Shown: piece after piece, positions 1-64,000 of the stretch
Numbering within the stretch: the first letter of the stretch is position 1
Layout of the letters: the number at the start of each line of letters is the position of its first letter
Virus record (IMG/VR): IMGVR_UViG_3300022561_001209
DNA from: a virus
Taxonomy: Duplodnaviria; Heunggongvirae; Uroviricota; Caudoviricetes
Strand: one strand, 5' to 3'
Length of the DNA: 64,000 nt
The notes under the pieces: generated by a model
What the model was told of the DNA's origin: nothing
The model's input: only the letters and a program-made list of their open reading frames with translations
Databases searched by the model: none
Made by a program: the position numbers and the translations under genes

Positions 1-252
1 TATCTTTGAATTGTTCAGGTAGATTTTCTTTATAATATTCTAGTGTACTACATAAGTCATCTGTTGCACTCATATGTGACATAGTCATATAACTTGGTAT
101 TCTTGTTTCAATTTCATACTTTATCTTATTAGAATCTTCCACTATTTTAATTTCATAATCTGACTTTCTACTTATATTGAATTGTTCTAATAAATATAGT
201 ACAAATCTCTCTAATTCTTGATGTATTGTCATATTTTTACCTCTCAATTTAT

Positions 253-1431
253 CTACATTATTCTTAAAAGCCTAATCACCATACTTACTACTATAATCAA
301 ATATATAATGTTTGTTATTAGTTTAATGTACCCTATCTTCTCATATAATAAATTACTTAGTTTCTTTGTACTTTTTCCTATGTAAGCTATTACACACACT
401 ATTATCAATGGTACTATGAACATTAAATTATATATTCCTATATAAACATAAGGTAAAATTCCACCTTCTCCAGAACTTATTATATAAGATACAGTTGGCA
501 AGTAAACTTGACCTGTACAAGTGAATTCCAGTATTGTTAATATTACTCCTAAAATAAATCCGTAAATAATTATGTTTGTTGATGTTGTCATTTTACTTAT
601 AAATTTATTTATCAGTTTCTTTTGATTTTTGTTAAGTTGATTTTGAATACCTCCAATATCCCCTTTTTTAATTGCTAAATAATCTTTGGTATTTAAGTAT
701 ATAATGTATAAACAAATTAAAATTGTTATTGTGTATATAACTATTGTCAACCAACTTAATTTTACTGCAACTTCCATCATCTTAAATAAGTTAAACCCTA
801 TGAAATAATAAGTTATAAATGTTCCTAATGCGAATGACACTCCTACATAAATTACTTTCTTCTTATCTAATTTTATTACTGTACTTATTAACAATATTAA
901 CATTGCCAATGCACAAGGATTAACTCCATCCACTAAACCTGCTAATGCTATCACTGTTAAATTCATACTTTTAAATGTTTCTTCTGTTATTTCTTTATTA
1001 TCTAAATCTATGTTATCTACATCTAATAGTTTGTATCCTCCGTCTGAATTAATCTCTTCTTCTAAAACTCTATCAAAGTTTCCAGTTATTTCTTTCTCCC
1101 CCGCTAATGCTTTGTCTCCAACTATTGCAAAAGGTGATAGTGTTTGATTCCCTAAATATTTTGCAACCCTTTGAAATTCTTCGAATGTTTCAACTTCATC
1201 TGCATTCCTGTAATCTACTGTTACTTTGTAATTTCTTTCAGCTAAGAACTCTTTTATTATCTTACAGTTAGAACAACTGTCTGTTCCGTAAAGAATTATC
1301 TCAACCTTTGTTTGTTCTTCTGCGTATGTTATCATTGGTAACAGTGCACTTAACATCATTAGTACTGCAATTACTAACATTATTATTCTCTTTATCTTAG
1401 TATTATTCAAATATTTTCCCGTCCTTGACAT
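253..1431 (-). CDS. Secreted/membrane thiol-disulfide oxidoreductase: thioredoxin-like domain (CSNC) fused to a CcdA/DsbD-like polytopic membrane domain
   Basis: N-terminal signal/TM, then a thioredoxin-type CxxC motif (GTDSCSNCKII). The C-terminal multi-TM region has NPC and a second membrane cysteine motif (VNPCALAML, FTCTGQVYLP) typical of CcdA/DsbD beta-domain. Confidence 0.6.
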   Translation of the reverse strand: MSRTGKYLNNTKIKRIIMLVIAVLMMLSALLPMITYAEEQTKVEIILYGTDSCSNCKIIKEFLAERNYKVTVDYRNADEVETFEEFQRVAKYLGNQTLSPFAIVGDKALAGEKEITGNFDRVLEEEINSDGGYKLLDVDNIDLDNKEITEETFKSMNLTVIALAGLVDGVNPCALAMLILLISTVIKLDKKKVIYVGVSFALGTFITYYFIGFNLFKMMEVAVKLSWLTIVIYTITILICLYIIYLNTKDYLAIKKGDIGGIQNQLNKNQKKLINKFISKMTTSTNIIIYGFILGVILTILEFTCTGQVYLPTVSYIISSGEGGILPYVYIGIYNLMFIVPLIIVCVIAYIGKSTKKLSNLLYEKIGYIKLITNIIYLIIVVSMVIRLLRIM

Positions 1432-1435
1432 TTAT

Positions 1436-1882
1436 TTAGTTCCAGTTTAATATTACCCATATTGTTATGATTACTGATGCAACAATTCCTATGACTAATA
1501 ATGCTTTATATATTGGATTTACTTCTAATCTTTTGATGTCTTCAACTGTCAATTCACATTCTGTCTCTGCTTCTGGATTGTCTTGTAAATTCTTAACTTT
1601 CTCTGATAAGCCTTTAAATTTTGTAATTATGCTTTCGTATAACTTCTCTAATTCTTTAAGCGATTTTTCTTTCTCTTTTAATTGAAAAATTCTCTGTACT
1701 TCCCATGACTTTCCTCTAGCTTTACCTATTTCTTTGCCCAAACCTATAAGCTGTTTTCTTACGTCTTCTGTCCCTTTTACTTTCTCAAGTAATGTTGTAT
1801 ATTCTCTTGTAGTTCTATGCATTTGTTGAAGCTCTCTATAAAATTTATCTGCTTCTATATCTATTTGTTCTACATTATTCAT
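1436..1882 (-). CDS. hypothetical coiled-coil protein with C-terminal transmembrane helix
   Basis: ORF with charged heptad-like region and hydrophobic C-terminus (ALLVIGIVASVIITIWVIL); no known domain. Confidence 0.4.
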   Translation of the reverse strand: MNNVEQIDIEADKFYRELQQMHRTTREYTTLLEKVKGTEDVRKQLIGLGKEIGKARGKSWEVQRIFQLKEKEKSLKELEKLYESIITKFKGLSEKVKNLQDNPEAETECELTVEDIKRLEVNPIYKALLVIGIVASVIITIWVILNWN

Positions 1883-2140
1883 ACTATTCCTCTTACCTTA
1901 TGTTCTCTAATCTATGTCTAACTGATATAATTAATTCTTCTTCTAATTTTATATCTAGTTCACTTTTGTATATCCTATGTTTTAAGTCTATTAATTTATA
2001 TCCATATTGTATTTTCTTATGAATACAAATTCTTTGTATCCGTTCTATCTCAGAACTTATATATTATCTCAATCTCATTAACGTTAATCTTCTTCTACAT
2101 TTTCCTTTAATCATTTTATCTGTTTTCTCTGTAGTTAATT

Positions 2141-2416
2141 TTATTCGTAAATCATGTCTACTACCTTATTATCCACGAACTCTGTTATTACTTTCATTGC
2201 CTCTTCTTTTATCATGTTATCAAATTGTTTTATTAGCATTTCAGCTACTGCCAGCTCACAGTTTCTTCTTTCAAGTACACATGGACAATCGTTCTTAAAT
2301 TTCTCCATTGATATTTCTATTATTTTTTCTTCTTTTATATCTGCATCATACATAGGTATAATGTCTTCTTCCCCATCTTCATCTATTACTACTATTCTTC
2401 CCGTAAATTTACTCAT
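2141..2416 (-). CDS. hypothetical small protein
   Basis: ORF in co-directional tightly packed array; no recognisable domain. Confidence 0.35.
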   Translation of the reverse strand: MSKFTGRIVVIDEDGEEDIIPMYDADIKEEKIIEISMEKFKNDCPCVLERRNCELAVAEMLIKQFDNMIKEEAMKVITEFVDNKVVDMIYE

Positions 2417-2429
2417 TTCTCATTTCTCC

Positions 2430-2696
2430 TTATTTTATTAATCTGTCTAATTCTATTATTTCAAACTCTTCACCAAATGCCTCAGCATTCATTTCTATAC
2501 TTCCATCATCAAACAACATTACGTAGAAATATGGATATTCTATGTAAGAATCAAACTCTTTGTCTAAATCCCAAAACTGCTCAACTTCTAAATTATTCTT
2601 TATGAAATTAATTAATTTTCTCTGTTGTTCTTCATTCTTTATGTGAACAACTAATTCACCTCGTAAAAACTTTTCTTTTGCTACTTTATTTTTCAT
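2430..2696 (-). CDS. hypothetical small protein
   Basis: ORF in co-directional array; no recognisable domain. Confidence 0.35.
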   Translation of the reverse strand: MKNKVAKEKFLRGELVVHIKNEEQQRKLINFIKNNLEVEQFWDLDKEFDSYIEYPYFYVMLFDDGSIEMNAEAFGEEFEIIELDRLIK

Positions 2697-2698
2697 AT

Positions 2699-2944
2699 TT
2701 ATCTTTTTCCCCTTCCGCTGTCATGTCTTTTTCTTCTGTATTTTTTCTTTTCTGCACTGTTAATTATTTCTTCTATGTCTCTTCTCTCATCTTCTTTTGT
2801 ATAAGGTGACACTCCACCACTGAAGTACCAATTATTCTCTTCTATAAATTCTATGAACTTATCTGATAAGTCTAATGTACTTATTGGATTTTCCCTTACA
2901 TCTATTATTCCTTCTATTTTTATATCTTTGTATTGTTTATCCAT
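2699..2944 (-). CDS. hypothetical small protein (basic C-terminus)
   Basis: ORF in co-directional array; 3-nt spacing to neighbours. Confidence 0.35.
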   Translation of the reverse strand: MDKQYKDIKIEGIIDVRENPISTLDLSDKFIEFIEENNWYFSGGVSPYTKEDERRDIEEIINSAEKKKYRRKRHDSGRGKR

Positions 2945-2950
2945 CTACTA

Positions 2951-3247
2951 TTACCCCATGTAAGAATTTAATCTTTTACATTCTTCCTGTGCTTCTTCAT
3001 ATGTCTTGAATATATCTCTTTCTTTGTATATTGAAAAATCTATATTATATTTAACCTCTATACAATCGTCCCATATATCTAATTTTATTGTACGTATTCT
3101 TAAAGGTTCTTTATTCTCACTGTAAATATCTTCTGTTTTTACTCTCCAACATGTCCCTGTACTATACCAATCATTATGTTCAATTTCTTCTGCTATTGGA
3201 AACACTTCGTCTCCAATGTTAAAATTTGTTTCTACGGTTATATTCAT
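2951..3247 (-). CDS. hypothetical small protein
   Basis: ORF in co-directional array. Confidence 0.35.
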   Translation of the reverse strand: MNITVETNFNIGDEVFPIAEEIEHNDWYSTGTCWRVKTEDIYSENKEPLRIRTIKLDIWDDCIEVKYNIDFSIYKERDIFKTYEEAQEECKRLNSYMG

Positions 3248-3263
3248 GTGTCCCCCTTTAAAA

Positions 3264-3512
3264 TTAATCAGCTATTTCAAATCCAGAGTAATCAGCGTAA
3301 ATAAATATGTAGCCTGAATCTGAATCAAAGTATTCATCATTTTCAGTTATAACTGTATCACAGTACACATCATATTTTGCTCCCACTTCTTTTGCTAACT
3401 CCAGTATGAAATCTCCCTCATCTCTTTTGAGTTCATCTAAAGTATTTCTTTTAAAAGTCTTTATGTGTGATGTATTGTCGTTTAATGTTAAAGTTAACTC
3501 TAGTTTAAACAT
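3264..3512 (-). CDS. hypothetical small acidic protein
   Basis: ORF in co-directional array. Confidence 0.35.
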   Translation of the reverse strand: MFKLELTLTLNDNTSHIKTFKRNTLDELKRDEGDFILELAKEVGAKYDVYCDTVITENDEYFDSDSGYIFIYADYSGFEIAD

Positions 3513-3805
3513 TTTATTACCTCCGAATTATATTTTTACTCCTGACTCATTACTCTTTTCTTAGTTTCCATTAAGTTATGAACTAACACATTCAATTCAT
3601 AGTCTACTTCATCATAACAAAGTCCACTTACTATTTCTATTACTCCATCGTCTGTATTTGCATAAATATTATATCACCCATTTTCTTTGAAGTTCTTGTC
3701 TTCTTCAAAATACATTTCACTAACATACTCTGCTCCGAATGTCTCTACTAAGTCTGTTATCTTGTCTGTGAATGGTTTTAACATTTCTCTATCCATGGCT
3801 TTCTC

Positions 3806-3994
3806 CTATTCAATATATAATAGTAATGTATTTATCTTTCCACATTTAGGACATTTCTTATATTCTTCTTTAACCATTCCACCATCTTTTATAATTTCTT
3901 CTTCTAATGCTTTATCTTCATTTATTCCTTTTACTTTAGTAATGTAATCACAGCCATTGTTAAAACACTTGTAAGTCATTTTTACTAAACTCAT
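3806..3994 (-). CDS. small zinc-ribbon protein (C-x4-C ... C-x2-C)
   Basis: KCFNNGC ... CPKCG cysteine pairs in a 62-aa ORF. Confidence 0.35.
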   Translation of the reverse strand: MSLVKMTYKCFNNGCDYITKVKGINEDKALEEEIIKDGGMVKEEYKKCPKCGKINTLLLYIE

Positions 3995-4206
3995 ATTAAT
4001 TCTCCTACTGCTCTTTTTAATTCATAAAATCCTTCTGTCATTGATTCAATTATCAATAATATAACCAATGTAACTATTATTATAATTCCTAAAGTTGATG
4101 TTTCTAACAATATCATTGGAAATAATATTAATGATATTAGTGTTAATATTATTGATAATATTGCTACTGCTTTGATTAAAATGTTCTTCATCAGGTTTCT
4201 CCCCAT
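3991..4206 (-). CDS. small membrane protein (2 TM)
   Basis: two hydrophobic helices in a 71-aa ORF; overlaps previous stop by 4 nt. Confidence 0.35.
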   Translation of the reverse strand: MGRNLMKNILIKAVAILSIILTLISLILFPMILLETSTLGIIIIVTLVILLIIESMTEGFYELKRAVGELI

Positions 4207-4223
4207 ACCCCTATTATTTTATT

Positions 4224-4448
4224 TTATTTTAGTGATTTTAAAAATTTATTCAATCTGTTTATAACGTAATCTATAAATTCCTCTTTTATATTTCCCATTA
4301 AAAATATTGTTCCTTCATCAGTTATCATAACAACTTCTGAACCTTCTTTACGTGCTATTTCTTTTATAAATTTATTTCCTTTAAATCCTGTAAAGTCTTT
4401 TATTAGTTTTTCTGAGTAAACTATTTTTCTTTCAATATCTCTAGTCAT
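4224..4448 (-). CDS. hypothetical small protein
   Basis: ORF in array. Confidence 0.35.
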   Translation of the reverse strand: MTRDIERKIVYSEKLIKDFTGFKGNKFIKEIARKEGSEVVMITDEGTIFLMGNIKEEFIDYVINRLNKFLKSLK

Positions 4449-4449
4449 T

Positions 4450-4845
4450 TTAATTTAGTTCCCTTTCCAATTCAAAAAGTTCATTCAAGTCTATTCCAAA
4501 GTATTCTTTTGTCTTTTCCATTAGCACTTCTCTTGTCACTGTATTCTTCTCATTAAAATAAGTATTCTCTAAAACATATTTCATAAACTTCTTTTTAGTA
4601 TCTAATAATTTCTCTGCACTATCTTTCTCTATTTTCCTCTTAGTTTTAATGTATACTTTTACTTCGTCTTCTGTTTCAAACAGTTCGTAATCATAAAAAT
4701 TATCTGCTCCAAAAGAATCAAGACATGTAACATGCCAGAATGTCTTTGTATCGTTCTTAGCACTATATTCAATTTCACATGCTTCAGGTTCACCTAAGTG
4801 ACCTACGAACCAATAAACTTTTCCGACTTCTATGCTCCTTACCAT
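4450..4845 (-). CDS. hypothetical protein
   Basis: 131-aa ORF in array. Confidence 0.4.
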   Translation of the reverse strand: MVRSIEVGKVYWFVGHLGEPEACEIEYSAKNDTKTFWHVTCLDSFGADNFYDYELFETEDEVKVYIKTKRKIEKDSAEKLLDTKKKFMKYVLENTYFNEKNTVTREVLMEKTKEYFGIDLNELFELERELN

Positions 4846-4862
4846 GTCTTCCCCTTTGTATT

Positions 4863-5150
4863 TTATACTATTATTTTAAAACCTGTTGAATCTTCGTTAA
4901 TGTCTATTAATACTTTCTTTTCTGATATGTTCACTAATTCGTCCATATCTGCACAGTTTTCGTAAACTTCCATTTCACAATATACTTTGCCAGTTAGTTT
5001 GTTTTCTTTTATTGTTTTCATTACTTCTTCAGTAATCTGTGCATCTAACTTTTCTGTATTGTTTATATCTTCTATACCATAAATCATCTTATTAGATGTT
5101 ACTCCCATACCTAAATCTTTTACTACTGTCAATCCTATTACATAGCTCAT
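4863..5150 (-). CDS. hypothetical small protein
   Basis: ORF in array. Confidence 0.35.
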   Translation of the reverse strand: MSYVIGLTVVKDLGMGVTSNKMIYGIEDINNTEKLDAQITEEVMKTIKENKLTGKVYCEMEVYENCADMDELVNISEKKVLIDINEDSTGFKIIV

Positions 5151-5167
5151 ATCTTATCTCTCTGTCT

Positions 5168-5461
5168 TTACTTCATTTTCTGTAGTTCTCTAATTGCTCT
5201 GGGTTTATCATACTTTAACAATGCTAAATAATAATATGACTTAACTGGATACTTTGTCTTTGTTATCATTAAATCGTAAGCTGTAATTTCGTCTATGTTT
5301 ATTTTACTATTTTTTATTATATTTACATCTTGTTTATCAAGCACTTCAGTTAGTTCATCAAGTATCTCTGCATGTTTCTCAATTATTTCGTAAATGTTAC
5401 ATGCTTTACTATATCCTACATCAAACTCTTTCTTTATTACCCCTATTATTGTATCTTTCAC
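5168..5461 (-). CDS. hypothetical small protein
   Basis: ORF in array. Confidence 0.35.
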   Translation of the reverse strand: MKDTIIGVIKKEFDVGYSKACNIYEIIEKHAEILDELTEVLDKQDVNIIKNSKINIDEITAYDLMITKTKYPVKSYYYLALLKYDKPRAIRELQKMK

Positions 5462-5479
5462 TTTGTCTCCTGTTATCTG

Positions 5480-5749
5480 CTATATTTTAGTCAGTAAGTT
5501 TTTAATTGGTGACAGTCTATAAAAATCTGATTTTATTATTACTTCTTTAGCCATTATATCATCCATCATGTCAGTTAAATCATCAGGTAATACACGTCTG
5601 TCTAAGATTATCTCACCATTAGAAGCATGATGCTTTTCTTTTATAACTGTCTCTGTTCCATTGTCACTTATTACTGTAATTTTAGATGCTATTCTATATA
5701 TTCTAGAATCAGGTAATCCATAAATTAATTGCTCCTTCACATCTTCCAT
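5480..5749 (-). CDS. hypothetical protein; stand-alone copy of the C-terminal domain of the upstream 311-aa protein
   Basis: LIYGLPDSRIYRIASKITVISDNGTETVIKEK parallels LYHGLPDSRIYKAASKITVLSYNGTEIVIKDR in ORF 5754-6689. True start is probably the internal Met (MEDVKEQ), not the overlapping upstream start. Confidence 0.4.
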   Translation of the reverse strand: MEDVKEQLIYGLPDSRIYRIASKITVISDNGTETVIKEKHHASNGEIILDRRVLPDDLTDMMDDIMAKEVIIKSDFYRLSPIKNLLTKI

Positions 5750-5753
5750 AGCT

Positions 5754-6689
5754 CTATATCTCTCCAAGTATTTTTCTAACTTCTTTATTGCTATAAAATT
5801 CAGGATATATTGTAACATCTTTAAATTCTACTAATTCAGCTAATACATCTAAATCTTCGTACTTATAACTTTCATCTAGTATAACTTTTCCTTCAGTTTC
5901 TAACCCTCTGTCTTTTATAACTATTTCTGTTCCGTTATAACTTAACACAGTAATTTTAGATGCTGCTTTGTATATTCTGCTGTCAGGTAACCCATGATAT
6001 AACTTTGTTTTAATATCTACTTCCATTTTTCTAAATTTCTCCTCTTCATATTTTTGATATGTTATAATTGCCTTTATTGCTTCAATTTGATTATTGTTAT
6101 AATGTTTATTATCATCATAATCAAAATTAAATACTATATCATTAAAATTGTTCAATACTATTACATATAGTTCTTCTACATCATTTGTAAATGCCTCTTT
6201 TCCTTTTAGTATATAAGGAAATTTTAAAAATCTTTTACTCAATCTCAAATCTCTATAGTTACTAGTATACTCAATTAACTCAAGTTCTTGTTTTGAATAA
6301 CTCTCATATTCTGTTATAATACTTATTCTGTCTTCATATTCACAACAGTCTACCAAAACCTCTTTGAATGTGTGTGAATGAGTTTCTATATCGTCTATTT
6401 TATATTCGTAAATACTACCTATTACTTGTTTATTAAATACAAACATTATTTCACCTATTAAGTATCCAAGACTAGAATCGTTTTCTATGTATTCTACCTT
6501 ATGTCCTTTGAGGTCTTCTCCTTCATCGACTACTATAATAGGATGCGTGTTCTTAACCAATATATCAGCTGAATATACATCCAACTCTGGAACATAAAAT
6601 ATCCCATTAGTTTTATTATTCTTATAATAATCAATTATTATCTTCTGACTCTTCTCTACTGACGGTTTACCTATTCTTTCTATCTCCAT
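5754..6689 (-). CDS. hypothetical protein (311 aa) carrying the shared C-terminal GLPDSRIY domain
   Basis: long ORF; C-terminal 85 aa paralogous to next gene. Confidence 0.45.
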   Translation of the reverse strand: MEIERIGKPSVEKSQKIIIDYYKNNKTNGIFYVPELDVYSADILVKNTHPIIVVDEGEDLKGHKVEYIENDSSLGYLIGEIMFVFNKQVIGSIYEYKIDDIETHSHTFKEVLVDCCEYEDRISIITEYESYSKQELELIEYTSNYRDLRLSKRFLKFPYILKGKEAFTNDVEELYVIVLNNFNDIVFNFDYDDNKHYNNNQIEAIKAIITYQKYEEEKFRKMEVDIKTKLYHGLPDSRIYKAASKITVLSYNGTEIVIKDRGLETEGKVILDESYKYEDLDVLAELVEFKDVTIYPEFYSNKEVRKILGEI

Positions 6690-6711
6690 AACATCATCCG
6701 CCTTTTTTATA

Positions 6712-6969
6712 CTATCTATACAAATCGTTAGGTATTAAATGTCCACTAAAACATTTTGTTCTGTAGAACTCACACATCTCTGTCTCGTCTACTAAAGCTA
6801 CTATGTTCTCTGCTTTAATTATATCAACTCTGTCTTTATATCCTTCTAAATAATTCACTGTTATATTGTCTCCGTTTACGTCTATAATAGTTCCATCGAA
6901 TTCACTCATTCTTCCGTCATTGTATACATCAATGTCACAAATAACTATCTGACCTTTTTTAAATTCCAT
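6712..6969 (-). CDS. hypothetical small protein
   Basis: ORF in array. Confidence 0.35.
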   Translation of the reverse strand: MEFKKGQIVICDIDVYNDGRMSEFDGTIIDVNGDNITVNYLEGYKDRVDIIKAENIVALVDETEMCEFYRTKCFSGHLIPNDLYR

Positions 6970-7127
6970 AGTTTAATCCTCCACTTTATATGAATAAAAT
7001 ATTTAGTTCACTCTTAATTTAAAAACCTTTTTTAATAATATTATATAAATTTTAGATACATATTTTAGTGACAAACAGGCAACGAGTTTTAATTAACTTC
7101 ATCACCTGTCCGCCCTCTTATTATGTT

Positions 7128-7994
7128 TTATGTATTATTTTTCTTACCCTTTTTACCTAATGAAAATGTATGGTCATCTATTTTTACATATATATTTTTT
7201 TCTATTAAATCTGCAAATCCTACATCCATTCCTTTTTCGTAAACTAAATCTATATTTGCGTAATAATACATGTTATCAGGATATGGATTTATGTAAAGTA
7301 CGTCTCTTACTGCTTGTAAATCTTCTTCTGTATATTTTCCAAATTTACTACCTCTAACACAGTTGAATTGTGAACCATTACCCATATAAATGAGTTCTTT
7401 TACATTCTTTCCGTAGTATCCACTTGTCAATCTATTTATTACTACTGATGCTACTGCTTTCTTACCTTCGTAAGATTGATTACCTGCTTCACCCCAAACA
7501 ACCATAGCTATTAACTCAATTTCTTTTTCAGTTATTTTTATGTTTTTATCGCTAACCAGTTCAGGGTCATGCTCTATTGTTTCTGAATCATTTTCTTTAA
7601 GTGCTAATTCAAACTTCTTAGTTTTATCTTCTTCTTTCTTATCTTGATATTCTAACTGTTTATCCAATTCTTCTTGACTAATTTTTATTGTATTGCTACT
7701 ATTGACTTCTTTTGATACACTTTCTATTTTTGCTATTTCTATATCGCTACTTTCAGGTATATCTACTTTCTCTACTTTCCCTACTCTTACTATATCTTCG
7801 TTACTATAATTAAATACGCTTACTGTCTTATCATCTTCTTTTGCTGATGCTGATACCATAAATACCATCATTACTGTTGTTATTATCATAAGTCTTAATA
7901 CCTTTTTTGTTCGTTTCTTCCCCATTATTGCTATTAGTTTAATTCCCAAAGGAAGTTCCCTAAATTCTGTTATTTTTCCCTTATACTTGTACAT
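7128..7994 (-). CDS. SleB/CwlJ-family cell wall hydrolase with N-terminal membrane anchor
   Basis: N-terminal TM helix; C-terminal domain (VVWGEAGNQSYEGKKAVASVVINRL ... GSQFNCV) matches the Hydrolase_2/SleB signature. Confidence 0.75.
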   Translation of the reverse strand: MYKYKGKITEFRELPLGIKLIAIMGKKRTKKVLRLMIITTVMMVFMVSASAKEDDKTVSVFNYSNEDIVRVGKVEKVDIPESSDIEIAKIESVSKEVNSSNTIKISQEELDKQLEYQDKKEEDKTKKFELALKENDSETIEHDPELVSDKNIKITEKEIELIAMVVWGEAGNQSYEGKKAVASVVINRLTSGYYGKNVKELIYMGNGSQFNCVRGSKFGKYTEEDLQAVRDVLYINPYPDNMYYYANIDLVYEKGMDVGFADLIEKNIYVKIDDHTFSLGKKGKKNNT

Positions 7995-8026
7995 TTTTTC
8001 CTCCAGTAATTTATCTGCCTAAAGTT

Positions 8027-8506
8027 TTATTTTATAACTGCATCGAATGAACCATCAGGTTTCCTATTAAGACTTACTTCTATGTCTTTACCGCCGTTTG
8101 ATAAACCTGCTAAGTCATAAGCTATTCCTGTAAAACTTTTCATTACATTATTTACTGTACTTGCCGCTTCTTCATCATTTCTATCGAATATTGCATATAC
8201 AACTGTTTCTGATTCAGGATTGACTATCATATTTAATCTATCGTTTTTAATTATTACTTTTGTTCCTTTAATTTCTACTTGGTCTGTTATTCCTTTAACG
8301 TCATCTTTAACATTTGTTGCTAACTCACCAACTGACATGTTAGCTACCTGTTTTCCTTTATATTCTATAGTTGATACTTTTTCGTAAATCTTATCTCCAA
8401 CGCCTTCTACTTTGTTTGCTATATCAGGTTGTAACCAACCTATCTTTGCAAGTATTAATAGTATTACAAATATGAATATTATATTTCTTATTAGTTTCAT
8501 TTTCAT
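8027..8506 (-). CDS. secreted/membrane-anchored hypothetical protein
   Basis: N-terminal hydrophobic helix; 34 nt upstream of SleB-like gene; directly downstream of consensus promoter. Confidence 0.45.
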   Translation of the reverse strand: MKMKLIRNIIFIFVILLILAKIGWLQPDIANKVEGVGDKIYEKVSTIEYKGKQVANMSVGELATNVKDDVKGITDQVEIKGTKVIIKNDRLNMIVNPESETVVYAIFDRNDEEAASTVNNVMKSFTGIAYDLAGLSNGGKDIEVSLNRKPDGSFDAVIK

Positions 8507-8556
8507 TATCTCCCTTTTTATTTTTTAAAATTTGTTTTCCTTAATCTTTATAATTC

Positions 8557-8585
8557 ATTATACCAAATTTTAAAACTTTTGTCAA
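8557..8585 (-). promoter_or_regulatory. consensus sigma-A type promoter (TTGACA-17-TATAAT with TG extension) plus A-tract UP element to about 8625
   Basis: minus-strand reading AAGTCTTGACAAAAGTTTTAAAATTTGGTATAATGAATTA. The -35 is at 8580-8585 and the -10 at 8557-8562. One of at least 10 near-identical copies in the window. Confidence 0.7.
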
Positions 8586-8804
8586 GACTTTTTTATAACT
8601 TTTTTTAATAACTTTCTAAACCAATATTAAATCAATAAAATATCCATTAGGTTATTATAACATAATTTCTAATGTAAATCAATAACTTTTTATAAACTTA
8701 TTATAATAACCTAAAATATTTTTAAATTTACATTCAGTTCTATGACTTTCACATTAGAATGTATATAGTCTAATTCCTCTTTTACCTTCTCATTGTAAAT
8801 TTTC

Positions 8805-9047
8805 TTAATCTACTGCACAATAACTATGTATGTTTACTCCATTATTTTGTAAAACTTCTATTGCTTGCCACATGGTCATGCCATCCGTAAATTCCTTCTC
8901 CAACACTTCTATTCCCTTTTTAATTCTTTTATTATTATTATAGAAGCACGGTTCATTATATCTGTCTTCTAAATCTCTTCCAAATATCTCCTTTTCTTCT
9001 AAGTCATACTTTACCATTAAATAATCATTCTTCAGAACTTTTTTCAT
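8805..9047 (-). CDS. hypothetical small protein
   Basis: ORF. Confidence 0.35.
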   Translation of the reverse strand: MKKVLKNDYLMVKYDLEEKEIFGRDLEDRYNEPCFYNNNKRIKKGIEVLEKEFTDGMTMWQAIEVLQNNGVNIHSYCAVD

Positions 9048-9049
9048 AT

Positions 9050-9379
9050 CTATAATTTCCTCCCTGTATTTATTATTTTCTCTGCTTCTTCTTTCTCATA
9101 TTTCTTGACTAATTCTTCTGTAAGTTCTCGTATATCATCTGATTCATATAAATATTCTACTGGGTTCATGTTGTCTTCTGTTGTACTCGTACATAGTGCA
9201 AACCAATATTCCCCGTTTCCTTTGTATATGATGTCTATACAGAAGAAATCTATGTCGTTAAAATTTTTACTATATATCCCACAACAATTAGGTGAATGTA
9301 GTTTTGCAAATTCCTTCTCAATTTCGATGTCTAAATTATTTATGTAATACTCCATAAACTCCCTACCTGTTTGCTCCAT
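9050..9379 (-). CDS. hypothetical protein
   Basis: ORF, 3-nt spacing to downstream gene. Confidence 0.35.
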   Translation of the reverse strand: MEQTGREFMEYYINNLDIEIEKEFAKLHSPNCCGIYSKNFNDIDFFCIDIIYKGNGEYWFALCTSTTEDNMNPVEYLYESDDIRELTEELVKKYEKEEAEKIINTGRKL

Positions 9380-9399
9380 TTTGTTACCTCCACATTATT

Positions 9400-10257
9400 T
9401 TATGACATTATTATAATCAATCCTATTGTTCCCAATAATATACCTGCATTCTTCTTTAATGTAGGTAATTTTTTATCTATAATTGCATAAACTAATGCAA
9501 TCATTATTACTGATGAAGTTCTCACTGTATTCAATGTTACTACCCCTATTGCTACCATAGAATATCCCATAGCTGCATTTGCCAACATTGTCAGTAACCC
9601 TTGAATTATGTACGCTTTACTATCTATCTCTTTAAAATCTAGTTTAGGTCTAAATACTATTAATAATAATGTAAATTCTATTAATGTACTTAGTAATATA
9701 ATTGTTTCATTTGAACCTGTTCCGCTAACTATTAGTTCTTTTATTATAAACATTTTTATTGCTTTAATTATAATTTCTACAAATTTAAGAATTATAGCTA
9801 TAATTTCTATGTTACTACTTAAACCTTTTATATCTGTTATTTTTATGTTTGTTACCATATATACTGCTATTACAAATATTATTATTCCCAATATAACTTT
9901 GCTTTCTATTACTTCAAATCCTATTATTGCACCTAAGAACAGCGTTATTATTATGTTTGACATGCCTATTAGTTGGAATGTTGTTGTGTCTAATATCTTC
10001 AATGCCCAAAAATAAATCACCGTTGTTATCATATCGAGTATCCCAAACACCACTATGTAAGGTATTAACTTATCTGTATATTTCCATGTAATTATAGCTG
10101 CAAATATTAAGAATGGAATTCTAAATATTAATTGATATATCGACTGATTTACTACGTTTATTTTCATTACCAACTTCTTACTTATGAATACAGATATTAC
10201 TGTTATTAAAGGTACACTAAATGCTATCAGTATTTCTAATATGTCTATTATGTCCAA
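9400..10257 (-). CDS. EamA/DMT-superfamily-like polytopic membrane permease
   Basis: about 10 predicted TM helices in two halves, each ending in an EamA-like motif (ILGTIGLIIIMS). Family assignment by pattern only. Confidence 0.5.
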   Translation of the reverse strand: MDIIDILEILIAFSVPLITVISVFISKKLVMKINVVNQSIYQLIFRIPFLIFAAIITWKYTDKLIPYIVVFGILDMITTVIYFWALKILDTTTFQLIGMSNIIITLFLGAIIGFEVIESKVILGIIIFVIAVYMVTNIKITDIKGLSSNIEIIAIILKFVEIIIKAIKMFIIKELIVSGTGSNETIILLSTLIEFTLLLIVFRPKLDFKEIDSKAYIIQGLLTMLANAAMGYSMVAIGVVTLNTVRTSSVIMIALVYAIIDKKLPTLKKNAGILLGTIGLIIIMS

Positions 10258-10271
10258 CTCCTCTATATTGT

Positions 10272-11179
10272 TTATTTCACCGATATTATAATAAGTAAAC
10301 TGATTGTACCTAATATTATACCTCTTATCTTTCTTAATGAAGTTGCCTTTCTATTTATTATTACGTAAATAATTGCTATGAACAATACTGATGATGTTTT
10401 GACTGAATTAAACGTCATAACATCTATTGTCATATAATCATAACCTGTTAATGCTGTTGACAACTTCTAAAATATTCCTTGTATTGTGTAAATATCATAT
10501 ATCATATATCATATATCATATCTTTAAAATCCATCTTAGGTCTAAATACTACAGTTAATATCAATAATTGCAATGCAGATGTCATAAGTATTATTGTTTC
10601 ATTAGTACCTAACCCCTTAGATATAAGGTCTTTAATTACATATGCTTAATATGTAAGTATTTCCATATCTGTTACTCTTAGTATTATTGCATATATCTGT
10701 GTTTTGTCACTTATTCCTGTCATATTGTTTTTACTTATGTCACTTACTAATAATACAGGCACTATAAATATTACAGTACCTACTACCTCTTGAATATTTA
10801 TTACTTCTAAACCTATTACTACACCTAGAAATAGTGATATCACTAAATTAGACCTAGCTAATAATATAAATGTCATCCCATCCAGTATCTTTAGTGCCCA
10901 GTAATATATTACTATATCTACTGCTGACAGTACTTCAAAAACTAGTATATATGGTATCAGTTATTTCGTAAACACCCAATTAAATGATGCTGATACAAGT
11001 GTAAGTTGTACTGCAAATATTAGTCTATAAACAGATTGTTTCTGTGCACCCAATGTTTTCATTATATCTTTATTAAGAAACACATTAGCCACAGTAGTTA
11101 ATGTTACTACAAATGCCACTAAAATCCCTAGCTGATAAATTCTAACTCTCTCCTCCAAAAATAAAAATAAGCCCATCAA
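10272..11179 (-). pseudogene. decayed tandem copy of the upstream EamA-like permease gene (three frame-broken fragments)
   Basis: ORFs 10272-10463, 10646-10876 and 10961-11179 align in order to the C-terminal, middle and N-terminal parts of the 285-aa protein at 9400-10257. Example: VKTSSVLFIAIIYVIINRK...ILGTISLLIIISVK versus VRTSSVIMIALVYAIIDKK...LLGTIGLIIIMS. Confidence 0.55.
10494..10521. repeat. microsatellite (ATCATAT)x4 inside the decayed permease copy
   Basis: perfect 7-bp tandem repeat, 4 copies. Confidence 0.8.
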
Positions 11180-11219
11180 TCCAGTAAATATTGCTTTACT
11201 TTTTGATTGATTGACTTAT

Positions 11220-11447
11220 CTATTCTTCCATAAATATTAATTCTTTTTCATCAAATAATCTGGATTCACCTTCTAGTTTATAGTAATCTCCGAAATATTT
11301 GCTTTCAACCATAAATTCTTTGCCCCTATTATTTACAACCCATATTATAAATTCTGAACGTTTATTAAGGTTTTCTTTATAAGAACTGTCGTCCCCTAAA
11401 ATAAATTTTAAATTTAATTTAACTTTATCCCCATTCAACTCGACCAC
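11220..11447 (-). CDS. hypothetical small protein
   Basis: ORF. Confidence 0.35.
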   Translation of the reverse strand: MVELNGDKVKLNLKFILGDDSSYKENLNKRSEFIIWVVNNRGKEFMVESKYFGDYYKLEGESRLFDEKELIFMEE

Positions 11448-11466
11448 CTTAACTTCCGCATTGTTT

Positions 11467-11706
11467 CTAGTATTTTATTGAGTATTTCACAACTCCCCTT
11501 TTGTAGTCTATACCATCAAATGTATAAATACCTAATTTTCCTCTGTACATTGCTTCAGAATAATTATCAAATTTAGATACTCTTTCCATATCTATCAATG
11601 GTATCTCTACATACATTAATTCTTCCGTCATAAATCTTTCTACCCATCTTGCTAACAATAATTCAAGTCCCTTTTCATTTGGGTTTACATCTGTCATTTT
11701 AATCAC
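11467..11706 (-). CDS. hypothetical small protein
   Basis: ORF. Confidence 0.35.
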   Translation of the reverse strand: MIKMTDVNPNEKGLELLLARWVERFMTEELMYVEIPLIDMERVSKFDNYSEAMYRGKLGIYTFDGIDYKRGVVKYSIKY

Positions 11707-11751
11707 CTCGTATTATTATAATGTCTTTTCTTTTTAAGTTTGCGAGAATTT

Positions 11752-11831
11752 TGAGAATGGCAGGAATTGAACCTACGTCAACTTCAACCCTATTGGAAGG
11801 TGAGTGCTCTACCAACTTGAGCTACATCCTC
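11752..11831 (-). tRNA. tRNA-like gene with canonical acceptor, D and T arms but a non-canonical anticodon arm (possible pseudo-tRNA; loop CTTCCAA/TTCCAAT)
   Basis: minus strand reads GAGGATG-TA-GCTCAAGTTGGTAGAGC-A-...-GTAGGTTCAATTCCTGC-CATTCTC-A. The 7-bp acceptor stem has one G-U pair. The anticodon stem pairs poorly and about 11 nt lie between the anticodon and T arms. Confidence 0.45.
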
Positions 11832-11988
11832 ATAGTTATACTTAATATTAAAACACACACTAAATTTTTTGAACACATTTAACATAATAAATCAATCACA
11901 CAATAGTAACATTCAGAACGATTAAAAAGTTAAATTTTAATAACAATTTAATTTCGTATTAATTGTTTTAATATTCAATTTGTACTGA

Positions 11989-12056
11989 ATTGTATGACTT
12001 CACTTATTTGTCAATTTAATTTTAATATACACTAAAAAGTATGACTCAATATAAAT
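11989..12056 (+). repeat. two copies of the TTGTA(C/T)TGAATTGTATGACTT iteron-like motif
   Basis: caatTTGTACTGAATTGTATGACTtcac and actaaaaaGTATGACTcaat; same motif as the 8-copy array at 14895-15614. Confidence 0.6.
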
Positions 12057-12061
12057 TTTAA

Positions 12062-12089
12062 ATAAAGAGACTTTTCAGTCTCTTTATTT
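12062..12089 (-). terminator. intrinsic terminator-like hairpin directly after the stop of ORF 12090-12449 (bidirectional A-run/T-run context)
   Basis: AAAGAGACT-TTTC-AGTCTCTTT; perfect 9-bp stem flanked by AATAAA and ATTTTT. Confidence 0.5.
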
Positions 12090-12449
12090 TTAAAGCTCTT
12101 CTATTACATATGCATCCTGTACTGATTCAAATTTGAATGAACGAAATTCATTTTTTTCTGTATCAAAACATCTAATAAGTCTATTATTCATATCTCTTAG
12201 CATTAAGTTCATATCTTCCTCGTCTTCATCATGGTGACCTGGTTTTGAAACACTTGCATTAGAATGTCTACTAATGTACGTATAATTGTTTGTACAATCC
12301 ATCAAACGATATTCACCGTTTTTCTTAACAAATTCTACATGAACCATATTTGATGCTAATGTAGTTTTTAATTCAAAATACATACTACCGTATTCATTGC
12401 TGTTTACTGGACAATCAGCTAATTCCTTTATTAATTCTAATAGTGACAT
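12090..12449 (-). CDS. hypothetical protein
   Basis: ORF 119 aa. Confidence 0.4.
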   Translation of the reverse strand: MSLLELIKELADCPVNSNEYGSMYFELKTTLASNMVHVEFVKKNGEYRLMDCTNNYTYISRHSNASVSKPGHHDEDEEDMNLMLRDMNNRLIRCFDTEKNEFRSFKFESVQDAYVIEEL

Positions 12450-12466
12450 TTTATTACCTCCGAATT

Positions 12467-13081
12467 TTAATCTAAATCTGAATTTTTACAACAATTGTTA
12501 CTTTCACAAAATAGTATGTCTAATAATTTCTTTTCGTTTTCATTACGAGGAAAATCTATTAAGAATTCCTTGTTATATAAACTGTTTAAAGCTATTTCAC
12601 TTATCGTAAATAATTTACTGTTATTGTATCCTAATTTTTTGAAATATAAAGGTTGCACTAGACTAGCCAAATATTTCTTAATGAATACAGTTCCATTTTT
12701 ATCGTTGTATTTATCTATCATTATTATTTTTCTTTGATTCTCTGATGAACTTGTCTTTACAAGAGATTCATCTATTATACATACAGTACCTTCAGTAAAT
12801 CTCTTCTTAAATAAACTTGTAAATTCTTCAAAAGTTTTAACGTTTGGCTGCAATAATAAGTTTTTATGAAATTCAACCTTGTTTCTATCTTTGTCATCTT
12901 CTATGTTTAAAGGTAGAATACCATGTTGCACTATAGCTTCTGCTAATTTCTCATGTGAATATTTTGGAATTACTGTTCCTGCAAAATCTACTTTGTAATC
13001 GTTTAATTCATTAGCTTTTAATACTATTTTGTCTATTACTCCTCTTGCTATTGTATATGAAAAATCTTTAGCTCTTATCAT
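12467..13081 (-). CDS. hypothetical protein
   Basis: ORF 204 aa, no recognisable motif. Confidence 0.4.
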   Translation of the reverse strand: MIRAKDFSYTIARGVIDKIVLKANELNDYKVDFAGTVIPKYSHEKLAEAIVQHGILPLNIEDDKDRNKVEFHKNLLLQPNVKTFEEFTSLFKKRFTEGTVCIIDESLVKTSSSENQRKIIMIDKYNDKNGTVFIKKYLASLVQPLYFKKLGYNNSKLFTISEIALNSLYNKEFLIDFPRNENEKKLLDILFCESNNCCKNSDLD

Positions 13082-13115
13082 TTTGTTTATTTTATCCTCC
13101 CCAAGATGTAACGTA

Positions 13116-13784
13116 TTATGCTTCTATTTTACAGAACTTTAAAATTTCCTCTCTTCTCTGTCTATCTGCTTCTGATAAATTGCCACTAGGTGTATTTAGT
13201 AAATAAGACACACAGGCTTTGTGTTCTTGTGGCATATTATCATATACGAACTTTTGTGAAGGTATACTAAATGAAACAATTCTATTTCTTAAACTTAAAA
13301 ATTCTTCTGTATTAATTTCAGGCAATTCTTCTTTTTTAAAATGTACATTTAAAATATCTACTGTAAATACTTTTCCAGGTAAACCTTTTAAATCAATTTC
13401 TCTTCTTTCAAGTGAGTCCATTACTATCAGTTCTACATTTTTAAAATATTCATGGTTAATATCTTTTTTATCTATGATTTCTTCCAATATATCCCCTTGA
13501 AATATTTCAGCTAATTTTTTACTGAAGTTATGAACTTCTGTTTTTATTGAACCAACGCTTAATTCGAACTTATCTGCTACATCGCTATAAGTATTGTCTG
13601 AGTTAAATACTTCTTTAACGTGCTCAGGTGTGAAATCCGTAAATCTTAATAATCTATACAAGTCCCAAAGAAATGGAATGTATTGATTATTTATTCCTGC
13701 AAATCTTAATCTTACATCGAATGATGTATAGTCTGTTGTGTAATCTACTAATTTTAGTAGTCTTGTTATGCTTCTTGTTTTCAT
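13116..13784 (-). CDS. hypothetical protein
   Basis: ORF 222 aa. Confidence 0.4.
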   Translation of the reverse strand: MKTRSITRLLKLVDYTTDYTSFDVRLRFAGINNQYIPFLWDLYRLLRFTDFTPEHVKEVFNSDNTYSDVADKFELSVGSIKTEVHNFSKKLAEIFQGDILEEIIDKKDINHEYFKNVELIVMDSLERREIDLKGLPGKVFTVDILNVHFKKEELPEINTEEFLSLRNRIVSFSIPSQKFVYDNMPQEHKACVSYLLNTPSGNLSEADRQRREEILKFCKIEA

Positions 13785-13865
13785 TTTAATTTCCTCTCTC
13801 TTTTTGCATATCTGCTTTTAATTTTATTTTAGTTTTTTAGTAAATCTATTTTAGACTTACATGTA

Positions 13866-13950
13866 TGAAAGGTATAGGATTTGAACCTATGTAACTGTTA
13901 CATTAAACGGTTTACCAAACCGCCTCCTTAATCCTCTCGGACAACCTTCC
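13866..13950 (-). tRNA. class II tRNA (long variable arm, tRNA-Ser-like body) with apparent anticodon GGU
   Basis: GGAAGGT-TG-TCCGAGAGGATTAAGGAG-GCGGT-TTGGTAA-ACCGT-[16-nt variable arm TTAATGTAACAGTTAC]-ATAGG-TTCAAAT-CCTAT-ACCTTTC-A. CCA is not encoded. The D-arm and overall architecture resemble bacterial tRNA-Ser(GGA). Confidence 0.6.
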
Positions 13951-13993
13951 TCAATTTATTTGTTTTTTAACAAATTTCTATCTTCCTTATTAT

Positions 13994-14446
13994 TTATCTT
14001 AGTATTTCTGCTACTATACTATTTACCAACTTACCATCAGCTTTTCCTTTTACTTTTGGCATTAATTCTTTCATTAGTCTACCTTTTTCTTTTCCTGATA
14101 TACTCTCTATTCCTAGTTCTAATATTGTTTCTTTTACTATAACTTCAATTTCTTCTCTTGTTAGTTGCTCTGGCAAATAATCTGTTAAAACTCCTATTTT
14201 TTTCTCTGTTTCTTCTGCTAAATCTGCTCTATTACCCTTTTTAAAGGCCTCTAATGAATCATTTTGCTGCTTGATTTCTTTTGCTATTATATCATATATA
14301 TCTTCATTTGTTAACTGTTCCTCAGTAATTTTTCTGTCCTTTGCTACATTTGCTATATTAGCTCTCACTATCTGTATAATATCTTTCTTGATTTTTGCTT
14401 TGTCTTTCATTGCTTGTTTATAATCATTTTGTAATATGTGTATCAT
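13994..14446 (-). CDS. yqeY: GatB/YqeY-domain protein
   Basis: 150-aa protein co-linear with B. subtilis YqeY: ...EAFKKGNRADLAEETEKKIGVLTDYLPEQLTREEIEVIV...MKELMPKVKGKADGKLVNSIV. Confidence 0.85.
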   Translation of the reverse strand: MIHILQNDYKQAMKDKAKIKKDIIQIVRANIANVAKDRKITEEQLTNEDIYDIIAKEIKQQNDSLEAFKKGNRADLAEETEKKIGVLTDYLPEQLTREEIEVIVKETILELGIESISGKEKGRLMKELMPKVKGKADGKLVNSIVAEILR

Positions 14447-14486
14447 TTTTATTGTCCTCTCTTTTTATATTTGTGCTATGTGTTAT

Positions 14487-14570
14487 TGGTGAATAGTGTT
14501 GGATTTTAACCAACGAACCCGAAGGAACTGATTTACAGTCAGTTTGCTTTAACCCTTTGCTTACCTATTC
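14487..14570 (-). tRNA. tRNA-Tyr (anticodon GUA), class II, CCA encoded
   Basis: GAATAGG-TA-...-ACTGA-CTGTAAA-TCAGT-[TCCTTCGGGTTC variable arm]-GTTGG-TTAAAAT-CCAAC-ACTATTC-A-CCA. Perfect anticodon stem; the D-arm is less canonical. Confidence 0.6.
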
Positions 14571-14807
14571 ATATTGTTTATTCAGCTGCTACTATATACT
14601 CTGCTTTTATGTTGTCTGTAATATCTTCTACTATATTAATCATAATTATACTCGTTTTCAAAGATGTTTAGTATCACATCATATTCCTTAGATTATAACT
14701 TCTTCTGCGTCTATTACTTTGTTAAAGTCTTTCTTTACTATATGCATCTTATTTCATCCTGCTGTCTTATTCAATTTATTAACTTTTCTCATCTTTAACT
14801 TAATATC

Positions 14808-14836
14808 ATTATATCATATCAAAAACTATTTGTCAA
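14808..14836 (-). promoter_or_regulatory. consensus sigma-A promoter (TTGACA-17-TATAAT) upstream of the tRNA-Tyr / yqeY region
   Basis: minus strand reads TTGACAAATAGTTTTTGATATGATATAAT; -35 at 14831-14836, -10 at 14808-14813; A-tract UP element beyond. Confidence 0.65.
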
Positions 14837-14894
14837 CTATTTTTAATTAAATTTTTTAACTTTTTTTAATAATAAAATTCCCAAAACTCAAAAG

Positions 14895-15614
14895 GTGTTG
14901 AAAAGTATGACTAAAAACCTTTTTTAAACCTTATCTTTAGTTTATAATACTAAAAAGTATTAAATTGTATGACTTTGAAACTTTTTATAAGACGTTTTTG
15001 TACCTTAAAAATTCAATTTGTATTGAAAAGTATGACTAAAGCTATTTTTTAATAATAAACTTTAACCTTTTTTAAGAATGACCCATTATAAATCTCAATT
15101 TTCAATACTTTTGGTAGCTTATTTCATATATTTTTAAAAAATATCCTAATTTTTATTTTAAAAACTAAAATTTAACTTTTTATAAACCCCTCATTTTTAA
15201 ATACGCAAATTACCTGTTTTAAGGCTATTTCTTTCAATTTTTAATATTTATTCCAAATTTTTGTTTGTTTTATTTATTCGTCAACACTATTATTTTTTAT
15301 TCTAATTGATTTCAAAATGTATTTAATTGTATGACAAACTTATTTATTCTAAATATTCATCTTAATGTTCATATTTTTTAAAATATATTGAATTGTATGA
15401 CTTCATTTTTAATACTCAATTAATTTCAAATTGTATTAAAATGTATGACTTCTTAACTTTTAATTTAAAATCTTTAATTTGTACCTAATTATAGTATATA
15501 TTATTTTATTCTTTTAAAAATTTAAAATGTATCAAATTGTAAGACTTAATAGCTACTTTATTAAATCTTCAACCTCTTATATAATAAAATTCACTTGTAT
15601 TAAAAAGTATGACT
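14895..15614 (+). repeat. array of 8 iteron-like direct repeats, consensus TTGTATTRAAWWGTATGACTT, in a 1.1-kb ORF-free AT-rich region
   Basis: the GTATGACT core starts at 14905, 14961, 15030, 15330, 15398, 15443, 15538 (GTAAGACT) and 15607. All copies have the same orientation. Each is followed 7-10 nt later by a TTTTTAAT-like element. Confidence 0.7.
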
Positions 15615-15641
15615 TAATAATACAGTGAATTTTATTTTACT

Positions 15642-16073
15642 CTAGTCTATCTGTTCCTCTGCTAACTGTATTATCTCTATTTCTTTTTTTAAATCTCTTT
15701 CAAAATCACATTGCTCATCAGAACATTCTTTCAACATATCTAGTGCAATCTGTAAATCTTCAAATCTTTTACTGTCTATGTATTTAGCTATTGTTTTAGA
15801 TGTAATATTGTAATTTTTAATATTTTCCTTGCATTTATTATGTATATCCTCAGTTCCCTCAGGAGGTGCTATTACCTCCAGTGTCTTACAATACATCTCT
15901 ATATTTCCAGATTCTCTCTTAACTAGTTCACAAGTGTTCTCGTCATATTCTGTATAGTCTTTCTCATATACTTCGTTAAATATATTCACTACTGATACAG
16001 AAATTATTTGTGAATACCTTAACATCAGCAGCATATAATTTTTGTTCACTTCGTCAAGCTGACTTACCACCAT
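15642..16073 (-). CDS. hypothetical protein
   Basis: ORF 143 aa with AGGGAG RBS. Confidence 0.4.
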   Translation of the reverse strand: MVVSQLDEVNKNYMLLMLRYSQIISVSVVNIFNEVYEKDYTEYDENTCELVKRESGNIEMYCKTLEVIAPPEGTEDIHNKCKENIKNYNITSKTIAKYIDSKRFEDLQIALDMLKECSDEQCDFERDLKKEIEIIQLAEEQID

Positions 16074-16104
16074 TTGTTACTCCCTATTAAATTATTTTAA
16101 ACTC

Positions 16105-16133
16105 AAATCTCATTATCTATAGTTACTAGTATG
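16105..16133. promoter_or_regulatory. conserved intergenic motif CAAATCTCAT..CTATAGTTACTAGTAT (copy 1 of 4)
   Basis: shared with 41915-41943, 52951-52992 and 61682-61710; lies 30-60 nt upstream of the RBS of ORF 15642-16073. Confidence 0.5.
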
Positions 16134-16387
16134 TGCTTTTAATTACAGTTCAATATCTGTTTAACACAATATTATCTTTACTTAATCTAACCATATGTCG
16201 TTCATCAATTCTGTCATTTTCTTTATTTTTCTTCTTTTTCTTCTTTATTTATAGTTATTTCTATTATACTCAATATATTATAAACTAGATTAGTCAATGT
16301 TGTTTTTGTTTGGTTGTTAGGTTATTAATAGGTATGTTTATATCATATTTATTTCACCATTAACTAATCTAGATTATATCAATTTTA

Positions 16388-17638
16388 TTAGGGATTACAT
16401 TTCCCACAAGGGTCATATCCTTGTGATGTTGCTTCGTCCCTTGTTTCAAAGTATATTCTATTTTTTGGGTCAGGCAATGAACTACAAGAATCTAAATGAA
16501 ACTTATGTGAATTTTTATTTCCTATATAAGTTGTCTCACTATTATTGTTTGTATTTACAACTTCCTTTGTAGGTAAAACACTTTCTTTAATTATTACAAC
16601 TTCTTCTTTAGTAATATTTTCTTGTTTTACTGTGCTCTTATTCTCTATAGCATTAACATTAAAAGTAATATCTCTTCCATCTCCTGTAGCTATTATTGTA
16701 CCTTGTGAATCTGTCCTAAATACTTCTATATTTCTAGATTCAAGTCTATCTAATATTTCATTCGATGGATGTCCGTATTTATTATCTTTCCCTACTGATA
16801 TAACAGCATACTCTGGATTAACTTTATTTAAGAAATTTTCTGATGTTGATGTATCACTTCCATGATGCCCTAGTTTTAATACATCTGCTGATACATCTAT
16901 ATCATTTCCTAAAATCTCATGCTCAGGTAAAAACTCATTGTCTCCCATAAATACAAATTTATTATCTCCGTAAACTATCTTTAATGCTACAGAATAATTA
17001 TTTAAATCCTTATATTCTGAATCGTTAGGCGACAATATTGTACATTCTGCCTCACCTAATTTAAATGTATTTCCAACTTTAGGCGAAGTTACTTTTAATC
17101 CCTTATTACTAATTGCATTAATTACATCCTCATATGTCTCAGTAGTACTCAATGTTTTTGGCATTATTATATTTTCTACTTTTATATTATTTATTACATC
17201 ATCTAATCCGCCTATATGGTCTTCGTGAGGATGTGTTCCTATTACATATTCTAAATCTTCTATACCTAGATTATTTATATAATTAACTACTAAATCACCA
17301 TCACCATTGTTTCCTGCATCTATCAGTAATTCGTTATCACCTTGTTTTACTAATATCGAATCTGCTTGGCCTACATCTATAAAGTGTACTTCTATATTTC
17401 CTTTTATCTTACTTACTTCTTCTACTGTAGTTTCTTCTACTGTAGTTTCTGCTACAACCATATTTTCTTCTTCTACATGTATAACTTCTTTATTTACATT
17501 AGGCTGTTCTTTTGATTCAGAACAACCTACTGATATTATCATTACTATTAATAGTAATACACTTATTAATTTATACTGCCTTTTCGACTTTAGTTTCATT
17601 GCATACCTCCGGACTTGCCAATAATTTATTGTCTTCAT
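16388..17638 (-). CDS. secreted metallo-beta-lactamase-fold hydrolase (ComEC C-terminal-like) with C-terminal Ada-type zinc-binding domain
   Basis: signal/TM (LISVLLLIVMIISVGC). MBL motifs HFIDVGQADS, HPHEDHIGG and LKLGHHGSDTS. The C-terminus (KFHLDSCSSLP...GYDPCGKCNP) matches the Ada_Zn_binding pattern. The start is probably an internal Met, since the ORF overlaps the ftsH stop. Confidence 0.75.
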   Translation of the reverse strand: MKTINYWQVRRYAMKLKSKRQYKLISVLLLIVMIISVGCSESKEQPNVNKEVIHVEEENMVVAETTVEETTVEEVSKIKGNIEVHFIDVGQADSILVKQGDNELLIDAGNNGDGDLVVNYINNLGIEDLEYVIGTHPHEDHIGGLDDVINNIKVENIIMPKTLSTTETYEDVINAISNKGLKVTSPKVGNTFKLGEAECTILSPNDSEYKDLNNYSVALKIVYGDNKFVFMGDNEFLPEHEILGNDIDVSADVLKLGHHGSDTSTSENFLNKVNPEYAVISVGKDNKYGHPSNEILDRLESRNIEVFRTDSQGTIIATGDGRDITFNVNAIENKSTVKQENITKEEVVIIKESVLPTKEVVNTNNNSETTYIGNKNSHKFHLDSCSSLPDPKNRIYFETRDEATSQGYDPCGKCNP

Positions 17639-19385
17639 AAATTATTCTGTCAAGGTCATCTCCAGTTAATGTTTCTTTTTCAAGAAGTTCTTTTGCTATT
17701 ATTTTAAGTTTATCTATATTCTTAGTCATTAACTCCAGTGTTTCATTATACAATTTATTTGACAACTCCACAGCTTCGTCAATATAAGTTTCTTTCTTTA
17801 CATCTGCAATTATCAGCATCCCATACTTTTTACTCATCCCATAAATATTAAATAAGTTATCTATATCTTGAGTAGCTTTCTTTATATCTTGAGATGCACC
17901 AGTAGTTATAAGGTCTTCGTCTCCTCTTAATAAGAATTCTCCAACTCTTCCTGCATAACTTACTTTTATGTCGTTCATTATATCTCTCTTCGTAAATAAT
18001 CCCATTTTTTTAGGAATATTAAACGTTACACCGCCTGCACCACTTGTTGATGGTATTATAGTTACCTTATGAACGTCATTTTCTGTAAGTAATTTAGCCG
18101 TCAATGCGTGAGCTGCTTCATGGTAAGCTACTAACTCAAGGTCATCTTTATTTACTTCTTTTCTATTTTTCTTCTTATCTCCTTGCATTAACATTCTGAA
18201 ATAAGCATCGTCAATTTCTTCTTTACCTACTATTTTCTTATCTCTATTAACTGTTAATATTGTAGCTTCGTTTAGCAATGTTTCAATGTCTGCCCCACTA
18301 AATCCTATTGTTATTTTAGCTAACTCTTCTAAAGATATCTCAGAAGATAATCTCTTATTCTTAACGTAAATATCTATTAACTCTTTTCTATCTTCTAAAT
18401 CAGGTAATCCTATAGCAATCTTTCTATCAAATCTTCCAGACCTTGTTAACGCTGGGTCTAAACTATCTAATCTATTTGTAGCTGCTATTACTATTATCCC
18501 TGTATTATTTTTGAAACCATCCATAGCATCAAGTAATGCGTTTATTGTTTGGTCTTTTTCTGAGTTGTTACTTGTACCCCTTATACTTCCGATAGCATCT
18601 ATTTCATCTATAAATACTATACAAGGTGCGTTCTTCTTAGCTTTTTCGAATAATGTTCTTACTCTTCTTGCTCCCACACCTACGTACATTTCTATAAAGT
18701 CTGAACCACTTGCACTAAAGAATGGTACTCCTGCTTCTCCTGCTATTGCCTTAGCTGTAAGTGTTTTTCCAGTTCCTGGAGGTCCATAAAACAAAATCCC
18801 CTTAGTTATTCTTGCTCCCATATCACCATATTTCTTAGGTTGTTTTAAGAATTTTACTAGAAATTCAACATCTTCTTTTGACTCTCTGTTTCCTGCTATG
18901 TCTTTAAATTTTATGTCAGGAATATCTGTCTTATTTTCCTTCTGCTCTGTAATAGCTGCTGAAGGTGTTATTTTCTTAAAAAGTACCGAAAATAATATCA
19001 GCATTATTGCTAATTGTCCTACCATCAATATTATACTTAAGAATGATGATTGTACATTATCTGTTACTTCTTCTACCGATGCATTATTATCCAGTAAATA
19101 TTTTTTAAATCCCTCTACTCTAGGATTATCTGTATAAAATGTATTTCCATCTTTATCTAAATATGTGAATGTACTGCTACTGAAATTTATATATACTCTG
19201 TCTATTTTATTAGATTCAAGTTGTTTCGTAAATTCAGCATATTGTACTCTATCCGTATTATTTATACTTGTGCTGTTATTTTTCCCCGAGCCATCTGCTA
19301 CATATGCTAAAAACATAATTATTATTATTATTATAACATATGTAACTTCTTTACTAGGTTTAAATTTATCCCAACTACTTTTCAA
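17571..19385 (-). CDS. ftsH: FtsH-family membrane-anchored ATP-dependent zinc metalloprotease
   Basis: two TM helices flank an extracytoplasmic domain. Walker A GPPGTGKT, Walker B IVFIDEIDA, SRH TNRLDSLDPALTRSGRFDR, HEAAH zinc site. Confidence 0.9.
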   Translation of the reverse strand: MKSSWDKFKPSKEVTYVIIIIIIMFLAYVADGSGKNNSTSINNTDRVQYAEFTKQLESNKIDRVYINFSSSTFTYLDKDGNTFYTDNPRVEGFKKYLLDNNASVEEVTDNVQSSFLSIILMVGQLAIMLILFSVLFKKITPSAAITEQKENKTDIPDIKFKDIAGNRESKEDVEFLVKFLKQPKKYGDMGARITKGILFYGPPGTGKTLTAKAIAGEAGVPFFSASGSDFIEMYVGVGARRVRTLFEKAKKNAPCIVFIDEIDAIGSIRGTSNNSEKDQTINALLDAMDGFKNNTGIIVIAATNRLDSLDPALTRSGRFDRKIAIGLPDLEDRKELIDIYVKNKRLSSEISLEELAKITIGFSGADIETLLNEATILTVNRDKKIVGKEEIDDAYFRMLMQGDKKKNRKEVNKDDLELVAYHEAAHALTAKLLTENDVHKVTIIPSTSGAGGVTFNIPKKMGLFTKRDIMNDIKVSYAGRVGEFLLRGDEDLITTGASQDIKKATQDIDNLFNIYGMSKKYGMLIIADVKKETYIDEAVELSNKLYNETLELMTKNIDKLKIIAKELLEKETLTGDDLDRIIYEDNKLLASPEVCNETKVEKAV

Positions 19386-19417
19386 CCCCTACTACCTCCT
19401 TATTTATTTATTCATAG

Positions 19418-20161
19418 TTAAAACTCAAAATCTATTGTAACACTTGCATTTATTTCTATTTCGCCTGTATTTATAGGAGTTGTGGTTACTGATGAATTAT
19501 CTAATGCTTTAGCTTCTCTAAATATCATAGTATTATTTCTTTGACTAGTTTCAGTTATTTTAACAGGTGACATATTTGTTATTCCTGCACCCAATCCCAT
19601 AGCTTCTGCTTTTGACCTAGCATCTTTAACAGCTAACTCAAGTGCTTTATTGTATAATGACGATTCATCTTTCAATCCAAATCGTAAATTACTTACTGAA
19701 TTACTTCCATTTGATGCTACTTTATCTATTATATTACCGACCTTAGTTAAATCGTTTATAGTTACTTCAACCATGTTATTTACTATATAACCTGTTATTT
19801 TTCCTCCACCATTCTCAGACCAATTATAATTAGGACTGATATTAAAATTTAATGTTTTTATATCTTTTTCCTCTATACCTAAATTCTTAAGTTCATTAAT
19901 TACTGATGCCATATTTTTATTTGCTGTTCCTTGTGCTACACTTAACTCTTTATTTTCTGATATAACGCCTACTGTAATATATGCTATGTCAGGTTCTACT
20001 TCTATAGTTGATGTTCCGTTAGATGTTATTATACTAACATCCTTTTCTTCAACTACATTTTCTGAAGCATTTACTATGCTTGGATTATTTATTAATACTA
20101 CTGACATTACACCTACCATTAATAGTGCTGTCCCTACTATCGCTTTTATATTGTTTTTCAT
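19418..20161 (-). CDS. secreted SIMPL-domain (DUF541) protein
   Basis: signal peptide; ...KALELAVKDARSKAEAMGLGAGITNMSPVKITE is typical of SIMPL/26-kDa periplasmic immunogenic protein family. Confidence 0.7.
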   Translation of the reverse strand: MKNNIKAIVGTALLMVGVMSVVLINNPSIVNASENVVEEKDVSIITSNGTSTIEVEPDIAYITVGVISENKELSVAQGTANKNMASVINELKNLGIEEKDIKTLNFNISPNYNWSENGGGKITGYIVNNMVEVTINDLTKVGNIIDKVASNGSNSVSNLRFGLKDESSLYNKALELAVKDARSKAEAMGLGAGITNMSPVKITETSQRNNTMIFREAKALDNSSVTTTPINTGEIEINASVTIDFEF

Positions 20162-20179
20162 TTTATTTCCTCCGTTTAA

Positions 20180-21061
20180 TTAAATTAGATTGTTTACTTG
20201 CTTAAATAACTTCTCAAATTCTATACTGTCTAAGTAATTTAATTCACCTACTTCTAAAACTAAACTACCCTTAAATTCTATCTCTTTTAGTGTATCTATT
20301 ATAAATCTTAATTTTTCTCTTTCTTTATCTGTGTCAAAGCCACAGCCATGACCGTCTCTAAATCCTATTCCCCTACTATTTGCCAGGTGAACTATATTTA
20401 AATATTCTCTACTGTTTATAAGTATATCTTCTAAATCTAATTGTTCTTTATATTCATCTAATTTCCCTAATATTTTTGATGATGCCAATATATGACAAAT
20501 ATCTACTACAACACCTACTCTATTTGTTCTTAAGTATTTCCGTAAATTTTCACATATGTCTATATTACTTTGTACATAGCTATTAGCAAAATATATGTCT
20601 CCTTTATCACTACACATATTCATTAAGTTTTCTATATTAATTACTACATTTTTATATCTAATTAATAATACGTTTATCTCGTCTGCTATTTTATCCATTA
20701 GTTCCCACATCATTAATTGTTCATAATCTAATTCATGGTGTAATACTATATCAATATTCTTACCTCGATAATCAGCTATCTTTTGAGCTAAGTAACAAGT
20801 ATTATCCAATAAATCAAACCCACTCTTAGACATTGACCCCTCTAATGTACAAATTCTCTCTATTGGTGCATGTACCGAAACTATTTCCATCTTACTATTT
20901 TTTAATGTTATTAATTGAGTTTGTACCTGTCTTTTGTCATAAACATCTCCAACTACAAGGTGTAACTCTATATTTTTAGCACCTTTTCTTCTCTTATCCA
21001 GTAGGTTCTTTTCCTCTATTATACTTTTAGCTGTCAAGTACATTTTCAATACCCCTCCCAT
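20180..21061 (-). CDS. endonuclease IV (Nfo)-like / AP-endonuclease family-2 TIM-barrel protein
   Basis: motif series VSVHAP, IVLHHE, VVDICH, VHLANSRG...DGHGCG, LEVGE parallel the Nfo metal-binding motifs. Confidence 0.55.
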   Translation of the reverse strand: MGGVLKMYLTAKSIIEEKNLLDKRRKGAKNIELHLVVGDVYDKRQVQTQLITLKNSKMEIVSVHAPIERICTLEGSMSKSGFDLLDNTCYLAQKIADYRGKNIDIVLHHELDYEQLMMWELMDKIADEINVLLIRYKNVVINIENLMNMCSDKGDIYFANSYVQSNIDICENLRKYLRTNRVGVVVDICHILASSKILGKLDEYKEQLDLEDILINSREYLNIVHLANSRGIGFRDGHGCGFDTDKEREKLRFIIDTLKEIEFKGSLVLEVGELNYLDSIEFEKLFKQVNNLI

Positions 21062-21097
21062 TTGTTCTGACTATTTTCCATTTTTCTCTATCTAGTT

Positions 21098-21520
21098 TTA
21101 TTCTTCTGCAAACATTGGCACTATAGCAGGTATTACCTCTATTCCCTGTTCTACGTAACAATGAAATCTGTGCCAACCATCGAATATTACTTCATCAGTT
21201 CTTATATCTGTATCCAATATAATAGCCCACACTTCAATATGCCCTGGAATGTCTCCACCTTCTAAATACCATTGATGATATGCTTTGAAATCCTTATGTC
21301 TAAAGTCAACATGATTTTCTATTGCCTTTTCTAATTCTATTCTTGGTATTTCTACGTATCCAAATATTGTATCATCATAAATCTCCACCTCATATTCTTC
21401 TATGAAATATACCTCTATTGACTTTTTAGCTTGTTCAGGTAAGTCTTTAAATTTCATTTCTTTACCTTTATATTTATTATATAACTTACTTGCTGTGTCT
21501 TCCATACAACCCTCCATCAA
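21098..21520 (-). CDS. ParB/Srx-fold nuclease-like domain protein
   Basis: FDGWHRFHCYVEQGIEVIPAIV resembles the ParB-N GxHR...IP motif. Confidence 0.4.
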   Translation of the reverse strand: MMEGCMEDTASKLYNKYKGKEMKFKDLPEQAKKSIEVYFIEEYEVEIYDDTIFGYVEIPRIELEKAIENHVDFRHKDFKAYHQWYLEGGDIPGHIEVWAIILDTDIRTDEVIFDGWHRFHCYVEQGIEVIPAIVPMFAEE

Positions 21521-21553
21521 ATAAAAATACCATGTCTAAGTATTGACATGGTA
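21520..21553 (-). terminator. intrinsic terminator-like hairpin after the methyltransferase gene
   Basis: TACCATGTC-n8-GACATGGTA stem followed on the minus strand by TTTTTAT. Confidence 0.5.
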
Positions 21554-21568
21554 TTTATGCACCTTATT

Positions 21569-22744
21569 TTATAGTGAACCAGGCACGAAGTTAATCCATA
21601 AATACTCTTCTTTAAAATCCTTCTTCTCACCTTTTTCTGTTCTCTGACAAGATAGTGCGAAATCATCTAATTTTACTTTAGCATATGGTTTATCTTCCCC
21701 TACAACCCCTTTAGTTTCAGGTAAAAATCTTGTTGCATTATCCAAAGGATTATAAATCTCATGGTTATATCCAGACAATATGTATTTACCTTGTATCTTC
21801 TGTAATTGGTCTACTAGTTTAACGTGCATACCATCTGCAAACTCGTACATATAAGCTTCTCTAGCTGATTCTCCTCTAGTATCATGTATATATGGAGGGT
21901 CAATATAAAACAATGTATCAGGACTATCATATTTCTCGATTACATATTCATAACTCATGTTCTCTATCGTTATGCTTCTGAATCTCTCAATTACTCTTGG
22001 CAATCCATCTTCAATTCCGTTTAGCCACCTTTTCATTGCTGGACTCAATGTTCCACTTTTTACTGATTTATCACTTTTCCAAGATTCCAAACCTGCTGAG
22101 AATGACTGTTGACATAATATGTAAAACATTCTTGCTGTTTCAATTTGTACTCTATCTTTTTCACCTGTAAGTTCATTTAATTTAACATCATAATCTTGTC
22201 TTACTTCGCCTGACTTACTCTTCTCCAGTTTTTCTTTAAGTTCTAACTCTTTCTTATCTAATTTCTCGATTGCCTTATGGTAATCCTCAGCTACTGTTTT
22301 ACCACTATCTAAGTCTTCTTTTAACTTATTTTTCTTATCTGAAATTTGAGTTATCTCAATCATAAATTTACCATCATCTATGAATTTATCGTTGTACTCA
22401 TTCTGCAACTTGATAATTTCATCATCTATTGCCGTTATTCCTTTATCCCAGTTTAACTTAGCATAGTTAAATTCATCTCTTCCATAAAGTGTTAATTGTA
22501 GTTGTTCTAGTAATTCTTTTGAACGTTTAGCATCTCTCAATACTGAGAACAAAGATACTAGTCCTTTATTAATATCATTGTAAACTTCTAATTTATCTCT
22601 TTTCTTGTTTAATATTACGTGTGCCCCACCACCAAATACTTCCACGTAATTAGTATATCTTGTTGACTCTATCAGACCTATGATTTGCTTAGCCATTTTA
22701 GCTTTTCCACCATACCACCCGATTGCACTTATTTGACTTGCCAT
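21569..22744 (-). CDS. dam: DNA N6-adenine methyltransferase (Dam family) with large internal coiled-coil insertion
   Basis: N-terminal AdoMet motif WYGGKAKMAKQI and catalytic DPPY (LFYIDPPYIHD). Confidence 0.85.
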   Translation of the reverse strand: MASQISAIGWYGGKAKMAKQIIGLIESTRYTNYVEVFGGGAHVILNKKRDKLEVYNDINKGLVSLFSVLRDAKRSKELLEQLQLTLYGRDEFNYAKLNWDKGITAIDDEIIKLQNEYNDKFIDDGKFMIEITQISDKKNKLKEDLDSGKTVAEDYHKAIEKLDKKELELKEKLEKSKSGEVRQDYDVKLNELTGEKDRVQIETARMFYILCQQSFSAGLESWKSDKSVKSGTLSPAMKRWLNGIEDGLPRVIERFRSITIENMSYEYVIEKYDSPDTLFYIDPPYIHDTRGESAREAYMYEFADGMHVKLVDQLQKIQGKYILSGYNHEIYNPLDNATRFLPETKGVVGEDKPYAKVKLDDFALSCQRTEKGEKKDFKEEYLWINFVPGSL

Positions 22745-22745
22745 A

Positions 22746-24332
22746 TTATTCTGCTACCTCCACGTATTTTATCTCTGAGTTTTCTCTAAAAGTATTAAAT
22801 CCATTTTCGAACACTTGATATTTCTTATAGTTTTTAATTGTATTAATTATAGAATCTTTTAACTTTTCATATGTATCGTTCTTATCTGTTACCATACCCA
22901 ATATTAAATTATCTGTTGTATCACTTGATTTAATTATTATATCTCCAATATTTGATGTAGCTACATCTGCTCCGAACAAAGAGTCATATTTAGTAATCCC
23001 TGTTTGTTCTGATACACTCCCACTATTATCTTCAAATAACTTCAATAATATATTTATATCTTTTGTTTCAGCTAATTTCTTTCTGAATGTATCAGCCTCA
23101 TCTGTCTTATTAAGTATTGCATACTTAATATTTATACTTGATATTTCATCTTTTGAATTATTGAAATATGTCTGAGCTTCTTCTTCAGTTACTACTAAAT
23201 CATTACTTATTTTTTCTACAATCTTATCTCTAAGTAAGTTTGTTACCATATTATCCTTGAATCCTTCTATAGTTGTTCCACCTTCGTAAATCGTTCTCTC
23301 AAACTCTTTATTACTGGAATAACTTTCTATCAGATTTTTTAATGTTTCTTCTACTTCTTTATCTTCTAACTTAACCCCTAAACTCTCTCCATATTGTTTT
23401 AGTAATACACTATCTATCATACTATTTAAATAATTGTATCTGTGTATTTTATTGTATTCCTGTAAATCTGCTTCTGATATTTTTATACCATTAACAGTAG
23501 CTACAGAAATAACTTTCAATTCTTCTAATGTTGAAGGGTCTTTTTCTGTATTTTCAATTTTATTTATTGATTCCCACAATGTTTTAGGTGTTACACCAGT
23601 TTTATATGATGCGTAAATTAATATCCCTACTATACTCAGTATTATTACTGAAATTATTATCTTTTTCTTTGTTTTAGACTCTTTTATTTTAGAATCCAAA
23701 TCTATTATGTCAAAATCCTCATTCTTATACTTACTTTTTAATTCTTCATCTGTATCAGGTCTCATTAAATCTTTAAGTTCTTCAGCAATTACTGAAGAAC
23801 TAGGATTAATTTGTATTACTGCTTTAGATTCACTCCCCTTGTCGACGTTTGTTGTCATTTTATCAAAAGGTTTTTCATAAATATCAGAATTTGATATATC
23901 TGATGGTCGGCCACTACCATCATCCGGAATTTCTTCAAAACTTTTAGTTTTGTCTTCTTCAGTTGTATCTACCCAACATCCCTCATTGTATACGTTAATC
24001 ATTGGGTCTTCTGAACTCATTTCTGAATCCTCCTGTTTTAACTCTACAACTACATTTGTTTCATAAACATTTCCATTTTCTGACGATTCTTCAGTTTCGT
24101 TATCCAATATCTCTGAATGTGTTTCCTCTTCAATTTCCATTTCTTCCTGTCCTTCAGATTGCTTTATTTCAAGACCATCCCTGCGAGTGGAACTGCCTAA
24201 GAAATCATCACTAACTTGCTCTGAATTTAAGTCTTCCCGTACTTCTTCTATTTTATCAGTATTTTCTGTTATTACCTTTTCATCTGTATCAATATTATTA
24301 AACTGTTTATTATTTCTTTTACGTTTAGACAC
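22746..24332 (-). CDS. membrane-anchored protein: long acidic disordered N-terminus, one TM, extracytoplasmic PrsA/SurA-N-like chaperone domain
   Basis: D/E/S-rich first 210 aa; TM IIISVIILSIVGILIYASY; VISVATVNGIKISEADLQEY resembles SurA_N/PrsA N-domain; no parvulin motif seen. Confidence 0.4.
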   Translation of the reverse strand: MSKRKRNNKQFNNIDTDEKVITENTDKIEEVREDLNSEQVSDDFLGSSTRRDGLEIKQSEGQEEMEIEEETHSEILDNETEESSENGNVYETNVVVELKQEDSEMSSEDPMINVYNEGCWVDTTEEDKTKSFEEIPDDGSGRPSDISNSDIYEKPFDKMTTNVDKGSESKAVIQINPSSSVIAEELKDLMRPDTDEELKSKYKNEDFDIIDLDSKIKESKTKKKIIISVIILSIVGILIYASYKTGVTPKTLWESINKIENTEKDPSTLEELKVISVATVNGIKISEADLQEYNKIHRYNYLNSMIDSVLLKQYGESLGVKLEDKEVEETLKNLIESYSSNKEFERTIYEGGTTIEGFKDNMVTNLLRDKIVEKISNDLVVTEEEAQTYFNNSKDEISSINIKYAILNKTDEADTFRKKLAETKDINILLKLFEDNSGSVSEQTGITKYDSLFGADVATSNIGDIIIKSSDTTDNLILGMVTDKNDTYEKLKDSIINTIKNYKKYQVFENGFNTFRENSEIKYVEVAE

Positions 24333-24356
24333 TTCACTACCTCCGTAATCCGTAAA

Positions 24357-25058
24357 TTAGACACCTAACTCTATTTGTTGATTTCTTTTTTCTCTGTCAA
24401 GTTTAGTTCTATATTCATCTAGTTTTAAACCAATTTCATCTGAATCTTTCTTAAAGTAATATCTAATTATTTCAGGATTATCTGATATCTCTAATACGTG
24501 ATTTACTACAAATATTTGGAAGTCATCATTTTTTGCCATAGCTGATAACACATCACTTAGTTTGCTTGCTGTTGTTCCAGAAGCACCGCTCAAATACTCA
24601 TCAAGTGCTATAAATTTAGAACATTTAGCTAATTTAAGTATAGTTACTACAAATATAAGCGATGAAGATTGTTTTACTGCTGTTCCTATTTTTCTAGGTT
24701 TACCTGTATCATTACTTATAAATTCTATGTTAGTAACTTTACTTGAACCTCTATCATCATCTTCTATCGTAAGTGTGTATGCATTTTTTTGTAATATTGC
24801 GTTTATTCCTGAGTTAATTGCACCCTTAATATGTTGTTTAACACCATTATTACGTTTATCTGTAATTCTTTTTACAACTTCTCCTGCTTTTCTAAATCTT
24901 TCTAATGAATCTTCGCCTTCTTTATATTTGTCCTCTAAGTTTTTAATAGATTTTTTAGTATCATTTCTTACCATAGAGTATAAATCTACTACTTTGTCAA
25001 ATTTAGCTACGTTATTCATTAACTCTTGATATTCTAAATCCAATGAGTTTGTTTCCAA
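24357..25058 (-). CDS. C-terminal half of an SMC/Rad50/SbcC-type ABC ATPase (coiled-coil + signature-like + Walker B + D-loop + H-loop)
   Basis: about 110 aa coiled-coil, then SSSLIFVVTILKLA, FIALDE (Walker B) and QIFVVNHV (H-loop); no Walker A. Confidence 0.55.
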   Translation of the reverse strand: METNSLDLEYQELMNNVAKFDKVVDLYSMVRNDTKKSIKNLEDKYKEGEDSLERFRKAGEVVKRITDKRNNGVKQHIKGAINSGINAILQKNAYTLTIEDDDRGSSKVTNIEFISNDTGKPRKIGTAVKQSSSLIFVVTILKLAKCSKFIALDEYLSGASGTTASKLSDVLSAMAKNDDFQIFVVNHVLEISDNPEIIRYYFKKDSDEIGLKLDEYRTKLDREKRNQQIELGV

Positions 25059-25086
25059 TTTAGTATTCCTCCCTATTTTGAGGTTT

Positions 25087-25148
25087 AAATAGTGCCAAAA
25101 ATAACCTTGAAACTTTCAATATATTTTTATACATTTTTGACACTATTT
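25087..25148. repeat. 16-bp inverted repeat AAATAGTGCCAAAAAT / ATTTTTGACACTATTT separated by 30 nt
   Basis: arms at 25087-25102 and 25133-25148 with 15/16 complementarity; lies between the clamp-like gene and the ABC C-half gene. Confidence 0.5.
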
Positions 25149-25184
25149 TAAGTCCTTTTAAAATTTTTTTACTTTATCTGTAAA

Positions 25185-26282
25185 TTACTCTATATTCAAT
25201 GTCATGTAACCTACTGCCCTACCTTGAGTATCATGTATTTTCATCAATAGTTCTTCAGGGTCAATTTCAATCAATATTTCTTTAGTTCTCATTGTTCCAC
25301 AAATTTGTGTAAATTTATCAACTAGCAAAACTAATGTTCCAGGAACTTTTCCAACTTCTTCTGTTATTGGTAAAGAGTCCTTTGCTTTTTCTCCGTTATC
25401 TCCAAAGCCTGACATTGATAATTTACCATCTCCTATTATACAAACAATTTCTTCTTCGTCTGTAGCTAATTTAGTTCTAGCTAATGAGTTTATAAAATCT
25501 AGTCTATTTACTTTAAATGAGTAATCTATATTAAATTTATCTGCCCAACTAATATCTACTTGTTCTGAATCATGTACTCTGTAAACTAAAATGTCTTTTT
25601 CAGTTCTAATTAATACTTGTTGAGTGTCTTCAAAGAATTTAATCTTTGCCACTTCTGATTCAGATGCTCTCAATATAGTTTGAATTTGTTTAGCTGATTT
25701 ATAATCTATAACATAAGGGTTCTTAGAACCTATTGTCACTTTAGCTAAAATCTGACCTTCAAACAAATATGCGAATTCTTTATTCAAATATATAGTTTGT
25801 GCTGAATAATCTGCTGAATCTGTTCTAGCTAATGGTGTTAAACTTTCTAATATGAATGCTAATTCTTTAGCGTTTAATTCATCTTCAAAATCTTTAAATT
25901 CTACATATTCAAAGTTGATAAAATCATTTTCGAAAGGTTTCTGCATTGTTTTGAATGAGTAATCTCCATCAGTAATTTCTACCTCTTGATTGCCTTCTTC
26001 ATAAACAAATCCAATATTATCATCAGCAGATATATGTTTAATAAGGTCTCTAATTTTGTCTGAACCTAAAGACAATACACTTCCATCGCTAATATCACTT
26101 ACTACATAAGGTACTTGAGCTAGTAATGTTAATCTTCCGTCTGAACCTGCTATATCTACTATTCCTTTTTCAGGTCTTGGAAATAATTTAAAACCTCTTA
26201 AGTGTTCAATTACACTTCCTTCTCCTACTACTCCGTTTGCTTTCTTAATTCCCTCTATTAAATCTTTTCCTTTAATTATCAT
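25185..26282 (-). CDS. DNA polymerase sliding clamp (DnaN-like) candidate
   Basis: 365 aa, the size of a bacterial beta clamp. N-terminus DLIEGIKKANGVV...EHLRGFKLFP...GSDGRLTL parallels the beta-clamp domain I pattern. Similarity is weak. Confidence 0.4.
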   Translation of the reverse strand: MIIKGKDLIEGIKKANGVVGEGSVIEHLRGFKLFPRPEKGIVDIAGSDGRLTLLAQVPYVVSDISDGSVLSLGSDKIRDLIKHISADDNIGFVYEEGNQEVEITDGDYSFKTMQKPFENDFINFEYVEFKDFEDELNAKELAFILESLTPLARTDSADYSAQTIYLNKEFAYLFEGQILAKVTIGSKNPYVIDYKSAKQIQTILRASESEVAKIKFFEDTQQVLIRTEKDILVYRVHDSEQVDISWADKFNIDYSFKVNRLDFINSLARTKLATDEEEIVCIIGDGKLSMSGFGDNGEKAKDSLPITEEVGKVPGTLVLLVDKFTQICGTMRTKEILIEIDPEELLMKIHDTQGRAVGYMTLNIE

Positions 26283-26286
26283 CTTT

Positions 26287-27174
26287 CTATTTTCTCCTAT
26301 TTTTTAGTTTATTGAATTGTTTTTCTAATACTTTTAACTTAGTTTTTAGTTTGTTTCCTAAAAGTTCTTCTTTTGCACGTTCTATACTTCCTAACCATTT
26401 ATTAATTTCTTCTTCTTCGTTTAATTCTTTTCCTGCTGCGTTATCTCTTATAAATTCCATGTAGCTATCTTTATTATTTTCAAAATGGTTTATAGTAGTG
26501 AATGTAAATTGCAAACTCTCTGCTTCTTTTAAATTTAATTCATTCAATGTAAATTTTCTTCTGTTATACATAAGTTCTTCTATCTCTTTGTTCATAGCAT
26601 CTACCATTATCATTTCTTTTTCTTCCTTAATTAGTAAATACTTAATATTAGTCATTATGTATATCTTCTTAGCAAATTCATTTATAGTTGTGAATATTTT
26701 TCTATCTTCAACTAAATCAATTTCTCTTTCACTATTTCCGATTATAGATAACATCAATGTTTCTATGTTACTATTTCCACCTATAGTCATAATCATATTG
26801 CCAATGTCTATCTTTTCTATGAATGTTGTTTTCTTCCTAAATAGTTTACTTCTTCTCTTTGCAATATAATTTAATTTATCATCGAATATTTTCACTATCT
26901 TAGTTATATACAAAGTAACTAATGCTCCAATTATATCAGAATGATGCTTATTTGCTGCTATAACTATTTCTGTAGACTGCATTGTATTTTCTAATTTGTC
27001 TAAATCCATATATTTACATAAATCTATAAACTCTATAGAGTTCATATTACATTTTTGTTTTTCTCCTATCTCTGATAAATGTTTATAATCGAATGTCATG
27101 TATTCTTCTATTTCTTTTAAATCTAATCCTATGCATTCTTTCATAAAGTCATAGATATCTATTTCAACACTCAT
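26287..27174 (-). CDS. hypothetical protein
   Basis: ORF 295 aa, no P-loop. Confidence 0.4.
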   Translation of the reverse strand: MSVEIDIYDFMKECIGLDLKEIEEYMTFDYKHLSEIGEKQKCNMNSIEFIDLCKYMDLDKLENTMQSTEIVIAANKHHSDIIGALVTLYITKIVKIFDDKLNYIAKRRSKLFRKKTTFIEKIDIGNMIMTIGGNSNIETLMLSIIGNSEREIDLVEDRKIFTTINEFAKKIYIMTNIKYLLIKEEKEMIMVDAMNKEIEELMYNRRKFTLNELNLKEAESLQFTFTTINHFENNKDSYMEFIRDNAAGKELNEEEEINKWLGSIERAKEELLGNKLKTKLKVLEKQFNKLKNRRK

Positions 27175-27198
27175 AAAATCTTTATCCCCCTGTAATTG

Positions 27199-27501
27199 TT
27201 AAAGTAAATCGTCTGATGTCTGTAACTGAACTGTTTCTGCCTTTTTAGTTATTTCATCATATTCTGCTAACTTTCTTTTTAATGATTCCATCTGTAATTT
27301 TACTCTACTTTCCAAATCATTCTTAATGTTAGCAATATCATCCTTTGATTTAAATTCATAACCCTTAGCTATTAGTTCTTTTAAAATTTTATCAGCTTCT
27401 TTTTTAGCTAGCTCTCTTTCTGCTTCGAGTTTAGGCTGTTTTCTAATAGCCTCATCCACCTTTGCTGATATTTCATTATATGTGTTTAGTATTTCTGACA
27501 T
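27199..27501 (-). CDS. hypothetical coiled-coil protein
   Basis: ORF 100 aa, K/E-rich heptads. Confidence 0.35.
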   Translation of the reverse strand: MSEILNTYNEISAKVDEAIRKQPKLEAERELAKKEADKILKELIAKGYEFKSKDDIANIKNDLESRVKLQMESLKRKLAEYDEITKKAETVQLQTSDDLL

Positions 27502-27607
27502 AATTTCCTCCTAGTTATCCTTAAATTTAATTTAATTTTTCATTCTTTATACTTATCACTATAAGCTTTTATTTTCAGTTTAAATTCTGTGCAATCACTT
27601 AGTTTTC

Positions 27608-27973
27608 TTAATAACCTACTTCGTTAAGTCTTGTCACTTCTTTGTGTATTTCACTCTCATCTGACATTAATATTTTCATTATTCTATTACCGTTAGCTGA
27701 GCATAAAACCATATAATTTAGTATTGTACATATTTCTTCTTTAGACAATATTCCATCATACCCGTCAAACTTAATTAATACCAGTTTTTCAGCTATATCC
27801 GATAGACCTAAACCATTATACCTATGTATCACTGTATTATAGTATTCGTCTAACCAATCTGCTTCTCCATATTTCATAAGTCCACCGTCTATATCTATCA
27901 TTGCACTAACATTTGATATTTCAGTTCCTTCTTCATTAAATATATAACCATCTATTACTTTCAAAGGTAACAT
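27608..27973 (-). CDS. hypothetical protein
   Basis: ORF 121 aa. Confidence 0.35.
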   Translation of the reverse strand: MLPLKVIDGYIFNEEGTEISNVSAMIDIDGGLMKYGEADWLDEYYNTVIHRYNGLGLSDIAEKLVLIKFDGYDGILSKEEICTILNYMVLCSANGNRIMKILMSDESEIHKEVTRLNEVGY

Positions 27974-27986
27974 ATCCTACCCCCTT

Positions 27987-29036
27987 CTATTGTCCTGATA
28001 TTAGCTTGTCAAATTTTCCATTATACAAATCAATGGCAACTTCTTTAACATCATCAGGCACATCTTCCAATGCTTGTATATCTTCTACAGGATTAAAGTA
28101 ATCTATTTCTACTGTTGATAACTCAACTCTGAAATTCTCAAAAGCATTCTCTCTAATTTTCTTTTGTACTACAAACCCTTTATTAAAGAATTCGTCTGAT
28201 GGTTTTAGTTCCATCTCTACTAATTCTGCATTTAAGCCATAGTCATCCGTAAAATCTATTTCTATTTGAATTAAGTTAGCTGTATCTCTATCTTGACCTT
28301 CATCTAATGAAGTTCTTCCTACACTTCCTGGAGTTATAACCAAAGTTTGTGTTCCATCAGTTTCTATTGAATATGGGTCTATACTTTTATGAATGTCGTT
28401 TATTATTGCTAAATCTACATCCTTGAATATTCCATGGTCTGATGGACTCAATGTTCTTGACGCAAACCCATCTGCTAATATTCCTCTTTCTAGTATTGGA
28501 AAGTGATATGAGTTTATCATTACCTTAGTTTCAGGTCTTCTAGCTTCTATAAAACTGTCTGCTCTTTTATTGTAATTTATAAAGTTATATTGTAACCCTT
28601 CTATAATTAATGTTCTAGGATTAATAATTACCTTGTTATCAATTAACATATTGAAGAATGTATAACCATCAGCGTTACTATCATGTTGACCTTTTACCGT
28701 AAATACTAATGAATTGTATTCTGACAAATCTATTATTTCTCCGTCTTGATTATACACTGTCATTTTTTCTAATGCACCCATATTTTGTAATCTCTCAAGT
28801 GCAACTTCACCTATCTCTTTGAATATCCTCATAAATCTACTGATATACTTCATTCTATCCATATCTTTATGCTGTATATCTCCACCGAATGTTATCATTT
28901 GATAATCACCAGTAAAAAATATATTTTTTATGTTCTCTAAGTTTTTCACAGACTCATCAGCATAATTAGGTGCACATCCTACTTTATCATCAAATAAGTG
29001 AGGGTCTGGTATATGTAATATATTTAGTTTTTCCAT
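27987..29036 (-). CDS. SbcD/Mre11-like calcineurin-fold nuclease
   Basis: motif I ILHIPDPHL (D-x-H), GDY and GGDIQH motifs; overlaps stop of upstream SbcC-like gene by 1 nt. Confidence 0.6.
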   Translation of the reverse strand: MEKLNILHIPDPHLFDDKVGCAPNYADESVKNLENIKNIFFTGDYQMITFGGDIQHKDMDRMKYISRFMRIFKEIGEVALERLQNMGALEKMTVYNQDGEIIDLSEYNSLVFTVKGQHDSNADGYTFFNMLIDNKVIINPRTLIIEGLQYNFINYNKRADSFIEARRPETKVMINSYHFPILERGILADGFASRTLSPSDHGIFKDVDLAIINDIHKSIDPYSIETDGTQTLVITPGSVGRTSLDEGQDRDTANLIQIEIDFTDDYGLNAELVEMELKPSDEFFNKGFVVQKKIRENAFENFRVELSTVEIDYFNPVEDIQALEDVPDDVKEVAIDLYNGKFDKLISGQ

Positions 29037-29037
29037 C

Positions 29038-30387
29038 TTAACCTGTCATACCTCCTAATTCTTCTATCCTCTTATTTGAGAAAGGACATCTCATATCTTC
29101 TCTCTGTACTACTACAGGACAGAATTTGTTCTTTTTCATAAATGAATCTAATTCTAAACGTTTAACTTTTACTTCTTCTACAACTCCGTTAAGTTCTTTC
29201 ACTTTAACTCTTGTATTACTCAAAGCATCAGTTAATTTATTTACTTCTTGTAAATCATTTTTTAATTTCTCTAAATCCGTAAATTCTTTTATTAATTCTT
29301 CATTTCTTCTTAATGCCATGTCTTTTAACTCAACAGCTTTGTCTAACTCTATAGCTTTAGTTAAAAGTTGGATTTCTCTGATTATATCTGAATGTCCTTT
29401 GCTTAATTCATCTATGCTTTCTGTTATATTTATTACTTTCTCAGCTTTTTCATCTGCATTATTAAGTTCATCATATGAGTTTAATAATTTTAAATCTGAC
29501 ACTAAATCTTTAATTTCCGTGTTTACTTGAATTATCTCTTCTATCTTAGCTGTCTCTGTTTTTAATACTGCATATTTAGTAGAAGCATCTACTAACTCTG
29601 TCATTCTTTCTATGTCTCTAACCTCATTGTAAAGTTTTTCTTTATCTAAGTTAGCTATTTCAGAAGGTAAACCTGCAACTTCTTGCTCTATCAGTACGTT
29701 TAAATCTTCTAATCTAGTTACTTGATTTAATATTCCATAAGACTTTCTAACTTCAGTTACGTAAACATCCATCTTTCTTTTGTCTTCTGTTAAATCTACG
29801 TAATCATCTAACTTGCTTTTCTCTAACTCTACTTTTCCGTATGTTATATCATTTTCAGCTTTAACTGTTTTTACTATCTTATTATTTATTTTTATAGATT
29901 CTCTTAATCTATCAGTTCCTAAAGCTTTTTGAAAATAACTATAATTTTCAGACGGTGTTGTATTCGTAAATACTGCCTTATCATCTGCTGTTCTTATGTT
30001 GAAGTTTTCATCTCTTTCACTATCAACATACACATTCACTATTTTCTGTATTTCTTCAGGCACATATACTCCTGCTTTGTCAAATAATGCTTTAGTTCCA
30101 TCTGCTCTCTGTAAATAATATTCAGATAGCCCTTGACCCCTTGTTAATTTTATTATATTTCCCTCAAAGTCCTCAGCCTCAATTAAAAAGAAGTCTGCAT
30201 AATCTGATACGTATTTTTTAATTTGATTATTTGGCATATTACAGCAAACAGCTTTCATTGCGTCGATTATCATTGACTTACCATTATCGTTATCAGCTAC
30301 AAAGTGATATACTTTATCATGTTCAAAATGTAACTCTAAATCTCTAATAGGTCCAAAGTTTATTATCTTTAATCTCTTGAACTGCAT
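29038..30387 (-). CDS. N-terminal half of an SbcC/Rad50-like ATPase: Walker-A head, about 290-aa coiled-coil, C-terminal Cys pair
   Basis: LKIINFGPIRDLELHF...ADNDNGKSMIIDAMK (A-x4-GKS); a long coiled-coil; the ORF ends soon after KFCPVVVQREDMRCPF (hook-like Cys pair); no Walker B or H-loop. Confidence 0.65.
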   Translation of the reverse strand: MQFKRLKIINFGPIRDLELHFEHDKVYHFVADNDNGKSMIIDAMKAVCCNMPNNQIKKYVSDYADFFLIEAEDFEGNIIKLTRGQGLSEYYLQRADGTKALFDKAGVYVPEEIQKIVNVYVDSERDENFNIRTADDKAVFTNTTPSENYSYFQKALGTDRLRESIKINNKIVKTVKAENDITYGKVELEKSKLDDYVDLTEDKRKMDVYVTEVRKSYGILNQVTRLEDLNVLIEQEVAGLPSEIANLDKEKLYNEVRDIERMTELVDASTKYAVLKTETAKIEEIIQVNTEIKDLVSDLKLLNSYDELNNADEKAEKVINITESIDELSKGHSDIIREIQLLTKAIELDKAVELKDMALRRNEELIKEFTDLEKLKNDLQEVNKLTDALSNTRVKVKELNGVVEEVKVKRLELDSFMKKNKFCPVVVQREDMRCPFSNKRIEELGGMTG

Positions 30388-30413
30388 TTATTAGTTTCCT
30401 CCATTCCCTATCT

Positions 30414-30677
30414 CTATAATGCTTCTAATGTTTCTAAACTACATTCTTCTGTATTGTTAGCCTTAAAGTTCTTATATTCTTCTTGTACTCTACTCAAGTT
30501 TATATCTAATAAATCACTTAGTACAAGTGTTTCTATAATAGTAAATGAATCATTTTTTATTTTATAACTAAAAGATGATTCAGTTATCTTTAAAGCGTCA
30601 GCAAACCATTTATTCTTCATACCCTTATGCCGAATATTTTTTATTACATAGTTTGAGAATTTAAATTCGTCTCCCAA
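30414..30677 (-). CDS. Xre/Cro-type helix-turn-helix regulator candidate
   Basis: KNKWFADALKITESSFSYKIKNDSFTIIETLVLSDLLDINL fits the HTH_3 pattern. Confidence 0.45.
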   Translation of the reverse strand: MGDEFKFSNYVIKNIRHKGMKNKWFADALKITESSFSYKIKNDSFTIIETLVLSDLLDINLSRVQEEYKNFKANNTEECSLETLEAL

Positions 30678-30785
30678 AACAAGCGCTCCTTTCCTTAAAA
30701 ATCAAAATTTTAATTTTCAAAATCTAAACTTAATTACTAATTAGTTCAATTATCAAGTTCATCAAAATTTTTCTCTTGAAAAATA

Positions 30786-30826
30786 AAAATAACCTCCGAT
30801 ATATATTGGAGGTTATTTTTCAAATT
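30786..30826 (-). terminator. intrinsic terminator (bidirectional context) after ORF 30830-31153
   Basis: TAACCTCC-GATATATAT-TGGAGGTTA 8-bp GC-containing stem flanked by A-run and T-run. Confidence 0.65.
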
Positions 30827-30829
30827 TTA

Positions 30830-31153
30830 TTACTGCATATTTAATTGTTGTATTCTATCTCTTAGTTCTTCCCTAGGTATTAACTCAAATACCTTGTTTA
30901 AGTCCGTAAATACCTTTGCCTGTAATTCTGATATTTCCACTAATTTGTTTAATTGCTGTACTTCTATTCTTTTATTTATTATTTTATTGAAGAAAAATCC
31001 CCTGTATTCTTTTTCTTTCAATTCTTCCATTTCCTTCATAAGTTCTTTAATATTTTTTATTCGTTCATTTTCTATATTCCCACATAACACATTTAGTCTT
31101 TCTGCCATGTCTAAAGTCTTTGTACATGTACCATATTCTTTTTTAATATCCAT
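30830..31153 (-). CDS. hypothetical coiled-coil protein
   Basis: ORF 107 aa. Confidence 0.35.
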   Translation of the reverse strand: MDIKKEYGTCTKTLDMAERLNVLCGNIENERIKNIKELMKEMEELKEKEYRGFFFNKIINKRIEVQQLNKLVEISELQAKVFTDLNKVFELIPREELRDRIQQLNMQ

Positions 31154-31261
31154 CCCTATACCTCTTACTTATGTATATTTTCTACTTCTATGAACATCTC
31201 TTATTCCCTGTTAGTTATGTAAATTAAAAACCTCTAAGATTTAACTTAGGGGTTAATTTTG

Positions 31262-32731
31262 TTATTTATATGTGTCTTCCCCTAATGTTGGGGGTGTTTC
31301 TGCTACTTCCACCTTTTGTACAGGTTTATTTTCAGTTATGTTACGTAAATAACTTGCTATGTCTACTCCTGTCAAATCATTCAACATTTGAAATCCGTTA
31401 GCTGCTACATCAGTTACTATCTTACTAACTTTAGACGCTCCACCGTTTCCGTTAGAACCACCGTTATCAATAACAGTAATCTTTTCAATTTGTTCCATAG
31501 GTTTAGCTACTTCTCTCATTATTTCAGGTAATCTAGCCACTACTAAATCAACTATAGCTGCTTGGCCATATTTAGCCATTGCTTCTGCCATCTTATCTTT
31601 AGCTTCTGCCTCTGCTAAACCTTTTGCCCTTATCGCATCAGCTTCTGCGTTACCTCTTATTCTAACAGATTCAGCTTCTGCAAGTGCTTTAACTCTTACT
31701 GTTTCTGCTTCTGCCTCTGCTTGTAAAATAGCTGTTCTTTTATCAGCTTCAGCCTTAACTTCTGCTTCATATCTTTTAGCATCTGCAGGTTTCTTAACTT
31801 CTGCTACAAGTCTTTCCTCTACTACTACAGCATTTTTCTTAGCTAATTCTGCCTGCTGTTCTGCCATCAGTTTTTCATTCTCTACGTCTCTTAATTTATA
31901 TGACATATCTGCATCAGCTTTTGCTTTATCTTGTTCTGCTCTGTATGCCTCTACTTTTAATGACTTATCTTTTTCTGATTCAGCTATTGCCGATTCAGAC
32001 TCTAATCTTGCTTTCTGACCTATTCTTATTGCTTCAGCTGTTTTTATCTCTGTGTCTCTTTTTCTTTCAGCTGTAGCTATATCAGCATCTGACTTAGCTT
32101 GGGCTATCTGAGGAATTGCCCTATTCTCTAAGTAACCACCTTGAGTAGCTATTTTCAATATTGTATAAGATACTAATTGTAAACCCATTGAGTCTAATTC
32201 AGCCCGTATATCTGCCTCTATTCTTTGTTCAAATTGTGCTCTATCATTATTTATTTCTTCTACTGTTAATGTAGATACAATACCCCTTAATTTACCTTCT
32301 AATATTTGTTCTACAATACTTTTAATTACATCAGATGTACTTCTTTTAGAACTTTCACTACAGAACTGTTCTACTGCTGTCAGTACACTTTTTTCTTCGT
32401 TTCTAACCTTAATTACTGCCGTTCCTATAATATTTACAAATATACCTTGTTTAGATGGTGCTTCTGTAATATCTGTTGTCATTGACATATTCTCTAATGA
32501 AATGACGCAGCTTGTCTCAAAGAATGGAATCATTAATCCACCTTTACCACTTAAAACTCTTTTCTTTAAACCTGTAATTACCATTGCTTTATCAGCAGGT
32601 ACTTTCTTCCAAAATAGTGTAATAATCACTACCAATGCAATAACAATAAGTGTTATTGGTGAAAATATTGAATCTAGAATTGCAACCATAATCTTTTTCC
32701 TCTTTTTCTCTTTTATTTTATATTTAAACAC
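31262..32731 (-). CDS. flotillin / SPFH (band 7) family membrane protein
   Basis: N-terminal TM; SPFH core; long A/E-rich flotillin repeats (AEAEAETVRVKALAEAESVRIRGNAEADAIRAKGLAEAEAKDKMAEAMA); then IVDLVVARLPEIMREVAKPM. Confidence 0.8.
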   Translation of the reverse strand: MFKYKIKEKKRKKIMVAILDSIFSPITLIVIALVVIITLFWKKVPADKAMVITGLKKRVLSGKGGLMIPFFETSCVISLENMSMTTDITEAPSKQGIFVNIIGTAVIKVRNEEKSVLTAVEQFCSESSKRSTSDVIKSIVEQILEGKLRGIVSTLTVEEINNDRAQFEQRIEADIRAELDSMGLQLVSYTILKIATQGGYLENRAIPQIAQAKSDADIATAERKRDTEIKTAEAIRIGQKARLESESAIAESEKDKSLKVEAYRAEQDKAKADADMSYKLRDVENEKLMAEQQAELAKKNAVVVEERLVAEVKKPADAKRYEAEVKAEADKRTAILQAEAEAETVRVKALAEAESVRIRGNAEADAIRAKGLAEAEAKDKMAEAMAKYGQAAIVDLVVARLPEIMREVAKPMEQIEKITVIDNGGSNGNGGASKVSKIVTDVAANGFQMLNDLTGVDIASYLRNITENKPVQKVEVAETPPTLGEDTYK

Positions 32732-32811
32732 CGTAAATCATATAATCGATGTTTATTGCTTTTATTAAGGGTTGTCTTCTCCCAAGCGACAACCCCTTAC
32801 CTTTACTTTTA

Positions 32812-33198
32812 TTAATCTAACTCGTCTATCATAGCTTGAATTTCTTCAGCTGACTTACCTTGTAAATCCATTTCTCTCTTAGCTTCAAGTAATTCCATCA
32901 GTTTCTGTTTCTTCTGACGTTTTTCTTTAGCTTCTATTGCAGCGTTCTTTTCAGCTACTTTAACATTGAATATGTATTTAACAAGTTCAATCTTATCTGT
33001 TAATTCTTCATCTTCTTTAGACTTAGTATCTAATAGACTTTCTTCTTTAGCTGCTTTAATTTGTGAATTCAGTCCTTTGTATATTGTATCCAAATCTCCT
33101 ACTGATAACTGCCATAAGTCTTCTACACCTATCTGTCCTTTGAACGCAAATCTTAATCTGTTTCTTGTTGCTACCTCGAATAAATTTTTATTGCTCAT
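32812..33198 (-). CDS. hypothetical protein
   Basis: ORF 128 aa; GC-containing hairpin (32768-32799) downstream. Confidence 0.4.
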   Translation of the reverse strand: MSNKNLFEVATRNRLRFAFKGQIGVEDLWQLSVGDLDTIYKGLNSQIKAAKEESLLDTKSKEDEELTDKIELVKYIFNVKVAEKNAAIEAKEKRQKKQKLMELLEAKREMDLQGKSAEEIQAMIDELD

Positions 33199-33220
33199 GT
33201 TTTTCTCCTTTTCTTCTCTT

Positions 33221-35275
33221 TTAGAATTTTATTTTTAGTGTTCTTTCTATGTTACCTTTTACTTTTATAATTAGTTCATTTCTTCTTGTTGAAGAAAATC
33301 CTATTCCTGACAATTGGTCGTTTGTTTCTTTTACTTTTAACTTAGAACCCAATGCTTCAAATACTTTACGATGTTTAGTTAAATCTTCTCTTAAGAACTC
33401 ATTATAGAATGCGTTTGGATTTTCTGTATTTACACAATCCTTTAACATAAAGAAGTAATGTTGGTTTCCTATGCCTTTTTGTTCGTCCCAATAATTTGGT
33501 GAATACATTACAACTGATACTGGCACAAATTGGTTTGTTCGTAAATTCCATACTTCTCTTGATGACATGCTTGATGGTAATAATTCTTTAACACTGAATA
33601 CTCCATCTTTCAATGTAACTTCTGCTACTTGAACCTTTTCTCCGTGTCTTAACTCTTTATTGTACTCAAATGCATATATCTGACCATCAAACTCTACTTC
33701 TGCTTTAAATCCAGTTCTTCCACCATTGTTTGAGAAGCAATGTACAAATAATTTGTAAATTCCATTTCTCATTGAACTTCTATTTTCCCAAGTAATATTT
33801 TCAACAGCAGGAACAGTTTTTATTGGTCTAATAATATCTACATCTAGTTCCCCACCACTTGGTGATTTTATACCTCTAGTTCCAAAGTATATTTCATATC
33901 CACTTGGTTCTACACAATGTGCATCAAAGTCATTACCATTGTATACTTCATCATTCCACTGTATTGAGAAACGCAAATCTCCCTCAACATTTCCGCCTGC
34001 TGATTTAACTCTTTCTTTCATTGAGCTATCTGTAATGTTTCCAGAATATGCCCAACTAAAGTTGTTATCCCATTTAAACATTGACTTACTATCTTTATGT
34101 TCAGGTGCTATTAATGATACCATATTTCTACTGTGTTTATTTTCAAATAATACTTCTAATTCTTTTGCAGTTGTTAATACATTATTTACAAAGTCCTCTA
34201 TTGATATTTCTTCTACTTTCGTAAATTTCTTAGTGTTTACTTCTACTTCTTTTTTCATGTCTTCAAATATATCTATTCCGCCAATTCTCTTAGCTGAATC
34301 TTTATTTGAGAATAATATATTGTTTACTGTTATATCATCTAAAGTACTGTATCTTCTTTCTAGTGAATTTTCAAAACCTAATTCCACTATAGTATTCTTA
34401 GCATCTTCTAACATCTTAGTCGTAAATACTGGTTTTGACCTTTTATAATTTTCAGGTGCTACTATCTTTTCATACTTTTTAACCGCTGTATCTAAATCCA
34501 TTCCTGTACCTATATTTATTAATAATGTTCCCATACTGTGGTTCTTTATCTTACCTACTACTTCATTAATCTTTACTGATTGCTCCCAAGTATATTTGTC
34601 TTTTTCTTCCTGTGTATTTAATTTATTGTACTCTTTAACATATTTCAAAAATTCATTTAATGCGTATTCCCATTCATTTCCTTTGTATAATGAGTTCTGA
34701 GAAATAAGTTCTAATACTGATAAAACACTATCTTCTGTAATTTCATCTAATGAACTCTTAAATACATTTCTAATATCTCTAAATTGACCTTTTAAATCTC
34801 CCTCTGACCTATTGCTCTTATCAACGAACTTATCATCTAACTCTAAGTATAAATGTTCCCATTTAAGTGTTTCTCCGTTTACCAATTCTTCGAAGTTTGA
34901 ATCTGTTCCTATTTTCTTAAACTTTGTTACGTAAACATCTGTCACTGCTTTTTCTTTTATATATTTGTTTAAAGCATCTATAACAGTTTGATATGTAGTG
35001 TCTTCAGTTTTAAAATCCCATATTGTATGTACTTCATTATTTTTGATTACTACTGCATTTCCAATATTTTTAATAAAACTTCTGCAACAACTACAATCGT
35101 GTTCTCTTCGTTCTCTAAAAATTTTATTTGTACCTACTGGATAACTGTCTAAATACAAATTCCACAATTCATCTTTGTCTACCTCTACTTCAAATAGTTT
35201 AGTTTCGTCTTTAGTAATCTTCTCAAAGTTTACCTGCAATAATTTTTTAAATTCTTTAAATTTCATTTTTTCCAT
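33221..35275 (-). CDS. large hypothetical protein (684 aa)
   Basis: long uninterrupted ORF directly downstream of a consensus promoter; N-terminal Cys cluster HDCSCCRSF; no family recognised. Confidence 0.5.
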
Positions 35276-35310
35276 TCTCCCTTGTTTTTTAGTTATTTAA
35301 TTACCTTAAA

Positions 35311-35339
35311 TATATTATATCAAATTTAATAACTTTTGT
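35311..35339 (-). promoter_or_regulatory. consensus sigma-A promoter TTGACA-17-TATAAT (TG-extended) with UP element
   Basis: minus strand reads GTATTGACAAAAGTTATTAAATTTGATATAATA; -35 at 35334-35339, -10 at 35311-35316. Confidence 0.7.
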
Positions 35340-35520
35340 CAATACTTTTTTTAATAATTTTAAAAATAATTTTTATTAAATTAAAATTATATGTTTACAC
35401 ATATAATTTTAATTTTTGGTTGTGTTTTAATATAATATTGATATTAAAAAGTATATAATTATTTAAGATTATCTACTTTTCTATCTTTTTTTATTATCTA
35501 TTTAATACTAATTTGTATTA

Positions 35521-36612
35521 TTAAATACTACTATCTACCACAAAAACCCAAGAACCACCACGATAAATTGTAGTCCACTCCCAATTCTTATCGGCTGATA
35601 ATTCGCCATCTGCAGTTCCTGAATATGTTGGTCTTGTTGTATTACAAATCTTAGCCCAATCACCAGTCCAATGACCTTCTCCAGTATTTAGATGTACACG
35701 ATATATCTGACCTGCTATGGGTCCAAAATCATTACCTGTTGCTTGATATCCATCAAATACTGTTGCTTTACCTATTGAATCATCAACTGTTCTTCCAAGG
35801 TCTATTGCTACCCCTTGACCTGCTCCTAATACCCCTGTTACTGAATCTATTTTTAATACTACTTTTGCACCATCTGCTTTTACAAAGGTATCACCTGCTT
35901 TGGCTTCTCCTCTTGTTGCATCTGTTTGATACAATGTAGTTGCATTTGTTTGTACTGGTGGTTTTACTACTACTGTTGATGTATCTACTACTATCCTTTT
36001 TGTTGCATCTAACATTCTTGCTAACATTGTACAAGCTTCTGCTCTACTACCTGTCTTTGTTCCTTGGAATGAACCATCTTCATAACCCTTTATTAAACCT
36101 TTCATATAGGCTTGCTCTACATAAGTAGTATAATATTGGTTCTGCTGTACTTTATTATAATCTGTCAATATATTTGCTATCCCTACTGTTGCTGTTTTTT
36201 CTTCATATAATAGTTTTTCTGCTATTCTTGTCATTATCATTGTCATTTCATATCGTGTTATTGATTTATCCCAATCACTCTCTGGCATTTCACCTATCTT
36301 TAATATTTCTTGATTTATTGCTTCATCAAATATTTCTGTTGCCCAATGTTCACCTGTTGCTATTTCTACTGACATTACACTTCCTAATGCTATCTTTACA
36401 AACTCTGCTCTTGTTATTGTTCCATCTGGTCTGAATGTTCCATCTGGATAACCATTGATTGAACCTCTGCCTATTAAATAATCTATATTGGATTTGCCCC
36501 AATGATTCGTTATGTCCATAAATTCTGAAGCATATGTCGTTGTTGTAATTACTGATAATAAAAGTGTTGTTATTGCTATCTTTTTAATTGTTCTATAAAA
36601 ATTAAATTTCAT
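35521..36612 (-). CDS. secreted protein with three N-terminal SLH (S-layer homology) motifs and a C-terminal domain of unknown function
   Basis: signal peptide; FMDITNHWGKSNIDYLIGRGSINGYPDGTFRPDGTITRAEFVKIAL plus two further SLH-like repeats. Confidence 0.7.
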   Translation of the reverse strand: MKFNFYRTIKKIAITTLLLSVITTTTYASEFMDITNHWGKSNIDYLIGRGSINGYPDGTFRPDGTITRAEFVKIALGSVMSVEIATGEHWATEIFDEAINQEILKIGEMPESDWDKSITRYEMTMIMTRIAEKLLYEEKTATVGIANILTDYNKVQQNQYYTTYVEQAYMKGLIKGYEDGSFQGTKTGSRAEACTMLARMLDATKRIVVDTSTVVVKPPVQTNATTLYQTDATRGEAKAGDTFVKADGAKVVLKIDSVTGVLGAGQGVAIDLGRTVDDSIGKATVFDGYQATGNDFGPIAGQIYRVHLNTGEGHWTGDWAKICNTTRPTYSGTADGELSADKNWEWTTIYRGGSWVFVVDSSI

Positions 36613-36719
36613 AGTTTCTCCTTTCCCTATGTAGTTTAAAACACAACCTAATTTTCAGTGTTTTTCTCTAGTTTTACCCTAATCTTTTCTATTACATTTA
36701 TTAATTATTTTACATCTAC

Positions 36720-37103
36720 TCACATTGTTTCGTAATAGTCTATGTAGTATCTCTCTTCTTTTCTATGTGTTCTATTTTTATTCATGATTATTTTACTTGA
36801 ATCAAAGTTTCCATCTCTGCTAACAAAATCAAAATAATACCCTGCTACTTCTATAGTCATGTTATCTGTTGAATATATCTTATTTAAATCATTGGAAACC
36901 CGTAAATTTATATCTATATCTATATCTATATCTACTATACTAACTGTTTTATTTTGTTTCTTTCCAGTTTTTGTATCTGTAACTATGATATCTACTTCAT
37001 ATACACTGTTTACATTTTCAAATATATCTACCAATTCTTCTTTAGAAGTATCTTCGTTTTTAATCTTCATTCTCTTCATCTTCTTCGGCATATTCACCTT
37101 CAC
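36720..37103 (-). CDS. hypothetical protein containing a (DI)n repeat
   Basis: ORF 127 aa; DIDIDIDI is encoded by a (TATATC)n DNA repeat. Confidence 0.35.
   Translation of the reverse strand: MKVNMPKKMKRMKIKNEDTSKEELVDIFENVNSVYEVDIIVTDTKTGKKQNKTVSIVDIDIDIDINLRVSNDLNKIYSTDNMTIEVAGYYFDFVSRDGNFDSSKIIMNKNRTHRKEERYYIDYYETM
36909..36934. repeat. hexanucleotide tandem repeat (TATATC)x4
   Basis: ttatatctatatctatatctatatct. Confidence 0.8.
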
Positions 37104-37302
37104 CGTAAAGATAGTCTAAATCAAAATCTCCATCACATTTATTACCGTTGTAATCTCTATAACCTGCTTCTTCACATGCTGGACATACTGACCATTCTTC
37201 AAGTGCAGGTGCTCCCCATGCTTCTCCATGATTTTCCATATATCTCTTAGGTTCAGCGAATACGTAACCACAATCTGCACAAATAAATAAACCCCAATTC
37301 AT
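37060..37302 (-). CDS. small zinc-ribbon protein with acidic tail
   Basis: CADCGY ... CPACEE; C-terminal D/E run. Confidence 0.4.
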   Translation of the reverse strand: MNWGLFICADCGYVFAEPKRYMENHGEAWGAPALEEWSVCPACEEAGYRDYNGNKCDGDFDLDYLYGEGEYAEEDEENED

Positions 37303-37534
37303 ATATGTGTTCCTCCTTTAATAGTCCTCATACTCGTCATACTTGTATTAATATTTATATCTATGCTCATAAAAGTTTTTAGAGCCACATTCAGTACAGC
37401 ATTCTTCATAACACCCTATCTTATTTTTATATAACTTAAATTCTTCTGTATTTGTAAGTCATTCTTTTTAGGCTCTTCAAATTCTTCACCACAGTCATTA
37501 CATTTATACACTGTTATCATTTTATTGTCCTCTA

Positions 37535-37753
37535 TTAATATTCTATTACTTTATCTACTTGTTCTAAGTATGCCCAACATAAATCTCCGTCTCCGTCTTC
37601 TGTTTCATAGTCTATTCCAGGCCTACCATTTTTTATGTCTTCTTCTATTGTAACTACTGTTGCCAATACATGTTTCCCTGACCCAAAACAACCTCTAACA
37701 TTTATTGTACTTCCTATTCTCATATCACTTAGTTTTACCATAAATACCTCCAT
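37535..37753 (-). CDS. hypothetical small protein
   Basis: ORF. Confidence 0.35.
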   Translation of the reverse strand: MEVFMVKLSDMRIGSTINVRGCFGSGKHVLATVVTIEEDIKNGRPGIDYETEDGDGDLCWAYLEQVDKVIEY

Positions 37754-37756
37754 AAA

Positions 37757-37987
37757 TTAGTTTTTATAATCTAATGGTATAAATAAAGTATCTCTTCTAT
37801 AACCTTCTGCATGTATCCCGCCATATAGTTCTCTAGCAAGCAATTCTTGGTGATTTCTTTCTATAATTTCTCTTGTAATCAACTCGTCTTCACCAAATAA
37901 ATGGTTTATCCCCATTCTATTTGTTTCTGCTATATCTAGTGCTGTTCCATAAGCTACAAACTGTAAAACATCTCTTAACTTTGCCAT
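37757..37987 (-). CDS. hypothetical small protein
   Basis: ORF. Confidence 0.35.
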   Translation of the reverse strand: MAKLRDVLQFVAYGTALDIAETNRMGINHLFGEDELITREIIERNHQELLARELYGGIHAEGYRRDTLFIPLDYKN

Positions 37988-38000
37988 TTTACTTTTCCTC

Positions 38001-38402
38001 CTAATCTTCGTTATATTCGAAAAACCCTATGCATGCCCCATCTCCGTCTGTACTTCCGAAATAGTGCCCTCCAGGACAAACATCATTAAATAATTCGTAA
38101 ATTTCCTCATGCCACAAGTATTCCATCTGCTCCATTTCATCATCATTAAATGTATCTTTTACCATACCTCTTTGATATAAAGGATACATCTGTTCCATAT
38201 AATTCTCGTTTTCATCAAATAATACGTTTATAGCTTTTACTATACTGTATCCCTCTTCTATCTCGTTGTAAATTATGAAGTCCCTTCCTGATATTGTTAG
38301 TTGTTCTAAATTTAATGTGTCTGTAGACAAAATAAGTCCTTCATTTTTTCCTATTGTATCTTTTATTCTTTGAAAACCTCTTGAACCCATAGTTACCTCC
38401 AT
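38001..38402 (-). CDS. hypothetical protein
   Basis: ORF 133 aa. Confidence 0.35.
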   Translation of the reverse strand: MEVTMGSRGFQRIKDTIGKNEGLILSTDTLNLEQLTISGRDFIIYNEIEEGYSIVKAINVLFDENENYMEQMYPLYQRGMVKDTFNDDEMEQMEYLWHEEIYELFNDVCPGGHYFGSTDGDGACIGFFEYNED

Positions 38403-38472
38403 AAATTTATTATAATTTTTACAACATTTAATTAATACATCTATGATATGTTATTTAGATACTAACTTTTAT

Positions 38473-38994
38473 TTATTTTGTAAATTTAATATATCTTTCA
38501 ACATCTTTTTCTAGTATGCCTTTAAATGACCTTCCACCATTACCACTATTTGTATCAATTAGTATTATGTCATATTTATCTCTGTTTTTAAAACATATTG
38601 CTAAACTATTGTCTTTTAATATCCGACCTATAAAACCACTGTAAGTATAGAAATTTCCAGGTCCCCCTATTTTTAAATCTTCTTCCTTAAATTCATCAGC
38701 TGTTACATCCATTAATCCTTCTATAGGACAGTTATATTCTATTCCATTACCTACTGATACTACCAGTGCCTTTGGATTTACTTTAGTTATTACTCCTAAC
38801 TCAGTGTCTTTTTTATTCTTCACTCTTACTACTTTACCGATATGTGAATTTGCCATCAATAGTGCCCCATCCTCTAATTCTGAATATTGCCAATTTTCTA
38901 CTATTATTCCATTTTTATTTAGTTCCATCAGTTTATTTTTTAATTCCTCAAAACTATTTACTTCTACTTTTAATTTTAGGTTTACTGAATACAT
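38473..38994 (-). CDS. hypothetical protein
   Basis: ORF 173 aa directly downstream of a consensus promoter. Confidence 0.4.
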   Translation of the reverse strand: MYSVNLKLKVEVNSFEELKNKLMELNKNGIIVENWQYSELEDGALLMANSHIGKVVRVKNKKDTELGVITKVNPKALVVSVGNGIEYNCPIEGLMDVTADEFKEEDLKIGGPGNFYTYSGFIGRILKDNSLAICFKNRDKYDIILIDTNSGNGGRSFKGILEKDVERYIKFTK

Positions 38995-39034
38995 TCTGTA
39001 ATTCTCCCTTATTTTTAATTTATTCTATAGTAAT

Positions 39035-39063
39035 ATTATAAACTAAATTTTAACTTTTGTCAA
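39035..39063 (-). promoter_or_regulatory. consensus sigma-A promoter TTGACA-17-TATAAT with UP element
   Basis: minus strand reads GTCTTGACAAAAGTTAAAATTTAGTTTATAAT; -35 at 39058-39063, -10 at 39035-39040. Confidence 0.7.
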
Positions 39064-39090
39064 GACTTTTTTTAAACTTTTAAAAAATTA

Positions 39091-39125
39091 TATTAAAAAA
39101 TCATACATATTAAAATGTATGATTT
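39091..39125 (-). terminator. intrinsic terminator: 11-bp stem AAATCATACAT / ATGTATGATTT, 6-nt loop, then TTTTTT
   Basis: immediately after the stop of ORF 39140-39994; the stem contains the GTATGA half-site of the iteron motif. Confidence 0.65.
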
Positions 39126-39139
39126 AATTTTAGTTGTAT

Positions 39140-39994
39140 TTAATTAGCCTGCTCTTGTGCTTTCCTATAATTGTTATATTCATTTAATTCTTTTATCAAT
39201 TTTTTTGTGAATTCACTTGTTTCTTTTTCTTCTGTTTTACTTTCTTCTACAACTATATCTTCAGTTTCCCTGCCTTCTTCAGTTACATCAGTTTCAGTTA
39301 CAGGTTTATTTTTCATAAACACCTGTTTCTCAAAAGGAAATTCTGTAATATATCCTTCATTATTTACAAAATCTTTTATATAATTTATCAAATACTGTGA
39401 TAAAGTTATATCAGGTTTTTCTTCTTTATATTTAATTGTCTGTTTTTCTAATGCTAATTTTAAGTTTTCATGTGCCTTTCTATCAAACTCTTTGTAACTA
39501 ATATCTGTACTTCTTAAAGCACTAAATAAATCTCTTCTACTTTCATCAGTAATTTTCCATTTTCCATTAGTTTTTTCTAAACTAACTGTTAAATTAGTTT
39601 TCTTACTGCTGCCTAAGTTCTTTTTAGTTATATTCACGTATATATTATGACTATCCGGTAAATTTACTATTTCATTACTTACTACAGCTAGTCTTTCTAT
39701 AAATGTGTGATACATAATAAGTTCGTAAGTTAATTTTGTATTATCTATTCCTGTTACTTCTAATTCAACTGATGCCTTATTATTATTCACTTCTATATCT
39801 TTTATACTGTGTTTTACAGCCTCTTTTTCTACCATATCGAGCTCCTTATTACCCAATACTTGTTCTAAATTATTAAAGTAATCTTCTACAACTTCCCTTA
39901 CTCCTATCTGTTCTCCAGTAAATGTTCCTCCATAAATTGTGTATGCTGTCAATATAAAACATAATATCATAAATAAAACAAGTGGCTTTGTCAT
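39140..39994 (-). CDS. membrane-anchored/secreted hypothetical protein
   Basis: N-terminal hydrophobic helix, 284 aa; flanked by its own terminator. Confidence 0.45.
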   Translation of the reverse strand: MTKPLVLFMILCFILTAYTIYGGTFTGEQIGVREVVEDYFNNLEQVLGNKELDMVEKEAVKHSIKDIEVNNNKASVELEVTGIDNTKLTYELIMYHTFIERLAVVSNEIVNLPDSHNIYVNITKKNLGSSKKTNLTVSLEKTNGKWKITDESRRDLFSALRSTDISYKEFDRKAHENLKLALEKQTIKYKEEKPDITLSQYLINYIKDFVNNEGYITEFPFEKQVFMKNKPVTETDVTEEGRETEDIVVEESKTEEKETSEFTKKLIKELNEYNNYRKAQEQAN

Positions 39995-40068
39995 AAATAG
40001 TTCACCTCTCCTTATTTTAAGCCTTATTATTTATTATAACCTTTTAGTTGTAAAATATACCTAACGTA

Positions 40069-40102
40069 AATGAAAAAATCATACATATTAATATGTATGA
40101 TT
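40069..40102 (-). terminator. intrinsic terminator, identical 11-bp stem AAATCATACAT / ATGTATGATTT
   Basis: perfect palindrome AAATCATACATATTAATATGTATGATTT followed on the minus strand by TTTTTTC; directly after the stop of ORF 40112-40486. Confidence 0.65.
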
Positions 40103-40111
40103 TAAGTACGT

Positions 40112-40486
40112 TTATAACTCTATTTGCTTACCAATTAAACTTCCAAGAAATAAAACTGTCTCTTTATTTGCTTCCGTAAACAATCCTATATTATTTTCCA
40201 ATAGCTTTATTGTTCCGTCTTTATCTAAGTACAATGTCATTATTTCACAAGACATATTCAAATCTTCTTTAGTTAATTCACATTCTTCAGGTGCAAAAGT
40301 TAAATCAGCTTCATCTCTGTCTATGAATCTTATCACTGTTTCGTCTTCTTTTTCTTCTACTTCAGTTTCAAGTTCACCAAATACATGCATTGCTCCTGTT
40401 AACATTTTTTTGAATTCCTCTAATGTACATGATGCTTCTGTAAAATATGTGTCTCTTACCTTTTCATAGAATTCTTTTTTAGTCAT
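40112..40486 (-). CDS. hypothetical protein
   Basis: ORF 124 aa. Confidence 0.4.
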   Translation of the reverse strand: MTKKEFYEKVRDTYFTEASCTLEEFKKMLTGAMHVFGELETEVEEKEDETVIRFIDRDEADLTFAPEECELTKEDLNMSCEIMTLYLDKDGTIKLLENNIGLFTEANKETVLFLGSLIGKQIEL

Positions 40487-40498
40487 TATTATCTCCCA

Positions 40499-41299
40499 TT
40501 ATTTTATCTCTAATATTTCTTTAAATATTTCATAGTTTCCTTTTTTTCCAGGTCTATCATAAACTGCAAATACTACTTTTTTAAATAAATGTAACATGTC
40601 CTCTTCTATAAGAAGTTCCAACCAATTATTTGCTACATCTTTAGTATTATTTCCAAATACACCACATCCGAATGCACCTAATACTACTGTTTTACAACCC
40701 TCACTAGTCATTAACTTTAGTATTTTTCTCATTCTGTTTTTCATTGCTCTTTTAGCTTCTTCTTCATTTTCCTGGTGTTTTAATACTTGTTCCATGTTTA
40801 CAGCTGCTGATGTTACTACTGTGACTGTCTTAGGTTTTTCTACTAGCTTAAAACTTCCTGTTCTAAAAAATCCCACATCTCCAATAATCATATTGTCTGT
40901 GTACATTTTACTCTTTACTTTATTATTAATTTCGTAAAACTCATTTCCCTCAAGTGTGTCATACAAATTGCTACAATAAGCTAAACATTCTTCTTGTGCC
41001 ATTGCACCGTTTTGAAATCCCCCACCAGGATTGTGTGCTGATGCAAAGTTTAGTACACCTATATTATCTTCTTTCAATCTAAATATAGTGTCTACTGTAC
41101 TTTCATTTACTATCTCTATTTCTGTGTTCACAAACTTACTTTGCCTGCTCACATCTAGTTTTTCTAAATAATCATTTCCGTAAAAATCTCCTATTTCTAT
41201 GTAGTTTAATTTAACTGTTTTACCATTTACTTTGTATTGTCCTGCTCCTACTATATCTAAAGTTTCTTTAGCTAAGTCCTTTAGCCTATTTCTATCCAT
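40499..41299 (-). CDS. bacterial-type poly(ADP-ribose) glycohydrolase-like macrodomain protein (DUF2263/TIGR02452 family)
   Basis: exact PARG signature GGG-x7-QEE (NFASAHNPGGGFQNGAMAQEECL) plus diphosphate-binding loop GAFGCGVFGN. Confidence 0.7.
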   Translation of the reverse strand: MDRNRLKDLAKETLDIVGAGQYKVNGKTVKLNYIEIGDFYGNDYLEKLDVSRQSKFVNTEIEIVNESTVDTIFRLKEDNIGVLNFASAHNPGGGFQNGAMAQEECLAYCSNLYDTLEGNEFYEINNKVKSKMYTDNMIIGDVGFFRTGSFKLVEKPKTVTVVTSAAVNMEQVLKHQENEEEAKRAMKNRMRKILKLMTSEGCKTVVLGAFGCGVFGNNTKDVANNWLELLIEEDMLHLFKKVVFAVYDRPGKKGNYEIFKEILEIK

Positions 41300-41315
41300 A
41301 TTTTCACCTTTTAGT

Positions 41316-41639
41316 TTATATTGATATTTTATTAATTCTTTCTTTATATACTTCTAATTCATGTTCCACAATCTTTTTTATATGTTCCCCTGCAAATTTT
41401 TTATCTTCTGTATAAATCTGCTTGTTTGTTCCACCAGTTCCAAAATTAATTTGTTTAATATTAGAAGTTGATATTTCTTCGTCCCAATCTTCTAACCATC
41501 TTTCTAATGCTTCAATCTTAAGTTTTAAATTATCATGTTCTTCTAGTATCTGCTTTGCCATTTCTCCTGCTTCTACTTCTTCTTTTAGTTTATTTAATTG
41601 CTCTTTTGATAACATATTAAATCCCTCCATTTTCTTCAT
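41316..41639 (-). CDS. hypothetical protein
   Basis: ORF 107 aa. Confidence 0.35.
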   Translation of the reverse strand: MKKMEGFNMLSKEQLNKLKEEVEAGEMAKQILEEHDNLKLKIEALERWLEDWDEEISTSNIKQINFGTGGTNKQIYTEDKKFAGEHIKKIVEHELEVYKERINKISI

Positions 41640-41914
41640 CTCTCTTAATTCTTTTTAATAGTACTTTTAATTTAGCATTTGCTTCTTTCATGTCTAAACT
41701 CACTTTAGTATCATATGCATAAATCCCGTGCATAGTCCCTATGAATAATTTTGTTTACCCTTTAACGTTCCACATCTCAAATGCAATTACTTCATCTTCT
41801 TGTATATAAGGCATATCTACGCCATCTATAATAGTATACACTGTATCCCCTATATTACAAGGTAAGTCAATACATTTTCTCATTTTTATCCATCTTTCTA
41901 TTTTAATTTTAATT

Positions 41915-41943
41915 CAAATTCAATTCGTTATAGTTACTAGTCT
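41915..41943. promoter_or_regulatory. conserved intergenic motif CAAATTCAAT..TTATAGTTACTAGT (copy 2 of 4), followed by an 8-bp inverted repeat CTAGTCTG/CAGACTAG
   Basis: sequence match to 16105-16133. Confidence 0.5.
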
Positions 41944-41987
41944 GCTAAATTAATAACAGACTAGTATTTGTTAAAATTAATTATTTG

Positions 41988-42470
41988 TTATTCCTTGTTC
42001 TCTGCTTCTTTATATAGTTTTTCAATCTCTTTAGCTGCTTCTATATATATTTCTTCAATCTCTTTATCTAGTTCTTCGTCACTTTCTTTTTCTTCTACTT
42101 CTACTGTCTCTTCATCCGTAAATTGCTCTTCGGATACTACCAACTCACCATCTCTGGTTATCTCCATGAATTTTCCGTCTATGTATCTCATGTAGTTTCC
42201 GTTTTCACTTATAAAGAGTGTAATCCCATTAGTATATGTACTTTCAGTAAATAACATATAAACTATTTTAGTATCTTTATGATATACTAATTTAACGTTC
42301 ACATATTGATTGTCAGAGTATCGTGTTTTTATATATTTCATCATTTCTTTTGATTCATCAATTTTTCTTCCGTCTTCTTTCACTTCTTCAGCGCTAAAAA
42401 AACATCCTCCTAATGTCATTGACATTAACATTATCACAGTTATCAACAATACTTTTTTCATCTTCATCAT
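41988..42470 (-). CDS. lipoprotein candidate
   Basis: signal peptide ending LGGC (lipobox-like); acidic C-terminus. Confidence 0.45.
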   Translation of the reverse strand: MMKMKKVLLITVIMLMSMTLGGCFFSAEEVKEDGRKIDESKEMMKYIKTRYSDNQYVNVKLVYHKDTKIVYMLFTESTYTNGITLFISENGNYMRYIDGKFMEITRDGELVVSEEQFTDEETVEVEEKESDEELDKEIEEIYIEAAKEIEKLYKEAENKE

Positions 42471-42472
42471 TA

Positions 42473-43417
42473 CTACACCTCAATCACAATCTCTGGAATG
42501 TCTAATAACATTGCCTTTCTTCCATCATTTGCGTAAAATACTTTATCTGACTCTTGAACTACTTCCCCTTGAAACTTTCTCAATACAAATGGCATTATTA
42601 CACTATCTATACACTTAAACTCTACTCCAGGTTTATTTATAAAACTCTTAATATACCCTACCCCAGGAATATGCTTTAATAAGAATAATTCTTGTCTAAA
42701 GTTCACACCCTCATTTGCTGATTCATGATATAATAACGTGTCTATTTTCTTGGTGTATCCTGCTATATCATTACCAGAATAATTTTCTGTCATATCTAAC
42801 ACTATTTCATCATTTGAAAAGAACACTACTAATTCTTTATCAACAAATTCTAATATCTTAGTTAATAATTCGTCCATCAAGTGTTTCTCATATGTTATCT
42901 GTCTTTTAGGTGATTGATTTCCAAATACTACCTGCCTAATATATTTACTTGACTTTAAATATTCAGATTCCGTAAACATACCTATGAATTCTTCATATGT
43001 GTCTTGTCCACCTACTATATCTTTTGAGTAGTGTTTTAATGCTGTAAAATTTGCTTTCTTCATGTCTACACTTAAAAATACTCTGTCACTAAATGAAGGT
43101 TTAAATATGTCTTTACTCGGAAATCCTACGTTCTTAACTTGATACTTGTTCATGTCTTCTTCTTTGAAACGGTTCATTCCCTCTGACTCGCCTAAATAAT
43201 TTATGATTTCATCTTTTAATTTATTGTAATATCCGAAATAGTCCTGTTCGCTATCAAATCCTTCTAATAACTTCATAAACTTGCTATATTTTTTCAATGT
43301 TTCAAATTGCTTATCATATAATTTTAATCTATCTGTAAAATATGGTTCATCAAACATGCTAATTGGAATGTTCATATCTTTACAAAATCTCTCTTTTAAT
43401 TTTCTTGTCATTTCCAT
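42473..43417 (-). CDS. hypothetical protein (314 aa)
   Basis: long ORF, no recognisable motif. Confidence 0.4.
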   Translation of the reverse strand: MEMTRKLKERFCKDMNIPISMFDEPYFTDRLKLYDKQFETLKKYSKFMKLLEGFDSEQDYFGYYNKLKDEIINYLGESEGMNRFKEEDMNKYQVKNVGFPSKDIFKPSFSDRVFLSVDMKKANFTALKHYSKDIVGGQDTYEEFIGMFTESEYLKSSKYIRQVVFGNQSPKRQITYEKHLMDELLTKILEFVDKELVVFFSNDEIVLDMTENYSGNDIAGYTKKIDTLLYHESANEGVNFRQELFLLKHIPGVGYIKSFINKPGVEFKCIDSVIMPFVLRKFQGEVVQESDKVFYANDGRKAMLLDIPEIVIEV

Positions 43418-43444
43418 TTTATATATTTCCTCTCTCTATTAGTT

Positions 43445-43847
43445 ACAAATTTTCAAATGTTATTTCATTAACATCATAGTAATCTGTACATTCACAATCG
43501 TTATAATAACAGTATATAACTTTCCGTAAATCATTTATGTTATATTCAACACCTATCTTATCAAATATTGGCTTATATTTTTCTCTGTCTTTATCATCTA
43601 GTAAAAATGAATATCCATATTCTTCTGTGTCTGCTCCGTATTCATAATAAACTACATAATCTAAGTAATAATCTTTATCTGTAAGTTCAATTTCAACCCA
43701 AGTATCATTCCCACAATTATCCCAAAGTTCTCCTTAGGTTTCTTTTAAGTAGTCCTCACAATCCCAACAATCCTTAACCCATAATTTTTCTATTAATGAT
43801 TTAGGAAATGGAAGTCTTATTACTTTTGCTTTTACATAATCACTCAT
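43445..43847 (-). pseudogene. about 134-codon reading frame interrupted by a single in-frame TAA (minus-strand codon at 43736-43734)
   Basis: ATG at 43847 gives MSDYVKAKVIRLPFPKSLIEKLWVKDCWDCEDYLKET-TAA-GELWDNCGNDTWVEIELTDKDYY...; the frame stays open to 43445. Confidence 0.4.
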
Positions 43848-44043
43848 TTTTAACTCCTTCTGTTACATTTAACATAATTGACATTAATAAATTACATATT
43901 CCACATATCGTTCCGCTTACTACTATTAATACTAGTATCGGCCACATTATTCCTAATACTATATTTCTTCTGTCATTCGTAAATGTTCCTAACATTAATG
44001 TCGATATCATCACTAATACTAAATAAACTATCATTAATTTCAT
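43840..44043 (-). CDS. small membrane protein (2 TM)
   Basis: 67-aa ORF with two hydrophobic helices. Confidence 0.35.
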   Translation of the reverse strand: MKLMIVYLVLVMISTLMLGTFTNDRRNIVLGIMWPILVLIVVSGTICGICNLLMSIMLNVTEGVKNE

Positions 44044-44216
44044 CTTTTGTAAGTCCCCTCACTTGTTTATTGTTATCCCCCATATTTACATGTTTCATAA
44101 TCAATTTATTGTCATCATCTGATAGCTCACAATAATCGTGTTGTCTTCACTCTATTGTTGCTAAGTCTCCTATTACTTTTCTTCCTACTATTTTTATTCT
44201 ATGTTTAGCTTATACT

Positions 44217-44441
44217 TTATTCTGCTATTCCCGTAAATACCTTTGTATCATATGTATTACTTATACCAAATATATTTTTCTTATTGTAATTTATTCTAAT
44301 ACATACAGCTTCACCAGGTTCTTTCTTTTCACTTGTTCCATTTACTTCAAAATGTGTATTTGTATATACACTTCTTTTATTTAATATCTCTGTTTCTAGA
44401 TTAACTTTATTTATTTCAGATAAATAACCTTTGTCTTCCAC
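44217..44441 (-). CDS. hypothetical small protein
   Basis: ORF. Confidence 0.3.
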   Translation of the reverse strand: MEDKGYLSEINKVNLETEILNKRSVYTNTHFEVNGTSEKKEPGEAVCIRINYNKKNIFGISNTYDTKVFTGIAE

Positions 44442-44599
44442 TAACTCTATGTATTTATCCCCTATATTTTCTATTGCATCATCTTAATCATAAGGTTTAA
44501 ATCTAGTGTCAGGGTCAACTATTACTACTGTTAATGCAATTATTAATGCAAAAATTAATATTCCTCCACTTGTTTTGTCCACTTCTTCCCCTGTAGAAT

Positions 44600-45295
44600 T
44601 TATTTTATTAATTCTATTCTTGCTGTTATATCTTCCAGTACTCCGTCCCAATTAATCCAGAACATAACATCATTTGTATCTTTTATACTATCTACTAATT
44701 CTTTACTATGTCGTAAACTTAACTCCTGTTTTTTTATTCTATCTATTAAATCCCCCTCATAGTCTGTACCGTATTTTTCACACAAAGATTCATATTTATC
44801 TGATTCTTCCAAACTACCAAATGCTGCTTTACATTCAATATTAAATGTATTTCCTTTTGTTGGTATATATCCTCTTAAGTTCTTTCCATCCCAATATATT
44901 ATGAAATATACAGGTTCTTCCCAATCTCCACCCATCGCTCCACCTATGAATGATATTCCATTTATAACTTGATATCCTAATAAATCTATATTATTATCTT
45001 TCTCACTATAATCAGGGTCTTTTTCATCTCTATGATAATTGAAATCTCCAGAAATATCTACATTTTCACTGTCTACAACGATTTTACTCAAGTCATCTGT
45101 TACTTTTGATAGTTCAGTATAGCACTCTCTACCCATTATTAAGTGCATTAGTGTAGTTTTATAATCTTTCTCGTCTTCTTCACACACTTGGTTATTTATT
45201 CCGATTTTAAGTATTTTTTTAGCAAATTCTTCTTCTGTCATAAATTTAGCTTTTCTACCCTTATTCTTTAATTTCACATTCATGTTAATATACAT
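44600..45295 (-). CDS. hypothetical protein
   Basis: ORF 231 aa. Confidence 0.4.
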   Translation of the reverse strand: MYINMNVKLKNKGRKAKFMTEEEFAKKILKIGINNQVCEEDEKDYKTTLMHLIMGRECYTELSKVTDDLSKIVVDSENVDISGDFNYHRDEKDPDYSEKDNNIDLLGYQVINGISFIGGAMGGDWEEPVYFIIYWDGKNLRGYIPTKGNTFNIECKAAFGSLEESDKYESLCEKYGTDYEGDLIDRIKKQELSLRHSKELVDSIKDTNDVMFWINWDGVLEDITARIELIK

Positions 45296-45308
45296 AATGT
45301 AATCCTCC

Positions 45309-45509
45309 CTAGTCTATTCCGTAAATTCTTTTTATTAGTTCGTCATCGCTCATTCGTTGTTTAGTACCCTTTTCCTGTGTATCGCTATTATCTTCAAATG
45401 AATTCAACTTTTTCTGTATTTCTTCTTTAGTTGGATAATATGCTGCAAATGAATTATATATCTTCATGCTTGCTCTTTCTTTGCTCTCCATCCCAGTTTT
45501 TCCCCTCAA
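45309..45509 (-). CDS. hypothetical small protein
   Basis: ORF. Confidence 0.3.
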   Translation of the reverse strand: MRGKTGMESKERASMKIYNSFAAYYPTKEEIQKKLNSFEDNSDTQEKGTKQRMSDDELIKRIYGID

Positions 45510-45698
45510 TTATTTTAATTATTTTATTTTTATCTTTTTAATTCTTATTTAGTTGTATATTATTCTACAAATTGATTACATATCTTTATATGTATTCTTT
45601 CTTTATTTTCTTCTGTCACCTTTTTAAATCTTCTTCACTAGTTTCTTTTCCTTTGATAGTTGTTTCATAATCAAAGAACTGTAAATCTAATTTTATGT

Positions 45699-46724
45699 CT
45701 ACATCAACCCTTTAATTATCTTACCGTTAATATCCATAATGAGTTCTTCTATCTTCTTAGAGTCAGGCTCTTTAGGTAAAAATGTGTTTTTAGCTGCGTA
45801 CTTAAATCTTTTCTTGTATTCTTCTACTAATTCAAAGAAACTCTCGTCATAGCTTTCATCATCTTTTCTATATCCACCTGTTCTTATTTTCCGTAAAATA
45901 TCTAGTTCATTCTCTCTATATGTCACTATTTTACCTCTTTCTAATATGTCTAAACCCATAATGTATAGTCTAATTAAGTGCTGGGCATGTTTATCTAAAT
46001 GGTTATCATCTTTCTTTTTGTTTCTGTGATTTACTTTGTCGTAAAGTCTAATTACATTCTGCATTTCACCTAACATTCCTGCTAACTCTCTTAAAGAATA
46101 TTCTTTTAAATCGATTGTAACTTTAATTTCTTTGTCCATATCCTCTTTATCACTATCACCTAAATCTAATATTACTTTATTTTCATCAAACTCTGTGTAT
46201 CTACTTTCAAATGTCATCATAGCGTTTCTAATAGAGTTTAATATATGTTCTTCTTTCTTTACCTGCCCTAGTCTATCTCTTGCTAAGGCATTTTCCAACC
46301 TACTTAGTTGTTGGCTTGCATAACCGGAGAAACTTCCAATAGCTTTCTGAGATAGAAATATATCTCTGTTATCTAATAGTTGTTGTCCTTCTTTTGAAAC
46401 TATTAAATAATGTTCAGGTTTACATCCAAGTATCTCAATTACGTTAGGATTACAGTTCATTAGTAACTTAATCATCTTATTGAATGCATAAATAGTAGTG
46501 TCTGTGTTTGTCTCTACTATTTGCTCAAATTCTGTTAGCCCTATTAAATCTGAAGGTCTCTCTAATGCTACCCCTCGAACATCTATATCGCTTTGTCCGT
46601 CTTCTCTTTGAGTTCCGTATGCATGACTTCCGCCTAATGATAGTAACATTATTCTATCTTTTAAGTGTTCATCTTCCCTTAAGAAATCATATTCTTTAGC
46701 TTCTATTACTTTTTTAAAGTCCAT
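45699..46724 (-). CDS. polymerase-beta superfamily nucleotidyltransferase
   Basis: minimal NTase motif LSLGGSHAYGTQREDGQSDIDVRGV (GS...D-x-D) near the N-terminus with a helical C-terminal domain; resembles the predicted-nucleotidyltransferase family common in phage genomes. Confidence 0.55.
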   Translation of the reverse strand: MDFKKVIEAKEYDFLREDEHLKDRIMLLSLGGSHAYGTQREDGQSDIDVRGVALERPSDLIGLTEFEQIVETNTDTTIYAFNKMIKLLMNCNPNVIEILGCKPEHYLIVSKEGQQLLDNRDIFLSQKAIGSFSGYASQQLSRLENALARDRLGQVKKEEHILNSIRNAMMTFESRYTEFDENKVILDLGDSDKEDMDKEIKVTIDLKEYSLRELAGMLGEMQNVIRLYDKVNHRNKKKDDNHLDKHAQHLIRLYIMGLDILERGKIVTYRENELDILRKIRTGGYRKDDESYDESFFELVEEYKKRFKYAAKNTFLPKEPDSKKIEELIMDINGKIIKGLM

Positions 46725-46769
46725 ATTTAAGTTCTCCTTATCTTTGATTATATAAACTCTCCATTTCTT

Positions 46770-47147
46770 TTATCTTAACTGTTTTCTTGTCAATTTTATA
46801 ATTTCCATCATTCTTTCATCTGTCTTGGATATTTGTGTATATATTTTAAGTATATTACTCTCAACCATGAACATTAATCTGTCTATATTGATAGGTTCTA
46901 CATCAAAACCACTGAAACACATAGCTTCATTTATATTTCCTATGAATTTTAGCTCAGTTTCATTTGTTTCAGTATCAAAAGTAAGAATCTCTATTGTATA
47001 ATTCATTCCCTCATTCATTAAAAACTCTTGATATTTTTTATCTAATGAGTAAAAATTTTCTTTTAACTCCAACCTAGTTGTTTCTGATTTGTACATTCTT
47101 TCTGGGTCTATTTTAAGTTTATCAAATATATCTAACTGTTTTTCCAT
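46770..47147 (-). CDS. hypothetical protein
   Basis: ORF 125 aa. Confidence 0.35.
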   Translation of the reverse strand: MEKQLDIFDKLKIDPERMYKSETTRLELKENFYSLDKKYQEFLMNEGMNYTIEILTFDTETNETELKFIGNINEAMCFSGFDVEPINIDRLMFMVESNILKIYTQISKTDERMMEIIKLTRKQLR

Positions 47148-47160
47148 GTTATTCTCCTAT

Positions 47161-47361
47161 TTATCCGTTGTATTTCTCACAACTTCCGCCTCTTTGTACT
47201 GATTGAGGTATACACTTATATTTGTCACATACTGTATCTAAACCGTCTTTTCTATTTTTACAATTCTTGCACTTTCTGTCGTAAACTATCTTCTCTTTTA
47301 TTCTAGCACTTCCTGCATAGTGATGTCTTCCTTTATACATATACCAAGGTGTATTGTTCAT
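47161..47361 (-). CDS. small Cys-rich protein
   Basis: CKNCKN...CDKYKC...C in 66 aa. Confidence 0.35.
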   Translation of the reverse strand: MNNTPWYMYKGRHHYAGSARIKEKIVYDRKCKNCKNRKDGLDTVCDKYKCIPQSVQRGGSCEKYNG

Positions 47362-47651
47362 TTTCTGTTTCCCCTCTTATTATTAAGTTCTTTTAATTTT
47401 TGTTCTACATCAATTTTCTCTATTTCCCAATAACTTATACATGTGTTTAAAGCATCTGCTCTACTATAACTTACTAAATGTAACATTTTATTCTGTTTTC
47501 TTTCCTCGTTCAACTTCTTTTGTTGCTCTATTGAATACTCACATTGTTTACTAAATTCTGTACTTAATTCTTTTATGTTTATGTCTATTTTTATTATCTC
47601 TCTCTTTAATCCTAGAGCAATCTTTTGTTTCCTAGTTTTCCTTTTCTTCAT
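47358..47651 (-). CDS. hypothetical basic protein
   Basis: ORF 97 aa directly downstream of a consensus promoter. Confidence 0.35.
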   Translation of the reverse strand: MKKRKTRKQKIALGLKREIIKIDINIKELSTEFSKQCEYSIEQQKKLNEERKQNKMLHLVSYSRADALNTCISYWEIEKIDVEQKLKELNNKRGNRK

Positions 47652-47700
47652 GACTCCGACCCCTTAATTTATAAAATTTCTATTAAATATATTATAAACT

Positions 47701-47729
47701 ATTTTAACCATTTTGTCAATACTTATTTT
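47701..47729 (-). promoter_or_regulatory. consensus sigma-A promoter TTGACA-17-TATAAT with UP element
   Basis: minus strand reads GTATTGACAAAATGGTTAAAATAGTTTATAAT; -35 at 47724-47729, -10 at 47701-47706. Confidence 0.7.
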
Positions 47730-47793
47730 AAACTTTTTTTAATAATTTTAAAAAATAAAAAAGGAATGAATTTTCATTCATCCCTTTTCCTTA

Positions 47794-48441
47794 TTACATG
47801 TATTTTTCTATTGTTTCTATATCATAGGCTATTTCAGATACTTCACCATACTTATTGTCATTTAAAGATTTCTTAATTTCATCAATAAGTTTGCTGTGTA
47901 AATTTTCCATTACACTGTATTTGTTCAATATTTTAATTAAATCATTCTCTAAAGTTACCTTTTCAACTTCTTCTGTAACTTCTTCTTCAACTTCTTCCTC
48001 TGTAACTTCTTCCTCTATTTCTTCTACTTCTTTTATGTCTGTTTCAATTATTTCAGTATTTTCATTTAATTGTTTACTATTTACTTCATTTCGTATTTTA
48101 TCTATATCAAATGAATTTTTATAATTTTTTTTAATCTCTATTTTGTTATCTTTTACAAAAGATTTTATAGAACCCTTATTTCGTTCTATACCCAGTTCTT
48201 TCTTTATACCTTCAGCTAATTGTATTATTGTCATGTTTGGACCATTTTCTCTTATATATTCAGCTTCTTCTTCATCTATATGGTTTTTTACTTTCTTAAG
48301 TTCTATGTTATATCTTTTACAATTATCCCTAATTGTATGTACCTCTACTTCAAATTTATCAGACCATTCTTTTGCTGAATGTTCTGCACCTTTTTCTATT
48401 AATTCCTTTATCATATCTTCTGTCATTCTTCTTTTACCCAT
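47794..48441 (-). CDS. multi-HTH family protein, member 1 (215 aa) with acidic EEV repeat
   Basis: C-terminal LENDLIKILNKYSVMENLHSKLIDEIKK is paralogous to the ORF 48523-49452 C-terminus; the N-terminal module AKEWSDKFEVEVHTIRDNCKRYNIE is shared. Confidence 0.5.
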   Translation of the reverse strand: MGKRRMTEDMIKELIEKGAEHSAKEWSDKFEVEVHTIRDNCKRYNIELKKVKNHIDEEEAEYIRENGPNMTIIQLAEGIKKELGIERNKGSIKSFVKDNKIEIKKNYKNSFDIDKIRNEVNSKQLNENTEIIETDIKEVEEIEEEVTEEEVEEEVTEEVEKVTLENDLIKILNKYSVMENLHSKLIDEIKKSLNDNKYGEVSEIAYDIETIEKYM

Positions 48442-48522
48442 TTTTATTTTTCTCCTCTTTATTTTTATTTTTATATTTTTATATAAGGAAGAGTCTCTGC
48501 TCCCCCTTATATTTTAATCTTA

Positions 48523-49452
48523 TTATTGCATATATTTACTTACTATTTCTATCTCTTTTAATAAATTATGTACTTCCTCAAAATTAGAATTTTCTAATTC
48601 TGTAATTAAATTCTTAGATAGTTTATCTTGTAAATTGGTTAAAATACCATATTTATTCAATATATCTATTAAATCATTTTCTAATTCTTTTATTATTTTG
48701 TTATCATCCATAATAGCAACTTCTTGTAATAATTCTTTTACTTCAAAATCCTTTTTATTCTCTTTAACCTTTTTAACTTCCTTAACTTCCTTAACTTCCT
48801 TAACTTCCTTTTTCTCTTTACCTTTTTTAATTTCTAGATTTCTTCCTTCTAAAAAATTTTTAATAGTTTTATAACTTCTTTTATAACCTAAATCTTTTAA
48901 TCCCACTTCCATTTTTGAAGGTGTTAAGTTTTTATGATTTGTCAATATATATTCTATTTCTTTTTCAACTAAATCATTATTAGGCTTTTTATATTCTATA
49001 TTGTTTTCTTTACAAATTGTATAAATCGTAGTTACATCCACACCAAAGTATTCAGCCCATTCTTTAGCCGTAAAATCTTTTCCATTTTCCACTAATTCCC
49101 CAATAGCCTCAGCATTTATTTTTATATTACTTTTAGCTTCTACACATAAAACATTTAAACAGTAATCTCTTACACAAGTTGTAGACCTATCTAAATTTTT
49201 AGCCATTTCACTATAATTCATTTCTTTATAATTTTCCTTTATATAATTCTTTTCACTGTCTTTCAAATAACATAACTCTCTAAACTCTAAAGGAATTTTA
49301 GCCATTTTTATATAACTTCTTACTTTAGTATCGCTCAATTCTGACCTTGCTACTAATTCTTCAAAAGTCATCTCTCCAGACTTCACTAATTTATAATTAG
49401 CATGAATAAAATTCTCCCCACAATCTAATCTTCCACTTTCATAACTACCCAT
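48523..49452 (-). CDS. multi-HTH family protein, member 2 (309 aa) with (VKE)n repeat
   Basis: repeated about 50-aa modules (AKEWAEYFGVDVTTIYTICKENNIEY); paralogous to the ORFs at 47794-48441 and 49621-51294. Confidence 0.5.
   Translation of the reverse strand: MGSYESGRLDCGENFIHANYKLVKSGEMTFEELVARSELSDTKVRSYIKMAKIPLEFRELCYLKDSEKNYIKENYKEMNYSEMAKNLDRSTTCVRDYCLNVLCVEAKSNIKINAEAIGELVENGKDFTAKEWAEYFGVDVTTIYTICKENNIEYKKPNNDLVEKEIEYILTNHKNLTPSKMEVGLKDLGYKRSYKTIKNFLEGRNLEIKKGKEKKEVKEVKEVKEVKKVKENKKDFEVKELLQEVAIMDDNKIIKELENDLIDILNKYGILTNLQDKLSKNLITELENSNFEEVHNLLKEIEIVSKYMQ
48773..48808. repeat. in-frame 9-bp tandem repeat (TTAACTTCC)x4 encoding KEVKEVKEVKEV
   Basis: four perfect copies plus a degenerate fifth. 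Confidence 0.8.
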
Positions 49453-49514
49453 ATTAAACGTCCTCCCAATTAATATAATATAATTTTTTTATTTCTTAAC
49501 TTCTTTATATACTC

Positions 49515-49543
49515 ATTATAAACTATATTTATCGATTTGTCAA
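49515..49543 (-). promoter_or_regulatory. consensus sigma-A promoter TTGACA-17-TATAAT
   Basis: minus strand reads GTACTTGACAAATCGATAAATATAGTTTATAAT; -35 at 49538-49543, -10 at 49515-49520. Confidence 0.7.
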
Positions 49544-49620
49544 GTACATTTTAAAACTTTTTTTAAGTAATTTTAAAATTATCCTATAAATAAAATAAAA
49601 ATAACTACTTAAGTAGTTAT

Positions 49621-51294
49621 TTATTTAGTGTATGCTATTATATAAGGTTTTTCTGTGTCTATTTTCTCTATTCTATATGTTTTTATAATAGTATTTAACG
49701 TAGTTGTACCTCTCTCAAGTACTATTGACATTTGTTTTACGCTCATTATTCCATAATTTTTACGTAAATATATCAGTATTTTTATTAACTCTTCCTTTTC
49801 TATACGACCCTTAGTTTCTTTTAATATATCTATGTTATGCTTTTTACAATATGCTTTAATTGTGCCTACTTTAATTTTTAAATCTTGTGCTACCTGTTTT
49901 TCAGTCTTAATTGCTGCATTTTCTTTCATATACTTCTTCTGATAGTCAGTTAATTTTATTTTTTCTGCTCTACCACTGTCTACTTTTATCTTTATCTCAC
50001 TATTTTTTACAAGTTTATCTACATATTCTTGTATAGAGGATATTGGTACTTCGTAATTCAGTTCTAATTCTATTTGATATACTGTTTTCTCTTCTGCGTT
50101 ATTTTTTATATATTTTCTTTGTTCTTCTGTAAGTACACATCTATAATATTTAAATTTATTTCCTGTTGTATTCTCATATTCATTTAATAACAAAATTTGT
50201 ACTCCTAATTCTTCTGACATTTTACTTTTTGGCATGTGTTTAAAGTTATTTTCTATAAATTCAATTTCTTTTTCTGTTAATTCATCTTTAATATTGAATG
50301 TATACCCCAATTCTCTACATAACCTAAGTACTTGAGGTATCGAATATCCAAATATTTTTGATAATTCAAATACATCAGTTGTAGGATGTTCTTTTTTATA
50401 TTTAACCATTTTGTATCTTTTAAATGTCACAGGTCTATCTTTTATATATTGCTCTATTTCTTCAGTATCTACATCTAAATTTTTAGCCATTTCTTTTATC
50501 TCTAATTCTAAATAATTATTTTTTATGTATTCAATTATTTCACTATTCTTTTTTTTCATTTCCTCTTTATTTTTTTCATTTGATATAATGTATCTTAAAT
50601 ATTTAATATTATATTTATCACAAAAGTATCTTACATCATATGCACTAATATCAATTAATTTATTCGTTTCATTTAATTTTTCCGATAATTTTTTAGTTGT
50701 ATATTTTTCAGAATTTTCAAATATATATTCAACTTGTACAGGTGTAAATACTTTTGTTTTCCCTATGAATTTTAAATTACTATCCATACAATATTTATAT
50801 ATGTATTCACTGTCTTTTTTTAGTATTTTGCTTAGTTCCTTAATTCTCATATTTTTTGAATTTATATTTATGTAATACTTATCTTCCTTACTAAACATAT
50901 ATTCATCTAAGTTTTCCTGTATTTCTTGTGTTCCCTGTGTTTCTTTAATTCTTGTAATATCTGCCCCACTGATTTTATTTTTCTTGTGCCCTAGTCTGAT
51001 TCCACAACTTCTACAAAATTGTATAACATTAAATCTATCTAGATTTTTGTCATTAATTACTTTTTTTAAATCATCTAGTAGTTCTTCTGATTTTCTTAAG
51101 CTTCCCCATCTAAATATATAATCAATTTGTTCTTTCATAAAAACATATTCAGGTCCTCTTACTTTTATGTTATTATTCATAATATATTTACTTAATTCTT
51201 TTGTATCTATACCTAATTCAGTAGCCATATCAACTATTTTCATTTTTCTTGCGTTATTCATTATGTATTCACACTGTTTATAATCTAATTTCAT
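49621..51294 (-). CDS. multi-HTH family protein, member 3 (557 aa; about 8 tandem HTH-like modules)
   Basis: repeated modules such as ELSKYIMNNNIKVRGPEYVFMKEQIDYIF, IKELSKILKKDSEYIYKYCMDSNLKF, LSKIFGYSIPQVLRLCRELGYTF, VAQDLKIKVGTIKAYCKKHNIDI. Confidence 0.5.
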   Translation of the reverse strand: MKLDYKQCEYIMNNARKMKIVDMATELGIDTKELSKYIMNNNIKVRGPEYVFMKEQIDYIFRWGSLRKSEELLDDLKKVINDKNLDRFNVIQFCRSCGIRLGHKKNKISGADITRIKETQGTQEIQENLDEYMFSKEDKYYININSKNMRIKELSKILKKDSEYIYKYCMDSNLKFIGKTKVFTPVQVEYIFENSEKYTTKKLSEKLNETNKLIDISAYDVRYFCDKYNIKYLRYIISNEKNKEEMKKKNSEIIEYIKNNYLELEIKEMAKNLDVDTEEIEQYIKDRPVTFKRYKMVKYKKEHPTTDVFELSKIFGYSIPQVLRLCRELGYTFNIKDELTEKEIEFIENNFKHMPKSKMSEELGVQILLLNEYENTTGNKFKYYRCVLTEEQRKYIKNNAEEKTVYQIELELNYEVPISSIQEYVDKLVKNSEIKIKVDSGRAEKIKLTDYQKKYMKENAAIKTEKQVAQDLKIKVGTIKAYCKKHNIDILKETKGRIEKEELIKILIYLRKNYGIMSVKQMSIVLERGTTTLNTIIKTYRIEKIDTEKPYIIAYTK

Positions 51295-51322
51295 ATTACA
51301 CCTCTAAATTTTTTATTTAATA

Positions 51323-51351
51323 TATTATAACATAACTCATAGTTTTTGTCA
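51323..51351 (-). promoter_or_regulatory. consensus sigma-A promoter TTGACA-17-TATAAT
   Basis: minus strand reads GTTATTGACAAAAACTATGAGTTATGTTATAATAT; -35 at 51346-51351, -10 at 51323-51328. Confidence 0.7.
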
Positions 51352-51738
51352 ATAACCTTTTCTAATAATTTTTAAAATAACCTTATATCAAATTTTATAA
51401 CCTCTAAAATCAATTTAAACACACGTTTATATTAAACTAATATAAACTTACATAATACATATATTTCAATCTAAATTAACCTTTTTATCTCCCTACAATC
51501 AATATTAAATATACTTTTCTTTACTTAAACTTCTAAAAATTAAACATAAAATAACCACCATCTGTAGTGGTTATTTGCTAATTCTAAAGTATTGTTTTTC
51601 CCCATTTATACACTTCAGTCTTTGTCTTCAAATCCCTGTACATACTCATTATCTCATAAAACCTCTAGTAATTTAACTGCCTTTATTTCTGTATTGCAAC
51701 TAACAGTGCATTCTCTTATTTCTTTAAGTCAAATTCTA

Positions 51739-52092
51739 TTATCTGACTACCTCATACACCCATACACCAGACATTTCATTCACTTCGTATCTACCTGTTC
51801 GTTCAATTTCCATTATACCATCATCTATTTCGATATTAAATTGATTACAGTATAAATGTTCAGCTAATGAACATTTATATACAAAATCCTCGTCATGATA
51901 TACGTTTATAACTATGTAAGGTGCTTCATTCAATATAAAGTCACGTACTTCATCTATTGAATATTTATCTGTTGTGATTATGTTTTTCATAAACTTTCCA
52001 TCATTAAACTGTTCTTCTGCAAATATATCTTCCTCAATTAGTATCTCATTTACTATGTTATTTTCAGCTATCTTTTTACATACATTTATCAT
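51739..52092 (-). CDS. hypothetical protein
   Basis: ORF 117 aa. Confidence 0.35.
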   Translation of the reverse strand: MINVCKKIAENNIVNEILIEEDIFAEEQFNDGKFMKNIITTDKYSIDEVRDFILNEAPYIVINVYHDEDFVYKCSLAEHLYCNQFNIEIDDGIMEIERTGRYEVNEMSGVWVYEVVR

Positions 52093-52107
52093 ATCTCTCT
52101 CCTCATG

Positions 52108-52533
52108 TTATTGGTACTCTATATGTACTACCCATTTATTACTGTCATACTTAAAATTTATTGCTGTAACTTCATCTTCTATAAAGTTATCAACTATATC
52201 ATCTATGTATTTCATGTTATTATTGTAATATTTTATAAACGCTTGTAATGAATCACCAAAAACATCTTCAAAGTCTTTATCGTTATTCATTTCATTTGCT
52301 CTATTACAAACATACTTACTTAGTTCTTCCCATTCTTTGTCTGTAAAATTCCCTATACTATTTCTATGTATTGTTATTGTAAATTTAGAACGTATTTCAG
52401 CACTGTAAGGACTTCCAGGATAATCTCTTGTTTGAGGCTCTTCTGGTGATTCATAAATATCTGTTTTCTCAACTATTTCCCAAGTTCTCCAAATATTATT
52501 TAGTACACTGTCATATAATTCTTCGATATTCAT
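52108..52533 (-). CDS. hypothetical protein
   Basis: ORF 141 aa. Confidence 0.35.
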   Translation of the reverse strand: MNIEELYDSVLNNIWRTWEIVEKTDIYESPEEPQTRDYPGSPYSAEIRSKFTITIHRNSIGNFTDKEWEELSKYVCNRANEMNNDKDFEDVFGDSLQAFIKYYNNNMKYIDDIVDNFIEDEVTAINFKYDSNKWVVHIEYQ

Positions 52534-52545
52534 TTAATGTTCCTC

Positions 52546-52890
52546 CTATTTATTCGTAAATTTACATTCTTTGTATTTACAGAAATATGTCTGGTCATTC
52601 TCATTATTGAATACTTCGTATTCGTTACATTTATGTTCGGTACAGTGATATTCTACCATTTCTTCGTCTATCATCATACAGTTCTCTTCACAGTATTCCC
52701 TATCAGTTATAAACCCACACTCACTGAAACAATCAGTATCATTATATCCTTCTTCTTCCATTTGTCTGTTGTATTCTACTACACTTCCGAACTGTCTTTC
52801 AATGTCTTCTAAACTTTCATCTCTCCACATATCTATACCTCCGTAAATTATAAATATTTTTACACTCAAACCTTCTTCTAGTATTCTCAC
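52546..52890 (-). CDS. Cys/His-rich small protein
   Basis: multiple C and H clusters (CFSECGF, CEENC, HCTEHKC, CKYKEC). Confidence 0.35.
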   Translation of the reverse strand: MRILEEGLSVKIFIIYGGIDMWRDESLEDIERQFGSVVEYNRQMEEEGYNDTDCFSECGFITDREYCEENCMMIDEEMVEYHCTEHKCNEYEVFNNENDQTYFCKYKECKFTNK

Positions 52891-52950
52891 TAACTTATTA
52901 TCCTACTCAATATTGTTGTAATGAACTGCTATGTAATACAATGATTTTAT

Positions 52951-52992
52951 CTCAATTCTTAATCAAAATCCATTTAACATAGTTACTAGTAT
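52951..52992. promoter_or_regulatory. conserved intergenic motif CTCAATTCTTAATCAAAATC..ACATAGTTACTAGTAT (copy 3 of 4)
   Basis: sequence match to 16105-16133. Confidence 0.45.
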
Positions 52993-53114
52993 ATCTTTTT
53001 AAATTACGTTTTAAAATAGTTTAATACTTATTTCAAACACTGTATCATTTCTATTTAAGGTTAATTTTCTACCCATTGCATATCTGTCTTTTTCTAGCCC
53101 AATATTAACTATGT

Positions 53115-53363
53115 TTAATCTAACAATGTTATGTTCTTTTTAAAATACCCTTGTGTCTCTTCTAACATTTCATAGTCATATTCTCCGTTAAACATTAATG
53201 CTTGGTAATTCAATACATAAGCTGCTTGTGCCTTAGTACATATCTTTTTATCATATGCACATCCACTTAATGTTTCTAGTGCATTATTTCCAAATGCTTC
53301 TGTATTAGGATAATTATGTTCTGTAGCCATTTTATAAATTTGTCTAAATTCTAAAGCTTTCAT
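53115..53363 (-). CDS. hypothetical small protein
   Basis: ORF. Confidence 0.35.
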   Translation of the reverse strand: MKALEFRQIYKMATEHNYPNTEAFGNNALETLSGCAYDKKICTKAQAAYVLNYQALMFNGEYDYEMLEETQGYFKKNITLLD

Positions 53364-53372
53364 AAATACCTC

Positions 53373-53624
53373 CTATAAATTTTCTAATTTATTTCTGTAT
53401 TCTACTATCTTTATGTATGCATTTTCAATGTCACGAGCTAATGATTCGTACTCCTCATCTAATTCATAATTATTTATATTAAATTTATCAAATGCTTTTA
53501 TTGTTTCATAGTCATTAGTTATATCAGATGCATAAAACCTTAACCATGCTCGTAACTCATTATCTAGTTTATCAATTTTATTTTCGTTATCCATTAACAA
53601 TTTATTAATTAAATCCATACCCAA
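53373..53624 (-). CDS. hypothetical small protein
   Basis: ORF. Confidence 0.35.
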   Translation of the reverse strand: MGMDLINKLLMDNENKIDKLDNELRAWLRFYASDITNDYETIKAFDKFNINNYELDEEYESLARDIENAYIKIVEYRNKLENL

Positions 53625-53717
53625 TTATATCCCTCCGACTATTAAAACAGCATATTATTTATAATTGCATTATATTTACTATCTAATAAATACTAGGGAG
53701 TTTATTCTCCCTAGTAT

Positions 53718-54929
53718 TTAAATTTTTAATGTAGTATGCAATCCCCAAGGTGGTATTTGTGTTTCATTAATTACTACCCATAAAACAGGAATACCATTAG
53801 TTACTCTTTCATCAGGCCAATGTGCATACCCGTCTGTTAAAAATACTATTCCAGTTACATCTTCTCTTTCAAAGTGTTCATTAGTGTACTCGAATGGTTT
53901 ATCAAAATTTGTCCCACCACCACCTTGTGGCTTAATTTTTAATACATCAGTTACTCCCTCAAATTCTGTAGGTTCATAAGCAATACCATCGAAAAATCCT
54001 ATGTATCCAGTTAATTTATCTGCAAACTGATTAACTGCTCCCACTATCTCACTATAAAATGTATTTAATTCCTTATCTCCTATTGAACCACTAGTGTCTA
54101 CCCAAAATAACATCTTCTTAACACTTATACTTTCACCATTAAAATCAGGTAAGAAAAAATCACTTTCACTAAATCTTCTGTCTGGAGGATTAAATGAGTA
54201 GTCATCTATTTCAGGCTGAACAAACTCTGCAAGTAGACTTCTCCAATCTCTTTGAGGTTTAGTTATTTTACCCACTAATCTTTTTAAAAATGCAGGTAGT
54301 TTACCCCTACCCTCTGCCGCTTGAGCCGCACTTACTAGTCTACCACCCCAATCAGTCTCAATACCCTTACCAACTGCATCTCCCCACCTACTATGGTCAT
54401 CCAGTATTCCCAATTTAGATAATAAACTATCAGGTACTAAATCGTAAATTTCTTCAGCGCCCTTGTCTTTATATTTAATATCGTATAATATGCCTTTTGG
54501 CATTTCTAATACACTCTTTTTCTTATCTTTGTTATTTCTATTTATTGTTCTTTCTTTATCTTTATCCATATTTTCTTTGTATTGTGTCATTATATCATGT
54601 ATTGCATAATCACATGCTACATTCCATTTTTCATGTAGTCTATCACCTTTTCTAAATAAGTGTTTTAAAGCAGGGTGCATTACTTCGTGCACTATTACCC
54701 AATTTACTTCTCCCTCGCTCATGTTTTCTATGAAATAAGGATTGTAATATATTTTCTTACCGTCTGTAGCTGCTGTATTTATTGTATAATCTACTTCCAT
54801 TTCTAAACTTAAGATTAGAATTCCGAAGAATGGCATACTCATTAGCATTTGTACTCTTGCTCTAGTTACCTTATCCTTTACCTTATCTTCCCTATCTTTA
54901 CTCATTTCCTTATATATATTTAACGTCAT
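53718..54929 (-). CDS. vWA-domain protein with N-terminal putative zinc-metallopeptidase (HExxH) domain; partner of the MoxR ATPase (DUF2201-type architecture)
   Basis: HExxH in NWVIVHEVMHPALKH; C-terminal vWA with MIDAS LFWVDTSGSIGD ... FFDG ... GGGGTNF. Confidence 0.7.
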   Translation of the reverse strand: MTLNIYKEMSKDREDKVKDKVTRARVQMLMSMPFFGILILSLEMEVDYTINTAATDGKKIYYNPYFIENMSEGEVNWVIVHEVMHPALKHLFRKGDRLHEKWNVACDYAIHDIMTQYKENMDKDKERTINRNNKDKKKSVLEMPKGILYDIKYKDKGAEEIYDLVPDSLLSKLGILDDHSRWGDAVGKGIETDWGGRLVSAAQAAEGRGKLPAFLKRLVGKITKPQRDWRSLLAEFVQPEIDDYSFNPPDRRFSESDFFLPDFNGESISVKKMLFWVDTSGSIGDKELNTFYSEIVGAVNQFADKLTGYIGFFDGIAYEPTEFEGVTDVLKIKPQGGGGTNFDKPFEYTNEHFEREDVTGIVFLTDGYAHWPDERVTNGIPVLWVVINETQIPPWGLHTTLKI

Positions 54930-55044
54930 AAACTACACCTAAACCCTTTCATTTCAATTTTAATAAACATTTATAATAGAATATATATAGATATATACTC
55001 ATATATATCCTATTAATCCCTTAAAACTCATTTAAATCCCTGTA

Positions 55045-56115
55045 TTACATTATAAATCCTCTGTATTTCTTAATACCTTGTATCCATTCAGGCATTACCT
55101 GTATTTTCTTTCTTAAACTTTCTATTACTGCAATATCTCTTATAGTTAATGTAGCAAACTCTGCAGGCATTTCCAATATAAAGTTTATTATATTTTTAAG
55201 TTCAGTTTCTTTAGCTTTCTGTACATTTGCAGATAATGTTGAAGATAAAGCATATAGTATACTAGGCTCACTAGGCATTTCTACCTTTTTCCCGTCCATT
55301 ATATCTTTAATACTAGGTAACTTATCATATACCTTAGTATAAGCTCTAAACTCTGTAGCCGCCCCTAATCCTATAGAACCTGCTATTAATGGGAATGCTT
55401 TTTCTATACTTCCTATTTGTTTTATATATGTATCGACCATTTCCCAACTTCTTGGTGTTGGATAAGCTACGTCATCATTACTAGGGTCAAATTGAAATAG
55501 TGAACTATTCTTAAAGTTTACATAACCTATAATTGTACTATCTATTCCATGAGGTATTGCCCATTTCTTCCAGTCATCGACATCGCATACCATTTCAATA
55601 TGTGTCATTCTATTCGCAAGTGCCTTAGGCATTTTATAGCTTACACTCTTATCTGTAACTCTATTTCCTGCCGCAACTACTATACAGTTATCAGGTAATT
55701 TATGTTCCCCTATTATCCTATCTAGTGTAATCTGATATGCTGCCGCTTGAACACTTAATGGAGCTGCACTTATTTCATCTAATATTAATATGTTTATAAC
55801 ATCTTCACTTGAGTTCATTTGAAATATTTGAGGTTTTAACCAAATAGCCAATTCTTTTTTAGCATCTGCTACAGGTATTCCTCGTAAATCAACAGGATTA
55901 AATAATAGTAATCTAACATCTGTAATAACTACATTTTTTCTAGCTAAATTTTCTAATTTTATAGCTATCTCTCTAAAACTTTGTGATTTACCAATTCCTG
56001 GAGGTCCCCATATCATTAAACTTGGTACTTTTTTAGGACTTGTCTTTGCGTACAAAGGAGTCATCAAATCTACCATATCGTTAATATTCATTTGCATTAT
56101 GTTCATATTTGCCAT
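55045..56115 (-). CDS. MoxR-family AAA+ ATPase (AAA_5; CbbQ/NorQ-like)
   Basis: Walker A IWGPPGIGKSQ, Walker B ILILDEIS, sensor VVAAGNR; 356 aa single AAA module with C-terminal helical domain. Confidence 0.8.
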   Translation of the reverse strand: MANMNIMQMNINDMVDLMTPLYAKTSPKKVPSLMIWGPPGIGKSQSFREIAIKLENLARKNVVITDVRLLLFNPVDLRGIPVADAKKELAIWLKPQIFQMNSSEDVINILILDEISAAPLSVQAAAYQITLDRIIGEHKLPDNCIVVAAGNRVTDKSVSYKMPKALANRMTHIEMVCDVDDWKKWAIPHGIDSTIIGYVNFKNSSLFQFDPSNDDVAYPTPRSWEMVDTYIKQIGSIEKAFPLIAGSIGLGAATEFRAYTKVYDKLPSIKDIMDGKKVEMPSEPSILYALSSTLSANVQKAKETELKNIINFILEMPAEFATLTIRDIAVIESLRKKIQVMPEWIQGIKKYRGFIM

Positions 56116-56154
56116 TTAAAATTCCTCTTTTCTCTTATTTTTAATTATATACAC

Positions 56155-56183
56155 ATCATATACTATAATTCATAAAAAGTCAA
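56155..56183 (-). promoter_or_regulatory. sigma-A-type promoter TTGACT-17-TATGAT with UP element, upstream of the MoxR/vWA pair
   Basis: minus strand reads GTATTGACTTTTTATGAATTATAGTATATGAT; -35 at 56178-56183. Confidence 0.55.
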
Positions 56184-56254
56184 TACTTTTTTATAACTTT
56201 TTTTAATAATTTTAAAATTAATAATATACTGTATTTTTACAGTATTTTATGTAC

Positions 56255-57064
56255 TTAACTAGCTAATTTAGCCATCATTAAACAAGCTTCTATGTTATCT
56301 TTCTGTCCCTCTGTCAAATTAAATTCGTATAAATCATCTATAAATTTGTCTACAGAAATTTCAGTATTGTTTTTTATTGTTTTATTAGTTATCTTATCTG
56401 TCAATCTTTTTATATATGTATATTCCACATATCTTTTCATTGCTATACAATTATTATATAGTTCTCTAACCCCTTTTCTATTAGATAGTATATATCCCTT
56501 ATATTTATCATAAATCTCTTTTAGTTCATTGTTATTAAATATTGTACTTTCACCGTGATAACTTATTAATCTTTCTACAACCATATAATTACTCATAATT
56601 GCTTCAAATAAATCTTTTCTCTGTTCTCTACTATCTATTTTGTTATATATTTTACTTATTTCATTACTTATAGAATTACTCAAATAGTTTTCCTTTTTCA
56701 AATGCTCAATAGTATACAATAAACAATATCTATCAGCTACAACTTTCCTTAAGTAGTTACTATCATGTTCTATCAATATATCTAATAATTCTTCTTTCTC
56801 TCTTATATTAGTGCATTTAGAAAGTAAGTACCTATTTATTTCATCATCATCTTTTTTAACTAACTGTATTAATTTATCTTTATCTTCGCAATCTATTGTT
56901 CCGGTTTTATGTAATTCTTCGTTTATCAATAAATCTACTGCGTATTTAGATTTATATATTTCTGACTTACTAATTTCTTGGTATACTTCTTCAAATGATA
57001 CCTCATTATTTCTAAATTTGTTTATTAAATCTATAATGTTAAATTTTACTTTTTTACGTGTCAT
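56255..57064 (-). CDS. paralog family A, member 1 (269 aa), unknown function
   Basis: shares the N-terminal NEVSFEEVYQEI block, central E(L)KEIYDKYK block and C-terminal Y(I)(Y/K)RL(T/V)DKI block with four downstream paralogs. Confidence 0.5.
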   Translation of the reverse strand: MTRKKVKFNIIDLINKFRNNEVSFEEVYQEISKSEIYKSKYAVDLLINEELHKTGTIDCEDKDKLIQLVKKDDDEINRYLLSKCTNIREKEELLDILIEHDSNYLRKVVADRYCLLYTIEHLKKENYLSNSISNEISKIYNKIDSREQRKDLFEAIMSNYMVVERLISYHGESTIFNNNELKEIYDKYKGYILSNRKGVRELYNNCIAMKRYVEYTYIKRLTDKITNKTIKNNTEISVDKFIDDLYEFNLTEGQKDNIEACLMMAKLAS

Positions 57065-57099
57065 AATTTAATTCTCCTTTATCATATTTATTCATATCT

Positions 57100-57128
57100 A
57101 TTATACCATAACACTAAAAAAATGTCAA
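57100..57128 (-). promoter_or_regulatory. consensus sigma-A promoter TTGACA-17-TATAAT (TGG-extended) with UP element
   Basis: minus strand reads GTATTGACATTTTTTTAGTGTTATGGTATAATAGA; -35 at 57123-57128, -10 at 57100-57105. Confidence 0.7.
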
Positions 57129-57443
57129 TACTTTTTACAAACCTTTTTTAATAATTTTATAAATATTGATTTTAACATTAAATTACATAAAAATAGGTGC
57201 TACTTTTTAGTAACCCCTATTCTGCAAGTTTGTTTATAATTAACAAAGCTTCTAATTCATCTTTTGTATTTTCATTTTTCGTAAAGAACTCTTTTATTTC
57301 TTCACTATCTAACAATGTTTCAGTTAGTTCTACATTCTCTTTGTCTTTTGCTATCTTAATTAGTTTTATCAATATATCTCTATGAGAATTACAGTAATTT
57401 AGTTGTGCTTTAGATAATTCCTTAAACAAATTACTTACCTCCC

Positions 57444-58440
57444 TTATTTTGATATCTTTTCTATTAATATAACTGCCTCTAACTTATTTTTTGATTCAAC
57501 ACTCTTATTTAAGAACTCCTCAAATTTATTATATTCCAACACTCTTTTTATTCGTGTAATTCTATCGTTTCTTACTAATCTATCTATGAACTCTATTTTT
57601 TCATTTTCACTTATGTAATCCACGAATATCGTACAATTAGAATAGTAATATTCTTTTTCCTTATTAAATAATATATCAGAATATTTATCATAAATTTCTT
57701 TTAGTTCTTTTTCATTCATATCCACATTAAATACTTTATTTAAATGTATCCCAGTTTTAAAATAGCCTTGTATCTCTGAATCTTCTTCTTTATATATTAT
57801 TATATCTAGTAAAGATTCTAATTTGCATTCTTCAGACCCTCTAAACTCTACTACCATATTGTGACAGAACAAATATTTTATGATATCCTCTCTATTTATT
57901 AGTGCTTCAAATAATTCATTTCTTTCTTTTTCATGTTCTGAAATAAATCCAAGTATTTTTATGATTACTAACATAAACCCACTACTAATTTCATCGTCGT
58001 ATGAATCGAATACTTTATCTGATTTGGTTATTATCTTATTTATCAGTTTATATATTCTTAAAATTTCCATATTTCTAAATTCTTCTTGTTTTTCATTTTT
58101 CAATGCTTTTGATAGTAATTCTATGTATTCATCATCTTCTAATTTAAATTTTTCAATGATTCTTGATACTAAACTATGTCTTTTAATTATATATTCAGTT
58201 AGTTCTTCTAATTCACCTTCGTTAAATTCTTTTTTATAAATGTATATATTAGCACATATTACATTTTCATATCTTTTTTAGCCAACAATTCTTTAAGTTA
58301 ACTATAAGAATAAATGTTAACTACTTCTTTTAGTTTTTTATCTATGTTATTTAAATTTTCTGAAAATCCTCCAGGTGTACTTCTAACTTTTCTAATTAAC
58401 CCCTTAATTTCGTTTAATTTATTTTCCACTATCTAACCCC
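57444..58440 (-). pseudogene. paralog family A, member 2, frame-disrupted
   Basis: the reported ORF (57444-58103) begins at a TTG, but the frame stays open upstream to a TAA at about 58283. That upstream stretch (KRYENVICANIYIYKKEFNEGELEELTEYIIKRHSLV...) aligns with the paralogs. The N-terminal 45 codons (VENKLNEIKGLIRKVRSTPGGFSENL...) lie in a different frame at 58310-58440, separated by stops. Confidence 0.5.
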
Positions 58441-59222
58441 TATTCAGTTATTTTAAATAAAATTATCTTTGCGTTTATTTTTTCTATCTCCTCTTCACTT
58501 AGTTTAAATTTATACATACTGTCTATTAAGTTATTCATATATCCTGTTTGTTTAGTTCTTATTATCTTATCTACTAGTCTATCTATATATATGTATTCCG
58601 TAAATTTATTCATTATTGCAATATTACTGTATAGTCTAGGTACACTTAGTCTGTTTGAGAACATTTCTTCTTTGTATTTTTCATACATTCTATATTTCTC
58701 TTCATCAGTCATTATACTTTGAATATTATACCACAACATTAGTTGTTTTATTAAGTCTATATTTTCTACTACCGATGTAATTAATAACTTTTTACTATAA
58801 GTATCTGTCTCTGAATATATGCTATTTCTTATATTATTTAACGTAATAGAATTAAATAATCTGTCTTCTGTACTTATGTTTCTAATTACATATAATAAGT
58901 ACCTAAAATTACATAATAATTGTAATGTATCTTTATTTCCTGTTTCAATAGCTTTGTTTAATAATTTTTCTTCGTACTTATTGTCACACACATATTTATT
59001 TAAGAACTTTATACATTCATTACCGTCATCTAATATTAAGTCAAACAATTTATCTCTATGGTCTTCTGTTATAATTCCTTTTTCTTTTAATTTCTTATCG
59101 TTTATTAAACTTGTAGAGTATTTATATTTAAACTTACTGCTATCTTTTAGTTCCTCATAAATTTTCTCAAATGTTATTTCATTTTTCTTTAGTTTCTTTT
59201 TTATTTCTGCTATCTGTTCCAA
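58440..59222 (-). CDS. paralog family A, member 3 (260 aa)
   Basis: NEITFEKIYEEL ... EKYRMYEKYKEEMF ... YIYIDRLVDKIIR blocks. Confidence 0.5.
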   Translation of the reverse strand: MEQIAEIKKKLKKNEITFEKIYEELKDSSKFKYKYSTSLINDKKLKEKGIITEDHRDKLFDLILDDGNECIKFLNKYVCDNKYEEKLLNKAIETGNKDTLQLLCNFRYLLYVIRNISTEDRLFNSITLNNIRNSIYSETDTYSKKLLITSVVENIDLIKQLMLWYNIQSIMTDEEKYRMYEKYKEEMFSNRLSVPRLYSNIAIMNKFTEYIYIDRLVDKIIRTKQTGYMNNLIDSMYKFKLSEEEIEKINAKIILFKITE

Positions 59223-59241
59223 TGTATTCCCTACCCCTTTA

Positions 59242-60063
59242 CTATACAGCCAATTTTAACAATATTAGTTTTCCATCTATTTCATCTATTTCATCTTCTG
59301 TTAGTTTAAATTTGTTTATGTTTTCCATAATTAACTCGCCATGTTCTGTGTCAATAACTTCACATATATTATCCACTAAGTTCATTACATAACTACTGTC
59401 TATATACTTATGCAACACTTCACATACTCTATACATATAGTATATATTTGGTTTTCCGTTATAAATGTATCTTTTATCTTTCAATATTTTTTCTTTATGA
59501 ATATTGTACATCTTCTCTATAGTTTCTTCACTAAGTGCATCATAAAAATCCACCATTAGTCTTATTGCTACTCCATATATATTTATTGATAATTTAATTA
59601 ATTCCTGATTATATTCCCTTTTACTTATTACAACTATCCTATTTATTACAGATTGAATTATATGTTCCCCTATTTGAATATCACTTTTTTCTATGTATTT
59701 CAAAGCATATTTTATGTATTCGTCATTTTTAAATATATCACTCAAATCTTGATTACTTGTAAATTTTCCTTCAGATATATCTCTATTAATAATGTACTCT
59801 ATAATATATTCACTTTCTTCTTTATTAGGCTTACCTTTACACACGAATTTTATCATGTATCCATCTTTTTTCAAAACGATGTCAAATAATATTTTTCTTT
59901 GTTCATCAGTTATTTTTTCAGAATAACTCATAATTTCATAAGCGTATTCATGTTCATATTCTTTATATAGTTTTATTTCTTTAAGTATCTTTTCAAATGT
60001 AGCTGACCCATTATCTAAGTACTCAGCTAATTTTTTAGACTTAACCATAAGTTTACCGAACAT
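59242..60063 (-). CDS. paralog family A, member 4 (273 aa)
   Basis: SATFEKILKEI ... EKMYNIHKEKILKDKRYIY ... MNLVDNICEV blocks. Confidence 0.5.
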   Translation of the reverse strand: MFGKLMVKSKKLAEYLDNGSATFEKILKEIKLYKEYEHEYAYEIMSYSEKITDEQRKILFDIVLKKDGYMIKFVCKGKPNKEESEYIIEYIINRDISEGKFTSNQDLSDIFKNDEYIKYALKYIEKSDIQIGEHIIQSVINRIVVISKREYNQELIKLSINIYGVAIRLMVDFYDALSEETIEKMYNIHKEKILKDKRYIYNGKPNIYYMYRVCEVLHKYIDSSYVMNLVDNICEVIDTEHGELIMENINKFKLTEDEIDEIDGKLILLKLAV

Positions 60064-60066
60064 TAT

Positions 60067-60261
60067 TTACTCTCCTAGTAACTCCCTTATTTTAGAGTAG
60101 TTATCCATTTTACTTTCTACTATTTCGCCGTTCTCGTTGTAGTAGTTTCGTAAATTTATTTCAATTATTGGTTTACCATTTGAACTTGTATTAACATTTA
60201 TTTCTTCTTTACTATCTAATTCTTCATAACATCTTTTTAATATGTCTTTAAATTTATCCAT
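60067..60261 (-). CDS. hypothetical small protein
   Basis: ORF 64 aa; start overlaps upstream stop (ATGA). Confidence 0.35.
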   Translation of the reverse strand: MDKFKDILKRCYEELDSKEEINVNTSSNGKPIIEINLRNYYNENGEIVESKMDNYSKIRELLGE

Positions 60262-60680
60262 CAGTTACTCCTCAGTTTATTCATTATCCTTACACCGTCT
60301 ATTTTGTCTTTTAATTCTTTGTTTTTATTTATAACTTTGCTATTATCTTTAATACTCGTAAATATATCTATATCATTAAGTTTGTCATTTTCCAAAAGTT
60401 CTTTAATTATATAGTATATTTCTTTTTCAGAGAATTCACAATCATAAGAATATAAATTAGCACTGTAATTCTTTACTACATGACTTATTATATTCATATG
60501 TTCATTTTCACTTAACTTAACATTATTTCGTAAAATATCTAAAGATATATTTGTATCCTCTAAATATCTCTCTAGTGCACTATAAATTTCTTCTTTACTT
60601 AAATATCTTATTCTAGCACTTATATCAACGTATTTTGCATATTCTTCTTTATTTAATATTCTGTTCCATACATCATTCAT
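60261..60680 (-). CDS. hypothetical protein
   Basis: ORF 139 aa. Confidence 0.4.
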   Translation of the reverse strand: MNDVWNRILNKEEYAKYVDISARIRYLSKEEIYSALERYLEDTNISLDILRNNVKLSENEHMNIISHVVKNYSANLYSYDCEFSEKEIYYIIKELLENDKLNDIDIFTSIKDNSKVINKNKELKDKIDGVRIMNKLRSN

Positions 60681-60683
60681 TAG

Positions 60684-61499
60684 TTATCCTGCCAATTCCT
60701 CCATTATTACAAATGAATCTAGTAAATCTTTCAGATTACTACTTAATCTAAGTATTGGTCTATAATTTGATTGATAAAGTATATTTTTAGCCTCACCTAC
60801 TTTTCTTTCTTCTAATGCTTTATATACCAGTGTTTCTCTATTTTCATCTGTAATATATTTAAACATTACTATACACATATTAAAGTATTCGTCAAAATAC
60901 ATATTTTTATTAAATATTTTATCTTTGTTCTTTTTATATATTTTATCAATCTCTTCTTCCATGAATACATTACTTCTATTGTTGTAATAAAATCTGTAAT
61001 ATATTTTTCCTACTATATCTACAATAATATCAGGCCTATCTAATAATTTATTGAATATTCTCTTTTTGTAAGGTTCGTTATCACCCATTCTTGTGTAATA
61101 ATTAAAAATCAATGCTATCAATTCTGTATAGCAATCATCATTAACTATAGGTCTATTTAACTTTTTTATTACGTATGCAACTTCATCTTTTCTCTTTAAT
61201 ACCGATATAATACTTTTGTAACAATTCCTATTAATTAGAACGTCCAACATCCCTTGTCTTTCTCCAGGTTTTATCTTACATCTTATTAAAAACCCTTTAC
61301 ATGCTGTTTCATCTAATTTAATTAAGTTCAATAAATATTCTCTGTCTATTTCACTTATTTCTTCGTCAAAATCTGAAAGTACTTCCATAGAGTTTAATGA
61401 CATTGTTTCAGGTTCAGTACCCATTTTATTCAGTAGTTCGTCAAAACTAATTTCTTTACTTCTAAACTTCTGCTTTAAATAAAAAATATCAATACTCAT
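60684..61499 (-). CDS. paralog family A, member 5 (271 aa)
   Basis: KEISFDELLNKM ... EEIDKIYKKNKDKIFNKNMYF blocks. Confidence 0.5.
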   Translation of the reverse strand: MSIDIFYLKQKFRSKEISFDELLNKMGTEPETMSLNSMEVLSDFDEEISEIDREYLLNLIKLDETACKGFLIRCKIKPGERQGMLDVLINRNCYKSIISVLKRKDEVAYVIKKLNRPIVNDDCYTELIALIFNYYTRMGDNEPYKKRIFNKLLDRPDIIVDIVGKIYYRFYYNNRSNVFMEEEIDKIYKKNKDKIFNKNMYFDEYFNMCIVMFKYITDENRETLVYKALEERKVGEAKNILYQSNYRPILRLSSNLKDLLDSFVIMEELAG

Positions 61500-61547
61500 T
61501 ATTTTACCGCCCTCTATTTAAACTTTTTTAAAACTTTTTATAATACC

Positions 61548-61576
61548 ATTATAACATATTTATTTCAACTTGTAAA
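61548..61576 (-). promoter_or_regulatory. sigma-A promoter TTTACA-17-TATAAT
   Basis: minus strand reads TTTACAAGTTGAAATAAATATGTTATAATGG; -35 at 61571-61576, -10 at 61548-61553. Confidence 0.6.
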
Positions 61577-61681
61577 CTATTATTTTTTAAAATATCAATT
61601 TATTTTTAATACATTTTAGCATCTATTAAACGTAAATTTATTTTTCTGTTACTCATACCTTAAGTTTAACTCCAACAGCTT

Positions 61682-61710
61682 CAAATCTCAATCTATATAG
61701 TTACTAATAT
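61682..61710. promoter_or_regulatory. conserved intergenic motif CAAATCTCAATCTATATAGTTACTAATAT (copy 4 of 4)
   Basis: sequence match to 16105-16133. Confidence 0.5.
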
Positions 61711-61786
61711 ACTCTTTTAACCGTATTTTAAATTTAGCAAAAAATAAACTCATTATACGTGTTATATAATGAGTTTATTTGTTTAT

Positions 61787-62047
61787 TTATATTTCTTCTA
61801 CCGATGATATTCCATCAATGTAGTATTCTCCACCGTTAATTGGAATCATATTTTCTAATTCTCTCTCTAACTCTTCTTCATCTTCATATATTTCCTGTAA
61901 ATCCCCTATTGTATAAAGTCTTACTGGTAAATCTCCATTTTCTCTGTAGTAATCGTCTATCAACCCTAATAAGTCACTTCTTAAATCTCCTTCTACATCT
62001 ATGCTCTTAGTCCAAACTAGTCCTGTATTTAAATGTATTCTTATCAT
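61787..62047 (-). CDS. hypothetical small acidic protein
   Basis: ORF. Confidence 0.35.
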   Translation of the reverse strand: MIRIHLNTGLVWTKSIDVEGDLRSDLLGLIDDYYRENGDLPVRLYTIGDLQEIYEDEEELERELENMIPINGGEYYIDGISSVEEI

Positions 62048-62413
62048 CTTTAATTACCTCCGAATTATTATTATTTTAGCACTCTCTATAAATATCTTCG
62101 TAATTTAAATATAAATCTACTGCCTCTTCTATTCCTTCTTTAGTTATCCAAAAGTTATCTATATGGTCTTCTGATAATAAACCTACTGCTATATAAGGAA
62201 ATATGCCTATTTCATCTTCTATCCCTCGTACTACTAGCTGCAGTTGTTTTTTCTGTTAACCTATTATTACGTTTCTTGAAGTTACACATGTACATCCACC
62301 ATATACAGCGTTTTTATACTTATTTAACTATTCTTTTTTTCTATTAATTCGTTTATATTATTTATTAGTTCTTCTTTTCTACTGTTTTCCATGTCCTTTA
62401 TGTATCACCCTAC

Positions 62414-62695
62414 TTATCTACTTAATATTTCAATAACTTTCTCTATTTCATCTTTTCTTATATTACAACCGTATGCTCCTTGTAATCTCTTTGCTAGTTT
62501 TTCTATGTTATCTATTTCCCCAGAGTAAAATTCTCCACCACCAGTCCCAGAACCACTTTCAAGTGCTATTACATTAGATATGTACATTGGGTCACATATT
62601 CCCTTAATATTAAATCTTGTACATATTTCTTCAGATGCTTTTCTTATATTACTTGGTACTTCATACCCTTCAAATGCTTCTTCGAAAAATTCCAT
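62414..62695 (-). CDS. hypothetical small protein
   Basis: ORF. Confidence 0.35.
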   Translation of the reverse strand: MEFFEEAFEGYEVPSNIRKASEEICTRFNIKGICDPMYISNVIALESGSGTGGGEFYSGEIDNIEKLAKRLQGAYGCNIRKDEIEKVIEILSR

Positions 62696-62718
62696 TTTTA
62701 TTTCCTCCGAATTATTAT

Positions 62719-62979
62719 TTATATATCGTAAATTGTGTACATTCCATCAGCTATTTCATCCATTATGTCTTCTATGCTATGATGATTTCTCCAATTACTA
62801 TAAGTTATTATTATGTATCTGTCATACCTCTTACTAGCCATGTACCTCATGTGTTTTTCTATTCTATTTATTATTCCCTGTCTAGTCTTTAATTCAGTTA
62901 TAAATACTCCCTCTGAACCACAAGGTACGTTTCCATTTTCATCTATGTATATTAACACATTTTGATTTTCCATATTCAC
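62719..62979 (-). CDS. hypothetical small protein, paralog of next
   Basis: KRYDRYIIITYSNW parallels NGYDRYVTLTFYEW in the ORF at 62995-63252. Confidence 0.4.
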   Translation of the reverse strand: MNMENQNVLIYIDENGNVPCGSEGVFITELKTRQGIINRIEKHMRYMASKRYDRYIIITYSNWRNHHSIEDIMDEIADGMYTIYDI

Positions 62980-62994
62980 CCTCCGACTTATTTA

Positions 62995-63252
62995 TTAATC
63001 TATACAAGCTATTTCATATTTTCCGTTGTCTATATTGGCTAATATATCACATACATCTCTTGTTTTCCACTCATAAAATGTCAATGTCACGTATCTGTCA
63101 TATCCATTTAATTTCATGTTTCTTATGTGTATTCTTGCCTCACTACCTAATTCATTTAATTCATTATAATTTGTTAGTAACACATCTCCACTTTCAATAG
63201 CCACATTTTCCTCTCTGTCCATAAATAATAATGCTAATGTTTTTACACTCAT
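62995..63252 (-). CDS. hypothetical small protein, paralog of previous
   Basis: shared motif as above. Confidence 0.4.
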   Translation of the reverse strand: MSVKTLALLFMDREENVAIESGDVLLTNYNELNELGSEARIHIRNMKLNGYDRYVTLTFYEWKTRDVCDILANIDNGKYEIACID

Positions 63253-63351
63253 TGCCTTTTCCTCCTATATATTTTGTCATGTTATAATTTCACCCAGTAT
63301 TAGTGCTTAATAAAATGTATAACTACTTCTGTTTTATTTTTAACTATCTCT

Positions 63352-63714
63352 CTACCACTCAACTACAAAAACTGTGTCTACTCTCATGTAATCTGGTATT
63401 TGTTCCATTTTCCAAGTTCCCCCAACTTCTCCTGCAAATTTAATCGCTGCTGGTTCTGATTCAAATACTCTTCTATTTTTCCTTGAACCGAATTGTATAT
63501 AATCTCCTATGTCAAACATTAAATCAAAGCTGTCACTGTATTCCTTATCATTAAATAGCAATGAACTGTCATCAAACATTTCTACATATCCTTTATTTAT
63601 TAAGTCATTAATACAACACTCTGCACAACAGTAATATTTTTCTTCCCCTTGTACATTACTTTTGAAACATCTGCTTTCATTATCTAATGATTTACCACAT
63701 TGTTCACATCTCAT
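63352..63714 (-). CDS. hypothetical protein with N-terminal Cys cluster
   Basis: MRCEQCGK...CCAECC in 120 aa. Confidence 0.35.
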   Translation of the reverse strand: MRCEQCGKSLDNESRCFKSNVQGEEKYYCCAECCINDLINKGYVEMFDDSSLLFNDKEYSDSFDLMFDIGDYIQFGSRKNRRVFESEPAAIKFAGEVGGTWKMEQIPDYMRVDTVFVVEW

Positions 63715-64000
63715 ATTCTTTTTCTCCTTAAATTTATTAGTAAGTTACTTCTTCACCGATTTCATTGACTAATTTGTCTGTTTCATCGTTTTCAAATTCA
63801 CTAGCTTCATTAATAGCATGTAATTTATATTTCTTTCCTCTATATCCATATTCCCAGTAATCACTACCATCTGTATCTACTTTCTGCTTTACTGATACTA
63901 TGTCCTTAGCTTCAAAGTCATTTATACAACAATCATGGTCACAATAATTACCATCAGTAATATTACTTATGAAGTGGTCTTCACAATCACCTATCTCTTT

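Follow-up and report, generated by a model that had tools for sequence, protein, structure and literature searches.

The window examined here, a 64,000-nucleotide stretch of DNA from a large phage, encodes a tRNA in which a serine-type body carries the threonine anticodon GGU. The gene descends from a phage tRNA-Ser(GCU), and we tentatively read it as an alloacceptor anticodon shift from Ser to Thr, early and incomplete, which would mostly deliver Thr and would not serve as a recoding device; we give this reading somewhat less than an even chance. The features that it draws on are as follows.

13866..13950, minus strand: tRNA (GGU), 85 nt, class II-shaped (ARAGORN, Rfam, ten identical assemblies and homology to phage tRNA-Ser(GCU))
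13914..13916, minus strand: anticodon G34-G35-U36, acc on the plus strand (G35 against C35 in orthologous Ser(GCU) tRNAs, by alignment)
13891..13906, minus strand: variable arm U[UAAU]GUAACA[GUUA]C, of Ser-type geometry
13866, minus strand: discriminator A73 (G73 in the three closest orthologues)
13868, minus strand: U71, in a G.U wobble with G2 (G2:C71 in orthologues)
13994..14446, minus strand: YqeY (GatB/YqeY-domain), 150 aa, between the GGU gene and a tRNA-Tyr gene (Pfam PF09424, 131 bits)

The gene, whose sequence is GGAAGGUUGUCCGAGAGGAUUAAGGAGGCGGUUUGGUAAACCGUUUAAUGUAACAGUUACAUAGGUUCAAAUCCUAUACCUUUCA with no encoded CCA, was called at 13866-13950 on the minus strand by ARAGORN, with anticodon ggt at position 35. 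Rfam RF00005 aligned end-to-end over the same interval (50.9 bits, gathering score 29, E = 5.6e-08), covering model positions 1-71 of 71 with no non-standard pair flagged, and in this fold an anticodon stem GCGGU/ACCGU surrounds the 7-nt loop UUGGUAA. The initial annotation had described a long-variable-arm body with anticodon GGU in a loop TTGGTAA. Both statements hold, as ARAGORN and the covariance-model fold agree on the anticodon and neither assigns the GGA or UGA that it had considered as an alternative. The variable region is 16 nt long, making this a class II-shaped tRNA, and consists of a 4-bp stem with one unpaired base on either side and a loop, GUAACA, common to the orthologues. The gene and 1-8.4 kb of flanking sequence are 100% identical across ten contigs whose assemblies, from samples in JGI, ENA and Logan, are independent, and thus GGT is neither a read error nor an assembly error. 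Longer contigs of the genome also exist, of 114, 144 and 220 kb (SRR5829598_4783, Ga0123339_10000028). A SNP comparison of these ten assemblies found zero variation, i.e., they are clonal.

Isotype profiles with the anticodon masked, which were correct for 94% of held-out tRNAs, scored the body at 47.0 bits as Ser against 20.9 bits as Tyr, 10.9 bits as Leu and 7.0 bits as Thr; between the Ser subtypes, the Ser-GCU type scored 50.4 bits and the Ser-UCN type 36.0 bits. With YqeY as a synteny anchor for finding related phages, those with a YqeY of 61–79% identity were seen to carry an 88-nt tRNA-Ser(GCU) adjoining yqeY, with the same D-arm as the window tRNA, the loop UUG[C]UAA and the variable loop GUAACA. 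Metagenomic Ser(GCU) orthologues are 67–73% identical to the window tRNA, and the gene adjoins yqeY in three related phages. The tRNA-Ser(GCU) genes of Herelleviridae-like phages (loci L133, L134 and L135, and Blue_244 of Bacillus phage Deep Blue) have in common with it the 85-nt layout, the D-arm, an anticodon arm of the form GGUUUG-N-UAAACC, the variable loop GUAACA and 7/5 acceptor/T stems; the Deep Blue gene is 72% identical by BLAST and also has A73. Judged from these sequences, the GGU gene is a descendant of the tRNA-Ser(GCU) carried near yqeY in this phage lineage, altered by C35->G, a change which loses pairing with AGU/AGC (Ser) and gains pairing with ACU/ACC (Thr). Relative to the orthologues it decodes ACY and not AGY by virtue of G35, and it further differs in G2.U71 for G2:C71, in A73 for the G73 of the three closest, in lacking CCA and in its AU-rich variable stem. 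The resemblance to bacterial tRNA-Ser(GGA) reported in the initial annotation was therefore right as to the Ser-type body (47 bits against 7 for Thr) but not as to the subtype, which is GCU. Ancestry from Ser(GGA) through A36->U was rejected, as the orthologues near yqeY are Ser(GCU) with the loop UUGCUAA and the change lies at position 35.

All 24 stem pairs of the GGU tRNA are intact, seven of them swapped compensatorily relative to the orthologues. Those seven pairs account for 14 of the 22 alignment columns that are unique to it; in a further two a pair is maintained or newly formed, and in none is one disrupted. The variable stem alone has gone from GGGU/GCCC in the orthologues to UAAU/GUUA, with three pairs exchanged on both sides. 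Across the Ser(GCU)-family alignment including the window tRNA, 97.9% of cells are paired and both sides have changed in 15 of the 24 pairs, while the Rfam score of 50.9 bits falls within the 48.5–52.3 bits of the orthologues. The gene thus has none of the broken stems, lost conserved nucleotides or lowered score of a tRNA pseudogene. In the sets sampled, ∼40% of the phage tRNA genes encode no CCA, and A73 is present in the Deep Blue Ser(GCU), so the lost CCA and G73 are not signs of decay. The earlier suggestion of a decaying tRNA-Ser copy finds no support in the structure, given the unbroken pairs, the compensated swaps and the orthologue-level score; the gene is not in decay and has kept a proper cloverleaf since its split from the orthologues.

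The tRNA is of hybrid identity, between Ser and Thr, a rare natural case. Set against the determinants listed for Ser and Thr identity in bacteria (PMC9976931), it retains five of the seven listed Ser determinants; the body determinants C72, A4:U69 (R4-Y69), C11:G24 and G30:C40 are present, and the acceptor-end determinants G73 and G2-C71 are missing (A73, G2.U71). Of 107 phage tRNA-Ser, 94% have G2:C71 and 6% a 2:71 pair other than G:C; A73 is present in 5% and U73 in 22%. The anticodon is not of the Ser family (NGA or GCU). On the Thr side, the tRNA has G34, G35, U36 and G1:C72, but neither C2-G71, nor a variable loop of the short kind, nor a body resembling Thr tRNAs, the Thr profile giving just 7.0 bits. 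C2:G71 is a key ThrRS acceptor determinant, found in 69 of the 74 phage Thr tRNAs of class I and in 73 of 73 long-arm Thr(UGU) tRNAs. A simple Ser-type identity, as first annotated, is correct for the body, but it overlooked G35/U36, which are strong ThrRS determinants, and the replacement of G73 by A73.

SerRS does not read the anticodon, as the earlier reading had held (PMC9976931), and Ser insertion at ACY codons is consequently a legitimate possibility. The experimental precedents for a Ser body with a Thr anticodon conflict. In yeast, Ser misincorporation by the construct tS-T(AGU) was not measurable, a result that its authors put down to recognition of G35/U36 by ThrRS (PMC6125640), whereas in flies a tRNA-Ser(AGU) construct measurably mistranslated Thr as Ser (PMC11631534). 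ThrRS can also trans-edit tRNA-Thr that has been mischarged by another synthetase (PMC9976931).

The protein genes of the phage follow the standard code, with no recoding of ACY to Ser. In an FtsH-like protein, ACT falls on five near-invariant Thr columns, two of which are Thr in 118/118 homologues, and none of the conserved Ser columns has it; comparison of a 684-aa protein with 80 relatives places it on three conserved Thr columns and again on none conserved for Ser, giving eight and zero for both proteins summed. Against an 80%-identical relative, ACT stands opposite Thr in 28/36 cases (78%) and opposite Ser in 2/36 (6%), similar to ACA (60/84 and 5/84, respectively). A reassignment of ACY to Ser was rejected on the basis of ACT at invariant Thr positions and the lack of any preference for Ser. 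Of the "recoding or mistranslating tRNA" proposed in the initial annotation, the recoding half therefore falls, and the possibility of Ser insertion at ACY stays. Phage genes use ACU at 14.4 per 1000 codons and AGU at 22.0 per 1000, ACC is rare, and ACA, which the GGU tRNA is unable to read, makes up 66% of Thr codons. As the ancestral target AGU is used more than ACU, the switch brought no evident benefit in codon supply.

Under our preferred reading, the GGU tRNA would be processed in the infected cell, with CCA added by a host enzyme, and would decode ACU and the rare ACC. Its charging would be a competition between SerRS and ThrRS. For SerRS, the long variable arm together with C11-G24, G30-C40, R4-Y69 and C72 would remain visible, but G73 (to A) and C71 (to U, forming G2.U71) are lost, while ThrRS would see G34, G35, U36, G1-C72 and G5-C68 and would edit Ser. 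The ThrRS editing site normally hydrolyses Ser from tRNAs with a Thr anticodon. We judge the most likely net outcome to be that Thr would be delivered at ACY codons, with at most low-level Ser. Several observations count against this reading, namely the absence of C2-G71, the lack of a second GGU member in the collections searched, the fly precedent of Thr mistranslated as Ser, the greater use of AGU than ACU, and the shrinkage of the tRNA array from 10–30 genes to three, with one neighbour broken. Moreover, the ten assemblies are clonal, so that the G35 mutation could be very recent and not an allele maintained under selection.

Pattern searches of viral, metagenome and genome collections found no second GGU member of this tRNA family. 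The exact D-arm pattern had no matches among viral contigs. The pattern TTGGTAAN{20,30}GGTTCRAATCC returned 120 loci, none of them a long-arm GGU tRNA, its matches being mainly class I tRNAs with the D-loop TTGGTAA. A 15-base pattern, TTGGTAA-N9-TGTAACAG, proved too loose, with 240 of 240 viral and metagenome matches arising by chance outside tRNAs, and a tighter 19-base family pattern gave no viral matches and two in genomes, in unrelated MAGs and neither within a tRNA. Among deposited phages, a search for close DNA relatives of the region yielded nothing useful, the best tRNA match being the Deep Blue tRNA-Ser at 72%. A flanking 222-aa protein had zero relatives among viral contigs, and the 80 loci retrieved by the 684-aa protein have two genes in common with the window and no more. 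Clostridioides phage pCD1602_4 shares just three ORFs with it and has no tRNAs, making it of no use for the codon test.

The surroundings of the gene bear on its expression and on the state of the tRNA array, through the following features.

14808..14836, minus strand: promoter TTGACA-17-TATAAT of sigma-70/sigma-A type, with TG ahead of the -10 box, a perfect consensus
14487..14570, minus strand: tRNA-Tyr(GUA), class II, CCA encoded, first gene of the promoter's unit (ARAGORN, Rfam 40.3 bits)
11752..11831, minus strand: degenerate tRNA-like gene, called 'Gly UCC' by ARAGORN (ARAGORN, Rfam/cmscan)

There are eight perfect promoter matches, each on the strand that carries the genes, where chance alone would give 0.09. 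The unit predicted from the promoter at 14808-14836 runs tRNA-Tyr, yqeY, tRNA(GGU), and no terminator-like sites were found between this promoter and the GGU tRNA. The tRNA-Tyr(GUA) has a weak D-stem and A56 in its T-loop, and scores 40.3 bits with Rfam against 51–64 bits for the Tyr tRNAs of relatives. In the tRNA-like gene at 11752-11831, the acceptor, D and T arms are well formed but the anticodon stem has 3+3 non-standard pairs by cmscan, in agreement with the intact arms and non-pairing anticodon stem first described; its body is not Gly-like but nearest to Pro, Thr and Asn, ambiguously among these, and unlike the GGU tRNA it has the characteristics of a tRNA pseudogene. YqeY homologues of 53–79% identity are located within the tRNA arrays of related phages, which hold 10–30 tRNA genes around yqeY, all with CCA encoded, compared with three in the 64-kb window. 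The window also encodes anti-defence-like genes, namely an Apyc1-like MBL hydrolase, a PARG/Macro protein and RlaP.

This depleted array fits an account in which a tRNA-Ser(GCU) gene, in a lineage that is losing its tRNAs, recently acquired an unselected anticodon mutation; its AGY role would be gone, and the allele would be neutral or slightly harmful and destined for loss. Three tRNAs remain where relatives have many, one of them is broken in its anticodon arm and the score of the Tyr gene is low, the GGU allele is unique among the collections searched and its sampled population clonal, the encoded CCA and G73 are gone, and demand for AGU exceeds that for ACU. However, the flawless cloverleaf, the seven compensated swaps and the orthologue-level score indicate that the gene was selected as a tRNA for most of its history, and neither the absent CCA nor A73 is a decay signal, given their occurrence in other phage tRNAs and in Deep Blue, respectively. 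Since structure is silent on the date of G35, these points weaken the account without removing it, and we regard it as rather unlikely but worth serious weight.

Less probable, in our view, is that the tRNA is a genuine mistranslator, charged by SerRS via the variable arm and inserting Ser at ACU and ACC to give a statistical Thr/Ser proteome, adaptive or not. SerRS takes no account of the anticodon, and variants of tRNA-Ser with altered anticodons cause mistranslation in yeast, flies and human cells (PMC9976931, PMC11631534). The tRNA keeps five of the seven Ser determinants listed for bacteria, and phage tRNA-Ser tolerate U73 (22%) and A73 (5%). Nonetheless, the phage does not avoid ACU where Thr is invariant and never has it at conserved Ser positions; it has neither adapted to Ser at ACY nor made use of it. 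The Ser determinants G73 and G2-C71 are changed, G35/U36 are recognised by ThrRS, by which Ser is edited, and the Thr-anticodon construct was the sole exception without misincorporation in yeast (PMC6125640).

A bolder proposal, which we consider doubtful, would make the GGU tRNA an early intermediate on a repeated phage route from a Ser scaffold to a Thr tRNA, selected, Thr-accepting and hidden from tRNA-Thr nucleases and toxins. G73->A and C71->U would then be first steps of the acceptor end away from Ser identity, and the T5-type tRNA-Thr(UGU) would be the completed form. A defence role as such has circumstantial points in its favour: tRNA-Thr is a known target, with tRNA-Thr(UGU) cut by PARIS AriB and P2-OLD and rescue by phage Thr tRNAs (PMC12409363 for PARIS), and a T6SS toxin reportedly ADP-ribosylates tRNA-Thr(GGU) specifically (PMC13617354); the T5 tRNA-Thr(UGU), a rescuer, is itself long-armed with a Ser-like body; tRNA-Tyr, in the same predicted unit as the GGU tRNA, is reported to be another target of defence (PMC13096335); and the anti-defence-like genes listed above lie in the same window. 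It is nevertheless very unlikely that this is a Thr(GGU) decoder on a Ser scaffold evading tRNA-Thr nucleases or toxins, or a decoy soaking up such an enzyme, as the known phage-defence nucleases cut the UGU isoacceptor, OLD spares GGU, and 66% of phage Thr codons are ACA, unreadable by this tRNA.

Should the GGU tRNA be expressed and charged, it would be a natural experiment in which the body says 'serine' and the anticodon 'threonine', with one synthetase blind to the anticodon and the other reading it and editing Ser. It would show whether, in nature, a one-base anticodon shift is enough for a class II tRNA to join a class I codon family, and to what extent ThrRS editing cushions the change. 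Taken with the T5 tRNA-Thr(UGU), by which PARIS and OLD are defeated, it suggests that phages may repeatedly have gained tRNAs by Ser-to-Thr remolding, an idea that touches the current debate on why phages carry tRNAs. If it is instead simply a recent neutral mutation, the lesson is one of annotation, as a tRNA labelled 'Thr' on the strength of its anticodon may be something else.

Class II bodies with foreign anticodons have been described elsewhere. The tRNA-Ser anticodon variants, engineered or natural, of yeast (PMC6125640), fly (PMC11631534) and human cells (tRNA-Ser-AGA G35A, PMC12993449) resemble the window tRNA in this respect but are eukaryotic, as are the nematode nev-tRNAs (PMC3333845), which are reported to differ in having Leu identity; all raise the question of whether body or anticodon sets the amino acid. 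In bacterial and phage allo-tRNAs, too, a long variable arm and elements of Ser identity go with non-Ser anticodons (Mukai et al. 2017, PMC5389517), and some put Ser at non-Ser codons in E. coli. However, they have 8/4 or 9/3 acceptor/T stems and tRNA-Sec-like descent (PMC5389517), whereas the window tRNA has canonical 7/5 stems. Membership of this group was rejected on the 7-bp acceptor stem and 5-bp T stem, in which every pair is formed.

Our preferred reading of a Ser-to-Thr shift has a counterpart in alloacceptor shifts, or tRNA remolding, where one anticodon substitution likewise moves a tRNA to another codon family (PMC3923123, PMC4783518); here the shift was detected via orthologue synteny. 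Ser/Sec were involved in 1 of 30 eukaryotic alloacceptor shifts (Rogers & Griffiths-Jones 2014, PMC3923123). Reported shifts are eukaryotic nuclear, mitochondrial or from laboratory E. coli, and the present case is from a phage. Recognition of the anticodon by ThrRS makes Thr a favourable target of such shifts. In E. coli, an Arg(UCU) to Thr(UGU) anticodon shift was reportedly described by Saks in 1998. With a class II donor whose synthetase is blind to the anticodon, as in the window tRNA, the old identity is not erased by the shift.

A further parallel comes from T5-type phages, whose long-arm tRNA-Thr(UGU) is functional and joins a Ser-like body to a complete Thr acceptor signature. A paper on mycobacteriophage tRNAs and a review of non-canonical tRNAs contained nothing on long-arm Thr tRNAs. 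The sole tRNA-Thr of T5 is this 87-nt long-arm molecule, and it restores growth under PARIS (PMC12409363); its function means that a long variable arm is no bar to use at Thr codons in E. coli. The family, found in Tequintavirus and many uncultured phages, resembles the window tRNA in being phage-encoded and class II-shaped with a Thr anticodon and a Ser-like body (Ser 43.6 bits against Thr 23.8 bits in one example). Unlike the window tRNA, however, it has G1:C72 and C2:G71 in 73/73 members, and position 73 is never G. The window tRNA shares with it the long arm and a non-G73, but has neither C2:G71 nor UGU. The T5-type family is a widespread UGU lineage with a Thr acceptor end, while the window tRNA belongs to a separate GGU sequence lineage, so far unique, that keeps the Ser-type acceptor stem GGAAGGU.

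On the minus strand of the window, ARAGORN called an 85 nt tRNA that the Rfam tRNA model matched end to end with 50.9 bits (gathering score 29, E = 5.6e-08). The gene and its neighbourhood comprise the following features:

11752-11831, minus strand: tRNA-like gene, "Gly(UCC)" according to ARAGORN, no CCA encoded
13866-13950, minus strand: the tRNA of interest, anticodon ggt
13914-13916, minus strand: its anticodon
13994-14446, minus strand: YqeY (GatB/YqeY-domain) gene, sitting among the tRNA genes
14487-14570, minus strand: tRNA-Tyr(GUA)
14808-14836, minus strand: perfect TTGACA-17-TATAAT promoter with TG extension, approximately 240 nt upstream of tRNA-Tyr

The initial annotation had read a long variable arm and a GGU anticodon in loop UUGGUAA, and both readings were upheld. 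Rfam enclosed the loop in GCGGU/ACCGU with no non-standard pairs flagged, and the variable region of 16 nt makes the tRNA class II in shape. An assembly artefact is ruled out: the YqeY neighbour has an identical protein sequence on at least ten independently assembled contigs (JGI, ENA and Logan samples), and the tRNA with 1-8.4 kb of flank is 100% identical to the window in 10/10 contigs.

The ancestry of the gene was traced in related phage contigs, located through YqeY homologues of 53-79% identity, which carry 10-30 tRNA genes arrayed around yqeY, all with CCA encoded. Three of them (L133, L134 and L135) have an 88 nt tRNA-Ser(GCU) immediately upstream of yqeY. These orthologues align with the window tRNA without gaps across all 85 positions, and share its D-arm, anticodon arm (GGUUUG-N-UAAACC) and variable loop (GUAACA). 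Because only G35 in the window tRNA versus C35 in the orthologues separates the anticodons, the ancestor was a Ser(GCU) tRNA reading AGY codons, rather than the Ser(GGA) tRNA initially proposed. Anticodon-masked profile HMMs of 174 phage tRNAs, which classified 164 of the 174 correctly when held out, gave the window tRNA 47.0 bits for Ser, against 20.9 for Tyr, 10.9 for Leu and 7.0 for Thr; within Ser, the GCU type scored 50.4 and the UCN type 36.0. Its nearest relatives among approximately 300 distinct class II tRNAs compared were almost all Ser(GCU). An yqeY embedded in tRNA genes was seen in the window phage and all related phages found (L133-L143). Some of the related arrays hold unusual genes: Rfam matches of 116-131 nt (L133 697-827; L135 4731-4846 and 8145-8261) imply inserts of roughly 45-55 nt, and 72 nt tRNAs given a two-base "anticodon" (tc) by ARAGORN (L135 4908-4979; L138 1797-1868) imply a 6 nt loop.

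Decay of a tRNA-Ser copy, also raised by the initial annotation, is contradicted by the structure. In a covariation test of a six-member tRNA family on the Ser-type cloverleaf, 97.9% of cells were paired and 15 of 24 pairs had changed on both sides, both far above shuffled and slid controls. In 22 columns the window tRNA departs from every one of the three orthologues. Fourteen of these form seven compensated pair swaps (4:69, 5:68, 28:42, 50:64 and three variable-stem pairs, the stem going from GGGU/GCCC to UAAU/GUUA). Two changed on one side only and kept or gained a pair (column 25, U.U to U:A; column 71, G:C to G.U), six are unpaired (16, 20, 22, 35, 57 and 73), and none of the changes breaks a pair. 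Its Rfam score falls inside the range of the orthologues (52.3, 48.5 and 48.5; 49.4 for the Ser(GCU) of Bacillus phage Deep Blue). Since approximately 40% of sampled phage tRNA genes lack an encoded CCA, its absence here is not diagnostic of decay. The gene is not decaying, and its structure carries no date for G35.

The amino acid carried was weighed against published rules of tRNA identity (Giegé & Eriani 2023, PMC9976931), under which position 73 is no strong determinant of Thr identity. The window tRNA keeps the bacterial SerRS determinants C72, A4:U69 (R4-Y69), C11:G24, G30:C40 and the large variable region, and has lost G73 (now A73) and G2-C71 (now G2.U71). It has the bacterial ThrRS determinants G1:C72, G5:C68, G34, G35 and U36, and lacks C2-G71 and G4-C69. 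With both sets partly present, the molecule has a mixed, hybrid identity. Acceptor-end Ser determinants are hit by two of the few changes that lack compensation; the Ser(GCU) orthologues carry G73 and G2:C71. In a set of 107 phage tRNA-Ser, 94% have G2:C71 and 5% have A73. The genuine Ser(GCU) of Deep Blue has A73. ThrRS normally edits Ser-tRNA-Thr. It can also trans-edit tRNA-Thr mischarged by another synthetase (PMC9976931), and such editing would favour a net Thr outcome.

The reading that we tentatively favour is an intact, probably expressed tRNA of hybrid identity, in which a C35 to G change shifted Ser(GCU) to GGU, and which would most likely deliver Thr, with low-level Ser at most, at ACU and ACC, without being a recoding device. 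Alloacceptor anticodon shift, or remolding, is a known kind of event (PMC3923123), and Ser-identity tRNAs with foreign anticodons are also known, for example allo-tRNAs (PMC5389517). The searchable literature yielded no phage case of a Thr anticodon on a canonical 7/5 bacterial-type tRNA-Ser.

A rather less likely explanation is that the anticodon mutated recently and without selection, in a lineage whose tRNA array is being lost. The ten assemblies carrying the gene are clonal, and no second GGU member of its family was found in the viral, metagenome and genome collections searched. The weight of the finding is limited by this single clonal allele and by expression being predicted from sequence. 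The "Gly" gene, identical in two long assemblies (L123 and L124), is a degenerate tRNA or else a tRNA-like RNA of some kind. As initially described, it has good acceptor, D and T arms and a faulty anticodon stem (three non-standard pairs on each side in Rfam). RNAfold gives that region a 9 bp interrupted stem with a 5 nt loop, and the body most resembles Pro, Thr and Asn tRNAs rather than Gly. The compensated swaps and unbroken pairs of the GGU tRNA itself indicate maintenance of its structure.

Genuine Thr-to-Ser mistranslation is improbable, and the precedents for it disagree. A Drosophila tRNA-Ser(AGU) produced Thr-to-Ser substitution (PMC11631534), whereas in yeast, of six constructs, only the tRNA-Ser body given the Thr anticodon AGU showed no measurable Ser misincorporation, which the authors credited to ThrRS competition via G35/U36 (PMC6125640). 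Codon use also bears on the recoding function initially suggested. In 94 ORFs, Thr is encoded by ACA (613), ACT (257; 14.4 per 1000), ACG (51) and ACC (11), and AGT is the commonest Ser codon (392; 22.0 per 1000). The residues of homologues were compared at sites where the window phage has ACT, with ACA as comparison:

FtsH-like protease against 118 homologues: ACT at five near-invariant Thr columns (two with Thr in 118/118) and no conserved Ser; ACA at nine conserved Thr
684-aa and 128-aa proteins against approximately 80 relatives, columns at least 80% conserved: ACT, Thr 3 and Ser 0; ACA, Thr 8 and Ser 0
Proteins of L469, a relative with an FtsH 80% identical: ACT, Thr 28/36 and Ser 2/36; ACA, Thr 60/84 and Ser 5/84

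The ACT share at conserved Thr columns (approximately 30%) matches its overall share of Thr codons (28%), so ACU means Thr in the phage genes; it is neither shunned at critical Thr sites nor placed at Ser sites. With ACT at conserved columns standing for Thr eight times and Ser never, the recoding proposal fails. This refutes a designed Thr-to-Ser reassignment and does not extend to low-level mistranslation.

The favoured Thr-delivering tRNA would be transcribed with its neighbours. Eight perfect TTGACA-17-TATAAT promoters occur in the window (minus strand, 8557-8585, 14808-14836, 35314-35342, 39035-39063, 47691-47719, 49515-49543, 51324-51352 and 57100-57128), most of them starting TTGACAAA. 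With 8/8 on the gene strand and 0.09 expected by chance, they are taken as real phage promoters, probably marking early transcription units read by the host main sigma factor. Since no terminator-like site lies between the 14808-14836 promoter and the GGU tRNA, the unit tRNA-Tyr > yqeY > tRNA(GGU) is probably transcribed. The tRNA-Tyr scores 40.3 bits in Rfam versus 51-64 for those of related phages, with only about two good D-stem pairs and T-loop UUAAAAU (A56 in place of C56); tRNA-Tyr is known to be targeted by several anti-phage nucleases (PMC13096335).

Within the phage genome, the window represents an accessory or early region. All ORFs are on the minus strand, with 24-32% GC, and PHROG and Pfam matches are phage-like. 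The 684-aa protein has 60-64% identity to Herelleviridae Bacillus phages TsarBomba, BCP78 and Bcp1 and one Clostridioides phage. An SLH-domain protein, and FtsH and YqeY homologues in Clostridia/Bacilli, point to a low-GC Gram-positive host. A Dam-type methylase and an RlaP "RNA repair" nucleotidyltransferase (45699-46724) are encoded, and PHROG/Pfam matches revealed no aminoacyl-tRNA synthetase or CCA-adding enzyme. Directly downstream of related tRNA arrays lie T4 Rnl1-type RNA ligases (PF09511; L134 3692-5155, L135 9187-10614, L138 3955-5370), a position suggestive of tRNA repair; near the tRNA genes of the window, no such ligase gene was seen. Candidate counter-defence or unusual accessory genes are:

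16388-17638, minus strand: MBL hydrolase with Apyc1 (anti-Pycsar) match and Ada zinc-binding tail
17571-19385, minus strand: full-length FtsH-like AAA/M41 protease, with homologues in a series from 100 to about 50% identity, bacterial FtsH among them
40499-41299, minus strand: PARG + Macro ADP-ribose hydrolase

Long-arm tRNAs with Thr anticodons have a wider phage distribution. A viral-contig scan for long-arm tRNAs with loop UUUGUAA gave at least 88 class II-shaped UGU tRNAs, at least 73 distinct (L559-L676; also L037 4406-4492, L055 1732-1814 and L113 2391-2476); none with loop UUGGUAA was among the matches listed in the same scan, and GGU tRNAs in the scanned loci were class I in 13/13 cases. 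Among the matches listed, UGU bodies are Ser-like (typically Ser 30-45 versus Thr 10-30 bits), all 73 distinct ones have G1:C72 and C2:G71, and none has G at position 73, where U, A or C stands instead. This fully Thr-type acceptor end agrees with that of class I Thr tRNAs in phages, and phage Ser tRNAs show the opposite pattern. One member of the UGU family, the T5-like tRNA-Thr(UGU) (T5_ev212, L677 12001-12087), recurs at 90-100% identity in approximately 100 cultured Escherichia/Salmonella phage records, annotated as plain tRNA-Thr. It is the only tRNA-Thr in the T5 isolate's tRNA region, where tRNA-Asn is also over-long (83 nt). Further viral contigs have long-arm tRNAs for Lys(UUU) and Asn(GUU); Thr(UGU), Asn and Lys are the isoacceptors that the PARIS nuclease AriB cuts.

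LeuRS ignores the anticodon, so a long-arm tRNA with anticodon UUG (Gln) and a Leu-scoring body (48-53 bits; L412 19487-19573, L414 18222-18308 and L432) may be another identity mismatch. Of 80 Herelleviridae-like phage loci, most of them from the gut (L389-L468), 15 contain it; in L432 the acceptor stem and variable arm have diverged and the anticodon arm is identical, which suggests selection.

T5 tRNA-Thr(UGU) relieves PARIS toxicity (PMC12409363), and cells are likewise rescued from P2-OLD by Thr(UGU) genes of phages (PMC12445682), neither paper mentioning the variable arm; a long variable arm is thus compatible with Thr codon use in E. coli. That the GGU tRNA is itself a defence-evasion substitute or decoy is very unlikely. 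Placing Thr identity on a Ser-like scaffold is an established way, widespread among phages, of making the UGU isoacceptor. The window tRNA differs from the T5 type as a separate event in another sequence lineage, with anticodon GGU and a Ser-type acceptor stem retained.

Follow-up and report, generated by a model that had tools for sequence, protein, structure and literature searches.

Within a 64,000-nucleotide stretch of phage DNA, here called the window, a non-coding region beside a tRNA operon carries repeats that all point in the same direction, raising the question of what recognizes them and what the recognition is for. A preliminary description counted eight same-orientation copies of GTAT-N6-GTATGAC at irregular spacing, attributed them to a site-specific protein, and suggested a replication origin, a packaging site or a promoter array for a non-sigma-A polymerase. 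The phage is large and almost wholly unannotated (about 90% of its small ORFs have no match), and the array would mark its main cis-regulatory or replication control region. As argued below from sequence comparisons, the locus is a conserved cluster of 28-bp sites most likely bound by a helix-turn-helix (HTH) protein from the adjacent operon, and would serve transcription control or the start of replication.

Repeat detection and clustering

Scanning with GTATNNNNNNGTATGAC and allowing at most one mismatch returned 11 matches in the 64 kb versus 1.13 expected; the maximum in 100 shuffles was 5. The bipartite core GTAT-N6-GTATGAC occurs in eight copies within 14895-15613, confirming the number, common orientation and irregular spacing described previously, and is joined by one decayed copy that was detectable only via alignment to a diverged relative, L125. 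Two further copies make up a second locus at 11982-12045, and all sites at the array and this distal locus (9 + 2) are on the + strand (Table 1). Distances from one array copy to the next are 62, 63, 299, 66, 48, 96 and 68 bp. The core stands as described, but the conserved unit is longer, at ∼28 bp (aaaTTyAAawT GTATTrAAww GTATGAC T), and each such site comprises GTAT-containing sub-sites spaced one helical turn. Information content outside positions -21 to +7 of the motif is at most 0.44 bit per position, and a weak T-run is seen at +15 to +19.

Table 1. Features of the array, the distal locus and the operon. Starts of array copies 1 to 8 and of distal-locus copy A are from the scan allowing at most one mismatch; bits are PWM scores; L125, L179 and L180 are relatives.
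Feature	Position	Strand	Remarks
Motif copy 1, GTGTTGAAAAGTATGAC	14895..14911	+	Proximal cluster; 32.6 bits; kept in L125
Motif copy 2, GTATTAAATTGTATGAC	14957..14973	+	30.6 bits; kept in L125
Motif copy 3, GTATTGAAAAGTATGAC	15020..15036	+	35.3 bits; kept in L125
Motif-free centre	15041..15299	.	18.5% GC; separates proximal (3) from distal (6) cluster; 277 bp in L125
Motif copy 4, GTATTTAATTGTATGAC	15319..15335	+	30.4 bits
Motif copy 5, ATATTGAATTGTATGAC	15385..15401	+	30.6 bits
Motif copy 6, GTATTAAAATGTATGAC	15433..15449	+	35.9 bits
Decayed ninth copy, GTACCTAATTATAGTAT	15481..15497	+	Aligns with intact GTATTGAATTGTATGAC in L125
Motif copy 7, GTATCAAATTGTAAGAC	15529..15545	+	33.1 bits
Motif copy 8, GTATTAAAAAGTATGAC	15597..15613	+	Within hairpin 15586-15633
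Terminator-like hairpin after orf143	15586..15633	-	AAAATTCACT-t-GTATTA / 15-nt loop / TAATAC-AGTGAATTTT, then U-run; near-identical in L125
A/T-rich UP-element-like tract	14837..14883	-	Upstream of -35; with promoter 79% identical to L125
Sigma-70-type promoter, TTGACA-17-TGnTATAAT	14836..14808	-	12/12 with TG; faces tRNA-Tyr; kept in L125
tRNA-Tyr(GTA)	14487..14570	-	First gene of operon
YqeY/GatB-like protein	13994..14446	-	
Class II tRNA, anticodon GGT (tRNA-Thr)	13866..13950	-	
orf222, candidate motif binder	13116..13784	-	Sigma-region-4/LuxR-type HTH, residues about 35-97
orf204	12467..13081	-	Conserved partner gene of orf222; no recognisable fold
orf119	12090..12449	-	WYL_2 (Sm-like SH3) domain protein; last gene of operon
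Terminator hairpin after orf119	12063..12085	-	
Distal-locus copy B, ACACTAAAAAGTATGAC	12029..12045	+	21.8 bits; half-degenerate, GTATGAC at 12039; kept in L180 and L179
Distal-locus copy A, GTACTGAATTGTATGAC	11982..11998	+	34.6 bits; kept in L180
Near-consensus copy, ATATTAAAATGTATGAT	39096..39124	+	Forms terminator stem; 18.3 bits; possible auxiliary site
Weaker copy	40074..40102	+	In duplicate terminator stem; 12.6 bits

Clustering was assessed with a 29-bp PWM over 83.5 kb, comprising the window and 10 kb on each side. Scores of at least 30 bits were confined to array and distal-locus sites, no other strong copies were found beyond the two flanks of the operon, and shuffled sequence gave 0-1 matches at 12 bits or more. 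The motif cluster is real and statistically supported. As already remarked in the preliminary description, two hairpin terminators carry near-consensus copies of the GTATGA type (the last two rows of Table 1). The motif as a general terminator feature was rejected, the terminators at 21525, 47757 and 49599 being without it.

Layout of the array and the flanking operon

The array lies between a terminator and a perfect consensus promoter, from which the operon reads tRNA-Tyr, yqeY, tRNA-Thr, orf222, orf204 and orf119. The flanking sigma-A-type promoter and tRNA-Tyr gene were both found where previously placed. The region that had been called ORF-free (14575-15641) is so from about 14840 to 15641; its first part, 14575-14800, has short ORFs and forms the leader transcribed from the promoter. 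At the other end of the operon, the two distal-locus sites come directly past the terminator. They had been described as lying next to a tRNA-like gene at 11989-12056; the copies are there, but the tRNA is at 11751-11832.

Measured from the -35 hexamer, the three proximal sites lie 7, 13 and 19 helical turns upstream, the closest being at 59 bp and not overlapping the promoter. Six further sites are 500-780 bp upstream of the operon promoter and out of phase, so that helical phase is limited to the proximal three. Other operon starts lack the motif and have perfect sigma-70-type promoters instead, and none of the seven other perfect consensus promoters in the window has such an array. The lowest GC content of any 250-bp segment of the array is 14%; AT-richness is comparable or higher in other intergenic regions, the one at 35285 reaching 10.8% GC.

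With its one-directional layout, consensus early promoters and many tRNAs, the genome has the look of a lytic phage, and no + strand genes were found across 83 kb. Genes for DNA metabolism in the neighbourhood encode a sliding clamp, Dam-type methylases, an AP endonuclease and an SbcC-like ATPase. Two other identities for the repeats were discarded. Taking each copy as a - strand sigma-70 promoter, with TACWWT as the -10, gave no consistent -35 and 9/12 matches in only three copies, and visual comparison of the motif with the IHF and Fis consensus sequences showed no fit to either.

Comparison with relatives

L125 has nine array copies at matching spacings (window/L125: 62/63, 63/63, 66/66, 48/48 and 68/67 bp). 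Nucleotide identity between the two is 80.9% at motif positions, 57.2% in the spacers and 72.8% in a neighbouring gene; because motif positions are more identical than spacers, we conclude that selection acts on the motif. The motif-free centre is 62% identical. An element, TTTTTAAT, that had been proposed as -10-like downstream of the copies did not hold up, with at most 0.44 bit per position and a location in spacers only 57% identical to L125. The distal pair is kept in L180 and L179, also where they lack the adjacent tRNA-Gly gene; in L180, copy A is retained though that gene is missing.

Five other contigs (L179, L184, L185, L188 and L189) also carry the orf222-orf204 pair, and the regions upstream of all orf222 homologues are long (300-580 bp). 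Intergenic regions of 402, 473 and at least 583 bp precede the homologue in L184, L188 and L189, respectively, and contain repeated A-rich GT motifs beside a sigma-70-type promoter. The L184 homologue is 43% identical to orf222 and has an identical recognition helix. Upstream of it, GTATGA occurs seven times in the forward direction versus 0.26 expected (P = 1.3e-8) and once in reverse, and three forward copies stand in tandem, 12 bp apart, abutting TTGACG-17-TGgTATAAT. Note that the L184 copies mostly run in the same direction as the gene, whereas those in the window all run opposite to it. In L181, where the homologue is 64% identical, AAAGTATGAC lies between a likely -10, assigned by eye, and the RBS, with a single GTATGAC directly upstream of the latter. 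In L189 the repeated element is AAAAGTT (7 copies; P = 4.6e-8), and for the L185 homologue (40% identity) no clear repeat array was seen. Sites beside the promoter of the operon encoding the presumed binder are present in the window, L184, L188 and L189, L185 being unclear. The recognition helix VHNFSKK is common to the window protein and to P0006 and P0007, all of them GTATGA users; among five lineages only, VHNFSKK goes with GTATGA (three), VHDLSKR with AAAAGTT, and VHNFSRK with a mixed motif.

Public collections were also searched. With the region as blastn query, 50,697 phage records gave a match to the tRNA only, a search for related loci with the 416-aa neighbouring protein gave no matches, and a single-motif scan of IMG/VR returned chance singletons only. 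Scans of IMG/VR, metagenome contigs and GTDB genomes for two- and three-copy patterns found nothing related, only tandem repeats and CRISPR arrays of Bacteroidales, the repeats of the latter ending in GGTATGACAAC by chance; the collections used for these scans did not recover the window's own contig either. These results bear on a function at the RNA level, in which a long non-coding transcript would sequester a protein (a CsrB-like sponge) or the array would be a degenerate CRISPR-like or ToxI-like repeat RNA. We regard this as extremely improbable, even though periods of 62-68 bp resemble those of CRISPRs, the - strand has a fold z-score of -2.7, and copy 8 and the copies at 39096 and 40074 are within RNA hairpins. 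The repeats are degenerate and irregularly spaced, Rfam gave no match even at E ≤1, no cas or toxN genes were found, the pattern scans yielded only the unrelated arrays and repeats just mentioned, and the core recurs as promoter-adjacent DNA repeats beside orf222 homologues.

Proteins of the operon

The 222-aa, all-helical product of orf222 looks like a DNA-binding protein. Its family profile matches GerE (E = 0.0013), Sigma70_r4_2 is matched by 11 of 48 family members, and an HTH of the sigma region 4 kind is present in orf222 itself. Beyond the HTH, including the C-terminal half, no recognisable function or match was obtained; a monomer with two HTHs is unlikely, given that hhalign of the N- versus the C-terminal half shows no internal duplication. 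Public data contain about 50 representative clusters of the family, which is unnamed in Pfam, PHROG and NCBIfam, and a tblastn search of phages and plasmids with orf222 gave no match. Neither orf222 nor orf204 nor orf119 matched a Rep/O/DnaD initiator family in Pfam, PHROG or NCBIfam. No Walker A/NTPase motif (by eye), tubulin/actin signature, or family or PDB match was found for orf204, and its single-sequence structure prediction was unusable (pLDDT 32). Pfam and PHROG scans of 63 small ORFs of the window detected no sigma factor, RNA polymerase, Rep, ParA/ParB or terminase, and PADLOC found no defence-system match among the operon proteins.

With an HTH closest to sigma domain 4, orf222 might be the sigma-4 module of a phage sigma-like factor, and the repeats + strand promoters for that factor or for a phage polymerase; a motif of ∼28 bp resembles phage-polymerase promoters in length, and the weak T-run at +15 to +19 could be read in the same way. 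Such an array, raised earlier for a non-sigma-A polymerase, is nevertheless highly improbable. The sigma region 2 domain (core binding and -10 recognition) was not detected in orf222, in which the sigma-4-like HTH is N-terminal; there is no conserved -10 at a fixed distance, the spacers being 57% identical; + strand genes are absent for 83 kb; the motif is missing at all other operon starts; and the L184 copies, 12 bp apart, are too close for one promoter each.

A centromere-like or packaging-recognition site would instead nucleate a multi-protein complex on the array (parC/tubC and an adaptor, or cosB/pac and a small terminase) that segregates or packages the DNA. A small DNA-binding gene and its partner, preceded by direct repeats, recall the parC-parMR and tubC-tubRZ layouts, and relatives of some window proteins are found in Clostridium phage c-st and in a Clostridioides plasmid-like phage record. 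We consider a site of either kind very unlikely, however, given an orf204 without Walker motif or tubulin/actin signature, the absence of an adjacent ParA, ParM or TubZ motor, and the lytic appearance of the genome. The packaging role suggested previously fares no better, since no terminase is nearby, in the window or beside the homologues, and no structural genes are near the module in six contexts.

Function of the array

To the reading that the repeats are binding sites of a sequence-specific DNA-binding protein, most probably orf222, and form a regulatory operator array, we assign roughly an even chance. The preliminary description's protein recognizing GTATGA-containing sites is thus upheld as a prediction, with orf222 as the candidate; we infer its candidacy from co-occurrence only. 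The geometry of the GTAT sub-sites is well suited to molecules bound head to tail along a single face of the DNA. We likewise infer the direction and purpose of the putative regulation: orf222 would occupy the sites and regulate its own promoter by feedback; it may join the operon's two flanks by a bridge or loop or, alternatively, may insulate the operon against read-through from upstream genes, and would in this way set the timing or level of the tRNA and orf222-orf204 unit. Several observations weigh against an orf222 operator. Motif orientation relative to the gene differs between L184 and the window, nine sites over 720 bp far exceed the needs of simple autoregulation, 59 bp separate the nearest site from the -35, L185 is without a clear array, and the long regions upstream of the homologues also fit a cassette of ori and initiator.

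The main rival is an iteron-type origin, which we think rather unlikely. Here orf222 would serve as initiator, with orf204 as a loader-like partner, the AT-rich 260-bp centre between the two clusters would melt, the strong promoter would give transcriptional activation, and the distal copies would be a control locus like P4 crr or incA. Same-orientation repeats of ∼28 bp (9 + 2 copies) do occupy the longest non-coding stretch, clusters of three and six sites flank a centre of 18.5% GC, the repeats stand on both sides of the putative binder gene as in P1 incC-repA-incA, the regions upstream of the homologues are long, repeat-rich and AT-rich, and neighbouring genes are DNA-metabolic. Yet the spacing is irregular (48-96 and 299 bp), mostly out of helical phase and not the about 21-23 bp of iterons; no DnaA box (TTATCCACA, at most one mismatch) was found between 11425 and 21738; cumulative GC skew keeps a straight course across the region, with no inflection at the array; other intergenic regions are equally or more AT-rich; and the centre is poorly conserved (62%). 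The HTH of orf222 is of the sigma-4/LuxR kind, with no Rep, DnaD or O-type family match, and orf204 has no NTPase motif. The origin suggested earlier thus gained no positive support.

A broader and rather speculative view takes the orf222-orf204 pair, together with its arrays, as a cis/trans module not described before, carried by phages and by integrated elements in anaerobic Firmicutes. A sigma-4-type HTH protein would assemble on many oriented sites, beyond what autoregulation calls for, either as initiator at a new phage replication origin or as an insulator dividing a one-directional genome into temporal transcription units. For the unnamed orf222 family with its conserved partner gene, a candidate target DNA sequence provides a testable function. 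Were the array an insulator or activator of the tRNA operon, it would show gene timing in a one-directional genome that uses host-type consensus promoters; were it an origin, a new type of initiator would be defined.

Comparison with known systems

Phage T5 has in its terminal repeat a non-coding repeat region, the 'injection stop signal'. Like T5, this is a large phage with tRNA genes and a repeat-filled non-coding region of at least 1 kb; unlike in T5, nothing places the array near a genome end, and there is no similarity in sequence or gene content. The 17-bp operators of the phage P1 C1 repressor are numerous, dispersed and asymmetric. Both systems have sites that are asymmetric and oriented and that serve a phage regulator (here putative) at more than one locus, although the present sites are clustered rather than dispersed and the proteins are unrelated.

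Iteron origins with flanking control loci include P1 incC-repA-incA and, in phage P4, ori and crr bound by alpha. Shared with these are same-orientation repeats on both sides of the presumed binder gene, AT-rich DNA separating clusters, and another small cluster at a distance of kilobases. The present locus, for which an origin role is putative, differs in its irregular, long spacing and in that no Rep-family protein or DnaA boxes were found.

Fis binds upstream activating sites at rRNA and tRNA promoters, for example rrnB P1 and tyrT. Here too, three in-phase sites (7, 13 and 19 turns) stand upstream of a strong promoter with an UP-like tract, and tRNA-Tyr is the first gene; the motif is off the Fis consensus, the factor is probably phage-encoded, and six more distal sites are out of phase.

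Proteins that bind direct repeats one helical turn apart include lambda CII (TTGC-N6-TTGC), PhoB at pho boxes and Spo0A at 0A boxes. The present locus differs from these systems in having 9 + 2 sites, which span 720 bp and 2.9 kb, in a gap of 59 bp between the -35 and the nearest site, and in a predicted binder, orf222, whose fold, apart from the HTH, matches nothing known. It resembles them in its bipartite sites, each with two similar cores that repeat directly at a distance of 10 bp, in the placement of several such sites upstream of a sigma-70-type promoter, and in having an HTH protein as candidate binder.

Motif matches and array layout

The window carries 11 matches to GTAT-N6-GTATGAC at one mismatch or fewer, versus 1.13 expected; eight fall within the array, one lies at the distal locus, and the orientation is + throughout. 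A PWM derived from the copies scored at least 30 bits at motif sites only (83.5 kb scanned), and shuffled sequence gave 0-1 matches at 12 bits or more. The clustering reported in the preliminary description is thus real. By information content the conserved unit is ∼28 bp, aaaTTyAAawT-GTATTrAAww-GTATGAC-T, and the TTTTTAAT element formerly placed downstream of each copy is a weak T-run and nothing more. The whole interval 14575-15641 had also been described as ORF-free; this holds for about 800 bp, since the leader has coding-like composition and contains short ORFs of 12, 19 and 21-27 aa.

Along the direction of transcription (-), the gene for a 143-aa protein is followed by a terminator hairpin in which motif copy 8 makes up the loop and inner stem, five more copies and one decayed copy, a 260-bp AT-rich motif-free segment, three copies at intervals of 62-63 bp, a UP-like tract rich in A/T, a perfect promoter and a 230-nt leader. 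The operon then runs through tRNA-Tyr, yqeY, a class II tRNA (anticodon GGT), orf222 (the candidate motif binder), its partner gene orf204, and orf119 to a terminator, beyond which lie the two distal copies. The three proximal cores are centered 74.5, 136.5 and 199.5 bp from the middle of the -35 hexamer, or 7.1, 13.0 and 19.0 helical turns; the distal array copies are out of helical phase.

Coordinates of features in the window
Feature	Position	Strand	Remark
Array, eight matches	14895-15613	+
Decayed copy	15481-15497
Distal match	11982	+
Half-degenerate copy	12029-12045
Terminator hairpin with copy 8	15586-15633
Perfect promoter	14836..14808	-
Leader	14575-14800	-
yqeY	13994-14446	-	YqeY/GatB-like
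tRNA Thr(GGT)	13866-13950	-	85 nt
orf222	13116-13784	-
orf204	12467-13081	-
orf119	12090-12449	-
Operon terminator	12063-12085
tRNA Gly(TCC)	11751-11832	-	82 nt
17-nt inverted match	11923-11939; 15166-15182		distal locus; array center
Hairpins with motif copy	39096-39128; 40074-40105		flank lone gene
Lone gene	39140-39994
Dam-type methylase	21569-22744		8 kb from orf222-orf204
Atypical cargo	16388-19385; 31262-32731; 53718-56115
-35 hexamers (starts)	57128, 51352, 49543, 47719, 39063, 35342, 14836, 8585	-	perfect promoters

Several further elements were recorded. The lone gene resembles an inserted promoter-gene-terminator cassette: near-identical AT-rich terminator hairpins, whose stems include a near-consensus motif copy, stand on either side, followed by a consensus promoter. 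The 17-nt inverted match, TAAAAAGTTAAATTTTA, is perfect. AAAAGTTAA occurs eight times on the - strand, four of them within 14787-15461, so a second motif is possible; one orf222 homologue (L189) carries repeats of the AAAAGTT type. The tRNA Thr(GGT) has a class II body like Ser/Leu/Tyr tRNAs, with a long stem-loop variable arm, and would misread ACC/ACU codons if charged by body rather than anticodon. The tRNA Gly(TCC), whose anticodon stem pairs poorly, could be mis-assigned, carry an intron or be a pseudogene.

Conservation in relatives

One diverged homologue of the 143-aa neighbor (68% aa identity) was found, on a 1.9-kb Logan contig (L125). This contig shares the consensus promoter and has nine motif copies, the last of them enclosed in the same hairpin as in the window. 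Identity between window and contig is 80.9% at motif positions, 78.9% in the promoter and UP-like tract, 72.8% in the neighboring gene (nt), 62.2% in the central motif-free segment and 57.2% in spacers. Copy-to-copy distances (bp, window/L125) are nearly unchanged at 62/63, 63/63, 299/277, 66/66, 48/48, 96 = 48 + 48 and 68/67, and the proximal core distances are essentially equal (73.5, 136.5 and 199.5 bp). The distal pair is kept in two relatives, L179 and L180, the latter despite lacking the tRNA-Gly gene that adjoins the pair in the window. This pattern indicates selection on the motif itself, not on surrounding sequence or tRNA association.

The orf222 family and its upstream repeats

The orf222 protein includes YSDVADKFELSVGSIKTEVHNFSKKL, a sigma-region-4/LuxR-type HTH. 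Its AlphaFold model (four sequences; pLDDT 80) is all-helical, with two domains and a low-confidence linker, and Foldseek returned no full-length match in PDB or viral models. HMMER against 1.84 billion representatives gave a family of 51 proteins; almost all are 215-240 aa long and align over their full length. Sigma70_r4_2 was weakly matched by 11 of 48 members, and no other family consistently. The family does not consist of sigma factors: its region-4-like domain lies at the N terminus, and a region-2 domain was not detected.

Contigs of five further lineages with orf222 homologues were read. In L184 (43% identity to orf222), the upstream 402 bp hold GTATGA seven times forward (0.26 expected, P = 1.3e-8) and once reverse, and the rest of the 2-kb contig none; three tandem copies at 12-bp spacing abut TTGACG-17-TGgTATAAT. 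The L181-183 homologue (64%) has AAAGTATGAC between a likely -10, assigned by eye, and the RBS. L188 (38%) has upstream GTATGA, AAGTATA and AAGTTGA repeats as far as the -35 hexamer, L189 (39%) has AAAAGTT seven times around the promoter (P = 4.6e-8), and L185 (40%) has no clear upstream array. The GTATGA users, namely the window, L181 and L184 proteins, all have the recognition helix VHNFSKK, whereas the helix of the others differs. An orf204 homologue follows in L179, L184, L185, L188 and L189. The ancestral layout was likely [repeat array + promoter]-orf222-orf204; two tRNAs and yqeY now separate promoter from orf222 in the window lineage.

Note that multi-copy pattern matches in Bacteroidales/Prevotellaceae CRISPR arrays (L149, L152, L161, L163, L166, L176-L178), whose repeat ends in ...GGAAGGGTATGACAAC, were set aside as coincidental and unrelated. 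The closest cellular homologue (L181-L183; Sedimentibacter MAG JAWQJF010000147 and related contigs) lacks the orf204 partner; it has a serine resolvase on one side and a tyrosine integrase on the other, and is adjoined by a type I R-M specificity gene. This context points to a small integrated element and gives a hint of the phage host group. On the phage-like contigs L185 and L188 the orf222-orf204 pair has one or two genes for Dam-type (MethyltransfD12) methylases next to it.

Phage genome

The window (28% GC) bears every plausible gene on the - strand. Its sequence matches a 114-kb Logan contig (SRR5829598_4783) without difference, as well as the overlapping part of a 144-kb JGI contig (3300009774, Ga0123339_10000028); because the latter terminates within the window, where another JGI contig takes over, the genome exceeds 144 kb. 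Nameable proteins are a sliding clamp, Dam-type methylase, AP endonuclease, FtsH-like protease, Apyc1-like MBL hydrolase, flotillin-like protein, MoxR/VWA pair, cell-wall hydrolase and a 684-aa protein common to many large phages. Sixty-three small ORFs had no Pfam match and almost none in PHROGs. The source is a large, poorly known phage, its host probably an anaerobic Firmicute; one gene has its closest cellular homologue in a Sedimentibacter MAG. Eight perfect TTGACA-17-TATAAT promoters at operon starts imply reliance on host-type RNA polymerase. They form a strikingly idealized host-type set, all intergenic and facing genes, five of the eight with an extended-10 TG. Cargo atypical of phages comprises the Apyc1-like hydrolase (anti-Pycsar family match), a full FtsH-like AAA protease, the flotillin/SPFH protein and a MoxR AAA ATPase whose partner is a DUF2201/VWA protein; a CCA-adding enzyme and NrdD are encoded in the flanks.

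Function of the array

The array consists of real cis-elements under selection, and its plausible cognate protein belongs to a family that has no name. The repeats are most economically read as operators for orf222, and their position beside the promoter of the orf222-encoding operon in several lineages points to feedback control by orf222. A promoter array on the + strand, as once proposed, is a weaker explanation: a -10 element and + strand genes are both missing, and the tandem copies of L184, only 12 bp apart, speak against it too. Also weaker are a role at the RNA level, which Rfam does not support and which leaves the homologues' promoter-adjacent DNA repeats unexplained, and a centromere or the packaging site of the preliminary description, there being no motor and no terminase.

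The serious alternative is an origin of the iteron kind, with orf222 serving as its initiator: oriented repeats flank the binder's gene on both sides, the array center is AT-rich, homologues are preceded by long, repeat-rich intergenic regions, and DNA-metabolism genes are neighbors. However, the AT-richness is nothing special and the center is poorly conserved, copy spacing is irregular, DnaA boxes were not found, GC skew, one of the checks proposed, shows no inflection, and the orf222 HTH is of a type typical for transcription factors.

For the operator reading, the array size, the second cluster past the operon terminator and the hairpin copies at 15597, 39096 and 40074 suggest more than simple autoregulation. 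Bound protein might bridge or loop the operon's two flanks, or act as a roadblock shielding the operon from read-through. The proposed pairing of orf222 with a 28-bp site opens an uncharacterized phage and mobile-element module to study. As operator or iteron arrays, such arrays are of a known type. Two direct GTAT cores 10 bp apart in a 28-bp footprint would fit head-to-tail protein binding, and this geometry matches that of lambda CII, PhoB and Spo0A, which bind direct repeats head to tail.

Follow-up and report, generated by a model that had tools for sequence, protein, structure and literature searches.

A phage Mre11–Rad50-type cassette in which the Rad50 ATPase appears to be divided between two polypeptides

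Within a 64,000-nucleotide stretch of viral DNA (IMGVR_UViG_3300022561_001209; the whole stretch is called the window here), a minus-strand cassette very probably specifies a phage DNA-end nuclease of the Mre11–Rad50 type (SbcCD; gp46/47 in T4) whose Rad50 ATPase is made from two polypeptides, its physical assembly, zinc binding, enzymatic activity, and biological role being inferred. Our comparisons show the family identity of all the parts, their complementarity, and their conserved linkage. The same split recurs in considerably more than 100 further phage genomes. No description of a natural Rad50 split was found in the literature; this variant of Mre11–Rad50 is real and widespread and, apparently, undescribed.

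Gene content of the cassette

The first-pass annotation of this DNA had described an N-half and a C-half of a Rad50-like ATPase with other ORFs between them, and all of these are present, all on the minus strand (Table 1). Five genes do separate the halves, a clamp gene among them (ORFs of 349, 121, 100, 295, and 365 aa), and the halves lie 3,979 nt apart. The 1-nt overlap claimed for the N-half and SbcD-like genes, however, is actually a 1-nt spacer at 29037 (stop and start read TAA-g-ATG). An AGGAGG lies within the 3′ end of the N-half gene, before the SbcD-like start, and the SbcD-like gene is probably translationally coupled to the N-half gene. The C-half gene starts with TTG and has a strong Shine–Dalgarno sequence, GGGAGG, 8 nt upstream. 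No convincing minus-strand promoter or terminator was found between the cassette genes, nor any second Rad50-like ORF in the 64-kb window. The 121-aa ORF is missing from the cassettes of relatives and is therefore an insertion particular to this phage lineage; the 295-aa ORF, which those cassettes also lack, is likewise lineage-specific.

Table 1. Genes and diagnostic motifs of the cassette (window coordinates)
Feature	Coordinates	Strand	Length	Remarks
Rad50/SbcC N-half	29038-30387	minus	449 aa	ABC head lobe I, helical arm, terminal hook-like Cys motif
Walker A / P-loop ADNDNGKS (N-half)	30274-30297	minus		G36, K37, S38 invariant in clade
Hook-like Cys motif CPVVVQREDMRCPF (N-half)	29080-29121	minus		C423, C434; 13 more residues to stop
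Mre11/SbcD-family nuclease	27987-29036	minus	349 aa	
Unknown ORF	27608-27973	minus	121 aa	not in cassette of relatives
Conserved helix-loop-helix protein	27199-27501	minus	100 aa	
Unknown ORF	26287-27174	minus	295 aa	not in cassette of relatives
DnaN-type beta sliding clamp	25185-26282	minus	365 aa	
Rad50/SbcC C-half	24357-25058	minus	233 aa	coil stub, ABC head lobe II
Atypical signature-motif region GKPRKIGTAVKQ (C-half)	24669-24704	minus		G-T-A here; family consensus G-[GT]-G
Walker B FIALDE (C-half)	24597-24614	minus		D153, E154 invariant in 115/115 family members
H-loop QIFVVNHV (C-half)	24495-24518	minus		H187; His in 92/115 family members

The clamp matches PF00712 in its N-terminal domain only (E 5.8e-7, 30.1 bits against a cut-off of 24.4 bits), phrog_947 "DNA polymerase processivity factor" (E 6e-15, residues 1–309 aligned), and TIGR00663 under its curated cut-off (E 5.5e-8). 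Its position is conserved in six loci, and it lies inside the cassette only in the clade of the window. Most simply, it is the phage's replicative clamp, co-expressed with the split Rad50. A clamp gene adjoins gp46/gp47 in T4 also, so no functional link to the clamp is required.

Two halves of a Rad50 ATPase and a companion nuclease

Single-sequence searches with the N-half, the C-half, and the nuclease against the PDB, PHROGs, and a phage nucleotide collection returned nothing useful, and family profiles were therefore needed. The profile of the N-half family (A7) matches residues 3–225 of M. jannaschii Rad50 (3aux_A) with E 2.8e-16, which, together with the Walker A motif, bears out the SMC/Rad50 N-terminal head with A-x4-GKS assigned in the first-pass annotation; RecF, RecN, and OLD rank under Rad50 and SMC and align at the P-loop region only. 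Pfam matches of the N-half are AAA_27, AAA_23, and AAA_29. The separate C-terminal head ORF proposed there was also recovered with its motifs in place. The broad C-half family alignment (A5, 115 sequences) matches, over nearly its full length, residues 172–368 of the same M. jannaschii chain (E 4.7e-15) and P. furiosus Rad50 chain B (E 1.4e-13). SMC matches of A5 are weaker than those to Rad50, matches to UvrA and ABC transporters are local only, and RecF, RecN, and OLD are absent from the 60 A5 matches listed; membership of the C-half in one of those three families, which would have refuted the proposal, is thus not what the profile indicates. The C-half also matches phrog_15167. Walker A is seen in the N-half only (it is absent from this C-half and from 114 of the 115 C-half family members), and Walker B and the H-loop in the C-half only.

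Structure prediction divides the proteins in the same way. Among the top Foldseek PDB matches, the AF2 model of the N-half retrieves the N-terminal chains 9a9j_A, 1f2u_A, and 5h67_A as well as chain A of 5h66, and that of the C-half the C-terminal chains 5h66_B, 1xex_B, 3qkr_B, 1ii8_B, and 1f2t_B, so that the N-half model resembles chain A and the C-half model chain B of two-chain Rad50/SMC entries. The BFVD matches begin with three stand-alone proteins of ~200 aa, followed by viral Rad50, SbcC, and gp46-like proteins. Confidence in the single-chain models is only moderate (pLDDT 74 and 69, pTM 0.48 and 0.33 for the C-half and N-half, respectively). Of the features expected of Rad50, the beta-rich lobe I with Walker A at the N-terminus is thus present, as is the C-terminal lobe II, which contains Walker B (hhhhDE) and the H-loop His; a single polypeptide with both head lobes and both arm strands is lacking, there being two ORFs.

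The N-half model is helical from residue ~145 to 420, giving an arm of ~265–275 aa, and the C-half has helices at residues 2–66 and 71–89, a coil stub of ~88 aa. The coils are therefore unequal, as had been noted, but the earlier lengths of ~290 and ~110 aa do not stand. In the AF2 monomer the arm of the N-half doubles back as a hairpin whose apex lies at 308–324; this was not adopted because confidence is low (pTM 0.33) and lone long helices often fold back. The Cys pair near the N-half C-terminus, by its sequence a C-x10-C variant of the CPxC zinc hook, is nearly invariant in the clade. Its placement where a hook would be expected is supported by distant N-halves, whose corresponding terminal motif is canonical CPLC, CPTC, or CPVC, or else CTNC or CSQC; similar CP..C variants occur in two IMG/VR N-halves.

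Other head motifs depart from the canon in the window clade. The signature region is PRK[IV]GTA rather than LSGG, so the canonical signature is lacking, and C-half K123 occupies the place of the signature Ser. In the Q-loop, A134 takes the place of the Gln and DD comes next, whereas prophage phBC6A51 and phage 0305phi8-36 retain the Gln, and the D-loop is a non-canonical YLSGAS. With these three motifs atypical, ATP-driven head engagement may, judging from the sequence, be altered or weak in this clade.

The nuclease is assigned by profile A8, which matches T. maritima Mre11/SbcD with E 2e-14; the top 23 PDB matches are all Mre11/SbcD. Calcineurin-like phosphoesterase motifs I–V are present with their metal ligands (HIPDPHL, GGDIQH, GQHD, SYHFP, and INDIH; motif III, GQHD, has Gln for Asn, and motif V is DIH), and D11, H13, D53, H118, D119, H178, and H216 are invariant. 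The C-terminus bears conserved FFN and ENAF..F motifs, but their equivalence to the Rad50-binding helix-loop-helix is not established.

Distribution of the split and relation to known systems

The gene order of the window recurs in five other related contigs (L001, L002, L004, L013, and L014), and an identical N-half is found on six contigs. Both halves are kept as separate proteins of constant length (N-half 414–457 aa, C-half 219–257 aa) at 29–94% identity, a conservation beyond what chance would give. We defined a split module as an N-half ending no more than ~30 residues past the hook Cys, a C-half of ~200–240 aa downstream on the same strand, and an SbcD gene in the module, all of which the window satisfies. 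Of 72 IMG/VR loci that have a stand-alone C-half, 70 carry an N-half upstream on the same strand, the order N-half, SbcD, C-half is kept in 59 of 64 cases, and the distinct N-halves have a terminal CxxC in 62 of 64, mostly CPLC, at a median of 9 residues before the end. No C-half ORF exceeds 272 aa in 81 IMG/VR loci, and the 150 best library representatives all stay within 336 aa. More distant split systems are present in L012, Microcystis phage Mvi-JY20, prophage phBC6A51, and phage 0305phi8-36. For C-half relatives in L009–L011 and Microbacterium phage Magritte, there is no N-half within 8 kb, which counts against the two-polypeptide reading. A locus search with profile A1 gave no matches in genomes of IMG/VR or GTDB and just two loci in metagenomes, and NCBIfam has no model for any part of the split module. 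The search for the same split in relatives that the first-pass annotation had recommended found it in every relative examined, and no frameshift-fused gene need be invoked. Its remark that a split Rad50 would be unusual is right against textbook Rad50 but not among phages, where the arrangement is common.

Could the two ORFs nevertheless be ATPase fragments without kinship to each other, or belong to different ABC families (RecF, RecN, or OLD/Gabija-like), so that they are mere neighbors and share no head? The C-half as a single sequence lacks any PDB sequence match, the N-half P-loop also matches PtuA-like, RecF, and RecN heads, and the best NCBIfam match of the phBC6A51 C-half is RecN (4.8e-6, far below cut-off). 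Yet Rad50 is the best match of both family profiles over whole lobes, the linkage is strict and co-oriented (70 of 72 loci), an Mre11/SbcD partner is in the cassette, terminal CPxC hooks are a hallmark of Rad50, and Pfam scans found no Toprim or other OLD-type effector domain, all of which makes such a coincidence highly improbable. Even less credit can be given to the split as an artifact of a sequencing frameshift, misassembly, or pseudogene decay. Nothing specific favors this beyond the first-pass caveat, while five intact genes over 4 kb part the halves, six contigs carry the identical N-half, both halves hold their lengths and motifs across the identity range given above, and isolated, completely sequenced phages have the same split; we regard it as practically negligible.

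With canonical Mre11–Rad50/SbcCD, T4 gp47–gp46 included, the cassette shares the N-terminal Walker A, the C-terminal Walker B and H-loop, a predicted coiled-coil arm with a putative hook motif related to the CPxC type, and an adjacent calcineurin-like Mre11/SbcD nuclease; with T4 it also shares a replication/recombination module with the clamp gene adjacent. It differs from canonical Rad50 in that the phage protein is two proteins, broken a few residues past the hook, with a descending helix of ~60–90 aa kept on the C-half and a conserved small helical protein added. Close kinship to T4 gp46 was rejected, the similarity being weak (hhalign 8e-5 for the N-terminus, 0.009 for the C-terminus).

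Mre11–Rad50 fusion proteins, including gp8 of Bacillus phage 0305phi8-36, were described by Yoshida et al. 2011 (PMC3175470), who reported one P-loop NTPase segment of gp8 as "not observed." We find gp8 to be homologous to the window N-half (A2 HMM 3e-12), with CPTC 20 residues before its C-terminus; unlike in the window, nuclease and N-half form one fused protein. Two genes downstream lies gp5 (236 aa), which is the "missing" segment and is unidentified in PMC3175470. One further nuclease/N-half fusion occurs among the IMG/VR loci (L098). Prophage phBC6A51 has the same split system (BC1852, BC1854, BC1855, and BC1857), in the order N-half, small protein, C-half, SbcD, with a canonical hook (the N-half ends GGVCPLCESPMSFDHSH) and no clamp. 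Database labels treat such parts as unrelated functions: BC1852 is "Exonuclease SbcC," BC1855 "Chromosome segregation ATPases," BC1857 "SbcD," and PHROG 15167 "ATPase." More generally, N-halves are annotated as "SbcC," C-halves as "chromosome segregation ATPase," "exonuclease," or hypothetical, and the small subunit has no function assigned to it. Genomes with a split Rad50 will accordingly be misclassified by surveys that count intact versus "solo" viral Mre11/Rad50 components. Jumbo phages encode RNA polymerase beta/beta′ and a minimal Pol III alpha as stand-alone pieces presumed to reassemble, and their SbcC has been treated as an ordinary single ABC ATPase (PMC7824862); the split described here likewise concerns a multidomain enzyme in pieces, but a different enzyme.

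Proposed assembly, arm, and role

In the arrangement that we propose, the N-half would give lobe I with Walker A, the ascending arm, and the terminal hook-derived Cys motif, and the C-half a short descending helix and lobe II with the signature region, Walker B, and H-loop. The C-half helix would run antiparallel to the head-proximal N-half arm, and the lobes would join into a single nucleotide-binding domain, the arrangement of engineered two-chain Rad50 and SMC heads (1F2U, 1F2T, 1II8, 3QKR, 9A9J, 5H66, 1XEX, and 3KTA), where lobes on separate chains with short coiled-coil stubs make one head. Those are laboratory truncations without arm or hook, whereas the phage split is natural and its N-half has a long arm and a hook. 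Two such heads would engage around ATP and bear the Mre11/SbcD nuclease dimer, and one zinc ion would be shared by the terminal Cys motifs of two N-halves. The likely role would be DNA end and hairpin processing for recombination-dependent replication of a large phage.

The small helical protein would be a further subunit; its gene abuts the C-half gene in most relatives. Orthologs of the 100-aa protein (103–109 aa) occupy the same position in the five related contigs. The BC1854/gp7 small-protein family stands directly upstream of the C-half in 52 of 59 IMG/VR loci, whereas in the window two genes stand between. Similarity of the 100-aa protein to that family is weak only (hhalign E 7.5e-4 at a probability of 25%; HMM E 0.003–0.06). 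By position and architecture, though, the 100-aa helix-loop-helix protein is its equivalent in the window and a probable third subunit; nearly all split systems have a small helical protein as third partner. That it might, with the C-half helix, replace the missing descending strand one-to-one was considered; across 51 loci, however, the length of the N-half (296–472 aa) shows no correlation with that of the small protein or the C-half (Spearman 0.15–0.20, p > 0.15), so simple complementation of this kind is unsupported.

Two alternatives accept the complex in some form but give it another use. The clade of the window might have turned it into an ATP-binding or purely structural scaffold, a tether for nuclease and clamp rather than a conventional ATP-hydrolyzing Rad50. 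Ala134 in place of the Q-loop Gln, K123 at the signature-Ser position with Ala for the second Gly of the family G-[GT]-G, the change of the hook from CxxC to C-x10-C, and a clamp gene fixed within the cassette in this clade only all point that way. However, Walker A GKS, Walker B D-E, and the H-loop His, on which hydrolysis depends most directly, are invariant in the clade and the nuclease metal ligands intact, and we hold a scaffold to be unlikely. A module serving phage–host or phage–phage conflict (defense, counter-defense, or degradation of host DNA) instead of replication and recombination is a somewhat fainter prospect still: many coiled-coil ABC ATPases are defense sensors, and PtuA and retron matches were seen; T4 gp46/47 is annotated as degrading host DNA too; and temperate-phage relatives adjoin regulators. 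Against this, the neighboring genes serve replication and nucleotide metabolism (clamp, Dam methylase, thymidylate synthase, dUTPase, NrdD, TK, and RecA), and nearly all jumbo phages have SbcCD as part of their core machinery (PMC7824862).

For the two-polypeptide nuclease that we favor, the pairing of the long coil is unresolved: the N-half arm (~265 aa) has no partner of equal length. Tentatively, and with real doubt, we suggest a joint reading in which the arm past its first 60–90 residues would be made by the N-half alone and not be an intramolecular antiparallel coiled coil, the small protein would be an obligatory fourth subunit on the C-half, and the complex would in the window clade also be coupled to the beta clamp, by analogy with the PCNA–Mre11–Rad50 interplay in Pyrococcus (PMC6009593). 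In one version of such an arm, two N-half helices would run in parallel and share a zinc hook as their terminal cap; in another, the arm would fold on itself as a hairpin, and the hook would come to lie at the chain break. If the N-half does form the arm alone, nature would have shown that Mre11–Rad50 can function without a continuous two-stranded arm. The arm and hook of Rad50 are thought to signal conformation to the head, and this role is still debated. A natural Rad50 cut past the hook, with only a stub of the descending strand, offers a ready-made test of the need for a continuous antiparallel coiled coil, and cultivable carriers exist in phBC6A51, Bacillus phage 0305phi8-36, and Microcystis phage Mvi-JY20.

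The two halves of a Rad50-like ATPase

All of the ORFs named in the first-pass annotation are present. The N-half, the putative N-terminal lobe and arm of a Rad50/SbcC protein, has predicted helices from residues ~145 to 420 and bears the motif CPVVVQREDMRCPF 13 residues ahead of its stop codon. The C-half starts at a TTG codon preceded by a GGGAGG Shine-Dalgarno sequence, and combines helices (residues 2-66 and 71-89) with a mixed alpha/beta domain that holds Walker B and the H-loop. No further Rad50-like ORF was found in the 64-kb window. The two genes are separated by five others, as had been described; the N-half and Mre11/SbcD-like genes, said to overlap by 1 nt, do not, their stop and start codons lying one base apart (TAA g ATG). 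Because an AGGAGG sequence lies within the N-half gene, translational coupling of this pair is suggested.

Single sequences were too divergent for direct detection, and family alignments were built for the halves. The C-half family profile (115 members) matched residues 172-368 of Methanocaldococcus jannaschii Rad50 (E 4.7e-15) and Pyrococcus furiosus Rad50 chain B (E 1.4e-13), both over almost its full length, with SMC below Rad50 and with UvrA and transporter matches confined to the Walker B-to-H-loop stretch. The N-half family profile matched residues 3-225 of the same M. jannaschii chain (E 2.8e-16), SMC, RecF, RecN, PtuA, and OLD ranking lower. The AF2 model of the C-half (pLDDT 74) matched the C-terminal chains 5h66_B, 1xex_B, 3qkr_B, 1ii8_B, and 1f2t_B, and that of the N-half (pLDDT 69) the corresponding N-terminal chains 9a9j_A, 1f2u_A, and 5h67_A, all from two-chain crystal structures of Rad50/SMC heads. 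The first-pass reading would have failed had the C-half grouped with another ABC family, such as RecF, RecN, or OLD; none of these three is among the 60 matches listed for its profile, and Rad50 is the best match of both family profiles. Because profiles and models agree, the N-half and C-half are, as far as sequence and prediction can tell, complementary pieces of one Rad50-type head.

Close homologues of the C-half are all 219-257 aa, and when 1.84 billion representatives were searched exhaustively with an HMM, the best 150 of 295 clusters were all stand-alone proteins of ~160-340 aa; the family corresponds to PHROG 15167, "ATPase." Compared with viral models, the C-half model best matched ~200-aa stand-alone proteins, followed by full-length viral Rad50, SbcC, and gp46-like proteins. 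One BFVD match, Q0E500, is a stand-alone 153-aa "16.8 kDa Rad50-like protein" of Spodoptera frugiperda ascovirus 1a, because of which viruses of eukaryotes may have split Rad50 heads too.

The window's clade keeps Walker A, the D-E pair of Walker B, and the His of the H-loop without variation. Three further elements are atypical: Ala stands at the Q-loop Gln position, the signature region reads PRK[IV]GTA in contrast to the family consensus G-[GT]-G, and the D-loop is non-canonical. Binding and hydrolysis of ATP are plausible, in the absence of activity data, and head engagement in this clade may differ.

Features of the window and of related contigs (L001, L002, and L004, contigs of the window's clade; L009 and L016, loci of more distant relatives)
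Feature	Coordinates	Strand	Remarks
N-half, 449 aa	29038-30387	-	Walker A ADNDNGKS; helices; terminal Cys motif
Mre11/SbcD-like nuclease, 349 aa			nine-member profile
Nuclease motif III, GQHD	28680-28691		also in Mvi-JY20 (L016:5681-6640)
Small helical proteins	27199-27501; L002:8493-8822; L004:4011-4340		tails ...SDDLL, ...DMIDELM, ...DEFEDLV
C-half, 233 aa	24357-25058	-	Walker B FIALDE; H-loop QIFVVNHV; no P-loop
528-aa protein	22746-24332	-	long acidic N-terminal region; probable transmembrane segment; SurA-N/PPIase-like chaperone domain
D12-class (Dam-like) adenine methyltransferase	21569-22744	-	Pfam match in two stretches
FtsH protease (full); flotillin/Band 7; SLH-domain; microbial PARG + macro domain proteins; DUF2201 VWA metallopeptidase adjoining MoxR-like AAA_3 ATPase	17571-19385; 31262-32731; 35521-36612; 40499-41299; 53718-56115	-	
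Palindromic hairpin	30785-30820		perfect 16-bp stem; A and T runs on flanks
NrdD/methylase/receptor genes of relatives	L002:18510-20711; L004:11094-14945; L009:4257-6050; L001:12829-14628		

Spread of the split and position of the break

A search for the same split in relatives, which had been proposed as a check, found it both in the close clade and in distant systems. Four contigs of the clade (L001, L002, L004, and L013) have their genes arranged as N-half, SbcD, small protein, clamp, C-half (a fifth, the 2.8-kb contig L014, lacks everything ahead of the end of the SbcD gene), and an identical N-half occurs on six contigs; for these reasons the split is, judged on sequence alone, not an artefact. 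More distantly, locus L012 encodes an N-half of 407 aa (ending ...CTNCGELMVLGEEE) together with a Metallophos nuclease, a protein of 147 aa, and a C-half, and Microcystis phage Mvi-JY20 a 332-aa N-half (...CSQC...) together with a nuclease of 319 aa, a protein of 94 aa, and a C-half. In prophage phBC6A51, BC1852 "SbcC" (518 aa, ...CPLCESPMSFDHSH) is followed by two small genes, by the C-half gene BC1855, and lastly by BC1857 "SbcD." In phage 0305phi8-36, gp8 is an Mre11-Rad50N fusion ending in ...CPTC plus 20 residues, followed by gp7, gp6, and the C-half gp5. Yoshida et al. (PMC3175470) noted a P-loop NTPase segment as "not observed" in the 0305phi8-36 protein; gp5 appears to be that segment.

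Scanning IMG/VR with C-halves of the phBC6A51 and 0305phi8-36 type yielded 156 loci, 81 of which were analysed. Their C-halves (151-272 aa, median 207) are fused in none; 72 loci have 4.5 kb or more of upstream sequence, and 70 of these carry a same-strand N-half. The distinct N-halves (n = 64; 296-707 aa, median 358) are followed by SbcD and then the C-half in 59 of 64 systems. In 62 of the 64 a CxxC (CPLC in 38, CPTC in 11, CPVC in 4, CPIC in 3) falls within the last 45 residues, with a median of 9 residues after it, and the family is therefore best described, provisionally, as a Rad50 cut immediately past its zinc hook. The two N-halves without CxxC have CPIFNVQC and CPIVEEFGSC, similar to the window's CPVV-x6-RC; the C-x10-C of the window looks like a derived hook. 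For stand-alone relatives of the C-half on L009, L010, and L011 (contigs of 50-222 kb) and in Microbacterium phage Magritte (L008, L015), neither an N-half nor a Walker-A partner could be recognised within 8 kb. The Magritte C-half is gene 2, annotated "exonuclease," two genes away from one for a DnaX-like clamp loader; gene 247 of the same phage, annotated "ASCE ATPase," lacks a P-loop motif and by eye resembles a clamp.

The N-half arm (~265 aa in the window, roughly 120-300 aa elsewhere) is far longer than the C-half helix (~60-90 aa), which raises the question of how the arm is completed. N-half length shows no covariation with that of the small protein or the C-half, so a descending strand simply supplied in trans by these two is unsupported. 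Two N-halves could form a parallel homodimeric coil under a terminal hook cap, or each N-half could form a hairpin that would bring the hook to the chain break. In the AF2 monomer the arm folds back, with its apex at residues 308-324; the confidence there is low and such fold-backs are often artefacts. Parallel homodimer and hairpin are not discriminated.

No account of a natural split in Rad50/SbcC turned up in the literature searched, and no NCBIfam model exists for either half. A jumbo-phage survey (PMC7824862) handled SbcC as a single ABC ATPase, and a 2026 preprint sorts viral Mre11/Rad50 into fusions, two-gene systems, and solo components. The window belongs, as a somewhat derived member, to a large split-Rad50 group that had apparently gone unrecognised.

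Nuclease, small helical protein, and clamp

The 349-aa nuclease alone has no match in Pfam; a profile of nine members, distant orthologues among them, matches Thermotoga maritima Mre11/SbcD (E 2e-14), and its top 23 PDB matches are all Mre11/SbcD. Metal-ligand positions D11, H13, D53, H118, D119, H178, and H216 are invariant. In the window's clade motif III reads GQHD rather than the usual GNHD, and motif V DIH rather than HxH. The 121-aa and 295-aa ORFs are missing from the cassette in relatives.

With BC1854 as seed, jackhmmer finds gp7 of 0305phi8-36 and, in 52 of 59 loci, one small ORF (75-153 aa, median 82); this ORF is always between SbcD and the C-half and usually adjoins the latter (median gap 0 nt). 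This small protein is, by inference from its conservation and position, a third conserved partner of the split system. Its counterpart in the window's clade (100-109 aa) is conserved, shares the helix-loop-helix layout and corresponding position, and is a probable homologue; the similarity is weak (hhalign E 7.5e-4; HMM E 0.003-0.06, ranked just below true members). Small proteins of the clade have acidic-hydrophobic C-terminal tails, which recall C-terminal clamp- or partner-binding peptides, without binding data; in relatives the clamp gene lies immediately downstream.

The 365-aa clamp is of the DnaN type and is encoded within the cassette in the window's clade only. In T4, gene 45 likewise lies two small genes downstream of gene 46, and a physical and functional interaction of PCNA with Mre11-Rad50 is reported for Pyrococcus (PMC6009593). 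The clamp is probably co-expressed with the cassette; a direct link in function may exist and has not been shown.

Genome setting

The window has a G+C content of ~28%, nearly all substantial ORFs on the minus strand, three tRNA genes, and an eclectic gene content (FtsH, flotillin, SLH protein, PARG/macro, and Dam and nucleotide-metabolism neighbours), and contigs recorded with the N-half protein reach 220 kb; on these grounds it is consistent with a large phage infecting a low-G+C Gram-positive host. The phage collection searched gave no match at the nucleotide level. The cell-like genes tabulated here are unusual in a phage. A predicted ~100-aa coiled-coil insertion interrupts the Pfam match of the Dam-like methyltransferase (weak Syntaxin-like match, residues 103-183), orthologues of which in L002 and L004 are just 279 aa. 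The 528-aa protein gene is directly downstream of the C-half, and a shorter SurA_N homologue occupies the same place in L001. The hairpin, terminator-like on both strands, lies upstream of an 87-aa HTH-like ORF preceding the cassette; the transcription unit may begin at this hairpin. Phage-like contigs of relatives encode an NrdD that contains an intein, a DNA methylase bearing a Hint/intein domain, and a receptor of the methyl-accepting chemotaxis type (Cache + MCPsignal).
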